Shown: positions 1 to 64,000 of the stretch, piece by piece
Numbering within the stretch: position 1 is the first letter of the stretch
How the letters are laid out: the number at the start of each line of letters is the position of its first letter
DNA from: Sminthopsis crassicaudata
Taxonomy: Eukaryota
NCBI RefSeq assembly: GCF_048593235.1
Contig: NC_133619.1
Coordinates: 649,428,558 to 649,492,557 of the forward strand
Length of the DNA: 64,000 nt
Direction: 5' to 3'
Notes under the pieces: generated by a model
What the model was told of the DNA's origin: nothing
Databases searched by the model: none
The model's input: only the letters and a program-made list of their open reading frames with translations
Position numbers and translations under genes: made by a program

Positions 1-11083: not shown

Positions 11084-14000
11084 ACATGGGGCTGACAATC
11101 TCATCAGACACTGTGATATCTCTAACATGGGGCTGATAATCCCATCAGACACTGTGATATCTGTAACATGGGGCTGACAATCCCATCAGACACTGTGATA
11201 TCTCTAACATGGGGCTGATAATCCCATCAGACACTGTGATATCTGTAACATGGGGCTGATAATCCCATCAGACACTGTGATATCTGTAACATGGGGCTGA
11301 TAATCCCATCAGACATTGTGATATCTGTAACATGGGGCTGATAATCCCATCAGACACTGTGATATCTCTAACATGGGGCTGATAATCCCATCAGACATTG
11401 TGATATCTGTAACATGGGGCTGACAATCCCATCAGACACTATGATATCTGTAACATGGGGCTGACAATCTCATCAAACACTGTGATATCTGTAACATGGG
11501 GCTGACAATACCATCAGACACTGTGATATCTGTAACATGGGGCTGATAATCCCATCAGACATTGTGATATCTGTAACATGGGGCTGACAATCCCATCAGA
11601 CACTATGATATCTGTAACATGGGGCTGACAATCTCATCAAACACTGTGATATCTGTAACATGGGGCTGACAATACCATCAGACACTGTGATATCTGTAAC
11701 ATGGGGCTGATAATCCCATCAGACATTGTGATATCTGTAACATGGGGCTGACAATCCCATCAGACACTATGATATCTGTAACATGGGGCTGACAATCTCA
11801 TCAAACACAGGGATATATGTAACATGGGGCTGATAATCCCATCAGACACTGTGATATCTGTAACATGGGGCTGATAATCCCATCAGACATTGTGATATCT
11901 GTAACATGGGGCTGACAATCCCATCAGACACTATGATATCTGTAACATGGGGCTGACAATCTCATCAAACACAGGGATATCTGTAACATGGGGCTGATAA
12001 TCCCATCAGACACTGTGATATCTCTAACATGGGGCTGACAATCCCATCAGACACTGTGATATCTGTAACATGGGGCTGATAATCCCATCAGACACAGGGA
12101 TATCTGTAACATGGGGCTGACAATCTCATCAAACACAGGGATATCTGTAACATGGGGCTGACAATCTCATCAAACACAGGGATATCTGTAACATGGGGCT
12201 GACAATCCCATCAGACATTGTGATATCTGTAACATGGGGCTGACAATCCCATCAGACACTATGATATCTGTAACATGGGGCTGACAATCTCATCAAACAC
12301 AGGGATATCTGTAACATGGGGCTGATAATCCCATCAGACATTGTGATATCTGTAACATGGGGCTGACAATCCCATCAGACACTATGATATCTGTAACATG
12401 GGGCTGACAATCTCATCAAACACAGGGATATATGTAACATGGGGCTGATAATCCCATCAGACACTGTGATATCTGTAACATGGGGCTGATAATCCCATCA
12501 GACATTGTGATATCTGTAACATGGGGCTGATAATCCCATCAGACACTGTGATATCTGTAACATGGGGCTGATAATCCCATCAGACACTGTGATATCTGTA
12601 ACATGGGGCTGACAATCTCATCAAACACAGGGATATCTGTAACATGGGGCTGACAATCCCATCAGACACTATGATATCTGTAACATGGGGCTGACAATCC
12701 CATCAGACACTGTGATATCTGTAACATGGGGCTGATAATCCCATCAGACACTATGATATCTGTAACATGGGGCTGACAATCTCATCAAACACAGGGATAT
12801 ATGTAACATGGGGCTGATAATCCCATCAGACACTGTGATATCTGTAACATGGGGCTGATAATCCCATCAGACACTGTGATATCTGTAACATGGGGCTGAT
12901 AATCCCATCAGACACTGTGATATCTGTAACATGGGGCTGATAATCCCATCAGACATTGTGATATCTGTAACATGGGGCTGATAATCCCATCAGACACTGT
13001 GATATCTGTAACATGGGGCTGACAATCTCATCAGACACAGGGATATCTGTAACATGGGGCTGACAATCTCATCAAACACAGGGATATCTGTAACATGGGG
13101 CTGACAATCCCATCAGACACTGTGATATCTGTAACATGGGGCTGACAATCCCATCAGACACTGTGATATCTGTAACATGGGGCTGACAATCCCATCAGAC
13201 ACTGTGATATCTGTAACATGGAGCTGACAATCCCATCAGACACTGTGATATCTGTAACATGGGGCTGATAATCCCATCAGACACTGTGATATCTCTAACA
13301 TGGGGCTGACAATCCCATCAGACACTGTGATATCTGTAACATGGGGCTGACAATCCCATCAGACATTGTGATATCTGTAACATGGGGCTGATAATCCCAT
13401 CAGACATTGTGATATCTGTAACATGGGGCTGACAATCCCATCAGACATTGTGATATCTGTAACATGGGGCTGACAATCCCATCAGACAATGTGATATCTG
13501 TAACATGGGGCTGACAATCCCATCAGACACTGTGATATCTGTAACATGGGGCTGACAATCCCATCAGACACTGTGATATCTCTAACATGGGGCTGATAAT
13601 CCCATCAGACACTGTGATATCGGTAACATGGGGCTGATAATCCCATCAGACACTGTGATATCTCTAACATGGGGCTGATAATGCCATCAGAAACTGTGAT
13701 ATCTGCAACATGGGGCTGATAATCCCATCAGACACAAGGATATCTGTAACACGGGGCTGCCAATCCCATCAGACACTGTGATATCTGTAACATGGGGCTG
13801 CCAATCCCATCAGACACTGTGATATCTGTAACATGGGGCTGACAATCCCATCAGACACTGTGATATCTCTAACATGGGGCTGATAATCCCATCAGACACT
13901 GTGATATCTGTAACATGGGACTGACAATCCCATCAGACACTGTGTTATCTCTAACATGGTGCTGATAATCCCATCAGACATTGTGATATCTGTAACATGG

Positions 14001-14590
14001 GGCTGACAATCCCATCAGACAATGTGTTATCTCTAACATGGGGCTGATAATCCCATCAGACACTGTGATATCTGTAGCATGGGGCTGACAATCCCATCAG
14101 ACACAGGGATGCCTGTAACATGGGGCTGACAATCCCATCAGACACTGTGATATCTGTAACATGGGGCTGATAATCCCATCAGACACTGTGATATCTGTAA
14201 CATGGGGCTGACAATCCCATCAGACACTGTGATATCTGTAACATGGGGCTGATAATCCCATCAGACACAAGGATATCTGTAACACGGGGCTGACAATCTC
14301 ATCAGACACTGTGATATCTGTAACATGGGGCTGACAATCCCATCAGACACTGTGATATCTGTAACATGGAGCTGATAATCCCATCAGACACTGTGATATC
14401 TGTAACATGGGGCTGACAATCCCATCAGACACTGTGATATCTGTAACATGGAGCTGACAATCCCATCAGACACTGTGATATCTGTAACATGGGGCTGATA
14501 ATCCCATCAGACACTGTGATATCTGTAACATGGGGCTGACAATCCCATCAGACACTGTGATATCTGTAACATGGGGCTGATAATCCCATC
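11084..14590. repeat. 41-bp minisatellite, about 85 copies visible, left edge in an assembly gap
   Basis: Unit ctgtaacatggggctga(t/c)aatcccatcagacactgtgatat repeated head-to-tail; N-gap at 10952-11083. Confidence 0.97.
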
Positions 14591-15789
14591 CTTCAAGATG
14601 CCCCTTCTCTAAAGACTCATAAGATCAAGGAAGTAGCAACCATTCTGGGCTATTGTTTGCCTTTACAGACTCATGGTTTTATGATCCTATGAGAAAGACT
14701 TCATGCTCCTAAGGTGGGAGTGGAACTTGGGCCCTCATTGGCCTGAGCTCTCCAGCCAAACTTTGTATGTGTGTGTGTGTGTGTATGTGTATGTGCACAC
14801 CCTACAGAGGGGACCTTCTGTCCTGATCTCACTGAACTTGCCTTATTTTGGCTTTCTTTTCCCAACCACGGCCCTGCCTAGCATCCTGTAGGAGGAGGAT
14901 GGTAATTCAGCGTAGGATATGATCCAGCAGAGCCTGCTTGATTTAAGCAGGGAGATAAATCATTCCCAGATATGGGATACTTGTGGAAGCCTGGCGGCCT
15001 GTGGGACCACATCACCCATCATTTTGGGATCAGAGATGGAACATCCCCTGGACCCAGGAAGACCTCAGGTCAGAAAGAAGTGACAGAGCACTGGGGGCTT
15101 AGGGTAGGAGTTTCAGAGTTTCAACAAAAGCTCTGGTTGGCCTAATGGTTGGGAATGAAATGGGGATATCACAGCAGGAAAATCCAGGGTACCTAGCCCT
15201 CTTCCAAGGGAGAAAAGGTAGAAGGGCTGAGCCCTTGGGCAGTAGACTGTGCCCAATTTAAGCTAACATGCTGAAGGTTAAAGGTATCTTCTCTCTTTCC
15301 AAAGTGATCCATGGAAATCCTTGGACCATTAGCAAGAGTTCTGTGGCCAAGCATGGTCATGGAAAAAATATTCAAGTTGGAGACAGACGACCTGGCTTCA
15401 GATCCACCTCTGCGACTAGCTGTGGGACTTCCCTGGGACTCCTTTCCTTAATCTCTCGGAGAGGCTTTGACCAGATGATCTCTCTCTATGGCCCTGCTCA
15501 ACTCTAGATCCTGACCAAGGTTAAGTATTGGTTCTAATACTTACTCAGGATTTAGAAGGAGAGAAGTAAGGTAATTGAAGGAGAAAGGTAGCATGGCACT
15601 GTGGGGGGAGGAAAAAAAAAAAATCACTGGACTTGGAATTAGAGGGCCTAGATCCAAAGTCCAGTTCTCTGAGAGACAGAAAGTACTAAACAGAGAATTA
15701 GAAATAGAGAGAGACAAAAAGACAGGAATATGAATGAGTGACTCACAACATTTCTTCAGGTTGCACAAGGGATGCATATTGTCTCAACT

Positions 15790-16420
15790 AGGTCTGGTAT
15801 GCTGCAAATCATACCAAATGAGATCCAGAGTTTGATCAAACTATCCACATAGGCAAAATCAAGTGGATGAATTTGTCCAGAACTGAATCTGCAATAGTGT
15901 AGACAATCTAATGAGTTGGACCATCGATGCTTCTAACAAGTAGCAGCCACAACTGAACAAGAGGGGAGAGATCTGGATTGCCTTAGGAAATAATCTATTA
16001 TTTTCAATGACCAAGGTTCTCCCTTGTTTAAAAAAATTAAAAATTACCTTTGAACACTTTAATATTCTTCCTGATTCCTCAAGTCATGGAATACCATAAT
16101 TTCCAAAGAATCACAACTGCGGCCTACTTGAAAAGGGCAACAGAACGCAGGTGGATGTTTTAGCATGTTACCAACAACAAACGACAAGCAAAGATGTCAT
16201 CAGACATGAATGAGGAGGAAAAGAGCTCAGAGATTCATGCATTGAAAGTGGGGATGGCCATATGCCATTCTTGGGCAATGTTAAACTACGCCAAGGAAAA
16301 ACTCCACTTTGTAGGGTGGACTCCTTACAGTTTATGGAAAGGCAAGGAGAAGGGTCCACCAGCATAAAGGGGCATGAATGGTGGCGATCTGCATCATCTG
16401 TGAGATCACAGATCCACTGC
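15790..16420 (+). mobile_element. RTE-clade LINE 3' fragment
   Basis: acaactgaacaagaggggagagatctggattgcctt..ttttcaatgaccaag and gatgtcatcaga..ggggatggccat resemble the recalled marsupial RTE reverse-transcriptase C-terminal region; heavily decayed. Confidence 0.5.
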
Positions 16421-16439
16421 TGAGGATTCTATAGAGATG

Positions 16440-16923
16440 AGGGTAGCAAAGGTAGGAAAACGAGTGGACGTCCATCAGCTGGGGAATGGCTGAACAAGCT
16501 GTGGTACACGGAGGCCATGGAATATTACGGCTCTATAAAAAATGAGGAACAAGCGGATTAGACAAAGGACTGGAAAGATTTACATGAACTGATGCTGAGC
16601 GAAACAAGCAGAAGCAGAAATACATTGTACACAATAATAGCAACAATGTGCAATGATCAACTAGGAAAGGCCTGGTTCTTCTCAGCGGTGCAGTGATCCA
16701 AGGCTATCCCAATAGGCTTTGCATAGAAAATGTCATCTGCATCCAGAAAAAGATCTAAGGAGACTCTAAATATAAATCAACACACGCTTTGTTCACTTCT
16801 TTTTTCTGTTTTTTGTTTTTTAATCTCTCCCATGGTTTTTCCCATTTGCTCTGATTTTTCTCTCCCCACATATAAAAGTGTGTACTAAAAATAAATAAAA
16901 CTTAAAAAAAAAAAAAAAAAAAA
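16440..16923 (+). mobile_element. L1 3' end with poly(A)
   Basis: gtccatcagctggggaatggctgaacaagctgtggta..catgaactgatgctgag..aataaa, then an A-run. Confidence 0.85.
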
Positions 16924-17416
16924 GATGAGGGAGGGGAGAGGAGGCTGCTAACTTTCTGAAGTCCTCTAACTTCCCTCTGGAGGATAACGCTCTTCAGCCT
17001 CTAGGGAGGTATACGCCACCCTTCTCCCCCCATGCTTCCCCCAAACCATAACAAAACAACACAAGTATATTCCTTTAAGAACACAAAGAGTCAAGATTTG
17101 GAGTTGATAGGGAACTTAGAGTCAGTCCACCAAACCCCAACCATCCTTTTAATTTAAAAAAAGTTTCATTTGCAAAACAGTTAAGCAAAACTACTCAACA
17201 AAATTAGTACATCTGTCAGAGCCATGACATCCCACACCCCCATTCTCCATCACGCTACTCATGGCTTATAGGATTTAGAGATGATACGGTCCAAACCCCT
17301 CATTTTACAAATAAAAATGTCCCATATCACTTCTTCCATCCTGAAAAAAAAAATAAAATTGAGGATTGAGTGACTTATAAATATGGGGTATTTTAAAGTA
17401 TTCTAAAATATGTTCA

Positions 17417-17545
17417 GGGGGCATCGAGATGGTAAAGTGGTTAGAGAATTAACTGTGGAGTCAAGAGGAGCCAAGTTCAAATAGGGCCTCAGACACTTAG
17501 TAGCTGTGTGACCCTGAACAAGTCACTTAACCCAGATTCCCTCCC
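17417..17545 (+). mobile_element. Core-SINE
   Basis: ggggcatcgagatggtaaagtgg..agttcaaat..cctcagacactt..gctgtgtgaccctgaacaagtcacttaaccc. Confidence 0.8.
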
Positions 17546-17779
17546 TATTGCTCAAAGTGTTCAAGATGAACCCTTCCCTAAAGTTCTCCCCTTATGCTTC
17601 ATTTTAGCGTTGAGGTGAGCTCAGATTTTTTTTTTTTTTCTGGGATAGCAGAACTTCTTGTAGATTCCAGATAGAAAGACTCTGAGTTGCCTCGTAGTGG
17701 CCAAAGTGTCTATTATCCCAGACATTCATCCTGAGAAAGTTGGGAAGCAGGTGATAAAGTGGAACGAGGAGAGGGGCTT

Positions 17780-19170
17780 GGGGCTATTTAGTGAGGAAGC
17801 AGTCAAACCGGCTGCAGAGAGAGAAATGAGATGAGAGTGTCTGGGAGCAGATTGCTCAGCCCTAGAGGCTCCAGGGAGGTCAAAAAGGTTGAGGGCTGGG
17901 GGAAAAGGTCATTAGATTTGGCAATTAGATGCTTGGTGATGGGGGAGGAGCCGTTTCCATGAATGCTAAGGCTTCAAGCCAAAGCATAGAGGGTTTAGAA
18001 GAGAGAGGGAGAGATGGCAAGGGCAGACTTTTCCCAGAAGTTGGGCTGTGAAGTATATGGGGAAGGGGAGGAGATTTAGGATCATGATAGTGAATACTGG
18101 GGAGTTTCTCAGGGAAGACTTTGGCATGTTTGTAGGCAGTAGGAGATTGGAGGGGGGGGGCTGATAGCGGCTCAATTTGAGAGAAAAGAAGCAGGGGCTG
18201 TAATCCAGGTTACATGTCAAGGGTTAACCTTGTTGAGAAGGATCACCTCCTCCTCGGAGACAAGAGAAGGGAACAGCAGACGATATAAGATGAGGAGAAA
18301 GGGGAGAGAGGAAGATCTCACTAAATGATCGCATTTATTCCCTAGTAAGTTACAAAGTGAGGTTCTCAGCTGAGAGCGAAGGGACAGCGGTTCTGCCGAA
18401 GTCTCAGGAAAGTCCGGGTTTAGGATGGCCAACGGGGAGAGGGGGGATAATGAAGCAACTAGGGGAAGCTAAAAGAATTGCTCTGCACTGTGAAAGGCAC
18501 AGCTGAAATTAGGTACAAATGTATAGTGGACCCATTCAGCATGTGACTCTCACAGAAGCCAGAGGAAGTCACATCAGTGATTTCCTCTGCCTCATTCAGC
18601 AACGCGAGGAGGCGGCAAATGGAGGGAGTAAGTCAGAGTTGGGGTTTGGCAAGGCGTGGTGGGCAATAAGGCGGCGAAATCAGAGAGTCCAGAGTGGAGG
18701 GCACGGTCAAACTGATTCGCCGAGGAGTTGGGAAGAGAGCCTGGCAAAGTAGCCAAGGAGATCTGAGCTCGGGGAGCATAAAAAGCAGACAGGAGAATCA
18801 AGGTATAGGGAGGGACGGAATGGAGAGAGGGATCAGAGAAAGTAACAAGTCCTTCGTCACAGAAGTGGAACACTAAGGGTGATAACAGGTGACCAACTCT
18901 GTGTGCAGCTGAAGTGGGAGGTGAGCAAATTGAGGACTTGGGAGGTCAGGTATTTAGGGAAACATTGATAAGCATGCTGAGCTTTTCTAGTATAAGGGCA
19001 AGGGGTAGAGGGAAAAGGGAGATTGCTTTATCGAGAAAGAAGGGAAATTATCCAAGGGGAGATCAAGAGATGAGGGCCTTCAGGACCTGGATTGGGTGAT
19101 GAATTTGGAGAGAATGAATGTCAAAGGAAGAGTGGTAACTGAGGCACGGAAGAGAGACGCTGGAAGTAGT
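17780..19170 (-). mobile_element. LINE-2 ORF2 relic
   Basis: Antisense L2 motifs (gatttggcaattag, gagggtttagaagagag). The reverse strand near 18870-18950 resembles the L2 endonuclease GHTLDL region. Confidence 0.6.
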
Positions 19171-20699
19171 CATGGAAAGGGAAGCGTCCTCTGACCTTCT
19201 TGTGTGGTCAACCACCACCCTAGCCCGAGCTCTGTTCACCTGCCCCCCGGCCCACTGCAGTAGCCCTCTGATAACTGCCCTCCTTTGTCTCTCTCCTCCC
19301 TCCTCCACCATGGACGTGTTCCCTGCTGTGCAGGCACATGTGCGTGCACACACAGCAAACGCACAAACTCCAGGAAGTATCTGCCACTTCTAGGATCCAA
19401 CATAAAATCCTATATTCGGTCCATTGCCTTCCTCCTTCCTGCCCCCCCCACACTCTCTGACCTCCGGCCTCCTCGCTGTCCCCCATGCCTGGAGTCTTCT
19501 CCCTCCTCTATCTCCTTAACTTCCTTCAAGACTCAACCCAACTCCCCCGTCCCACAGGAAGCCTTCCCAAGATTCCTCAGGCACAAGTCTGGCCATGACG
19601 TGGCACCGAGGTGCCCTCGGGCCTTGAGGACCACATAAGTACTCCCGTTTGACATTCACAGCCCCATGGTCCAGCCTAATCGGACGCCTTGCTGTCACAT
19701 GCACAACCCCACCTATGACCTCTGGGGTAGTCACTCTGCGTACCACATGTTTCTGCCTAGAATCACTCATCTGGATTTGGAAGGGCCCTCGGAAGTCCAG
19801 CCTAACCCCTTCATTTGGCAAATGGAGAGAGACCGAGAGAAGTGGTGGTGGAGACTGGAACTCTGGTCTCGGGACTCTGCACAGGCCCACACAGCCTCGG
19901 CTCAGATGCCAGCAGAGTCGCTTCCTGACCTCCCCCTGCTGCTACTAAGGCCTCTCTCTCCTTGCACGTGCCACGGGATCTGTGGCCAAGCGCGCCAGTA
20001 TTTTTCTCCTGCCGACAAGCTGAGGTCGCCAAGTCAGACGCCACTGCACACGTATGCATGCGCTCCTGAGTTGCCCATCGTCGAGCACTCAGGATGAATG
20101 CGCTCCTGGGCGTCCACATCGAGTCTCCAGACAATGGAAGTCCCCTAGGGACAAGCGTTCCCCTCGTGTCCTGTTTCTAGAGCCCACAATTTCTTGCATA
20201 GTCATTAAGCAGTAAGTACAAAGGCCTTCCTAGGCTTTAGGCCATGATAAGCACGAGAGAGAAAGGACCTTGGGACCGGAGAGCTGGACTTGAAGGACCT
20301 CAAAGCACCTGGTCCGATGCCCTGCTTCTTCAGCTCAGGGGCCGGCGGCCCAGAGGAAGGATTTTCCCGATGGGACAGATTCGGACCGGGAGCTTGAGGA
20401 GGTGGCCACGACAGGGGAAAATTTGGGTCTCCTTTCCCCCCCAGGATGGGAAAGGTGAGGCCATCTTTGGAGGCAGCAAGGAAGAAGCCAATGGGTAAAA
20501 GCCATTGAAAGAAGCATAGAAGGAGGAAACATTCTCAAAAGGAAGAAGGAGGAAATGAAAAGAAGGCAAAGTGGGCTCCTCTTCCAGAGACTTCAGCAAA
20601 GCAGGCAATGGGGAACAGCATAGAGAAGGCTCTGGGGCGTGAAATGAGGAAGACTTCAGGCTGGATGGTCTCTATTTTCACAAATTATAAGGAGAGAGC

Positions 20700-21335
20700 C
20701 TCCACTGGAGGTGGGGCCTAGAAGAAGGAAGCGATTTTGAGCTAATTAGGGAGAAGCAAAGGGCTGCCGGCAACATCGAAGGCCAAGGCAAGATTGCCTA
20801 ATGGACCTATTCAGGACAGCTGTGGGACAGTGGCCAGCGGTCGCTGGAAGGAACGGAGAAGGCCGATGGTGGTGATCCCTCGGGCTTGAGAGCTGGTACG
20901 AGCGGTGACAGAACATGGGATTCGAGGGTAGATGGTATCATTAAAAAACCGTCTATCATAGCCATCGGGCCACAGGCTCTCTGGCTCGAGACCAGTTGGC
21001 CTGCTCCACACGTGACAAAAAGCCTCCCGTCCATGCTGGCTTCCGAGCGGTCAGCAGCAAGAGCTCCACAAGAAGAGAAGGCAGCACTTCCTGTCTGACC
21101 AGCCAGCATTGGGAGACCATCAAACTGAGGTCACCTCCTTGTAGCTCCCAGCCTTTGTTGCTGGTTCTGCCCCAGGACCGGGCAGAAAGACGCGTCGAAT
21201 GGCTGAGGGAGCCAAAAACGCGAGGCATTCCCGACCAGTCCCATCTTTTTTTCAGAGGAAGGTACGTGGGACTCCCAAAGTTGAAGGCGATGCTTTGCCC
21301 AAGGTCATCCACAGAGAAAGTAACTCTTTCCACTA
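20700..21335 (+). mobile_element. Old L1 ORF2 (RT-region) fragment, strongly GC/CpG-shifted
   Basis: ttgcccaaggtcatccacaga (21295-21315) encodes LPKVIHR vs L1 LPKVIYR; cagcagcaagag resembles QQQE; tcattaaaaaac resembles the L1 tcaactaaaaaac motif. The motifs are collinear. Confidence 0.6.
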
Positions 21336-21499
21336 GCCCCGAGCACAGATCTGGAGCCCAGCTGCGGCTACTGGGAAGCATATTCTGATCAGGAAGCACA
21401 GAATGGGAAAGTCCGCCCTCAGGTGCAAGGGAGTATGGGGGGGGGTGTCTCTCAGGGGTGGAGGAATGGTACAGAAACACAAGTCAAGTGCAAAGTAAG

Positions 21500-21900
21500 G
21501 ACAAAGTAAAGAAGCACTAGAGATCGGCCTGGTACAGGATGCGACGGATGGCCGACGCAAGGCAGAGAGGTGGGCGACAGAACGGAGCGGCCGAGGAACC
21601 CACGGGTGGACAGGCAAGTCGACGACCTGGGAGGAAGCCAAGGGAAATCAAGCGTAAAGCGCTTTCAAAGGCAAAAAGGGCTCTGGGCTTCATTCCGGAG
21701 GCATCAGGAAGCCACTGGAGCTTCTTGAGCTGTGGAGGAACAGTTGGAGCTGAGCTTTTGGAAGACTGACTTGGAAGACTGAAGGAGAATAAGGAAGAGG
21801 AGGCCTGTGAGAGGGGCTGATGAAGGGTCCAGATAGAGAGGAGAGGCCAGGTCTGAGAGACTTCCACAGCACAAGGTGCTTTCCCAAAGTCACATGGGAG
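21500..21900 (-). mobile_element. LINE-2 3' region relic, CpG-enriched
   Basis: gaagccactggagcttcttgag and gctttcaaaggcaaa motifs typical of antisense L2. Confidence 0.55.
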
Positions 21901-22271
21901 GTAGGGCCAGAGCTGGGTCACGTCAGGGTCAAGCGGGGCTCGAGGCGACTTCTCCCTATCGCCAGTTCCCCCAAATGCTGGCAAGACAAGAGCCGGGACC
22001 GACCCGTGGAGGTCGACGGGCCGAGCGGAACTCTGCCTCGGGATGCTGCTTCTGGCTCTAGCTGGGAGATTGGGGAGGGAGAGGAAGCGTGGAGTCAAGG
22101 GACCCCCTTCTCGGGCTTTTTCTTAAGGCTGGAAGTGCGGGGAGAAAACTAATAGAAAAGGGGCATCTTGGGACTGGAAAGACAGGAAGTTCTCAGGTCA
22201 CTGAGCCCTCCCCCGAGTGCCCTGGGTCTCGTAGGCAGGGCAAAGGATGGAGTCGTGCCACAAGGATAATA

Positions 22272-22277
22272 TTTATT
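22272..22277 (-). terminator. Poly(A) signal of ZNF865
   Basis: AATAAA on the minus strand about 460 nt downstream of the stop codon. Confidence 0.7.
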
Positions 22278-22735
22278 CCCGACTTTGTCTGTACAAACTG
22301 CGTCTCCCCCCACCCCCACCCTCCCCACACATCCAAACGGCAATCAGCCCCCCTACCCCGTGTCTCTCCCGACCCACCTCCCCCTCCCCTATTCCAGCCA
22401 GATTCCAAGATGGTGGTGGTGGTGATCAGGGTGGGTGGGAACGAGCCTCATTTCCTACAGGTTCGGGCACGGGGTCGGGGGGCGGTATTACAAAGGGGCA
22501 GATGGAAAGGGAGTCTGGTGTTAGGGGGGTCCTAGAGTTCCCAGGATGTGGGGGAGGTGGGGGGGAGAGAGGTGAAGGATTAAGTCCATCCCTCACACTG
22601 GGAGTGGCCAGATCCCTATGGAGTGAAGCCCCCCTACCAGGCTTGGGGAGAAGGGTGGGGGGTCGGCAGGTGGAAAGCCCCCCTCCAAGCCGGTCAGCGA
22701 TGCCCAGAAGCGGGAGAGCCGGGGGGCCGACCCCC

Positions 22736-25700
22736 TCAGGACTCCTTGGCCCCGGCGGCGGCGGCGGCTCCCAGCCTCTCAGCCTTGTGGATCAGACGGT
22801 GCTTCTTAAGGCCATACGTGTTGGAGAAGCCCTCCCCGCAGGCCGAGCAGCGGAAGGGCCGGCCGCCCTGGTGGGCGGCCAGGTGCTTGCGGAAGTAGCC
22901 GGGGTCCTTGAAGACCTTGAGGCAGGCTGGGCAGCGCAGCTCGGGCCGCGCGGGCTCGTGGGCCCGCTGGTGCCGCAGCACCGAGCTCAGGTAGAAGAAG
23001 GCCTTGCCACAGTGCTCGCAGCGGTAGGCTCGCTCGCCCAGGTGCAGCCGCTGGTGCTCCAGCAGGTTGGAGCGATAGCGGAAGGTCTTGCCACAGGCAC
23101 CGCAGCGCTGGGGCCGGGCCACGGCGTGCAGGCGGCGGTGCTCGGCCAGACTGGAGGACTGGGCGAAACGTTTGGCGCACACGGCGCACTTGAAGGCGCG
23201 CTCGCCCGTGTGCACCACGCGGTGCTGCCGCAGATACCAGGAGCGCAGGAAGCCTCGCCCGCAGACGCCGCAGCGGTAGGGCCGCTGCTCCGTGTGGCAG
23301 CGCTGGTGGCGCATCAGCAGTGCCGCCTCCCAGAAGCGCTTGCCGCACACGGGGCAGCGGAAGCCACGCTTCTGGCGGTGGCTGCGGCGGTGCAGGAGCA
23401 GGTCGTAGGCGCCGGCGAAGCTCTGGCCACACAGGCCGCAGCCCAGCGTCCGCCGCACCAGGTGCACGTACTTGTGGGTCACCAGCCCCAGGAAGTGCTT
23501 GAAGCTCTGGCCGCAAGTGGCACAGCTGAAGCGCTCGGGGCCCCCGGGGCTGGGCCCGGCCCCCGCCCCGACGCCCGTCCCTGACTCTTCCCCCGCGGCC
23601 CCGGCGGCCAAGGCCGCCACGGCCGCCCCCACCTCCCCGGCCAGCCCGTTGTCCAGGCCGGCGGCCGGGGTGTCGGGGCCGGGCCCGTCAGGGGCCGGGG
23701 GTGGCAGGAGACGCTCCGGGGCCGCCTGGTGGACCAGCTTGTGCCACATGAGGTTCTCGATGAAGCCGAAAGCCTTGCCGCAGGCATCGCAACCGTAAGG
23801 CTTCTCGGCCATATGCGCCTCCTTGTGGCTCATGACGTGGAAGAGGTCGGGGAAGTGCTCGCCGCAGTCTGAACAAGCGTAGCTGAGGCCCTCAGGGGGG
23901 GCGGCGCCGGCGGCAGCAGAGGCCTGGCCGGCCCCAGGACCCGTGGCCGGGGCCAGGCCGGCGGGGGCGGCCAGCGCGCAGGGTAGCTGCAGGCGGTGCA
24001 CCTGGCGGTGGCGCGTGAGGCTCTGCGGGTAGCCAAAGACCTTGCCGCAGAGCTCGCACTTGTAGGGCCGTTCTCTCGTGTGCACCACGTGGTGCTTGCT
24101 CAAGTGGAAGGACTCCCGGAAGCGCTTCCCGCACACAGGACACTGGTGGGGCTTCTCCCCCGTGTGGATCCGCTCGTGGCGCTTCAGCGTCTCCCGGCGC
24201 CCGAAGCCCCGGCCACAGATCCCGCAGCAGAAGGTTTTGCCTGGAGCGGGGCCCCCCGGCCCCACGGCACCCGCGCCCCCACCTCCCGCGGGGCCTCCCG
24301 CACCCCCCAACAGCAGCGGGTGGGCCCCCAGCAGCGGCACTGACACGGCCCCATATACCACAGCCGCAGCCGCCGCCGCTGCCGCGGCCGCCTTCTCTCC
24401 ACTGTCGCCCGGCGGGTCTGGGGGCAGGAGATAGGGCCCAGGGGGAAAGGTGGGGGGCGGGGCCGGAGTTGTTCCGTCCTTGGGGACCTCGGGGGCCGCG
24501 GCGGCTGCAGCGCCGTGGGCCGCCTTGTGGCGCAGCAGGCTTTGTGGGGCAGAGTAGGACTTGCCACACAGGTCGCAGGGATACTCAGGCCGGGGCACTG
24601 GGGCGCCGGCGGCAGCCGCATGGGCCGCCTGGTGCTTGAGGAGGTAAGCGGCGTCACGGAAGGCCTTCCCGCACACGCCGCAGGGCAGCCGCAGCAGGTC
24701 CGCCGAGTGCGTCTTCACGTGGCGCTTGAGGCTCTCGCGGCGGTTAAAGCTCTTGTTGCACACGGTGCAGGAGAAGGGTTTCTCCCCTGTGTGGATGATC
24801 TGGTGCTGGTGGAGGTGGCTGGGCTTCTTGAAGACTTTCCAGCACAGGGGGCAGGTGAAAGGGCCCTCGCCACCAGCGCCCGGAGCCCCCGGGGCCACTC
24901 CGGGAGGAGGGGGCCCGCTGTCCACGCCGGTGGAGGAGGCGGGGGCCAGGGGGGGCAGCGGCGGCGGCGGCGGAGCCTGCGGGGTCCCAGGCAGCGGCGG
25001 CGCGTCCTTATGGCAGCGGCGGTGGCGGATGAGGCTGGAGACGTGGTTGTAAGTCCGCCCACAGACGCCGCACTCGTAGGGCCGCTCCCCGGAGTGCACG
25101 AGCATGTGCTGCACCAGGTGCGAGGACTGCTTGAAGGACTTCTGGCAGACCCCGCAAGGGAAGCGCCTCTCCATCAGGTACTTCAGCCGGCGGAAGTAGC
25201 CCTTGTCGTCCTTGGCGCCCGCGCCCAGCTCCCCGCTTCCGGGAGCCCCCGGGGCCCCGGGCTGGGGCTGGGCAGGGGCCCCGGCGTGGCTGGCCCAGCC
25301 CCGGGCCCACCCGCCGTCCCGGGCCGCTTAAGGTTCCCAAAAAGGTGCTGGTGCCCAGAGAGGTCCACGATCCCCATTGTGGAGCGGGAAAGGCAGCATC
25401 GAAAAGGGGTGGGGGCGGAGGCGGGGGCGCCCCGAAGCCTGGGGGCAGAGCCGGCTCGGGCTTCTTGGCTGGGACGTGGAGGATGAGGACGACGAAGAGG
25501 ACGAGGAAGAGGAGGACGAGACGAAGACGAGGAGGACGACGAGGAGGGCGTCTCGGCTTTGGGCTTGAAGGCCGGTGGCGGTGGCGGGTAGTCGTACTGG
25601 GGTGGCGGGGGCTGGGGGGGGGCCTGGGGAGGCGGCCCTGGAGGGCAGGGCAGGGCCGCCACGGCTTTGGCGTGCTCACCGTACAGCTCCATGGGTTCGA

Positions 25701-25812
25701 AGCGCTGATGGTTGAGGAACTCCAGAAAGTCAAAGGGATAACTCTGGAAGTGGACGCCGTCCTCGCCCCCTACGCCGCTCCCGCCCCCGCCGCCGCCAGG
25801 GTTCGCCTCCAT
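22736..25812 (-). CDS. ZNF865: Zinc finger protein 865 (about 1026 aa once four 1-bp deletions are corrected)
   Basis: Starts MEANP..EDGVHFQSYPFDFLEFLNHQRFEPMELY at ATG 25812, then poly-Ser, WGIVDLSGHQHLFGNLKR and KDDKGYFRRLKYLMERRFPC. An intact 812-aa multi-C2H2 ORF (22736-25174) is near-identical to recalled human ZNF865. The N-terminal part is split across frames by indels at about 25520, 25469, 25373 and 25250. Confidence 0.95.
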
Positions 25813-26553
25813 TGCGGGCAGCGGGGAGAGCAGTCCTCTCTGTGACAGGGAGAAGGGAGTCAAGTGAGGCCCCGGGACCCAGCCCCGACAAACCCTCCTG
25901 GCTGGCCTCTGGGGCCCCGCCCCAGCCCGCTCCTCTGGGCCTTACCCTCAGCCTCCTCCTCAGTCTCCCTTCCTCGGTCTTACCCTGTCAGTCTCACCCC
26001 AAGTCTGCTCCATTCCCCGCTCAGGCCCTCCCGAGTCTCTTCTCAGCTTCTCCCTTATCTCCATTGCTGGGGGGCAGCGAGGGGGGGCTCTCCCTGGAAG
26101 GGACACAGAGAAGCTAAGTAAAGACTCCTCCCTAATCCCACCATCCTCTGGGGCCTCAGGGCCCAGACACCCCCCTCCAGATCCCCGAGTCTCCCTTCAG
26201 TCCTTCTCTTCTGGCTCCCAGAAGAGGAGTAAAATGAGGGCAGCAAATGGCCCCTGATTTAGGCGGGGGGTAAATGGAGAAAACCAGTCTCAGGGACCAC
26301 CCTCTGTCTGCTCCCTTCTCCTCATCCCCACCCCCAGGCCTCAACCATCCATCTGGGGAAGTCCCCCCCCCCAAGCCCCAACCCAGTAAAAGGCTTCAGG
26401 CTTCCCATGGTCTCCCCACCCTCCTGCTGGGAGCAGAAGGCCTGGGCTGCGGATCCTGGAGCTACTCAAGAGCCCGGAAGGGCTAGAACCCCTGGGTGGA
26501 TCCAGACTTGCCTCAATTTTCCCATCTGTACAATGGGTTGAAAGTAAGGCTAG

Positions 26554-26693
26554 AGGGGCAGCTAGGTGGCGCAGTGGATAGAGCACCAGCCTTGAATTCA
26601 GGAGGACCTGAGTTCAAATCTGGTCTCAGACACTTAACACTTCCTAGCTGTGTGACCCTGGGCAAGTCACTTAACCCCAGCCTCAGAAAAAAG
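26554..26693 (+). mobile_element. Young WSINE1-like core-SINE with target-site duplication
   Basis: Near-consensus ggggcagctaggtggcgcagtggatagagcacc..aaccccagcctcag and A-tail; flanked by aaagtaaggctag (26541-26553) and aaagaaaggctag (26695-26707). Confidence 0.92.
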
Positions 26694-26824
26694 GAAAGAA
26701 AGGCTAGGGGGAAGATAAGGGATCTCCTGGAGACAATGGCCATTTCAAAGCAATCCCTACTTGAAAATGATCTCCAAGTCCCTTCTAAGCCTGGGATACT
26801 CTAGGGATGCTGTTAGTCTGGGGT

Positions 26825-27990
26825 GGATCTCCAAGCATGAAGACCTTCCTCCTCCTCTAGGGGAGCACTGAGATCTTCCTCTTCCTCTCTAAGGGAGGAT
26901 CTCCAAGCACTGAGACCTTCCTCCTCCTCTAGGGGAGCACTGAGACCTTCCTCCTTCTCTGTAAGGGAGGATCTCCAAGCACTGAGACCTTCCTCCTCCT
27001 CTAGGGGAGCATTGAGACCTTCCTCCTCCTCTAGGGGAGCACTGAGACCTTCCTCCTCCTCTAGGGGAGCACTGAGACCTTCCTCCTCCTCTAGGGGAGC
27101 ACTGAGACCTTCCTCCTCCTCTAGGGGAGCACTGAGACCTTCCTCCTCCTCTCTAGGGGAGCATAGAGACCTTCCTCTTCCTCTCTAAGGGAGGATCTCC
27201 AAGCACTGAGACCTTCCTCCTCCTCTCTAGGGGAGCATTGAGACCTTCCTCCTCCTCTGTAAGGGAGGATCTCCAAGCACTGAGACCTTCCTCCTCCTCT
27301 AGGGGAGGATCTCCAAGCGCTGAGACCTTCCTCCTCCTCTCTAGTGGAGCATTGAGACCTTCCTCCTCCTCTGTAAGGGAGGATCTCCAAGCGCCGAGAC
27401 CTCCCTCCCCCTCCCCTCTAGGGGAGGATCTCCAAGCACTGAGACCTCCCTCCCCCTCCCCTCTAGGGGAGCACTGAGACCTTCTTCCTCTCTAAGGGAG
27501 GATCTCCAAGCGCCGAGACCTCCCTCCCCCTCCCCTCTAGGGGAGGATCTCCAAGCACTGAGACCTCCCTCCCCCTCCCCTCTAGGGGAGCACTGAGACC
27601 TTCTTCCTCTCTAAGGGAGGATCTCCAAGCACTGAGACCTCCCTCCCCCTCCCCTCTAGGGGAGCACTGAGACCTTCCTCCTCCTCTAGGGGAGGATCTC
27701 CAAGCACTGAGACCTCCCTCCCCCTCCCCTCTAGGGGAGCACTGAGACCTTCTTCCTCTCTAAGGGAGGATCTCCAAGCACTGAGACCTCCCTCCCCCTC
27801 CCCTCTAGGGGAGGATCTCCAAGCGCCGAGACCTCCCTCCCCCTCCCCTCTAGGGGAGGATCTCCAAGCATGGAGACCTTCCTCCTCCTCTCTAGGGGAG
27901 CACTGAGACCTTCCTCCTCCTCTAGGGGAGGATCTCCAAGCACTGAGACCTCCCTCCCCCTCCCCTCTAGGGGAGGATCTCCAAGCGCAT
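26825..27990. repeat. Compound 30/41-bp minisatellite in ZNF865 intron 1
   Basis: Units ctctaggggagcactgagaccttcctcctc (30 bp) and ctctaagggaggatctccaagcactgagaccttcctcctc (about 41 bp), with ctccctccccctccc variants toward the right. Confidence 0.95.
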
Positions 27991-28461
27991 TTCCCTGCAG
28001 GGGAGGATCTCTTCCCAGAGCCTCCCAGACAGTCCCACCCCCACCCCACCCCAGGACCCAGGGGCCGGTCTGCAGGGGAGAGTCCCGGAACACCCCTCCC
28101 CGCCCCACACCCTCGGCGCCCGGGGGACTCCGGGAGGGCTCTCCAAGCGCCCTCCGCTCCGGTCCCGGGGCAGCAGCGGCCGGCGGCTCTCTAAGCGCGC
28201 TCAAGGCAGAGCAAGGATCTCTAAGCGCCGTCCGAGCCTGGAGGGAGGGGCGGCGACCCTCTAGGAGCCCTCCCGGTACGGGGTGGACCTCCCCGTGCCC
28301 CCTACCCGAGTGCCCGTAGACCCTGGATCCTGGCGGGGATCTCCCAGCGCGCCCCCGCAGGCGGGAGGATCCCCCAGCCCTCTTCCGGCCGGGGGAACTG
28401 CAGGCGCCGGGCCGGACAGGGGGCGGCTCCCGGACACCCCCGGGCCTCGCATGTCACTCAC

Positions 28462-28900
28462 CTGGGCCGGGGCCAGGGGCAGACCGGGGGGCGGGCGGGC
28501 GGAGGAGGTGCCGCAGCTCCGGGGAGACCCGAAGGCCCGACCGGAAGTGCCGCCCCCCGCCCCGCGGCCCCCGCCCCCTCCCGCGTCGATCGCCGGGCCG
28601 GCCACCGGAAGCGGAAGTAACGTAAGGACTCCGGCTGGAAGCGGGGAGAAGAGGAGGTCGCTGGCGTGGAGAGGGGAGGGAGGGTGAAGAGCGGAAGAGA
28701 CCGAGCCTGCGCACTGCGAACGGAGCGAAGGGTCGTGTGCAAGGAGCCTCCGCCTGCGCACTGGGAGAGCAGAGGGAAGGCGGGGGGAGGAGCGGAAAAA
28801 GCTGCGCGTGCGCAAAGTGTAGAGCTTCCGAGCTTGGGGAGTGAAGGCAGGGGGAACCGGAGAGAAGAGGCGTGCCTTCTGCGCGGAGCCTCCACCTGCA
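28462..28900 (-). promoter_or_regulatory. ZNF865 non-coding exon 1 and CpG-island promoter
   Basis: Minus-strand donor ccag|gtgagt at 28462/28461; ETS motifs ccggaagtg (about 28551) and ccggaagcggaagt (about 28605); NRF1-like tgcgca motifs (28708-28812); GC boxes. Confidence 0.7.
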
Positions 28901-31302
28901 CCTGCGCACTAGGGCTAGCTTCTGCCTCTTCCCTTGGTCCCGCCCTCTAAGCCCCTCTCCTCGATCCCATCCCCTTGATCTGTCACCCTCACCCTTCTCT
29001 CTCCTCCCCCCGTGGCTTCCTTCTTATCTCAACTCCTCCTTTCAGGCCCCTGTCCTAGCTCCTTTGAATTCTGCCCCCTTATTTCCCACTCTTCCTTTCA
29101 ACCCCAAACCTGCCCTCCCCTCCCCTAAGTCCCACCCCTTCTCTAAGCCACGCCTCCGTCCTTCCTCCTCAGACCAGCCCCGGCTTCATAGACTCCACCC
29201 CAGAACCGCCTCCTCTCTAATCCCGCCTCTCATGCCCCTCCCCGTGGTCCCGCCCTCTCAGTGACTCCCACTTTCTCAGCTCCTCATCTGCCTTTCTCCA
29301 TCCCTCCCGGGGTGGAGGCCTCTAGGGGGCGCCATGAGCATAGAGCTTTGTGCCCGAAGTCTGAAGTTCCAGTGCATCCTGGGACACTTCTAGCAGCGTG
29401 ATCTGGGGCGAGCTGTGTGCCTCAGTTTCCTCATCTGGGAAATGGAGCTCCTGAGTTGTGAGGATCACATGACATAATTTAGCATAGCCTTTAGCACAAA
29501 GCCGGCCTTCTGCTGAGCTGCGAATGGGTCAGGAAGATACCAGTGGAGCTCAAATGCTGTTCCAGACACTTCCTGTGTTCTCGGCTGGCTCCGGTTTCCT
29601 CATATATAAAATGTGCTAGAGAAGTAAATGGCCGATCTCTCCGTATCTGTGCCAAGAAAGCCCAAATGGGGTCACGTAGAGTCAGGCAGAGAGTGCCATG
29701 TTAATGCCCGCAGCTCTGCTTATAGGTTGTCTCCCAGGCCCAGCTCTGGGTTTGAAGAATGAACTCTCCCTTCCTCCCATGGGCGGGGGTGTGTGTGATA
29801 AGATAGGAGGCCTCTTGGGTACAGATAAGAAAGAAGCTTGTTCATTCTGTGCCTACCTGGTGCCAGGCACTGTGCTAAGCTCTGGAGAGACAGAGGACAG
29901 CTCCTATCCTCCACGAGCTCACAATATGATGGAGAAAACAAGTAAAGGTATACAATCAAGTTAAAAACAGAATACATAGAAAGGACTTAAGGGAGGAAGG
30001 CCCTGGATTTAAGGGAGAAGACTTCCCGTAGAAGATGAGATTTTAGTTGGGACTTAAAGGAAGCCAGGTAGATCAGTAGTCAGAGTAGAGGAAGGAGCGC
30101 ATGCCAGGCCGGTGGAGTCAGAGATCATGCCCAGAGCTGAAATGGTGGTGGAGGAGGTACGGTGGTTCTTCATGGATCAGCCAAGAGGCCTGTGTCACTG
30201 GGATCCAAGGAAGAGACTAAAGTCTAAAGAGATCGGTAAAAGTGATTGAAGGTTATAGAGGGCTTTGAAGTCCAAACAGAGCATTAGGTATTTGGTAATG
30301 GAAGTAATAGGAACCCACTGGATTTTATTGAGTGGGAGACATGATCAGACGTGTCTGTGCTTTAGAAAAATCACTTTAATGACTAAATGAAGGATGGACT
30401 GGAATGGGGAGAGAATCAAGAAGGGAAGGTCTGCCAGTAGCTATTGCAGTTGTCCAGGTGAGGTGAAGAAGGTTTCTGCCAGGACGGAGGCAGTATCAGA
30501 GAAAAAAAGGGAACATGCTGGGAAATATTGCAGAGGTTAAACTGACAAGACTTTAGCCCCTTTTTGTGGGAGTTAAGGATGATGTCTAAGTTGGAAGCCA
30601 GAGAGACTGGGAGGATAGAGAGGTGGAGGATTAGAAGGAAAGATAATGAATTCTGTTTTGGACATGTTTAGTTTATGATGTCTGAAACTATTTCCACTCA
30701 TATGAAAGAGTGTTCCAAATCACTACTGATCAGAGAAATGCAAATTAATACAACTCTGAGATACCACTACACACCTGTCAGATTGGCTAAGATGACTGGA
30801 ACAAATAACGATGAATGTTGGAGGGGATGTGGGGAAACTGGGACACTGATGCATTGTTGGTGGAGTTGTGAAAGAATCCAACCATTCTGGAGAGCAATCT
30901 GGAATTATGCCCAAAAAGTTATCAAAATGTGCATACCCTTTGATCCAGCAGTGCTACTACTGGGCTTATATCCCAGAGAAATATTAAAGAGCTGAAAGGG
31001 ACCTGTGTGTACCAAAATGTTTGTGGCAGCTCTTTTTGTAGTGGCTAGAAACTGGAAGATAAATGGATGTCCATCACTTGGAGATTGGTTGGGCAAATTG
31101 TGGTATATGAAGGGTATGGAATATTATTGCTCTGTAAGAAATGACCAGCAGGAGGAATACAGAGAGGCTTGGAGAGACTTACATCAACTGATACTAAGTG
31201 AAACATGCAGAACCTGAAGATCACTATACACTTCAACAACAATACTGTATGAGGATATATTCTGATGGAAGTGGATATCTTCAACATAGAGAAGATCTAA
31301 TC

Positions 31303-32122
31303 TGTTAGGATTACTAGGTGAGAACTCAGGTTGTCTGGACAGTGACAAGGTGAGAATTCACCTAGTAATCCTAACATCTCAACCTGAATTCTCACCTTGT
31401 CACTGTCCAGACAACCTGAGTTCTCACCTAGTAATCCTAACATCAACACGGGAAACCTCACCCGGCCCAGACACGGAAAGGNNNNNNNNNNNNNNNNNNN
31501 NNNNNNNNNNNNNNNNNNNNNNNNNNNNNNNNNNNNNNNNNNNNNNNNNNNNNNNNNNNNNNNNNNNNNNNNNNNNNNNNNNNNNNNNNNNNNNNNNNNN
31601 NNNNNNNNNNNNNNNNNNNNNNNNNNNNNNNNNNNNNNNNNNNNNNNNNNNNNNNNNNNNNNNNNNNNNNNNNNNNNNNNNNNNNNNNNNNNNNNNNNNN
31701 NNNNNNNNNNNNNNNNNNNNNNNNNNNNNNNNNNNNNNNNNNNNNNNNNNNNNNNNNNNNNNNNNNNNNNNNNNNNNNNNNNNNNNNNNNNNNNNNNNNN
31801 NNNNNNNNNNNNNNNNNNNNNNNNNNNNNNNNNNNNNNNNNNNNNNNNNNNNNNNNNNNNNNNNNNNNNNNNNNNNNNNNNNNNNNNNNNNNNNNNNNNN
31901 NNNNNNNNNNNNNNNNNNNNNNNNNNNNNNNNNNNNNNNNNNNNNNNNNNNNNNNNNNNNNNNNNNNNNNNNNNNNNNNNNNNNNNNNNNNNNNNNNNNN
32001 NNNNNNNNNNNNNNNNNNNNNNNNNNNNNNNNNNNNNNNNNNNNNNNNNNNNNNNNNNNNNNNNNNTAGGTGAGAACTCAGGTTGTCCAGACAACCTGAG
32101 TTCTCACCTAGTAATCCTAACA
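31303..32122. mobile_element. TG...CA-terminated, inverted-ended LTR-derived chimeric insertion with 6-bp TSD
   Basis: TSD ctaatc at 31297-31302 and 32123-32128, with the L1 3' UTR continuing across it. Left end tgttaggattactaggtgagaactcaggttgtc; right end its reverse complement. 31303-31360 is perfectly inverted at 31385-31442. Centre is a gap (31482-32066). Confidence 0.75.
31443..31481 (+). rRNA. 18S rRNA fragment (non-functional, captured in the insertion; runs into the gap)
   Basis: tcaacacgggaaacctcacccggcccagacacggaaagg is 37/39 identical to recalled human 18S (tcaacacgggaaacctcacccggcccggacacggacagg), starting at about human U1248. Confidence 0.85.
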
Positions 32123-33789
32123 CTAATCCAATTCCAATCAATCAATGATGGACAGAATCAACTACACCCAGAGAAGGAACACTAGGAAATGAGTGTAAAC
32201 TGTGAGCGTTTTTTGTTTTTCTTCCCTGGTTATTTTTACCTTCCAAATCCAATTCTTCCTTTGCAACAATAACAACAACAACAAAATTCAGTTCTGCACA
32301 CATATATTGTAACAAGGATATACTATAACATATTTAACATGTATGGGACTGCCTGCCATCTAGGGGAAGGAGTGGAGGGAAGGAGGGGAAAATTCAGAAC
32401 AGAAGAGAGTACAAGGGATAATGTTGTAAAAAATTACCCATGCATATGTATTGTCAAAAATGTTATAATTATAAAACTAATTTTAAAAATTAAAAAAAAA
32501 AGTTTATGATGTTTACTGGATACCCTGTTCTAGATGTCTGAAAGGTAATTGATGATTCAAGATTGGAAGTCAACAGACTGTTGGAGGCAGAAAAAGAAGA
32601 TTTAAAAATCATCAGCACAGAGATGATAATGAAATTCATGGAAGCTGAGGAGATGCCAAGTAGGGAAGAGCCACAGAAGAGGATTCAGGACAGAGCCCTG
32701 AGGGACATCTACGGCTTAGAGGGTATGATTTGTAGGAGAACGCAGCAAAGCAATCAGAGGAGCACTTAGAGAGATAGGTGGAGAAGCAGAAGAGAGGACC
32801 CTAAAAACCTAGAGAAGAGAGTATTAAAAGGGAGAGAGTGATTAGTAGTGCTAAAGGTTACAGGGAGGTCAAGGAAAATGAGGCCATTGGATCTGGCAAC
32901 TAAAAGGTCATTGGTAACTCTGGAGAGAGCACTTTCTGAGGAATTATAGGGTTGGAAACCAGATTGTAAAGGGTTAAGAAAGTGAGAGGGCAGAAAGTGG
33001 AAGCACCTAGTGTAGATAGCCTTATCCAGGAACTTAGCTACAAAGCCACAAAAGATATAAAGAGATATATGGCCATAGACAGCAGGGATACAGGAATCAA
33101 GTAAAAGTTTTTTTTTTAGGATGAAGAAGTCATGGGCATATTAAGGAATAAGCCAATAGAGAGGGAGATTGAAGATACATGATAGAGAAATGAGGTGCAA
33201 TCTCTTGAAGAAAAGGGGATGAAATGTGCTATAGAGGTTAGCCTTGGTAAAGACTAAAGCCATTTTGTTATGTAACATTAGGAGAGAAGAAGGAAAGAGT
33301 GGCAGATGGCACCTTGAGTGATAGGAGATAAAAAAAAGTGGAAGGAATATGTGGGAGAATGGCCTAAATTTTTAAATAAAATTGGAGGCAGTGCCTCAGC
33401 TGAGAGGGAGGGGAAAGAGGGAATTTTCAGAGATGTCAGGAAAAATGAGGTTTAGAAGAGGCAAAATGTGAGATAAGGTACAAAGCATTTCAGGAAGATT
33501 TTGTGTGTGTATGTGTGTACGTGTACGTGTACGTGTATGTGAGAGAGAGAGAGGGGTGGGGGTGGGGAGGATACACTTTCTCCTGGAGGCAGCCCAGAAG
33601 GCTTCCTGGATAAGGCATCATCTGAGCTGACCCTAGGAAATTTCCCTGTCCCCCAATATGGATCAGGAGAGGTAAAAATTAGAAGCAAAACATTTTTGAG
33701 GATGGACAGGGTAGAAGAAGAGAGAGTGGGATAAAGGAGAGAGAAGAATAGAATGGAGGGAAATTCATAATAATCATAACGGTGAAAAA

Positions 33790-34920
33790 AAATTTACATC
33801 TCTGATAAAGACCTCATTTCTCAAACATATAGAAAACCGAGTCAAATTTGTAGAAATAAGAGATATTCCTTAATTGTTAAATGATCAAAGGATATGAATT
33901 GGTGCTGTCCAGATGTGGTAAACTATATAAAGTCCTGAAAAAATGTGCCAAGTCACTCTGGATTAGAGAAATGCAAATTAATAGAGCTCTGAGGTCCTAC
34001 TTCACACCTGTCAGATTGGCTAATATGACAGAAAGGAAAATGATAAATGTCAGTGGAGGTGTGGGAAAATTGAGATGCACTATTGGTGAAGCACCATTCC
34101 ACAATTATGTTGAGTAATTTGGAACAAAGAGCTATAAAATCATGTATACTTTTTGATCAAGCAATACCACTCTTAGGTCTGTATCCCAAAGAGATTTTTT
34201 TAAAAAAGGAAAAAGAGAAATATTTATTGCAACTCTTTTAGTGGTGGGTAAAGAATTAGAAATCGAGGGGATGCCCATCAATTGGAGAATCGCTGAACAA
34301 GTGATGCTATATGAATGGAATGGAATTATTATGGTATAAGAAATGATGAGCTAGATGCAGAAAAACCTGGAAAGACTTCCATGAACTGTTGCAAAGTGAA
34401 ATAGGCAGAACATTAGCCCTAGTAATAGCAACATTGTAACAATCAGCAACTCTGAACTGTAGCATTGTAATTACCAGCATCTCTAACTGCGAACATTGTA
34501 ACAATCAACAACTCTGAACAGTAGCATTATAGTTACCAGCATCTCTAACTAGGAACATTGTAACAATCAACAACTTTGAACAACAACTTTGTAACAGTCA
34601 TCAACTCTAAATAATAACATTGTAACAATATCAATTTAAACAACTCTTCTCAGCAATGTAATGATCCAAAGGACTTATGATGAAAAATACTCTCTGTCCC
34701 CAGAGAAAGAAATGGTGGAGTCTGAATGCAAATTGAATGATATATATTCTTTGTTACTTTATTTTTCTTGTATTTTCTCTTACAGCATGACTAACATGGA
34801 CATAGATTTTACATAATGGTACATTATAACTTGTATCAGTGTTTGCCTTCTCAATAAGGCAGCAGGGGATAAAGAGAATTTGGAATTCGAAACTTTTTAA
34901 ATAGAAAATTAAACTTGTTT
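33790..34920 (+). mobile_element. Old L1 3' fragments with an internal 62-bp tandem duplication
   Basis: tctgataaagacctcatttc, gattagagaaatgcaaatta and gatgcccatcaattggaga motifs; period-62 repeat at 34431-34640. Confidence 0.75.
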
Positions 34921-34963
34921 TTACATGTAATTGCGGGGAAATAAAATTTATTTGTTTATTTAT

Positions 34964-35104
34964 TTTTCCTGAGGCTGGGGTTAAGTGACTTGCCCAGGGT
35001 CACACAGCTAGGAAGTGTTAAGTGTCTGAGAGCAGATTTGAACTCAGGGTCCTCCTGAATTCTCAAGACTGGTGCTCTATCCACTGTGCCACCTAGCTGC
35101 CCCC
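34964..35104 (-). mobile_element. Young WSINE1-like core-SINE
   Basis: Reverse complement of the same subfamily as 26554-26693 (gaattc in the head, aaccccagcctcag tail). Confidence 0.9.
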
Positions 35105-36989
35105 TGATTTTTTTTTTTTTTAAAGATTGTCCTCCTGTTCTCTCTAGCACCCCACTGGAGCCAGGCCCCTCCCCTCCCCCTACATGATATAATATCTCCA
35201 TTTGTCCACCTGCTTCCAATCCATATCTAACACAAGATGTCTGCTTGAGCATGATACTCTTTAAGATCTGCAGTCTTGATGGGCATGAAATAAATCCCTT
35301 ACTGATTTCATGTGGGGATTGTCTTCTGTCACCTCTCCATCCTCAGAGCCCCCTGCTCTCCTTCACACTGGGTCTTCTTAAGTTTCCCTGCCACATTCTG
35401 CTCTGTCTCCCCCCTTCCCAATCTGTTGCCTGTTCTCTGGCCCTTCCTCCAGGGTCTGACTTTCTAGGCCACTTTCCTTGATATCCATCCCCACCTCTTC
35501 TTATTTCTCAGTCCCTTTTGCCCTCTCCCGGCCTTTGTATCATCCCACTTCCAATCCCATTAACCCTCTCCCTTTGCAGGCAGAGTTGTCTACTTTATCT
35601 TTGAGTCCTGCTATAGTGGAGACAGGGATGTGGGGAGAGCTGGGTTCAAATCCCAGCTCTACCACTGACTGTGTGAAGTCTCGGGCAACTGGGCCGATGC
35701 TCTGGCCTGTCTCCATGTCTCCACAAGGAGCCATTTGGAGCTGATGAAATGCCTTCCAAAGTCCCCTTCATCTCTCTATCTCAGACCCTCGGATGCTCAG
35801 GGGAGAGCAGAGCACAGAACCCCGGCCATGGGGGACTCTGTGAAATTTGGCTAAACTCCAAAGGCTGAGATGAAATGAGAATGTGTGCCAGGCCCAGGAT
35901 GGGTACCAAACAAGGAAAGGGTGAACCTGGGGGCTGGCCGACAGGTGGAGCAAGTGAAGCAGCACACAGAAATAGAGCCAGAAAGGGAGGCCAGCTTGAG
36001 CACTTTGAATGCCAAGCTCAGGAACATGGCTGCCTATAGGCTGGAGAAAGCTCCGAGGGAAGCGTTAGGGGCAGACCTGTAAGTTGCTATAGGGAAAGAT
36101 GATTTGAATGGGCCAGCAAAGGATGAGTAGCAGAGGGTAGAGCCCAAAAGCAGCTGCCATACTTAATCCTCTGCCTCAGACTAGGCAAGTCCTCCCAAAG
36201 TACTTGGAGTCACCAACGGCTGAGGCTATGGCCCGGCTCTGAACTTCCTGCTCCCCCTTCAGTACCCAGCACAGGGGTCCGGTCTCCTTTGTTTCTCCAT
36301 CTGCTCCAGCTCCAGAATCAGGCTTCTGGCCCCCTTGTCCAAATGAAATTGCTCTCCTTCAAGTTCTTAAGAACCTCTTCATGGCTAAAGCCGGTGGTGT
36401 CCATCCTCATCCTCCATGACCTCTCGGTGGTCTCTGCCGCTACAATCCCCTCCTTTCTGAGACTTCTTTCTTCCTGACCCCCCCTGGCTCCTGGCTCTGC
36501 TTGCTACCTGCTGGTGCCTCCTGCAGAGTCAAGGTCAGGAGCCCCAGCCCAGCTCAGGCCCTGGTGACCTCTCCAGGGGGCTCCCTGCACACAGCCTCCC
36601 CCATCCCCCTCTGCGGAAACCCAGGCCCAAGCTGAACAACGCCCAGAGGGACTCTCTTGGCTCTCTCCAGGATGACCCTTCCCACCCTGGCTCCCAGCTG
36701 CATTTCCCCGGCATCTTCTGCCAGCTTTCTTGTCCAGGAGAACTGACTTTGCCATGGTGCTCATGGCCAAGAACACAGGCAGGAACTGAGAGGTGCTCAG
36801 ACAGCCACCTGACCTTCTGCCTCCCTCATTCTCAAGCCCTCTCTGCAAGGGTTGTTGAGCCTCCTTCGGAGCCCCAGCACCGCGTTTGAGGGCTGGCCCC
36901 CTCAGCCCGGCCTGCCCTCCCAGCCCTGCTGCCCCGCTCCTCCTGGCGCCCCGCAGTGAGCACACACTGACAGCCGGCAGACAGACACA

Positions 36990-36995
36990 TTTATT
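36990..36995 (-). terminator. Poly(A) signal of ZNF524
   Basis: AATAAA on the minus strand about 390 nt downstream of the stop codon. Confidence 0.65.
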
Positions 36996-37381
36996 TCCTT
37001 GGCCCCATATCCACCCCCAATCCAGTTCTGAGAACAGTCTCACCTCTCTGAGTCAGCCCTCCCACCCCCCCTCCCTGCCCAGACCCTGGGCTCCCAACAT
37101 TCCAAGCCCTGGCTGAGCTAGAACCACTTCAGATCTAGGGACCCTTGGCCTCCTCTGGATCCTTAGCTCCCCGGCCTTCACTGGAGAGTGCCCAGGGTAA
37201 ATCCAGCTCTGGTCTCCTCAGGGACAAAGGGGGGGCGTGGTCGGCCACACCGGCCCCTGCAGGCTCCCACCTGGGGGATCCCTCTCGGCCTCCTGTAGGC
37301 CCAACCCCATTCAGGTTCACACAAGGAACCTCTGGAGAGTTTCCTGCAGGGTCCACGTAGGGAAGGTCTGGGCCAGGACCA

Positions 37382-38287
37382 TCATTCTGGCTTTTCTTCC
37401 AGATCCTCTGGGGCTGCCCAGGGAGCCTCTGGACTAGGGGGTCGCCCGGGCTCCTCCTCTGGGTCTCGAGGAGCAGGGTCCAAGCTCGGGGACTTCTCTA
37501 GGTCTTCCCCAGGACCCCCCTGAGCAGGGTCCGGGCTGGGAGACAGCTCTGGGACCATGGCCTCCAGCCAGGGTGGGTCCATGCCAGGGCCTGCGAGGGA
37601 GCTGGGAGAATCTGGGGGCGGTGGGTGTTTGCGACGGGCATGTCGCCGTAGGGTGTTGCCCTCAGTGAAGCGAAGCCTGCAGATGGGGCACTGGTAGGGC
37701 CGCTCGCCCGAATGCACACGGCCGTGGTGGGCCAACTCCCCGGCTTCACGGAAACGCCGTGGGCAGAGGGCACAGTGGAAGGGCCGCAGGCCGGCGTGGA
37801 TGTTCCGGTGCCGCCGCAGGTGACTGGCCCGCTTGAAGGCCTTGCCACAGGCTGGGCAGGTGTGCGGCTTGAGTTCTGAGTGAGAGATGCGGTGCCGTTC
37901 CAGGTCTGAGAGGTAGGGGAAGGCACGAAGGCAGACAGGACAGAAGTGTGGGGCCCGCCGGGCCCGGGACCCCCCGCCCTCCTCACCTGCCTGGGGCACG
38001 GTGTATGGGACACCCTGGGCATCAATCAACAAGACACCCCCTCCATCCTCAGCCTCCACCCCATCGGGTGGCCCTGGGGCCTCCGGGGCTTCCCCTGCCG
38101 TAGAGCCTCGGGGCCCGCCCCGTTTGCGGGTGGCCGGGGAGAACGTCTGGCTCGAGGAGGCGTCAGCGGAGGAGCCGGCCCGCCCCACAGGGGGGCGGCG
38201 GCGACGGAGGCGCACCCCGGGGGTATCGGCCGGTGGGCTGGAGTGCTCTGCCTCCTTGGCTGCTGGCTCTGGGCTGGAAGGGTCCAT
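37382..38287 (-). CDS. ZNF524: Zinc finger protein 524 (301 aa, four C2H2 fingers)
   Basis: [12 protein letters not shown]; [77 protein letters not shown], matching recalled human ZNF524. Acceptor gcctag| at 38322/38321. Confidence 0.93.
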
Positions 38288-39079
38288 CGGGTGCTGGGGA
38301 TTTGGGGCCCGTCCACAGGACCTAGGCTGGCGGAGGGAGAAAGGAGGCAGTAGTCAGAGTCAGCCGGAGGGCAGCAGAGGCACGGATCTGGGAGAGGGAT
38401 CCTCAATGCGGGGCTCAGACGAGACCTTGCCTCTGGAGGGGCTGCTAAGGGAGCAGCATTCTGAGGCAGGGAATCATAAGGGAGATTCTACAGATTGGAA
38501 ACTGAGGCACACGGTAGCGGACAAGAGAGAAGGAACCAAAAGGCCAGAAAGCTGGGGGCCAGGCTGGGAAGGACGGAGTCCAAACAATTTGGAGAAAAGG
38601 TTCCAGAGTCCAGAGTAGCAAGGGAGGATGTGGGACTAGATTTGGAGAAAGAGCCAGAACCAGGCTGGAGGAGGAAAAGGAGAAGGACCCAATGGGGAGG
38701 CCAGAAGCCTCGATCGCTGGAGAAGTGACCTGACTGGGAGAAGGATGGGTGAGAAGGAGAGAAGGGACAGCTGGGGGACACAGAGGCTCCAGCACCAGCC
38801 CCGGAGGCAGAGCAGAGTTCTGACACCTGCTAAGCGTGACACTGGCCAAGTCATTTCATCGCAACTGCCCCCCCAAAATAAGAGGGAATAAGATTGGGGG
38901 CAAGGGAGGACAGAGGGTGCAAGAGGAGAAAGCAACCAGGTTTGGGAAGTAAAGACAAGATCAAGGGGAACAGATCAAACCTCCAGAGTCCGGGGGATGT
39001 GGGGCTGTTATTTGGAGGTGAGAAAAAAAACCAGGTAGACTTTGGGGAGAAGGAGCCAGACTGGGGGAGGGGGAACTGA

Positions 39080-39360
39080 CAGGGCCTCACACACACACTC
39101 ACACATTCGCATCTTCCACTCACACACACTCACACCCTCTCACACCTCATACTCATACACACTCACACACACTCTCTTACCTTACATTCACACATGCACA
39201 CACATTCTCATCGGCACAATCACTCTTACCTCATACTCACACCCCACACTCATACACATTCATACACACTCACACTCACACACACATTTACACACACATA
39301 CACTCTCACCCCCTCACACACACTCAGTACACACATCCTCACACCCACACCCATACCCAC
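39080..39360. repeat. CA-rich low-complexity tract
   Basis: Directly visible degenerate (CA/CT)n. Confidence 0.85.
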
Positions 39361-39774
39361 GATGCTCTCTGGAGAAGCAGGGCAGAGAGCCTCTAGCCAA
39401 GTCTCCCGTCTTCCACAAGTTGCTGAAAACCTGGGGAGGGGAGCCTGTGAATCGGGGACACAGAAAGCTAATGAAGAAGCAGCCTGGGAGCTTCCTGAAG
39501 CTCAGCTTGGAGAGATTCGGGGCAGGCCCCTGGGCAGGCAGGGGTGGAGAAGACACTACAGGAGAAATGAGCTTCTTAGTGAGCTCCTTTGCACAGTCTA
39601 AAGAAGTCAACTCAAGAGGGCAGCTCCCCTGAGTTAGGACTGGCAGTCCCCCCAGGCAGACAGCCAGAGAACCAGAGGCCCAGAAGGCTCTAGGGGCCAG
39701 GCAAGAGAGAGGAGGCCAAATGTGGGGGCCCAATGTCACTTCTTAGGGTTCTGCACAGCTACACCCACTTCAAA

Positions 39775-40005
39775 GGAGGCCAAGAGCCCTGGGTCTGCAG
39801 TCAGGAAGATTTGAGTTCAAATCTGGCCTGGTTGGGTGACTCAGCGCAAGTCACTTAATCACTGCCTGCCTCAGTTTCCACCCTTGGCAAGTGGGGATCC
39901 TAAAGGTACTTTCTCCTCAGAGATCAAAGGATCAAATAAGATGCTGTTTGTAAAGTGCTCAGTGCAGTATCTTTCAAGTGCTGGGGGTGCCTAATAAATG
40001 CTTCT
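39775..40005 (+). mobile_element. MIR-like core-SINE
   Basis: gagccctgggtctgcagtcaggaagatttgagttcaaat..caagtcacttaa..gcctcagtttcc..tgtaaagtgct. Confidence 0.7.
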
Positions 40006-41299
40006 TTCAGAAAAGAGATTCCCATGAGGCAATAGTCAGCAAGATAAGCCAGGGCGGGAGGGGGACACTCAGAGGCAGGATCTAGTGGGATTGGGCGGGC
40101 TCATTTGTATCTCTCTGCCAGAGGGAGAAGAGCTCACAACTTGCCTCAATGATCTTTCTCTCTTTCAAGAGGTATGAGAATCAATGAAGAAAAAAAAAGA
40201 GTTGATGTGGATGCACAGGGGGCTCACCCAGCAAACTGGATTTTAAACGGAACCTTAAGAAGGCAACCAAGGACAAAAACAACAGAGGGAAAGAAAATGG
40301 CCAAAACATTTTAAGAAAATCCGACAGAGCAGCGTTGTCACTCCCTCATAGCAGTTCACGTTTCAGCAAGATTCTCAGGTTCAGATACTGTCTCCGACCC
40401 TGTTCTTTGTATATGGATACATATGGATACGTGTCTCCCCGTGATTTAAAATTTCCTAATGGAAAATGTAACAGCTTGACTAGCTCCAGCCGGGACTAAG
40501 AATGGCAGACAGCTATGGACCAAAAACTTGGGGGTGACTGGGACAACACAGGCCCAGGGAAGGGGAAGCAAGACCTGGGTAGGGATGCTAAAGAGAAGGC
40601 CCGGCTGCACGCCCTTTAAAACCACCTTTTGTTTCCATTTTCTCCATAAAGGATAATGGCGGAGGCTCCGGAAAGACCAGAGCAGAAACCTGGAACCGAA
40701 CGAAGTGGTGGCCAGGCGGCTCCTGTCCCAGACGACCACCACCCTGGAGCTCCCAAAAGGATTGGCAGTGACTACTGCAAGGCCACTAGGATGGCCAGGC
40801 CTTCCTTTTTAGGAAGACGCTCACTCTGCTTTCCACCGGGCCAGGAACGCCGGGAGTTCCGGTGGCCTTGGGTCCCGGGACTGGCCTGGCGGGGCATGGA
40901 TACAGCTCCGGATCAAGAGGCCCACAGAGGAGGTCACCGACCATCACCGACAAGCCTGGGACTAAGCGCTGGCTGAGGAAGCGCGGGTAAAAGAGATCGG
41001 GGGTCAGAGTGGGCCGCTGACTGACAGCAAGATCCAGAAGTGCAGGGCGGAGGCTTGGGCCACTTGCCTGGAGCTGTCCGCTGGCCTGAAGGTCTGGGCA
41101 CTGTCAGAGGAGAGCGACATGGAGGGGAGGGCCCTGAATGCGGAGGGAAGGGTGGGTCACACGGAGAGGAGGGTCCGTCCTGGGGGGCGACTAGGGCAAT
41201 TGGGGGGTGTGACCCTGGGGATTTCCTGTGGCGAAGGGAGCATTCTTTTAGAGGGTAAGGGCCAGGTTTGCGCCACTGGAAAAGGATCCGAGACAACTA

Positions 41300-43100
41300 C
41301 AGCTGGGGCCCGGGGCAGATCACCCCCGGATCTAACCAGGCCCCCCCTCCAACTCCCGCGCTCTCCCCTCCCCCCCCCCCCCCCCCGCTAGCTGGGGGGG
41401 GGGAAGGGGAAGGGAGCGCGCGGGGGCACTCCGTTTCCGCGGGGCGGGGGGCGGAGTGCGGTAGTGCGCACGCGCAGCGAGGCCCCGCAGACCGCAGGGA
41501 GGGCGAAGTCCGGCCCGGGCGCGCGCGCGCTGGGACGGAAGGGGCGGAGCGCGGGGAAAACAACCAATGGCTTTTGCGGAGCGGCTGGGTGCGGCGGGGG
41601 AGCGGCGGGTGCGCGCGGGCGAAGAAGGGGCCCACGGGGCGCGCGCGGGCGGCTGCTCGGGGGCGGGGGTCGCGTGCAGCAGGCGGCCGAGCCCTCCCTC
41701 CCTTCTCTCCCCTCCCCCTCTTCCCCTCCCTCCCTCGGCCTCCCCTCCCCGCCCGCCGCCCCCTCCCCGCCCGGGTACCTCATTTGCATGTCGCTTAGGG
41801 GCGCGCGCGGGGGGCGGCGGGGAGGGCGGGAGGGCGGGCGCGTGGGCCAGGGCCCGGGGAGGGCGGGGCGGGGCCGGGGAGGGGGGCGGAGGCGGCCGCG
41901 TGACGCCGCCGGCCCCGCCCCCTCCCTCGTCCTCCCGGCGAGCCGGCCACAAAGGCGGAGGGGAGCGCTGACTGCGCCCGCGCGGTCTTAGCGCTCGTCC
42001 AGCTCTGCAGGCTTAGGCGGCGCCTGCGCGCTGTTTTTGCGTCCCCTCCTGCCTGCCTGCTGGGCACCACGTGACTGTCGGAAAGGCTGAGTGCCCACGA
42101 TCAAGGTAGAGAGGTTGAGGCCCAGAGTGGGCCCCTTTACTGCCTATCACGTCGCACAAGCGGGGGGGCGGTCCCAGGGTGAGAGCTGGACATCAGCCAG
42201 CATGAGCCCGGCGAGGCCGGAAGAGCTCGATGCCAATGAAACAGCGAGCGTTCAGACATCCCGGGGGAGTGCAGCGCTGGCCCCGTGGGGAAAGGTGCTT
42301 GGAGATCCTCCGCTGCCGCCTCACCCATTTGACAGGGAAACTGAAAGACAGGCACTCACCAAGGGCCTCGAAACTGGGGTGGGGGTGGGAGGGGAGAAGC
42401 CGCAAGGGCAGGCGGCTTTATAAGGGGATTCAGGGACTGGCTGAAGCCCAGAGAGGGCCAGGGCCCTGCCCAAGGTCACACAGCACGTTCGAGCACTCGC
42501 CCTCCAGCCCGGGGCCCCTGACGTCATCACAGCCCCGGTCCCGTGGCCCGACGGGAAGTAATGGCGCCGGGCTTGGCTTCGGGCCCCGGGAGGATTAAGG
42601 CTCCCAAGATGGAGCCCAGTCCGGCTTCACTGCCCGCATCCAAAATGGTGCTTGCCGATCTCTCAGTTCTCCGAGTCTCGTGTGGCCTCGAGGCGGGATG
42701 TTCCAGAAGGCTTTGCCCTTGCTTAATATGGCGCTAAGGCCACGCCCCCGTCGCCTGTTCCCGCCCTCATCAAAGATGGCTCCCAGCTCCACTCCACTTC
42801 TGTGCAGGCGCGACATCTGAGAAGGGGAGGGGAGCGTGGGGGGCAGGGAAGGAAGGGGGACCCGGAAGTGGAGGGGCCCCCCCGGGTGGAAGTGACGCCA
42901 CCCCCGCGGCCCAAAATGTCGGCGCCCAGAGGGAGGTGTAAGTAATTAAAGGAGAGAGGGGCACGGCGCGGTCCGAGCCCCCCCTGGAGCCCGGATGCCT
43001 CGGGACCGAGTCCCCTCCCGCGCCCCCCGCCTCGAGGAGCCGGATGGATCGGCCCGGGCTGGCCGGACCGAGCCGCCCGCCTCCGGGGCCGCGGGGCTGC
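41300..43100. promoter_or_regulatory. Bidirectional CpG-island promoter for ZNF524 (-) and FIZ1 (+)
   Basis: Very high CpG density; YY1-like motifs (aatggcg, aagatgg, aaaatgg, tatggcg, agatggc at about 42559-42780); ETS ccggaagtg (about 42863); FIZ1 exon-1 donor |gtaagt at 42938; candidate ZNF524 donor near 41779. Confidence 0.75.
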
Positions 43101-43918
43101 GTGGATGGGACCATTCACGGCCCGGCTTGGGGGGTGGGGGTGGGGAGGGGGCCTGAGCGGGACACAAAGGACGTGGGGGAGGGGGGCCTTCGGGAGGACC
43201 TCGAGGAGGCGGCGTTTAGGGGGAAGGGGGATCCTACTCCTAGGTGGGGGGCTTAGTGGGGGGAGGGGAGGGGCTTGAAAGGGGGAGGGGTTTCGGTCGG
43301 TGAATGGGAGGGGCTCCCAGGGAAGGGATGGGGCTTGAACTGGGGAAGAGATAGGGGTTTAGGGGGGCGAGAGGCCTTTGGAAATGGGTGGAGCTAAAGG
43401 GGAAAGAGGAGGGTCTTACATGGCAGGGTTAGGACTTAGAGAAGACAGGGTTTAGAAGTTAGGAGTAGCTTAAGATAGGGGGGCTTAGATGGGGAAGAGA
43501 TGGGACTTAGGGAAGAAAAGAATTTGGGAGTGGGTGGGGTTAAGGAAGAGATCCTTCGAGGGGGTGGGGCTTAGAAGTTGGGTTTTACTGAGGGTGGTGG
43601 GGGCCCTTAGAAGGGACAGGGGTTGGCGGTAGAGAGATCTTAGAAGAAGGGGCAGTCCTTGGAAGGGGTGGGGCTTGAGTAGGAGGGGGCGGGGCTTGGA
43701 AGTGGGGGGTTAGGAAAGTGGGCAGTCCTTGGGAGGGGTGGGGCTTGGAGTTTGGGGGGGTCTTAGGGGAGTGGGCGGGTCTTGGAAGGGGTGGGGCGGG
43801 GCCTGGAAGTGGAGGTGGTCTGACAATCCTAGAGGAGCCCCTTTGAAGAGGGATGCCATCCCTTCACTACCTCTCTCCGCAGAGATGCCCCAGGCAGGGC
43901 ACGTGCACATCCCAAGCC

Positions 43919-45789
43919 ATGGAGGACAGCGCTGTGGATGGACCCCTCCCTGCGGCCGGCCCGGCCCCGGCCCCGGCGCCGGCCCCTCCCGTGGCTCCCC
44001 GGGTGCCCTTCCACTGCAGCGAGTGCGGGAAGAGCTTCCGCTACCGCTCCGATCTGCGGCGCCACTTCGCCCGGCACACGGCTCTCAAGCCCCACGCCTG
44101 CCCCCGCTGTGGCAAGGGCTTCAAGCACAGCTTCAACCTGGCCAATCACCTGCGCTCTCACACGGGCGAGCGGCCCTACCGCTGCTCCGCCTGCCCCAAG
44201 GGCTTCCGCGACTCCACCGGTCTCCTCCACCACCAGGTCAGGGGCCTGCTCCCCGTCCGCCCTCCTTCTGAGGCAGAGTGGGGGCCGTCGGGCCGGGTCT
44301 ACATGTGGGAATTCTCCCTTCTTCCTCCCCTCTGCAGGTGGTCCACACGGGTGAAAAGCCTTATTGCTGCCTGATCTGTGAGCTCCGCTTCTCCTCCCGC
44401 TCCAGCTTGGGCCGTCATCTGAAGCGCCAGCACCGAGGGATGTCCCCCCCGACACCCGCAGGCCTGGGCCCCTCCGGCTTAGTGCCCGGCCTCCTTCCTA
44501 CTCTGGGGCCCCCGGTCCCAGGCCCGTCCTGTAGCGCGTGTTCCGACGAGGGTCCCTGCGTGGCCTGTGGGGGTGGCCCGGAGCCCCCGGGCCCCGGGCC
44601 AGGCTCCTGGGTGGGGGGCTGGGGGACCGGGGGGACCGGCCCGTTTGTTTGTGGGGCCTGTGGCCGATGCTTCCTGGCGGGGGCTGAGCTGGCAGCCCAC
44701 TGGGCTGCTCACACAGATGTGAAACCCTTCAAGTGCCCCCGCTGTGAGCGCGACTTTAATGCCCCGGCCCTGTTGGAGCGCCACAAGCTCACCCATGATC
44801 TCCAAGGATCCTGGCCTGGGCCTGAGGGCAGGGAGGCTGGATTGGAGGCACCTGAGGATCTCCAGGAGCTCCCCTCTGAGGAGCCTCAGGAGTTCTCAGA
44901 GGAGCCCCAAGAGTTCCCCTCAGAGGATCTCCAGGAGTTTCCTTCCGAGGAACCCCAGGAGTTCCCAGAAGGGCCCCAGGAGTTCCCAGAGGGGCCCCAG
45001 GAGTTCCTTTCTGAGGAACCCCAAGAGTTCATCTCAGAGGAACCCCCAGAGTTCATCTCAGAGGATGTCCAGGAGTTCCCTGAAGAGGATCTTAGTGAGT
45101 TCCCCACTGAGGAGCCCCAAGAGTTCCCTCTGGAGGTAGCCCCAGAGGTATCCCAGGAGGCCCCCGTGGAGGAAGCTGAGGAGGTATCCCATGAGATACC
45201 TGTGGAGGTGCCCATAGAGGTATGCCAGGAGATACCCGGGGAGGAGGCCCCGTTCCCTGTGGCCGCTGAGCTGGGCGAGGCCTCGGAGGAGACCCTGTAC
45301 CAGTGCGACTGCGGGACCTTCTTTGCTTCCGCAGCAGCCTTGGCTGCCCACCTGGATGCCCACTCGGGCCCAGCTTCCTGTGTCTGTGGGGTGTGCGGGG
45401 CGGTCTATGGGGCAGTGGCGGCCCTGGAGGAGCACCACCACGGGAGCCACGGGGCCGGGCCTTCTCCGGGGGGGCCCCCCGCCGGCTCCGTCCGCACCCC
45501 CGCGGCTCTGGCGGCGGCGGCGGCCGGGAAGAAGGTGTTCAGCTGCTCCGAGTGTGAGAAGCTCTTCCGTTCCCCGAGGGACCTGGAGAGGCATGTGCTG
45601 GTCCACACTGGGGAGAAGCCCTTCCCGTGCCTGGAGTGCGGGAAGTTCTTCCGGCACGAGTGCTACCTCAAGCGGCACCGGCTGCTGCACGGGCCCGAGC
45701 GGCCCTTCCCCTGCCACGTCTGTGGCAAGGGTTTCATCACACTTAGCAACCTCTCCCGCCACCTGAAGCTTCACCGAGGGATGGACTGA
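43919..45789 (+). CDS. FIZ1: FLT3-interacting zinc finger 1 (589 aa; coding exons 43919-44236 and 44338-45789)
   Basis: PRVPFHCSECGKSFRYRSDLRRHFARH..GLLHHQ|VVHTGEKPYCC..SRHLKLHRGMD-stop matches recalled FIZ1. In-frame 101-nt GT-AG intron; ideal Kozak gccATGg. Confidence 0.95.
44854..45246 (+). repeat. In-frame 21/24-nt coding tandem repeat in FIZ1 (acidic EEPQEFPS units)
   Basis: 12 units of E(E/D/G)xxE(F/L)x(x) plus 4-5 diverged units, 131 aa in total. Confidence 0.95.
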
Positions 45790-46575
45790 GCAGCCCGCCG
45801 TCCTGGAGATCCTCCCGGCCTGAGTGGGACCAAGGGAACCTTGGAATTGGAGGGGGAGAGGGCTCCTGGTCTGGAGGGACCCCAGAGATGGAGGTTGGGG
45901 CCCCTGAGACCCCCGAGCATGAGGACAGGGCTGTGGGGCCGGGGGGAGGGAAATGGAAATCTGGGCAAGCTTAGGGAGCCGGCCCCACAGCCCCTGGGCC
46001 CAGCCAGCTGGCTGGGCACCTTGCCTTCTTCACTCTCCAGGAAGGGCCTCCAAGCCAACTGACCCCCAGGGAGGGAGGATGGGACAGGACCCCCAGGGAA
46101 GGGGCTGAGCCTGGTGCCCCTGCCCTGCCCAGCCCCCCTCAGAGCTGCTCCTGCAAGGTGGATTAGACTAACCCTGCTGCACCCCTCTTCCCCAAGGTGG
46201 ACTGCTCTGAATGGACAGAACCAATCCTCCGGATAAGGCTTTCACTTCATTCCCTCCCTCCCCGGACCAGTCTAGTCTGTCTCCCTCACCCCCTTAGAAT
46301 GAATTAACCGAGTTTGTCCTTTATGTAGAATGTGGACTGGTCCGCAGCCCCAGTGCCCCTCTCTTGCCCCCTGCCCCCGTCCCTATCCTTCCCACTCGGA
46401 GTGGGCTTCCTCCCAGCCTGGGAATCCCCCCTTTCGCCTCGTGGGCTTCGGGTCTCTGTCTCTTCCCTTTGTGTCTGTCTCTGTGTCCCCCAGACCGTCC
46501 CCGAGGACGGGGCGGGGGGCTCATCTGGAGGGCCTCATGTGTGCGCATCTGCTTCCCCACGCCCTCTGGACCCTT

Positions 46576-46581
46576 AATAAA
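46576..46581 (+). terminator. Poly(A) signal of FIZ1
   Basis: AATAAA about 790 nt downstream of the stop codon. Confidence 0.6.
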
Positions 46582-48474
46582 CTGGCCTGATACTCTCTCC
46601 GCCTTGCTCTTGTCTGTTGGGATGGGGGAGGGCCTGCCACATCTCATGGGGATGCTCCGCCCCGTTTCCCTGGTGGGGGGGGGATAGAGTTGGACTTTTG
46701 TCTGGGGAGCTGAGGCCCTGGGACAGTCACCCCTAGGGACTGGGGCAAGGCCTAGTTTTACAGATCTTAGAGCTACAGAGGGATTGCCCCTCCCCTTGGA
46801 AAGTGAACTTCAGGCACTTGGAGAGCATCCCTGCCCTAGAGACTCTGCTAGCAAGGGGGGAGTGAGTGTCCTTGGGCCCTCATCGGGACCTGTTCCTCCT
46901 CTGTCAGAAGGGCGGAGGATGCGGCTTCTCCTGGGGAGAGAACCCTTCATGGGCTCAGCTGACTACTTGAGTGAGCACTAGTAAGCTTTGCCTCAGTTTC
47001 CCTGTCCGAAGATCCTTCTGGCAATAATGACCTGGCCCCTCCAGGTGAGCTGGACCGCTCAGAGAGGGCACTTGTCCAAAATGCCAGAATGGGCAGAAGC
47101 TGCGTGGAGGTAAATTTCAGCGTGTCCAAGAAAGCCTGCCTAAAAGGCCCGGCCCCCCGGGCTTAGCTAGCGGGGCAGCTGGAAAGTGTGCCCGGCGGAT
47201 CGGGCATCTGTGAAGTGCCTGCTGTGTGCCAGACACCTTGTTAAGTAAAGAAAGCTCAAAGGCACCCAGGAGCTCACGATCACTGGAAGGGAGGGTTTTA
47301 GCGGAGATCTGAAAGGAGCCGGGAGGTGGAGATGAGGCCGGAGCACAGCCCTGGAGACCTTCTCGAGATGCAAGCGGCACAGAGCAGCAGGGAGGCCAGA
47401 CGGGCTGGCTCCAAAGGCAGGAGCAGTGGATGTAAAGGGTTGGGAACCCTAGAGTTGCGATTTCATCCCGGGGGTGGGGAAGGAAGGTCACACTTTGGCT
47501 GCTGAGGGGGGATGAATTGGAGCTGAGGTGGGCTTGCCCTCGCTGGGGGGAGGACAGAGGGGCTGCGCTGGGGACGTGTTGCCCAGCTGAGATGGCCAGC
47601 TCTGGGCGCCATATTGGAAATGAGGGTGAGAGTGAGTCCCGGACGATTCCTGGCTCATGGCCCCGGGGCTGGAGGTGCCCAGAGCAGGGACGCTGGGAAG
47701 GGAAAGGTTTGGGGGGTGCGGAGTTCGTGTTTTGGACACCAGTTGGAGTGAAGGGTTTGAGAAGGCTCCCTGCATGGCCATTGCGGAGGTCACCAGGCGG
47801 AGTGGACTGGAAGAGGCCCAGGAGAGAGGCCTGGGGGGCGCCAGGTTCACAGTAACTCCCAAGGGCGGGGGCAGAGAGAGGATGAGCACAAAGGCCGCTG
47901 AATTTGGCGATGAAGAGACCCCCGGTTACGGGACAAAAGCAACCAAGTGACCCTACTCTGGGAGCTCACGGTCAAATCGGGGGGCAGGATGCACACGAAA
48001 TGTACGCGGGGGGAATGGGGGCATCCCAGGGGGAAAGCAGCCGCCTCTCGGTGCCTGCGGAAGGCAGGCTGTGGCTGGGAGGGGGAGCTCGGGCCGGGGG
48101 CGCCATTCGTGGGAAGGGGGCAGATGCGGAGGAGCCCCTGGGGGAGGGCTGCCAGGACTGGGCCATGAATGGCCGGAGGGGGGCAGGGGCAGCCGAGGGA
48201 CAAAGGGGCCTCTGAGCTGCAGAGCCGGATTGCCGGGTGCCTGGCGGTGCCGGCCGCAGCGGGGAGGGGGGGAAGGGGCCCTGCGGGCGACTTGGAACGG
48301 AGGGGAGACGCAAAGCGGAGCGGGTCTGCGCAGCTGCGCATGCTCGGGGATCCCCAAGAGAGGGCCTCGGGGGAGACTGCCTACTAAAGTCTCCTTCTGC
48401 AAAGGAGGGCCTGATATCTGGTGAGGCAGGAGAGGTTTCTGCGGAAAACATGAGCCATCCCTCCCCCAACGCCC

Positions 48475-49244
48475 AAGAGACAGACCCCGCCCGCCCCGGG
48501 AGGGAAGCCATCTTCTGAGAGCCCGAGCTCTCTTCTTAGTGACAGTCCCCGCCCCTGGCGACAAGCCCCGCCCCTTAAGCCGAGATCCGCCCTGGGGAAG
48601 AAGCCATCTCCTGGGAGTCGGAGCTCTCCTCTTAGTGACAGGCTCCGCCCCTAGTGACAAAGCCCCGCCCATTAAAGACCAGCACCGCCCCGGGGGTGAA
48701 GCCATCTTGGAGCCCCGGCTCTTCGGCTCTTCGCTTAGTGACAGACCCCGCCTCCTGGCGTTAGGCCTCTCCCCCTGAGAGACAAGGTCTGCCCCCTTAA
48801 AGACCAGACCCGCCCCCAGGCCGAAGCCATCTTCTTAAAGCTCGAGCCCTTCGCTAGGGGGAGAGGCCCGCCCCTGAGGGGGGTGAATCGGGTCTCCGAT
48901 CGCGAAACCCAACACCCCCCCCACACCCCACCCCCCGACTTAGCCATAGACTCCGCCCCCGAGCTCTGCGCGCAGGCGCTCACGAGTCCCTCTCCGGGGT
49001 GTGGCCCGGGCGGGCGCGGGCCTGGAGCCCCCCCTTCCTCCCTCCTCCACCCACCCCCTGTGCGCGCCGGGGGCGGGGCCGCGCTTGCATCCGGGGAGCC
49101 GGAAGAGAGCGGTGCCCCTCCCCCGCCCGCCCGGCGCGGCCCTCCCCCGCCCCACCCTCCCCCGTGTCCGAGTCCGTCTGTCCGTCCGTCCGTCAGTCCG
49201 CGCGTGAGGGAGGAGGCCCCGAGGCCGGAGGGAGCTAGGAGGAG
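48475..49244 (+). promoter_or_regulatory. ZNF579 promoter (four-fold repeated module) and non-coding exon 1
   Basis: Four degenerate 96-125-bp modules at 48475-48880, a CpG island, and donor gag|gtgaga at 49244/49245. Confidence 0.65.
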
Positions 49245-49629
49245 GTGAGACAGCGCGGGGGGAGGGGAGGGGGCCCAGCGCGCCCCCGCGGCGCTCACCC
49301 CTTCCCCCGCCGCGCGTGCCCCCCCAAGAGCCGCCCAGTGGGGGGTCCGTGCCTGTCCCCGGTCATCATCCCTGCGATCTCTGTGTGCATCCCCCGCATG
49401 TGTGCTTCCCCGCCCCGACCCCCATCTCCCCCACCCCTTCTGTGTCCCCCCTCCCTTACCCCTCCTGTGCCCCTCTTCTTCCCGCCCCATAGCCAGCTCC
49501 CCGCCACTCTGCCCCCCAGTCTAGCTTCAGACATTATCTGGTGACTCTGGGCAAGTCACCTTTGTGTCCGTCTTCAAAGGAGGGTAATAAGGGCAGCTGC
49601 GAGGCTGTGGCACACAGTAGGCGCCAAGT

Positions 49630-50520
49630 GAATGCCTCCCTTCTCTCTCTCCTTCCCTTTTTTCGGTTTCTCTCCCTCCTCGGCCTCCATCCCTGCCCTT
49701 TTCTCCCCCTCTGTCTCTCTCCTCCGTCTTTGTCTCTCTCCCTCCGTCTCTCCGTTTCCCTCCATTTCTCTCCCCCTCCATCTCTGTCTCTCCCTCTTCA
49801 TCTCTGTCTCTCTCCCTCCATCTCTTATTCTCTCTCCCTCTGTCTCTGTCACTTCCATCTCTCTCCCCTCCATCTTTCCCTCTCCATCTTTCTCTCTCTC
49901 CTCCTCCATCTCTCTTTCCCTTTCCTCCCCATCTCCTTCTCCCTCCATCTCTCCCCCCATCTCTCTGTCTTTTTCCTCTCCCTCCTCCCCTCATCTCTCC
50001 CCCTCCCCCATCTATTTCTCCCCTCCCTCTCTCTCTCTCCCTCCATCTCTTATTCTCTCTCCCTCTGTCTCTGTCACTTCCATTTCTCTCCCCTCCATCT
50101 TTCCCTCTCCATCTTTCTCCCCTCGCTCTTTCTCTCCTCCTCCATCTCTCTTTCCCTTTCCTCCCCATCTCCTTCTCCCTCCATCTCTCCCTCCATCTCT
50201 CTCTCTGTCTTTTTTCTCTCCCTCCTCCCCTCATCTCTCCCCCTCCCCCATCTATTTCTCCCCTCCCTCTCTCTCTCCCCATCTCCTTCTCCCCCCATCT
50301 CTCTCTCTGTCTTTTTCCTCTCCCTCCTCCCCTCATCTCTCCCCCTCCATCTCTCCCCCTCCCCCATCTATCTCTCCCCTCTCTCTCTCTCTCCCCCTCC
50401 ATCTCTCTCTGTCTCTCTCTCTCTCCCCATCTCCTTCTCCCTCCATCTCTCCCTCTCCCCCATCTATCTCTCCCCTCCCTCTCTCTCTGTCTCTCTCTCT
50501 CTCTCTCTCTCCCCCCTCCC
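49630..50520. repeat. Polypyrimidine (CT-rich) tract in ZNF579 intron 1 with a 225-bp internal duplication
   Basis: About 890 bp of almost pure C/T; ccatctcttattctctctccctctgtctctgtcacttccat recurs at 49818 and 50043. Confidence 0.9.
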
Positions 50521-50675
50521 CCCAGGCCCACCTCCCGCGTCTCCCTCAGCGTCCCCTTTCCTGGGGACCTCGCTGGCTCCCCTCCTCCTCTGCCGGTGTC
50601 TGGGTCAGCCCCGGACCCCGCCTCTCAGCTGGCCCCTTGTGTACATCACATCTCTCTCTCTCTTTCCCTGCAGGT

Positions 50676-52169
50676 ATGGACCCCCAGCCCCCTCCGCCAG
50701 CCCCAGGCGCCTCACCTCGGGGTCGGGGCCGGGGCCGGGGCCGGGGCCGAGGCCGGGGTCGGGGCCGAGGCGGCGGAGCTGCTCCCAGGGCCCCCCTGCC
50801 CTGTCCCACCTGCGGCCGCCTCTTCCGCTTCCCCTACTACCTGTCCCGCCACCGGCTCAGTCACTCGGGCCTGCGCCCCCACGCCTGCCCCCTGTGCCCC
50901 AAGGCCTTCCGCCGGCCGGCCCACCTAGCCCGGCACCTGCGGGGCCACGGCCCTCAGCCGCCTCTGCGCTGCGCGGCCTGCCCCCGCACCTTCCCGGAGC
51001 CGGCTCAGCTGCAGCTGCACCTGGCCCAGGAGCACGGCGGCGGGGGGGAGCCGGCGGGGGCCGAGGCGCCGGGGGGCCAGGAGCCCGCGGCGGAGCCGGC
51101 CCCCGCCGCGGGCCCCGCCGAGGACGCCCAGGAGGAGGCGGCCGAGCTGGCCCGGGCGGCGGCTGGCCGCGGGGAGGAGAAGGAGGTCCTGCTGCAGGCC
51201 GACTGGACCCTGCTGTGCCTGCGCTGCAGAGAGGCCTTCCCCACCAAGGGGGAGCTGAAGGCTCACCCGTGCCTGCGGAGCTCGGGGGGCCGGGCGGGCC
51301 CCGACGGGGAGCCCGGGCCCCCTCCGCGGCCCAAGCGCCACCAGTGCCCCGTCTGCCTCAAGGCCTTCGCCAGGCCCTGGTCGCTGTCCCGCCACCGGCT
51401 GGTTCACTCCCCGGACCGGCCGTTCGCCTGCCCGGACTGCGGCCTGGCCTTCCGCCTGGCCTCCTACCTCCGGCAGCACCGCCGGGTGCATGGCGCCCTG
51501 AGCCTGCTGGCCCCCTCGCCCTCTCGGGCAGACAAGGAGGAGAGAGGCGTGGCCGGCGCTTCCAAGGGATGGAACTTTGCCAAAGGGGCGGAATCCCAGG
51601 GGCAGAACGGAGAAGATGGGGGGGGTCTCCAAGGAGAAGCGGGGCCCGGGGAGGACCCCCCCCCGCCTCCTCCGCCGCCCGTGGAGCCCCGTTTCGGTGC
51701 CCGGAGTGCGGCAAGGGCTTCCGTCGGCCGCGCCCACCTCCGCCAGCACGGCGTCACCCACTCGGGAGCCAGGCCCCTTCCAGTGTGTCCGCTGCCAGCG
51801 GGAGTTCAAGCGACTGGCGGACCTGGCCCGTCACGCCCAGGTGCACGCTGGGGGCCCCGCCCCGCACCCCTGCCCCCGCTGCCCGCCGCCGCTTCTCCAG
51901 GGCCTATAGCCTCCTGCGGCACCAGCGGTGTCACCGGGCCGAGGTGGAAGGGGGCCCTGAGCAGGGCTGCCGCCCCCGTCGAGGAGGCGGCCCCGGCCCC
52001 GGCGGAGACAGTGGACGACCCCCCCTCTCCCCCCTCTCCCTCTCGGAGCCCTCCGCCTGCCCCGGCATACCTCAGCGCCTCCTGCTTTGACAGTCAGGAC
52101 CACTCAGCCTTTGATCTGGAGGAGGAGGAAGAGGGGGGGCTGGGGGGGACAGAAAGGGTGCCCTCCTGA
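50676..52169 (+). CDS. ZNF579: Zinc finger protein 579 (about 496 aa once five clustered indels are corrected)
   Basis: MDPQPPPP..(RG)9..LPCPTCGRLFRFPYYLSRH, VLLQADWTLLCLRC and YLSASCFDSQDHSAF match recalled ZNF579. Acceptor cag| at 50673/50674. Fingers between about 51690 and 51955 are split across frames. Confidence 0.93.
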   Translation: MDPQPPPPAPGASPRGRGRGRGRGRGRGRGRGGGAAPRAPLPCPTCGRLFRFPYYLSRHRLSHSGLRPHACPLCPKAFRRPAHLARHLRGHGPQPPLRCAACPRTFPEPAQLQLHLAQEHGGGGEPAGAEAPGGQEPAAEPAPAAGPAEDAQEEAAELARAAAGRGEEKEVLLQADWTLLCLRCREAFPTKGELKAHPCLRSSGGRAGPDGEPGPPPRPKRHQCPVCLKAFARPWSLSRHRLVHSPDRPFACPDCGLAFRLASYLRQHRRVHGALSLLAPSPSRADKEERGVAGASKGWNFAKGAESQGQNGEDGGGLQGEAGPGEDPPPPPPPPVEPRFGARSAARASVGRAHLRQHGVTHSGARPLPVCPLPAGVQATGGPGPSRPGARWGPRPAPLPPLPAAASPGPIASCGTSGVTGPRWKGALSRAAAPVEEAAPAPAETVDDPPSPPSPSRSPPPAPAYLSASCFDSQDHSAFDLEEEEEGGLGGTERVPS

Positions 52170-52579
52170 CATCAGAACCCCCCCCACGTGTTTTGTGGCC
52201 ACCCCGTCCCCTCTGCCCCGTCTCTGGAAGAAAGAGCAAGATTGAGGTGAGGGGTGTCTCCCTGGGGAGATGGCCAAGAGTTCGGGACCCTAATTCCCCC
52301 CTTTTGCAGGATAGATCCCCACACACACACACACACTGACCCGGACCCCATCCTCTTGCCACCATCAGGCAGCAGATAGGGCCCACGCTCCAGCTGAGCG
52401 GAGTCGGGGGGCCTCTGCCCCCTCCCCTGCCGGTCTCCTTGCCCCTCTGCCCACGCCCAGGCCTTCCAGGTCTCTAGTCTGCAGCAGCAGCAGCAGCACC
52501 GGGGAAGAGCAGAATGGCAGGGTCCCAGAGTGCGGGCTGGGGGTGGCGTGTCTGTTCCCTGTTCCCCTGTCTGTCTATG

Positions 52580-52585
52580 AATAAA
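52580..52585 (+). terminator. Poly(A) signal of ZNF579
   Basis: AATAAA about 410 nt downstream of the stop codon. Confidence 0.65.
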
Positions 52586-54159
52586 TTCGACTGGAGCCCA
52601 GCGGAGCCAGACCATGGGCTGTCTGTGCGCGGGGGTGGGGTGGGGGGCCGGCCGGCCGGGGAGGGCTCGGACTGAAGGCCCCCTCCCTCAGCCGGGCAGA
52701 TTTGCCGCCCTGGATCCTGTAAGCATTTGCCGTAGGCCTTGGGAGAAGAAGACAGAAGTGGAGAAGAAGACAGAAGTGGCCGATTCCTGCCCCAGGAACC
52801 TGAGCCCTGCCTCCCTGCACCTCCCGCTTCCCTCAGGCTGCAGGCCAGACGGGCTAGCCTCGCCTGCTTTTGGCCTCCCCTCTGCCCAGCCCAGTCTCCC
52901 ACCAGATGGGGTCAGCGACAGGGACATAGCCCCTCGGGCTTGGTCGACATAGAATTAAATGGCTGAGCCTGGCTCTGAACCGCAGCCCCCCGAGCTCCTG
53001 CCCCAGCTCTTAGGGGACTGAGCCTGGCTTTGAACCACAGCCCCCCAAGTTCCTGGCCAGCTCTGAACAAGCCCTTGGGGAGCTCTTGCTTCTGCCCTGT
53101 CAGGAGCAGCAGCAGTAGCTTCCAGTGACCCTTTTATGCAAGGCAGGGGGGAGGCGGGCCCCCAGCGGCCTTGTTTTGCCCACCGGGACCTTGCTTTGCC
53201 CAAGGTCAAACAGACGCTGGCTGGCTGACGCTGGGGGGAATGGGGCCTTGGGGGCTCCGGGGACAGCTTGCTCCTCGGGCCGGAAGGCTTGGCGTCTCGG
53301 GCTGGAGGTCAGAGCGAATGGGGTGACCCCAGGGAGCTTGTGTGGCTAAAAGAGGAGGTGAAAAGCCAGCTCTGGATCCCGGCGTCTTCCTGGCAGAGGG
53401 AGGGCAGGGGGCCAGGGCCTCCTGGGCCGAGTGGACACGCCTGGGACCCAGGTGTTCAGCACCCCTAGCCATGAGTCTGTCAACAGCTTCCCACAACTCA
53501 ATCTGCCAGTCTCCGCCCTGGGGGCCTGGGGGCGAGTTCAGAACCAAGCCCTGCCCCTTGCTAAGAGTCCCTTCCTACAGGAAGCCTTCCTGGCTTGACG
53601 CCCTTAGATTTCGGGGAGGGTGTCTGGCTCTCTGGAGAAGCCGCGGCTAGAGCCCACATCGCTGGGTCCCTGAGTGGGGATATCCAGGGCTAAAGGGAGG
53701 CCCGGGCTTCCTCCTGTGCCCCGGCCCTCGGGGGTTCACAATACGTTTTGTCCCGTCTCGATCCTGTCCTGGGACAGGAGCCCGGGGCCTGAGCCAAGCT
53801 AAGTTTGGAAGGGGGAGGGGGGGCCGAGGGTCAGGGGGGGTAAAGAAGGGGGCGGGGGCCACACGTCTCTGTCACCAACTTGGCCCCATCCACACCCCCT
53901 GCACAGGCGGCGGGCGGCTAGACAAAGGAGGAGACCCACAGCGCCAAGAGCCGGGGTGCCGGAGCGGCCACGGGGCAGGAGCCGCAGGGAGGGGGCAGAG
54001 CGCCAGACGGCCAGAGACCGGAGGGGGTCCCGCGGCCAAACTGAGGCAGACCGGGAGGGAGCCAGGCAGGCAGAGCCAGGGCCAGGTGGATGTGCAGCCC
54101 GAGCCCCGGGCAGACAGGGCGCCCACTGGCACAAACAGCCGCGAGAGCCAGGTTCTTGC

Positions 54160-54560
54160 TCCTCCGCCTTTCTCCCCCACCCCCTCTCCCTTCTTCCTGT
54201 CTCTTCCCTCTCCCTTCTTCCTCTCTGTGCCCTCTCCCTTCTCCCTCTTCTCTGTTTCTTCTTCCTCTTCCTTCTTTTGTCTCTTCTCCCTTCTTCCTGT
54301 GTCTGTCTCCTCTCCCTTCTCCCTCATTTCTTCATCCTTGCCCTTTTCCTTCTTTTGTCACTCTTCCCCTTCTCCCTCCCCTGTTTCTCTTCCCTCTCCC
54401 CCCTTTCTCTCTTCTCTATCTCGTTCCTCTCTCCCTCTTTCCTCTCTTTTTCATCTGTCCCTCTCTCCTCCCTCTTTGCTTCCTCTCCTTCCTTCTTTCG
54501 GGTCTCCCTCTTTCCTTCTTTCTTTCCTTTCCCCCTCTTCTCTCTGGCACTGTCTGTTTC
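54160..54560. repeat. CT-rich low-complexity tract
   Basis: Directly visible polypyrimidine run upstream of SBK3. Confidence 0.85.
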
Positions 54561-54866
54561 TCTCCCATACAGGAGAACTGACTGATAAAGAGCAAGGACA
54601 AAAACCCAAAAGGAGGGCCAGAGACTTATCAGAGAGAAACAAGAATCTGAGAGCCTCGCACAAAGACAGAAAGGGTAAAAGGAGGCAGGGAGAAGGGATA
54701 GCTGCAGATGCAGAAACAGAGAAAGTGATTTTGGGTCAGGGACAGAGCCTGGAAAAGACAAAGAGGAAGCCGGAGACAGAGGCGGGGACCCGTAAAAGCT
54801 AGAGTTCTCCCAAAGGTGTCTGGAGGGGGCGGGCGCCCCATTGCCAGCACACAAGGCCCCCCTGAA

Positions 54867-57800
54867 ATGGAGAACGGGGCCCAAGAGAGCCTGGAAGACG
54901 GGGACGTGGAGGTGAGCGGCGTGGGGGTGTAAAGGGGAGGCAGAGACCATAAACCAAAGAAATGGAGAAGAGGAAGGATCGGGTGGGAGGAAACAAGACA
55001 GAGGCATCTGCAGAAAGAAATGCGCTGGGCTGGGAAAAGGAGAAAGATGGGCTGGATCGAGGGAGAGAAACACATGTGGAGTCACTGAGACAGAAGGAAC
55101 TGGACATGGAGAAGGGGGCAGAGACAGAAACTCGGGAGAAAAGCTGGCAGTGGGGGGTGGCCAGGCTGTTCCTGGGGGGACCCCGGCCTGAAGCGGTGCT
55201 GTTCTCCAAGGCTCGGGAACAGGTGGGCCAGTCCCTCAGAGTGACTCACTGTGAGTCACCAACCCCACCCTGGGACCGTGACCCAATTGTTGACCCTTGG
55301 TCTCCCCTATAGGATCCCCTCATCCCTCCAAAGGGCGCTCTAGCTTGATAGAACGAAAAAAACTTCCCAAATAATTAGCCGGGTCCGCATTTCAGCAGCT
55401 ACCTGGGAGGGAGGGAGTTTCCCCTGACTGGAAGGGGAGGACTCCATTAGAGGGATATAAGTGGAGCTTGCTAGCCTCCCTGGGAAATCTGAAATTCTGT
55501 GACCTCCCCCTCCCTCCCTTCCACCTTAGATCCTCTGGCTTGAAATCTCCCAGCACCCAGAACCATGGAGTCTTATCTAAAAGCGCTTAGAGATTGAGCT
55601 TTCCTTAACTCTACAGATTTAGAAACCGAGGCCCACAGTGTCAGGTTACCCAGAATCATTGACAGGTTACTCAGGCTCTCTCCTTCCCTCTTACTCTTGC
55701 TGTCTTTCTCACTCTCTTTTCTGTTTCTTGTCTCTGCCTCTGTCTCTGTCTTGTCTCTTTCTCTTTGTCTCGGTGTCTTGTCTCTCTGTCTCTCTCTCTC
55801 TGTGTCTCTGTCTTGTCTCTGTCTCTGGGTTTCTCTCTCTTTGCCTCTGTCTTGTCTCTCTGTCTCTGTCTCTCTCTTTCTGTGTCTCTGTCTCTGTCTT
55901 GTCTCTCTCTGCCTCTATCTCTGTTTTGTCTCTGTCTCTGTCTCTGTATCTCTCTCTGNNNNNNNNNNNNNNNNNNNNNNNNNNNNNNNNNNNNNNNNNN
56001 NNNNNNNNNNNNNNNNNNNNNNNNNNNNNNNNNNNNNNNNNNNNNNNNNNNNNNNNNNNNNNNNNNNNNNNNNNNNNNNNNNNNNNNNNNNNNNNNNNNN
56101 NNNNNNNNNNNNNNNNNNNNNNNNNNNNNNNNNNNNNNNNNNNNNNNNNNNNNNNNNNNNNNNNNNNNNNNNNNNNNNNNNNNNNNNNNNNNNNNNNNNN
56201 NNNNNNNNNNNNNNNNNNNNNNNNNNNNACACAGCGTTGGCCCTTCAGCGTCTGGTTGACCTCACAGCCAGAAGGGTGACTCAAGTCCGGAGTCTGAGGT
56301 CCTGCTACCGCCTGGTCCAGGAGTTGGGGGCCGGCACCTATGGCCGTGTCCTCCTGGCCCGACCCCGTCGAGGGGGTAAGCGGGGGTCCGTGGTGTGGGG
56401 GAGACGTCTCAGTTCCCAGGAGCCCATGATTCTCCCCATGGGGACGGGGACACAGGATACCCAGCACAGGGCCCAAGGTTCTGGCCTCCTCCCAGCTGTC
56501 CTGGGGGGCTGGCCCCTCGCTGCACAGAGGAGGAAGTCAGGATCCAGAGCAAAGGTGGGCCAGGAGACAATGGCCTCAGCGCTGGAGGCCAGACCCAGGC
56601 CCCTTCATCCCTGCTCTCCTGGTGTCCTCCTTTCCCAAGGTCCCCCTGTCGCCCTGAAGCTGCTCCCTCGGACCTCTGCGTCCCGGGCCACATTCCTCCG
56701 GGAGTTCTGCGTGGGTCGCTGTGTCTCCTCGCACCCGGGCCTGCTCAGCACCCTGGCCCCCCCGCTGCAGAGCCCCCGCCACTACGCCTTTGCCCAGGAG
56801 CTCGCACCATGCGGCGATCTCAGTGCAATGTTGGAGGAGAGGGTGAGGTCCCAAACCGGCCCCGGAGCGGGGGAAGCGGCTCAGGGGCCGGGGCTCCGGG
56901 GGCCCGGAGCTTGGGGTGCGGGGCTGGGGGGGAGAGCGGGCCCGGTCTTGGCCGGCTGCAGGCCAAGAAGAGGCTCAGAGACCGTATTGGAGTCACCGAG
57001 ACGGAGCCGGGGTCCGGGGCTCCATCAGGAGCAGGGCTGGGGCTGGCGGGAGGCTGGGAAGGGACCGGGCCGGGGAGCTGGTGGGGGGCAGCGGCCGCTG
57101 AGACTTGGGGGCTGTTCGTGGCAGAGGCTCGGAGCGCGGGCCCTGGGGGCTGGAAGGGAGGCCCGTTCATGGAAGCTTTGGGCAGCGTTTGCTGGGAGAT
57201 CTCACCAGCCCCGGAGCAGCCCCTGGGCTCTCTCGGACGGGGGTCCCAGAAGGGAAGTGCTTGCTGGCGTCCGGAGCCACATGCCCGCTCCAGTCTCCCT
57301 GACCTTATTTCCCACACTTTGTCCACTGTGCATCAGGGCTACCCTCAAGCTGCCCTGGCTCTGGCCACTCTGGGGGGCCTGGGCTCGGCCACTCTGGGGG
57401 CCCCGGGCTGCCCTGGCTCTGGCCACTCTGGGGGTCCTGGGCTCGGCCGCTCTGGGGGCCCCGGGCTGCCCTGGCTCTGGCCACTCTGGGGGGCCTGGGC
57501 TCGGCCGCTCTGGGGGCCCCGGGCTGCCCTGGCTCTGGCCACTCTGGGGGTCCTGGGCTCGGCCGCTCTGGGGGCCCCAGGCTGCCCTGGCTCTGGCCAC
57601 TCTGGGGGGCCTGGGCTCGGCCACTCTGGGGGCCCCGGGCTGCCCTGGCTCTGGCCACTCTGGGGGCCCCGGGCTGCCCTGGCTCTGGCCACTCTGGGGG
57701 TCCTGGGCTCGGCCGCTCTGGGGGCCCCGGGCTGCCCTGGCTCTGGCCACTCTGGGGGGCCTGGGCTCGGCCGCTCTGGGGGCCCCGGGCTGCCCTGGCT

Positions 57801-59207
57801 CTGGGGGCCCCGGGCTGCCCTGGCTCTGGCCACTCTGGGGGTCCTGGGCTCGGCCGCTCTGGGGGCCCCAGGCTGCCCTGGCTCTGGCCACTCTGGGGGG
57901 CCTGGGCTCGGCCGCTCTGGGGGCCCCGGGCTGCCCTGGCTCTGGCCACTCTGGGGGGCCTGGGCTCGGCCGCTCTGGGGGCCCCGGGCTGCCCTGGCTC
58001 TGGCCACTCTGGGGGGCCTGGGCTCGGCCGCTCTGGGGGCCCCGGGCTGCCCTGGCTCTGGGGACCCCGGGCTGCCCTGGCTCAGACTGCATTGCCCCAC
58101 CATTTTCCATCTCTGCCTCAGCCCTTCGTGGCCCTGTCTGGCGTCTGAGCCTGTGAGGGGGAAAGGTCCGGAGGGGAGGGGATTTCCACAGGGTCAGGGT
58201 GAGCGGAAGCCAGGCAGCCTCAGCCCGAGTCCCCATTCAGGGCTGAAAGAAGCTGGGAGAAGACCAGGGGGCGCCTTGGAAGTTGGGGGGCTCTTACCCA
58301 GTTTTAAGAGTCAGGCCAAGGCACTTCTACATTCCCAGGAAACAAAGGGGAAACCGGGGAGGAGGCTGGCCAGGGTTCGGTTCGGGAGGAGGCTGGCCAG
58401 GGTTTGGTTCGGGAGGAGGATGGGTTTGGGAGGAGATGGGCCGGGTCGTCCCCCCCCCGCCCCCCCCCCCCGGGCCCAGAGCGAGGCCCCTGAGCCTGAC
58501 CTCTCCCCTGGCAGGGCCTCCCCGAGCGGCCGCTGAAGCGCGTGGGGGTCCAGCTGGCCCGGGCCCTGGACTTCCTGCACTCCCGGGGCCTGGTCCACGC
58601 CGATGTCAAGCCCGACAACGTGCTGGTGTTTGACAGAGCCTGCCGCCGGGTGGCCCTGGGGGACTTCGGGCTGACCCGGCCCGAGGGCTGCCCGGCGCCC
58701 GCGCCGCCCGGCCCCCTGCCCTCGGCGCCCCCCGAGCTGTGCCTCCTGCGGCCCCCCGCCGCCCTGGCCCTGCGGCCCGAGCTGGACTCCTGGGGGCTGG
58801 GAGTGCTCCTGTTCTGTGCCGCCACGGCCGCCTTTCCCTGGGCCGTGGCCCTGGCTCCCGACCCCGGGTTCGAAACCTTTGCGGCCTGGCAAACCGCTCG
58901 GCCCCCGCCGGCCCTGCCGCCCCAGCCCTGGGCCCAGTTCTCCGCCGCGGCGCAGACCCTCCTCCGGGGGCTGCTGGCCCTCGAGCCCGAGGAGAGGAGC
59001 CCACCCATCGCTGTGCTGGACTGGGTTGGGGAGGCCTGGGTGGTGGGGGACGTAGGGGAGGGGGAGGGGGTGGGGGAGGAGAGGGAGGAGGAGGAGAGGG
59101 GCTGGGAGGAGGGGGAAGGTGCTGGTGGAGAAGAGGAGAGCAGCTTGGATGAGGGGGGAGAGGAAGAGGAGGAAGCTGGGCTGGGGCCGGCCCCAGGGAC
59201 TCCCTGA
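54867..59207 (+). CDS. SBK3: SBK family kinase 3; exons 54867-54911, about 56225-56375 (start in gap), 56640-56842, 58515-59207
   Basis: MENGAQESLEDGDVE|..DTALALQRLVDL..GAGTYGRVLL..VALK..FLREFCVGRCVS..|GLPE..LHSRGLVHADVKPDNVLVF..DFG..PELC. GT-AG boundaries with consistent phases (0,1,0). The exon-2 acceptor and about 4 nt lie in the N-gap. Confidence 0.9.
55690..55958. repeat. (TC/TG)n low-complexity tract running into an assembly gap
   Basis: Directly visible; N-gap at 55959-56228. Confidence 0.85.
57349..58083. repeat. GC-rich 58-bp minisatellite in SBK3 intron 3
   Basis: Unit gctgccctggctctggccactctggggggcctgggctcggccgctctgggggccccgg, with shorter (about 36- and 24-bp) deletion variants. 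Confidence 0.95.
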
Positions 59208-59645
59208 CCAGGTGGTGAGGCAGGTGGCCTGGGCCCCAGCCAGGTCCTCCCCCCTAACCCCCCCACAGGAGCCACCTGGACTGAGGAGACAGCTGGCCTG
59301 AGGGGGAGGGGGGAGGCGTCCTTTCTACCTAGTCCAGGAGCCCAGGGGCCTGGCATCCTCCCCCCACCCCCCCAGGGGTCCTGCTCCCTCCTCCCACCCC
59401 CTCTAGAGGTCCTGCTCCCTCTCTAACACCCCCCCCAGGGCCTGGCTCCCTGGAGTTCCAGTGAATTCCTGCAGGCGGCGGATGCCCTGGCTGCCATCCC
59501 GGGAGGGGCAGCTGGGATTGGAGCCCCCTCCCCGACCCCCCCCTCACTCTCCCAGGGCAGTGACTGCCTCAGGGTCACACGGACGGGGGAGGCCTGGATG
59601 GCTGGGGCCCTTGGACGGCACTGCCTGGGGGCAGGACGGTTAGCC

Positions 59646-59651
59646 AATAAA
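59646..59651 (+). terminator. Poly(A) signal of SBK3
   Basis: AATAAA about 440 nt downstream of the stop codon. Confidence 0.7.
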
Positions 59652-61515
59652 GCCTCCCTGGTGCACTTGTCTCCTTTGTCCTGGAGAAATGGGCTGGGAG
59701 GGCGAGGCCAGGTGGGGCCCCGGGTGCTCAGAGCCCTCCCCGGGGGCGCCCGCTCCCCCCTGTCGGGGATTTAAAGCCGGGCAGCTGGAGCCGATGAGGT
59801 CAGTGGGCAGATGTTTCCTGGGAAAGCCCCTTCCCCGAGCCTGCCCGAGCCCCGGGGGGAGGGGGGAGAGCTGGGGCCCAGCCTCTAAGGAGCTGGCCCT
59901 CTGCCGCCCCTCCCCCAGCGGTGCCCCTGTGATGGGCCCGAGACAAGTGGGGGGGGGGGCGAAACGGGGGCGGGCGGGCTGAGAACGAGGCAGCTGGATA
60001 CCAGGCTGATGTGGTGGGTCGTGATCTCAGAGCATCCAGGCCGTGCTGGAGCCCTGGGGGGGCCGGGGCCTTGAGGGCAGGCCATCCGTCCCTGGGGCGC
60101 TCTCTGATGCTCTGGGGGGCGCCCGGCTCCCCTCGCCCACCCGTGGGCAGTAACCGGAGGGCCCACACGGTGTCGCTCTGGCCCTGGGGGGGAAGGGGGA
60201 CATGGGGGAGGGGCCTGGGGAGGGGTGTGGCCAAGGCCCCCCACGGGGCAGGGGGGCAGGGGGCGGGGTCTCTGGGCCTATGGCCTGGCTTGGGGTTGGC
60301 AGCCACCCCAATCAGCCGGGGCACTGACCAGAGGAGGTAGCGAGAGACCCGGAGCCCTTGGGGGAGGTGAGACTTCAGGGGTTGGGGGCTGCCTGATGGG
60401 CGGGAGCCTTGGGCAAGGCCTCTGAGCCTGGGTGTTCTGGGGGGGCCGCAGGGCCTTGGGAAGTGGGGCCCGGGGGTCGTGGGGACGGGTCCTGCCGGAG
60501 GCCGGGGCTGGGGCGCAGGCGTCTGGGAGCCAGCGCAGCATGGGCGGGGAGCTCAACACCAAAGTCCCGACGGAGCGGGCGGCTGGGGTCCCTCCCAGGC
60601 TCCCGGCGCAGAGAGGAGCCGGGGCCCCAAAGCCACAGGCTCTGACAGCGCCAGGGGGGCCTGGAGGGCAGACTCCTGGGCCCTGCAGGGGGTGTGAGCC
60701 CGAGGGCCTGGCCCCTCAGATTCCTAAAAGCAGTGAAAGTTTGGGGCAGGAACCTGGGCAGGAAGGGGTTGAGGGGCTGGGGGCCTCGCGCTGAGGCTCC
60801 TGGGAAATGGGAACCCAACTGCCTGGTCTCTGGGAGAGAAAAGACTGGGCCTTTTAGCCGGAGTGTTAGACTCGGGACCAAAGGCCCAGACCCCCAGGAC
60901 CGAGGCCAGGATGCAGAGCCCCTAACAGAATTGAGGGCCGGGTCCTCCAGGGGTTTCCGGCTGCCTATGGCCGCCCATGGCCTGAACTCCTGGGTTCCTG
61001 AGGCGCCTGGTGCCAAAATCCTGTCTCCATCTTGTCCGCCCCCACCCCCACCCTGCTTCAGCTTTCTTAACCCTGCCCCTGGGGGTGAGGAGCACCTGTC
61101 TTCTCATGAAATGAGGACTCTGATTCCCCCCCCAAGTTTGTTTGCTTTGGAGACAGTGGGGGCTGGCTTCTCCTGCCTGGTTCATCTTTCCTCCCACTGG
61201 AGGCCCGGCTGGGGGGGAGGGGGAGGGATTTGAGAGGGCGGGGTCTAGAGAAGAGGGGCCCTCTCTGACCCCCGCCCCCGGCCCCATGCCTCAGTGGTCA
61301 GCTTTCTTAACTTTTCTGACTTTCTCTCAAAACCCACCCATCCGGAGCTGGCAGCGAGTTCCCCACCCTACATGCCTCTGGGGTCCCTGCGGGAGCCCAG
61401 AGATCTGGACTCACTTGGTGGGGAGAGGCTGGAGCTGGGAACCCTAATACCCTCCTCCCACTATGAGCCCGGCCCCTCCTCTGGTCACTGGTCCGGCCTG
61501 GCTTTTCCAGTCACC

Positions 61516-63590
61516 ATGACGGGAGAAAAGGGCGAGGAGGATGAGGAGGACCTGAGCTGGGACCTGGAGGACCTCACCATGGAGGAGCTGAGTGAGGGGC
61601 AGGCAGCTGCTCGGGCCCTGGAGGACACACTGGCTTTGAGCTCCCAGGCGCTGCTTCGGACCGAGGTTGAGGACCTCTACAATGAGGTCCGCCAGCTGGG
61701 CCAGGGCCGCTTTGGCCGAGTCCTGCTGGTCACCCACCGACAAAGAGGTAGTTAGGAGGGACGGGAGCGGGGCTGCCGGGTCTGGGGTCCCCAGGGGAAT
61801 AGCAGAGGGCCAAAGGGACGACGGCGAGTTACCCAAAGGAGGGGTAGACCCGCCACCCGCCCTAGGGGGCCTTGCCTCTGACAGTACAGGGCAGGGGCAA
61901 GAAGCCTCAGGATGTGCTCAAATCAGAACCAGGCTGGCCCTGGGAGTGCAGCCCCAGGACTGGGGGGCCCCAGGGCTGACAGCCCCACGGGGCCTCGAGG
62001 CCCCAGCCCATCCAGGCTGCTTGAGCCCCGTGGACCCGAGTTCACGTACTGGATGTGTGCCCTTGTTTGTGAGCTCCTCTCCTGGGGGTCAGCCGGCCAG
62101 CTAGCCTGGGCCCAGGACTGCCACGTGAGCCTTCAGCTCCCGCTTCCATAAAGCAAGCGGTCTGCTCTCCGCCCAGGCCAGTGTCTTGGGCCCAGTCTGG
62201 CTCTGGCCCTCCGCCAATCCTTGCTCTTCCTTCCCTCCCGCGGGGTCCCTCAGGGACCGCCATGGCCCTCAAGCTTCTCTCCAAGGCCTCGACAACGCGC
62301 CAAGGTTTCCTGTATGAGTTCTGTGTGGGGCTGACCCTCGGCTCTCACCCCGGCATCGTGGCCACCTACGGGATCGGGCTGGAGACCCAGACCTGCTACG
62401 GCTTCCTCTCGGAGCCGGCCCTGCACGGGGACCTCATTGCCCTGATCCAACCCAAGGTAGGTCAGCAGCCTGCAGGCGCAGGGAGACCAGGGGACGCCCA
62501 CAGGGGCAGGAGCCTCTGAATCTGGGGGCCTCCTGCCGAGCTCTCAGGGTATCTGGAAAGACTCCCCAAGAGGAGCTCCGGGAAGCCCCGGGAGTCTGGG
62601 TGATGACTCCTCAGACAGGATCCTCAGGGGCCTCAGAGAAGGCAGGAAGGAGAAGCTAAGGCTCCCCGGGTCTGCCAAAGGCGTTGGTTCTGAGGAAAGG
62701 GGAGGGGGTTCTAGTAAATCAGGGGGGGGGTTAAGAGGAGGTTTGGGTTCCGGGGAGGGGGGGAATCGATGCTCGGCCAGGTCAGCCCAGAGGATCACAG
62801 AACTCTAGGACGTTGGGGCCGGGTCATCCATTCCAGTGAGTCCATCTGGGTGGGTGGCAGACGATGGCTGCGAAGCGCTGGGGACAAGTGGGGATTGCTC
62901 AGAGGCAGGACAGCCGGGCGGGCCGAGGGCGCTGAGCCCAGGGCTGGGGCCTGCCTCTCTTGCTCCCCACAGAGGGGCCTTCCTGAGGCAGCAGCTCAGC
63001 TCTGTGCGCAGCAGCTCTCCTCGGCCTTGGAGCACGTCCATTCCCGGGGCCTCGTATACCGAGACCTGAAGCCCGAAAACGTGTTGGTCTTTGAGCCGGG
63101 CTGTCGGAGGGTGAAGCTGACCGACTTCGGGCACACCCGGCCCCGGGGGACCCTGCTGCGCCTGGCCGGGCCCCCCATCCCCTACACCGCCCCCGAGCTC
63201 TGCGGCCCCAGCCGCCGGCCTCAAGGGCTGCCCATCCAGCCCTCACTGGACGCCTGGGCCCTGGGGGTCCTTCTGTTCTGTCTCCTCACTGGCTACTTCC
63301 CCTGGGACCAACCGCTAGCTGGGGAGGACCCCTTCTACCAGGACTTCCTGGACTGGAGAGCCTCCGGGAGGGCCTGTGACCGCCCCGCCCCTTGGGCCGC
63401 TCTGAGCCCCGTGGCCGACCGGCTGCTGGGGCTGCTGCTTGACCCTCGGCCCCGGCTCAGGGGCCCCGTGGGCTCCGTCCGGGCCTTTCTGGGCCAGTGC
63501 TGGCAGGAGAGGGCCGGGAGCCCACAGCTGGCCAGGAAGAGGGAAGAGAGGGAGGGGGAGGAGGGGGAGCAGGAGGAGGGGGCCGAGTGA
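61516..63590 (+). CDS. SBK2: SBK family kinase 2 (350 aa); exons 61516-61747, 62254-62456, 62973-63590
   Basis: LTMEEL..AARALED..GQGRFGRVLLVTHRQR|GTAMALK..GFLYEFCVGL..IQPK|RGLPE..YRDLKPEN..DFGHTRPRGTLLRLAGPPIPYTAPE matches recalled SBK2. GT-AG boundaries; the 203-nt middle exon equals the length of SBK3 exon 3. Confidence 0.95.
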
Positions 63591-63753
63591 GGGAGGCTAG
63601 GAAGCAGCCCCAAAGAGGCCCGGTCCCCTCTGCACTCTTCCTCAGTTTCCCTCTGCTGCTCGCTCGCTGCCCTGTCTGGCCTTCTCCTCCTGTTCCCTTC
63701 TGTTTTCGGACTGCCTTTCTTTCTCCTGGGTCTGGATCTGGCCTCCTGTCTCC

Positions 63754-63759
63754 AATAAA
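63754..63759 (+). terminator. Poly(A) signal of SBK2
   Basis: AATAAA about 165 nt downstream of the stop codon. Confidence 0.7.
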
Positions 63760-63809
63760 GCCTCGCCATACCTGTGGTTGCTGTCCTGTCTGAGCAGGTG
63801 GTCCTGGGG

Positions 63810-64000
63810 TGGGGGTGTGAGTGATTGTATGTGTGATTGTCAGTGAGTGTTGTGATTGTGAGAGTGATTGTGTGTGTCTGTGATTGTACATCAGTATGTT
63901 GTGTCATTGTGTGTATGAATGATTGTGTGTTTGTGATTGTGATATTATGTGTTAGTGTGAAAGATTGTGTGTGTGTTGTGTGTCTGTATGTCCGTGTGTC
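63810..64000. repeat. TG-rich low-complexity tract
   Basis: Directly visible degenerate (TG)n and gtgatt repeats. Confidence 0.85.

Follow-up and report, generated by a model that had tools for sequence, protein, structure and literature searches.

Dispersed rRNA copies that begin at putatively modified bases, and an 18S rRNA insert between inverted retroviral U3 ends, in Sminthopsis crassicaudata

An 820-bp insert at positions 31303-32122 of the 64,000-nucleotide stretch of Sminthopsis crassicaudata DNA analysed here (the window) joins a partial 18S rRNA copy to inverted U3 ends of an endogenous retrovirus (ERV), and the copy breaks off at, or directly beside, a uridine predicted to carry the m1acp3-psi modification. 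Across the genome, dozens of rRNA pieces begin at or just after a base known to carry a modification, likely through stalling of reverse transcriptase (RT). We assign a probability of roughly 85% to a reading in which the insert was built as one nascent strand that left the viral template for mature 18S rRNA, stalled before the modified base and jumped back to U3 ends before integration. The original prediction, made from the window alone, was that an RT had copied mature, modified 18S rRNA, come to a halt at m1acp3-psi and then switched to the end of the element; it is supported by pile-ups of 5' ends at this 18S U and at the 28S m1A and m3U, together with miscoding at m3U.

The insert consists, in order, of a U3 hairpin, 64 bp of U3, 18S nt 1272-1884 of 1891 from the molecule's 3' third and a second U3 hairpin, and is flanked by a 6-bp target-site duplication (TSD). 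The locus recovered from the species' own genome (L002) equals the window at all non-N bases and supplies the whole 820 bp. The LTR-18S junction was found in the sequence at the place where it had been described. The features are as follows.

30670..32512, plus strand: host retrotransposon fragment with an A-rich tail, split by the insert; 12-bp flanking direct repeat at 30670-30681 and 32501-32512
31297..31302, plus strand: TSD, left copy, 6 bp
31303..31378, plus strand: left fold-back, U3 nt 1-58 followed by U3 nt 16-1 in reverse complement and the two terminal bases; at its outer end it is cut back to TG
31379..31442, minus strand: LTR U3 nt 1-64, the same as the LTR start in 21 of 28 other loci examined
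31443..31444, no strand assigned: ambiguous dinucleotide, either 18S U1272-C1273 (human 1248-1249) or an unprocessed LTR end
31443..32052, plus strand: 18S rRNA copy, nt 1272-1884 of 1891 (own rDNA numbering), 98.2% identical to the species' rDNA
32053..32122, minus strand: right fold-back, U3 start folded onto U3 nt ~30-39; inner end with two terminal bases, outer end trimmed TG...CA
32123..32128, plus strand: TSD, right copy, 6 bp

The host fragment resembles what we take to be an L1 3' end, and the exact TSD restores the host element around the insert. All three inner U3 joins retain the dinucleotide that precedes TG in the provirus, and both outer U3 ends lack it and start at TG. Integrase removes two terminal bases of viral DNA; because the dinucleotide is retained inside and absent outside, the inner joins must have used DNA ends that had not been trimmed, and processing took place at the outer ends. 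A provirus or solo LTR has U3 at one end and U5 at the other, and here both ends are U3, in inverted orientation. An L1-type tailless retropseudogene has its RNA copy directly between TSDs of variable length, and here LTR ends bound the insert. We rejected a DNA transposon or MITE as the source of the inverted ends, as the inverted repeat is the LTR start and other inverted-U3 elements differ inside. The fold-back points rest on microhomologies of only 3-4 nt, and minimum-energy folding of nascent U3 pieces did not recover them. The perfect 58-bp inverted repeat with its 24-nt loop (31303-31442) would give a long hairpin if transcribed. An Rfam scan of the window at the gathering threshold returned no match, and miRNA hairpin matches to the fold-back in an E-value scan of 31200-32200 were sub-threshold only and were rejected. 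Although 20 of 22 listed sequencing runs contain 0.28-0.61 of the stretch's words, the stretch is mostly repeat and rRNA, and these runs are hence uninformative on the junction.

The 39 nt at 31443-31481 are 18S, as predicted: they match the species' own rDNA at 38 of 39 positions, the sole difference being a CpG G>A. The rDNA reference comprises two units identical to each other (L032, L033), with an 18S of 1891 nt. How far the copy extends beyond the gap in the window could be read from L002, in which it continues as nt 1272-1884 and stops 7 nt before the mature 3' end, with no ITS1; of 84 distinct non-rDNA 18S pieces, not one extends past nt 1884. The 18S part scores 461 bits against Rfam RF01960 and departs from rDNA through four transitions at CpG, four substitutions of other kinds and the loss of three bases, and the two m6,2A positions were passed without error.

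Nucleotide 1272 is the U of GAC-U-C and lies 619 nt from the 18S 3' end; the equivalent human U would lie 621 nt from that end, on a human 18S length that we take to be 1869. By this sequence correspondence, nt 1272 is the putative m1acp3-psi position, human 1248. The prediction that the 18S part begins at this U therefore stands as to position, since position 1272 equals human 1248, but its first two bases could equally be an unprocessed LTR end: 31443-31444 agree with 18S U1272-C1273 and with the LTR end alike, and the U itself therefore cannot be assigned to the 18S part with certainty. A stop opposite C1273 (human 1249), one base before the modification, followed by a jump with one base of homology is likely. 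This simplest reading shifts the breakpoint by one base from the earlier one, toward the primer-extension result in yeast, where the stop is described at 1192, one base before modified 1191 (PMC4872110). GAC-U-C is the HinfI site described as overlapping 18S.1248, whose modification is described as conserved across eukaryotes and as causing misincorporation and stalling (10.1101/840132).

Genome-wide, the 5' ends of 18S pieces do pile up at this U, as had been proposed, and are not uniformly distributed. A query spanning U+5..U+69 (best 40 of 345 candidates scored, 30 loci examined) gave 28 non-rDNA loci, all of which start at U-4..U+4. With an 80-mer centred on U (best 40 of 214 candidates; 41 matches, two of them rDNA), 37 of 39 non-rDNA matches start at query positions 35-43, where U is 41, and the remaining two read through. 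A query 300 nt downstream (best 40 of 57 candidates) returned 28 non-rDNA pieces, whose 5' ends are scattered over 1296 to 1538 except for four at 1272-1275; none of the 28 passes U, and all four that reach U+5 stop at U..U+3. At the background of 0.0048 stops per nt this has P about 3e-7, or 1e-5 leaving out the copy in the window. The upstream query (best 40 of 43 candidates) also returned 28 pieces, among which only the same two read-throughs cross U, and, as a control, 0/40 of its matches start at query 35-49. These searches, like the 28S control described below (best 40 of 60), favour young copies.

The 42 short pieces start most often at U+1 (13), which corresponds to the yeast primer-extension stop at 1192, followed by +3 (7) and +2 (6). 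Far read-through at U occurs in two copies only, one with U>C and one unchanged. Four more copies pass U by 4-6 nt, with an A, a deletion, an adjacent deletion and an adjacent insertion, and are so short that chance may account for them. The 45 pieces that begin at U-1..U+4 are 87 to 100% identical to rDNA, 25 of them at 100%, with CpG transitions at 8.7% versus 1.0% for other substitutions; this CpG-biased change marks them as aged genomic DNA.

The same analysis was made at two sites in 28S rRNA, with 80-mers centred on m1A and m3U, at positions presumed from their sequence context, that were fixed before searching. Both are Watson-Crick-face rRNA modifications (PMC5066629, PMC10245971, 10.1101/313874), and they and m1acp3-psi are called highly mutagenic or stopping for RT (PMC10245971, PMC5066629). 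RT stalling, if it is the cause, affects Watson-Crick-face modifications alike, and the two 28S sites should thus behave like the 18S site. At m1A (10/10 candidates scored), six of nine non-rDNA copies start at 0..+3, four of them at +1, and all three read-throughs keep A. At m3U (35/35 candidates scored), 17 of the 24 matches that start within the query do so at 0..+3 (P about 3e-13 versus uniform). Six of ten distinct read-through copies at m3U have U>A, versus 6/292 mismatches at other T columns (P about 1e-8), and the other four keep T. These copies look independent, with different ends and flanks. The rDNA copy of the 28S 3' part was not returned from the assembly; the m3U reference is a dispersed copy (L154), left out of the ten, whose private differences at -30 and +51 were ignored. 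A 28S control 100 nt downstream, weak for partial matches, gave 0/41 matches starting at query 35-49 (best 40 of 60 candidates).

The partner of the 18S copy had been described as a terminal repeat. It is indeed an element end, which we could refine to 64 nt at the start (U3 end) of an ERV LTR, using an own-genome search with the 66 bp left of the junction (486 candidates, best 40 scored, 30 loci examined). The LTR is ~430 bp long with TG...CA ends, preceded by a polypurine tract (PPT) and followed by a primer-binding site (PBS). The PPT precedes the LTR start (PPT...GA, then directly TGTTAGG) in 24/30 loci examined, and exactly 6 bp are duplicated at 12/21 LTR starts that lack it. The exact 18-mer made of the LTR start and the two preceding bases occurs 987 times in the genome, and its reversed control 0 times. 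A PBS starting with TGG follows the LTR in L004, L025 and L028 and may be that for tRNA-Lys. A provirus encodes retroviral gag between two such LTRs (Gag_p24, 1.5e-34; Gag_p24_C, 4e-20; zf-CCHC_5, 6.7e-5, below the curated cut-off), and the single provirus examined has no pol ORF of at least 100 aa. From its sequence, the source is called class-II-like (betaretrovirus-like). Inverted U3-U3 mini-elements of 160-1500 bp that contain no rRNA were seen at L001, L006, L008, L197, L199, L210, L212 and L214, several with short TSDs, and DNA with U3 at both ends appears to integrate often in this ERV family.

As to which elements the 18S and 28S pieces join, 32 of 155 distinct pieces, the window's included, lie within 40 bp of sequence from this ERV family, versus 1 of 212 background points. 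In 17 of the 20 pieces with an ERV neighbour on the rRNA 3' side, viral sense DNA continues into antisense rRNA, which points to plus-strand synthesis. Eight loci (L034, L054, L161, L162, L165, L179, L181, L187) continue onto rRNA and exit no more than 3 nt from a modified base. At L034, L038, L054 and L055, the U5/PBS end of an LTR that is complete or nearly so leads directly into antisense 18S, as if plus-strand strong-stop DNA had jumped to rRNA instead of the viral PBS. Single ERV chimeras with both 18S and 28S pieces were observed at L162, L166 and L171, which fits whole ribosomes near the RT. Two separate proviral copies (L262, L269) switch into antisense 18S at base 1257, from the same internal position and with ~15 nt of overlap; this is either a homology-guided hotspot or the mark of a shared ancestor.

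The favoured reading orders these events as follows on the window's minus strand. Plus-strand DNA would be primed at the polypurine tract and copy ~39 nt of U3, then fold back and extend to the very tip of the blunt U3 end, with both terminal bases retained. The RT, presumably that of the ERV, would next jump to mature 18S rRNA at the foot of helix 45, 7 nt from the 3' end, copy ~610 nt and stall opposite C1273, one base before the modified U. A jump with one-base homology would carry the strand to the 3' end of U3 minus-strand DNA, of which 64 nt would be copied, and a second jump would lead to another U3 end and a further fold-back. After second-strand synthesis, integrase would trim two bases off both outer U3 ends and insert the product with the 6-bp duplication. 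Plus-strand transfer ordinarily works in this manner, with a stop at the modified base m1A58 of the tRNA followed by a jump. The scheme supposes that this species modifies its rRNA at the predicted positions and that rRNA met the RT, possibly by co-packaging in particles. Several observations count against it: the two-base ambiguity of the insert's own stop, the error-free passage of the m6,2A pair, the A kept in all three m1A read-throughs and the T kept in four of ten at m3U, the small number of 18S read-throughs, and the limit of 40 scored candidates in the larger searches.

Most rRNA pieces are not ERV-joined (123/155). A class of ~70-nt 18S pieces, nt 1273-1343 (L062-L120, e.g. G000:C6:107038630 and C4:76472551), stands out: the first-look candidate count was 345 for its region versus 43-57 at other 18S windows. 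Its 3' end is sharp, 18 of 42 pieces ending at 1343, which suggests a fixed primer and a fixed stall; both long read-through copies likewise end near there, at 1342 and 1346. Only 1/40 in this dominant class is ERV-joined; given this and the 123/155, most rRNA pieces were probably made by another RT or route than the ERV-joined ones. No TSD of at least 7 bp flanks 35 of 42 short pieces, and most of the seven with such a repeat lie in tandem or simple repeats. Having neither TSD nor tail, as in class 2 templated insertions, the short pieces look like cDNA patches placed at breaks by another RT. An rRNA-derived SINE has shared master ends and an A-rich tail; here ends and flanks vary per copy, and no tail appears in the flanks seen.

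This discrete class, with its recurrent end at 1343, resembles a defined RNA fragment, and the 5' ends might accordingly be physical ends of rRNA, produced by nuclease cuts or stops at exposed positions, with the RT running off a broken template. The modified 18S U lies in an exposed loop, and the starts are scattered over +1..+4 rather than fixed on a single base, which would suit such an origin. We nevertheless think it improbable. The three sites are chemically different, lie in two rRNAs and have only RT blocking in common; the U>A change in six of ten m3U read-throughs requires an RT that met the modified base; and long pieces with varied 3' ends have the same stop. End trimming at insertion would be expected to give the +2..+4 spread.

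Assembly at the DNA level or by L1 machinery, in which existing 18S cDNA and LTR ends were combined during break repair and the ERV RT was not the copier, seems less probable again. It draws on the lack of long TSDs at most short pieces, as in class 2 templated insertions (PMC5110952), and on the location of the insert within an L1-like fragment. The 6-bp TSD, with outer ends trimmed TG...CA and inner ends untrimmed, speaks for integration, and the adjacency of 32/155 pieces to one ERV family with a 17/20 strand bias speaks for the ERV; this alternative would in any case still require the RT stall and change only the enzyme. Least credible, to the point of being nearly negligible, is an assembly or library chimera of fold-back reads with an rRNA cDNA contaminant. 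Perfect hairpins do look like fold-back artefacts, cDNA libraries typically contain RT stops at these bases, identity to rDNA is 100% in 25/45 pieces that begin at U-1..U+4, and the junction is known from assembly sequence alone. Yet the insert differs from rDNA at 11 positions, its TSD restores the host element exactly, other pieces go down to 87% identity with CpG-biased decay, and the locus lies mid-contig in a 3.24-Gb assembly of 8 contigs.

Several known systems resemble parts of this account. In retroviral capture of host RNA by template switching or patch repair, as reviewed in PMC4997597, the RT likewise leaves the viral template, copies an unlinked host RNA and returns, and the product integrates. 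The captured RNAs named in the cited portion of that review are 7SL, tRNA, 5S, U6, Y and vault RNAs and oncogene mRNAs, not 18S or 28S; unlike them, the capture described here recurs in the germline, occurs mostly on the plus strand, has its exit probably set by rRNA modifications and gives a two-U3-ended product. Tailless retropseudogenes (PMC5322556) likewise derive from structured, non-polyadenylated RNAs, are dispersed and favour particular end points, but those are L1-type, TSD-flanked and with 3' hotspots, whereas the hotspot here is the 5' end; that source gives only two 18S and ten 28S cases in human, and the string 'modif' is absent from its main text. Short cDNA patches that lack both TSD and tail are described in PMC5110952 as class 2 templated sequence insertions and suit most of the ~70-nt 18S pieces; unlike them, the window insert has integrase-type ends, and 'ribosom' is absent from the main text of that paper. 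In vitro RT-stop and misincorporation mapping of m1acp3-psi, m1A and m3U (as presented in PMC4872110, 10.1101/840132, PMC5066629 and PMC10245971) gives the same sites, a stop one base before and a substitution on read-through, but in this genome endogenous enzymes have fixed that signature in germline DNA. SINE28 (PMC4994717) is also a dispersed rRNA-derived mammalian sequence, but a Pol III element that carries a tail and derives from the 3' end of 28S, and human rDNA pseudogenes are dispersed rRNA sequence for which a DNA route without RT is argued (PMC5381670); in contrast to both, the ends of the pieces described here are independent of one another and bear an RT signature. In the parts cited here, PMC4994717, PMC5381670 and PMC10946416 treat rRNA-derived repeats without this pattern.

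In the literature covered, which excluded subscription journals and supplements, we found no report of rRNA retrocopy ends or substitutions marking modifications, and no description of frequent 18S/28S capture by an ERV with plus-strand bias and two-U3-ended integration. We lean toward a more general view, with less assurance than for the insert itself: mammalian genomes would hold a natural, germline-fixed RT-stop and misincorporation map of rRNA, from which Watson-Crick-face modifications (m1acp3-psi, m1A, m3U and perhaps unknown ones) could be read and dated from an assembly alone, extinct species included. Here, a class II ERV would routinely carry ribosomes into its RT complex, its plus-strand DNA would run onto rRNA, modified bases would act as signals to jump, in the way that tRNA m1A58 terminates strong-stop DNA, and U3-U3 products would integrate. 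Dispersed rRNA 'junk' would thereby become evidence, hundreds of candidate copies reporting which bases were modified in germline ribosomes when copied. This would open RNA-modification history to comparative genomics and make visible how endogenous RTs handle modified templates in vivo. It also calls for caution, as base differences at these sites in rRNA pseudogenes are not rDNA variants.

The wider neighbourhood of the insert contains a GC-rich cluster of C2H2 zinc-finger genes with two or more kinase genes (window 2203-52169 and 55598-63590), which we take to resemble the human ZNF580/ZNF865/ZNF784/ZNF524/FIZ1/ZNF579/SBK2/SBK3 region. A 41-bp minisatellite occupies window 11084-14590, with 85.5 copies and 93% matches.

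What the first reader, a model, noticed from the sequence alone, without database searches (positions are those of the whole stretch)
31303..32122. Integrated element with two identical inverted ends built from snap-backs of one LTR terminus
Seen: TG...CA termini and a 6-bp TSD, but the right end is the reverse complement of the left end rather than a different LTR end. Left: 58 nt of terminus, fold-back via tca/tga microhomology to regenerate ..cctaaca (31376), then ga plus a 64-nt inverted copy (31379-31442). Right: fold-back at the natural tgtc-tg-gaca hairpin, giving 21-bp visible arms around a 2-nt loop (32067-32110). Established: retroviral integrase needs CA-3' ends and class II ERVs make 6-bp TSDs. 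I recall this terminus as the start of a dasyurid LTR family (unverified). Inference: an aberrant reverse-transcription product made of short plus-strand starts, snap-backs and end-to-end jumps, with two U3 att sites, that integrase still inserted. Alternative: an undescribed foldback/MITE-like family with TG..CA TIRs that captures cellular RNA.
Basis: partly seen in the sequence, partly recalled or inferred. Interest (0 to 1): 0.82.

Follow-up and report, generated by a model that had tools for sequence, protein, structure and literature searches.

The report
Retrovirus-ended insertion carrying stalled 18S cDNA
A mammalian genome holds a small insertion that looks like a botched retroviral copying reaction: short starts of one viral end, folded back and joined, enclose a DNA copy of ribosomal RNA that breaks off exactly at a chemically modified base known to stop reverse transcriptase.

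Summary
The anatomy is confirmed. An 820-bp insertion (585 N) has TG..CA ends, the same terminus inverted at both ends (39/39 visible), an exact 6-bp target duplication and two fold-backs. It sits in the 3' UTR of an L1 whose own target duplication brackets it.

New here: 31443-31481 is 18S rRNA (Rfam E=1.5e-4; published primer 19/19). Its boundary lies exactly at m1acp3-pseudouridine 1248, a known reverse-transcriptase stop. Both internal terminus copies run on into TC rather than host flank, so they formed before integration. The gap length fits the rest of 18S to about its 3' end.

Best model (0.7): inside an ERV particle, three short plus-strand starts were made. Two snapped back; one of these then copied 18S rRNA and stalled at the modified base. 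The pieces were joined 3'-end to 3'-end, and integrase inserted the product through two identical U3 ends.

Not verified: that the terminus is an LTR (no Dfam or genome access), read support, copy number, gap content. It is probably a one-off, non-replicating fossil; a recurrent class is not excluded.

The parts
31297..31302 (+). left copy of 6-bp target-site duplication (CTAATC)
31303..31360 (+). piece A: first 58 nt of the terminus (putative U3 start), read from the left outer end
   Evidence: 58/58 identical to piece B
31361..31376 (+). piece A fold-back: complement of terminus nt 16 to 1, primed by nt 58 pairing with nt 17
   Evidence: junction; MFE of the 58-nt strand pairs 58 with 17; marginal stability
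31377..31378 (+). TC beyond the internal CA; inferred complement of the unprocessed 2-nt end
   Evidence: same TC follows the second internal CA; the host flanks give GATTAG and CTAATC instead
31379..31442 (-). piece B: 64 nt of the terminus, with an imperfect internal direct repeat of 32-nt period; free 3' end at 31379
31443..31481 (+). 18S rRNA sequence, sense on plus; first base T = U1248 (m1acp3-pseudouridine), second base C = RT stop position; the TC is shared with the inferred 2-nt end
   Evidence: Rfam RF01960 model 1200-1238/1831, E=1.5e-4, 20.2 bits; published 18S primer 19/19; modification context; RT stop
31482..32066 (.). 585-N assembly gap; predicted to hold about 570 nt of 3' 18S plus about 14 nt finishing fold-back C
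   Evidence: 585-14=571 against 593 Rfam consensus positions 3' of the match; content inferred, not seen
32067..32083 (-). piece C fold-back copy (visible part), primed by nt 39 pairing with nt 30
32084..32122 (-). piece C: first 39 nt of the same terminus, read from the right outer end
   Evidence: 39/39 identical to A and B
32123..32128 (+). right copy of 6-bp target-site duplication
30684..32501 (+). host: 5'-truncated L1 (broken ORF2 C-terminus, 3' UTR, A-run) with its own 14-bp duplication (13/14) at 30670-30683 and 32501-32514; the element sits in its 3' UTR
   Evidence: (L1 ORF2p, E=1.9e-39 and 5.8e-16)

Best explanation
A single germ-line insertion made by the reverse transcriptase and integrase of an endogenous retrovirus or LTR retrotransposon from abortive products, not from its genome. 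Three short plus strands, all starting at the same U3 end with two extra bases, came off the template. Piece A (58 nt) folded back and copied itself to its own 5' end. Piece B (about 64 nt) stayed linear. Piece C (39 nt) folded back, copied itself, jumped onto co-packaged 18S rRNA at or near its 3' end, and copied it until m1acp3-pseudouridine 1248 stopped RT. The free 3' ends were then joined end to end through 0-2 nt of pairing (A to B, AB to C) and filled in. That gave a linear duplex with a U3-type end on each side. Integrase removed two bases after each CA and inserted it with a 6-bp stagger into an old L1 3' UTR. SHOWN in sequence: the pieces, junctions, polarity, TSD, 18S identity and boundary, and the non-host TC. 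INFERRED: LTR/U3 identity, the 2-nt overhang, three separate molecules, order of joining, the enzymes, the gap content. No PBS, R/U5 or coding sequence is visible in the 235 sequenced bases, so it is probably dead on arrival.
For: (1) The 18S boundary is at the modified base. Window 31443 begins T-CAACACG; the site is GAC-psi-CAACACG (yeast 1191 = human 1248), and primer extension stops one base 3' of it (yeast 1192). Rough post-hoc chance is 0.001-0.003, or about 0.009 if a UC dinucleotide is required for joining. (2) The cDNA polarity fits priming from the right terminus: the antisense strand is the one that begins at 32122. (3) Both fold-backs have the natural arm outermost, as for strands that start at each end. 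(4) 2 of 2 internal CA ends are followed by TC; neither host flank reads so. Integrase removes a dinucleotide after CA. (5) The TSD is an exact 6 bp; the host L1's own TSD lies on both sides; the flanks are colinear with a paralogous L1 once 6-7 nt are removed. (6) The gap size is within 22 nt of the remaining 18S model length. (7) Precedents for single steps: 2-nt 3'-end clamping by all RTs tested, repeated plus-strand initiation with displaced dead-end products in Ty3, reverse transcription of packaged host RNAs.
Against: The terminus was not matched to any LTR: no Dfam or genome access, 0 hits in supplements of 3 papers, no other copy in 64 kb. 585 of 820 bases are N, and no reads were seen. 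The Rfam hit is below the gathering score (20.2 vs 50) and appeared only when the 39 nt were given alone; two wider scans found nothing. The snap-back hairpins are weak. The 58-nt fold is -5.2 kcal/mol, z=-0.79, 5% of the ensemble. The 39-to-30 register is not the MFE and has a 2-nt loop. 6 of 40 prefix lengths have a paired 3' end. The second TC is also 18S sequence, so it is not independent of point 1. The in-vitro clamp needs an adjacent annealed strand, a geometry only approximated here. Ty3 recycling gives full strong-stop strands, not 40-65-nt ones. The packaging review passages seen name 5S, not 18S. Paralog colinearity fits 7 nt (35/61) slightly better than 6 (32/61).
Confidence: 0.7

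Rival explanations
1. Assembly or library artefact: an ordinary solo LTR or provirus end whose fold-backs are amplification chimeras or mis-walked k-mer paths, with rDNA reads pulled in at a contig end.
For: The feature flanks an N gap. Perfect inverted repeats and high-copy rDNA are hard for short-read assembly (established knowledge). The copies are 137/137 identical, which collapse could also give. No reads were seen.
Against: A fold-back on integrated DNA would run into host flank (GATTAG or CTAATC); both run into TC. Genomic rDNA has no boundary at U1248, and genomic library making has no RT step (established knowledge). The right junction restores the TSD, and the host L1's own TSD brackets both contigs. 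The other 2 gaps of the window show no fold-backs, only tandem or simple repeats.
Confidence: 0.12
2. Two events: a palindromic LTR-end remnant inserted by integrase, and later an L1-mediated 18S retrocopy, 5'-truncated at the modified base, that landed inside it.
For: 5'-truncated 18S/28S retropseudogenes made by L1 exist. An RT stop at U1248 does not say which RT. The 3' end of the 18S piece is hidden in the gap.
Against: The 18S 5' junction falls exactly at an internal terminus and shares its TC; a random later insertion would hit that point about once in 200 positions (rough estimate from the visible length). The site does not resemble the T-rich L1 endonuclease motif (recalled). The gap leaves little room for a tail plus a TSD if 18S runs to its end.
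Confidence: 0.07
3. A member of an undescribed foldback/MITE-like DNA transposon family with TG..CA terminal inverted repeats that captures host sequence.
For: 39-bp perfect terminal inverted repeats, TG..CA ends, a TSD and internal terminus copies.
Against: Cut-and-paste elements have no RT step, so a boundary at the RT stop is unexplained. Internal copies carry a non-host 2-nt extension. No second copy in 64 kb. TG..CA transposons that I recall (Ginger, IS3, Mu) make 3-5-bp TSDs; this is recalled, not tested.
Confidence: 0.05
4. Post-integration rearrangement of a normal LTR by replication template switching or break repair, patched with an rRNA cDNA.
For: Template switching during replication makes local inverted copies (search listing; abstracts' first lines only).
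Against: It would have to rebuild a U3-type CA end exactly against the right TSD copy, and add TC rather than host flank after both internal ends.
Confidence: 0.03

Closest known systems
Retroviral/LTR-retrotransposon integrase insertion (provirus, solo LTR)
   Same: TG..CA ends, short fixed TSD, signs of dinucleotide trimming (PMC2615046, passages). Class II ERVs are the most frequent RT-coding ERVs in the Tasmanian devil genome (PMC4408412, passages), and a class II clade expanded in dasyurids (PMC11334065, passages).
   Different: Both ends are the same terminus in inverted orientation; there is no second LTR end, no direct-repeat LTR, and no PBS or coding sequence in the visible part; at most 64 nt of viral-type sequence is used.
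LTR-mediated retrocopies (Tan et al. 2016, PMC5131818; abstract and start of introduction seen)
   Same: A host RNA copy flanked by LTR-element sequence, with microsimilarity at the fusion point.
   Different: There the flanks are the 5' and 3' parts of a discontinuous retrotransposon. Here they are inverted hairpins of one end, the RNA is rRNA, and its copy ends at a modified base.
L1-made rRNA and tailless retropseudogenes (PMC5322556, passages)
   Same: A reverse-transcribed, 5'-truncated rRNA piece in the genome.
   Different: The outer junctions are integrase-like, not target-primed. The word 'modif' does not occur in that paper's main text.
RT 3'-end clamping (PMC3035444, abstract and passages) and Ty plus-strand primer recycling (PMC5371799, passages)
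   Same: Joining through 2-nt terminal pairing; repeated plus-strand starts from one primer with displaced products.
   Different: These are in-vitro or yeast observations. The substrates differ in geometry and length, and neither passage set describes an integrated two-U3 product.
Copy-back/snap-back defective genomes of RNA viruses and AAV; DIRS-1 elements with inverted terminal repeats (all recalled, no call)
   Same: One terminus duplicated in inverted form at both ends by polymerase fold-back.
   Different: Here there is an integrase-type TSD and a host rRNA copy; DIRS elements make no TSD and use a tyrosine recombinase (recalled).

Membership tests
Retroviral integrase product | 5'-TG ... 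CA-3' at both outer junctions | tested here: met
Retroviral integrase product | Short exact TSD with no loss of host sequence | tested here: met
   6 bp; flanks colinear with a paralogous L1 within 1 nt
Retroviral integrase product | Two bases removed after CA | tested here: inconclusive
   2 of 2 internal ends carry TC that the 2 outer ends lack; the parent element's sequence before TG was not seen
Provirus / solo LTR | Two different LTR ends (U3 left, U5 right), LTRs as direct repeats | tested here: not met
   the right end is the reverse complement of the left end, 39/39
Provirus / solo LTR | Terminus matches an annotated LTR family | not testable with these tools
   no Dfam/Repbase or eukaryotic genome; supplement searches of 3 papers gave 0 hits
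Provirus / solo LTR | PBS, PPT, gag-pol | tested here: inconclusive
   all 235 visible bases are assigned to terminus copies, junction bases or 18S; 585 N unseen
18S rRNA-derived cDNA | Match to eukaryotic SSU rRNA | tested here: met
   RF01960 E=1.5e-4, ungapped 39/39 model positions, below gathering score; primer 19/19
18S rRNA-derived cDNA | Boundary at an RT-blocking RNA modification | tested here: met
   position 31443 = U1248 equivalent
LTR-mediated retrocopy (Tan 2016) | Host RNA copy between LTR-element sequence with junction microsimilarity | tested here: met
   one visible junction, 1-2 nt shared; the other junction is in the gap
LTR-mediated retrocopy (Tan 2016) | Flanks are the 5' and 3' parts of one discontinuous retrotransposon | tested here: not met
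   both flanks are the same end, inverted
L1 (TPRT) retropseudogene | Endonuclease-type site and tail or target homology at the outer junctions | tested here: not met
   outer ends are TG..CA with CTAATC and no A-tail; the site motif is recalled
MITE / foldback DNA transposon | Terminal inverted repeats plus TSD | tested here: met
   39-bp perfect inverted ends
MITE / foldback DNA transposon | Multi-copy family sharing both ends and interior | not testable with these tools
   0 further copies in this 64-kb window; genome not available
DIRS-1-type retroelement | Inverted terminal repeats without TSD (recalled definition) | tested here: not met
   a 6-bp TSD is present

The most novel reading that the evidence does not exclude
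This is one member of a recurrent, unannotated class of host-RNA retrocopies. An ERV's abortive plus-strand starts fold into hairpins, prime cDNA synthesis on any co-packaged host RNA and cap both ends with integrase-ready U3 termini. Host RNA would then enter the germ line with no packaging signal, PBS, R, U5 or L1. The breakpoints of such copies would map RT-blocking RNA modifications as they stood in past germ cells.
Probability: 0.25. Interest if true: 0.88.

Novelty: new variant of a known kind. Interest (0 to 1): 0.72.

Why it matters
If real, one short locus preserves in a mammalian genome several steps known mostly from test tubes or yeast: repeated plus-strand initiation, self-priming snap-back, 3'-to-3' end joining by RT, an RT stop at the 18S hypermodification, and concerted integration of two identical U3 ends. 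It suggests that an ERV can insert a copy of a host RNA using only about 60 nt of one LTR end. Such elements would be annotated as LTR scraps plus rRNA and, being palindromic and rDNA-like, would tend to sit in assembly gaps, so they may be under-counted. No function for the host is suggested: it lies inside an old L1 between two zinc-finger-coding regions.

Tried and rejected
Rfam on 31425-31500 and on the whole window at gathering score: 0 hits; only the isolated 39 nt matched. blastn of the 18S piece and of the left terminus block against plasmids: no match. Full-text search with a 22-nt stretch: 0 papers; the 19-nt stretch gave 212, of which 2 were opened, both listing it as an 18S primer. 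Pfam did not recognise the L1 ORF2 pieces; the PDB sequence search did. Two of three paralogous L1 pieces in the window did not cover both sides of the insertion site above shuffle level. Folding energies do not single out the snap-back points against shuffles. Searches for a printed precedent (listings only) showed no integrated two-U3 element with an rRNA copy. That library lacks most older virology papers, so absence from print is not shown. bioRxiv 2025.02.02.635956 had no 18S passage. No tRNA genes in the window. The GTDB collection was not scanned, as it holds no eukaryotic genomes. bioRxiv supplements (e.g. the helix-31 alignment of 10.1101/840132) were not seen.

Full report
OBSERVATION. 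It starts TG, ends CA and is flanked by CTAATC at 31297-31302 and 32123-32128; the chance of that match is 2.4e-4 to 5e-4. Perfect inverted repeats link 31303-31360 with 31385-31442 (58 nt) and 31303-31341 with 32084-32122 (39 nt); 32067-32110 is a 21-bp hairpin with a 2-nt loop. Elsewhere in the window the longest comparable perfect inverted repeat is 14 nt. A 585-N gap covers 31482-32066, so 235 of 820 bases are visible. No further copy of the terminus lies in the 64 kb.

HOST SITE. The flanks are one 5'-truncated L1. Two open frames at 30672-30992 and 30996-31214 match the C-terminus of L1 ORF2p (E=1.9e-39 and 5.8e-16; Pfam found nothing). The L1 ends in an A-run at 32492-32501 and has its own 14-bp duplication, 13/14 identical, at 30670-30683 and 32501-32514. 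The two contigs on either side of the gap therefore belong to the same L1 insertion. One of three paralogous L1 pieces in the window (8656-8882) covers both sides of the site above shuffle level. The flanks are colinear with it when 6-7 nt are removed: 32/61 matches for 6, 35/61 for 7, 24/61 for none. Extrapolating from the ORF2 alignment gives a 3' UTR of roughly 415 nt, the length given for the Tasmanian devil L1-1_SH (PMC4408412, passages). That is weak support for a marsupial origin; the taxon was not otherwise tested.

ANATOMY. All visible terminus copies agree with the longest one, piece B (64 nt): 58/58, 19/19, 39/39 and 21/21. Piece A runs 58 nt from the left end and then continues with the complement of nt 16 to 1. 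Piece C runs 39 nt from the right end and then continues with the complement from nt 29 backwards. In both hairpins the natural arm is the outer one, as expected of strands that began at the terminus. The terminus has an imperfect internal repeat of 32-nt period. The 58-nt strand's minimum-energy fold pairs nt 58 with nt 17, exactly the observed junction. This is marginal: -5.2 against -5.1 kcal/mol, z=-0.79, and 6 of 40 prefix lengths have a paired 3' end. The 39-to-30 register is a 4-nt run with a 2-nt loop and is not the predicted fold. Both internal CA ends are followed by TC (31377-78, 31443-44), while copying through either outer junction would give GATTAG or CTAATC. The internal ends were therefore copied from DNA that was not yet attached to this site. 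Integrase removes a dinucleotide next to CA (PMC2615046, passages), so TC is read as the untrimmed end. That GA commonly precedes TG in class II ERVs is my recall and was not tested.

THE 18S PIECE. 31443-31481 aligns without gaps to Rfam SSU_rRNA_eukarya positions 1200-1238 of 1831 (E=1.5e-4, 20.2 bits, below the gathering score of 50). I chose those boundaries after recognising the sequence; two wider scans gave nothing. Independently, 31443-31461 occurs in 212 papers. In the 2 opened it is nt 2-20 of an 18S qPCR primer, whose first base differs from window 31442 (PMC7695316 and bioRxiv 2022.12.30.522259, passages). The site of the 18S hypermodification is GAC-psi-CAACACG, yeast 1191 and human 1248 (PMC3045603, passages). 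Its acp group blocks reverse transcriptase, with the stop at 1192 in yeast and an arrest in human RNA with AMV RT (PMC4872110, passages). It is conserved across eukaryotes and causes stalling and misincorporation (bioRxiv 840132, passages; supplements closed). The window's piece begins T-CAACACG, so its boundary is the modified base or the stop base; the shared TC makes these indistinguishable. A rough post-hoc chance is 0.001-0.003, or about 0.009 if a UC is demanded. The antisense strand is the one that starts at the right terminus. If fold-back C finishes with 14 more bases, 571 N remain, against 593 model positions 3' of the match. The gap is thus about the size of the rest of 18S. Gap sizes are estimates, so this is a prediction. 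One base (31469) differs from the Rfam consensus at a would-be CpG; whether this is decay, RT error or the species' own sequence is unknown.

MECHANISM (0.7). Three plus-strand starts with the same 5' end are needed. A cannot be the tail of one continuous strand from the right, because a snap-back onto B would run on into the 18S copy rather than stop at the terminus (inference). Repeated initiation from one polypurine primer, with displaced dead-end strands, is described for Ty3 (PMC5371799, passages), though for full strong-stop DNA. A and C self-prime. C jumps to 18S rRNA; packaged host RNAs can be reverse transcribed and recombined by retroviruses (PMC4997597, passages; 18S itself is not named in the passages shown). 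C stalls at the modified base. The 3' ends are joined through 0-2 nt: RTs of HIV-1, HIV-2, BIV, MLV, AMV and Tf1 clamp 2-nt 3' overlaps and the two cellular polymerases tested do not (PMC3035444, abstract and passages). That assay needs an adjacent annealed strand, which is only approximated here. The finished duplex has a U3-type end on each side, and integrase inserts it. The pieces and junctions are shown; the enzymes, the LTR identity, the order and the gap content are inferred.

RIVALS. Artefact (0.12): cannot be excluded without reads, but it does not explain TC instead of host flank, the boundary at an RNA modification, or both duplications; the window's other 2 gaps show no fold-backs. 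A later L1-made 18S copy inside a palindromic LTR remnant (0.07): such copies exist (PMC5322556, passages), but it would have had to land exactly on an internal terminus. A foldback/MITE family (0.05): has no RT step. Post-integration rearrangement (0.03): would need to rebuild an end against the TSD.

COMPARISON AND NOVELTY. It works like a retroviral integrase product but fails the test for provirus or solo LTR, since both ends are the same. It resembles LTR-mediated retrocopies (PMC5131818, abstract and start of introduction) but lacks their 5'-and-3' flank arrangement. The LTR family could not be named (one supplement cut, one file not searchable). Five literature searches (listings) showed no such integrated element, but the library lacks most older virology, where I recall reports of cell-derived inserts in unintegrated avian retroviral DNA. 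I rate it a new variant of a known kind, interest 0.72. The chance that it stands for a recurrent class is 0.25 (interest 0.88 if so).

Noticed in passing
window 31377-31383 and 31443-31447: Both acceptor strands (piece B and the 18S cDNA) end in the same five bases on the minus strand (GTTGA) before the next terminus copy; this may be chance or a joining preference.
   Followed up: partly
window 11084-14590: Tandem array of a 41-bp unit, about 85 copies at 93% match, starting at an N gap.
   Followed up: no
window 22739-25327 (-), 37385-38353 (-), 44272-45786 (+): Three C2H2 zinc-finger open frames; the third contains a 24-nt coding tandem repeat at 44854-45145. The insertion lies between the first two.
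   Followed up: partly
window 62718-63587 (+): Protein kinase domain exon (Pfam Pkinase E=9e-22); the sequence after the gap at 56229 also looks like a kinase N-lobe exon by eye (untested).
   Followed up: no
window 57349-58061: GC-rich 58-bp tandem repeat, 12 copies at 92%, lying in long open frames on both strands with no convincing Pfam match.
   Followed up: no
window 8198-8882, 16465-16656, 33936-34411: Three further, more diverged L1 3' fragments; the last is followed by a 31/62-bp tandem repeat at 34426-34629.
   Followed up: partly
window 26841-27988: Compound minisatellite built of 74-, 119- and 45-bp higher-order units.
   Followed up: no
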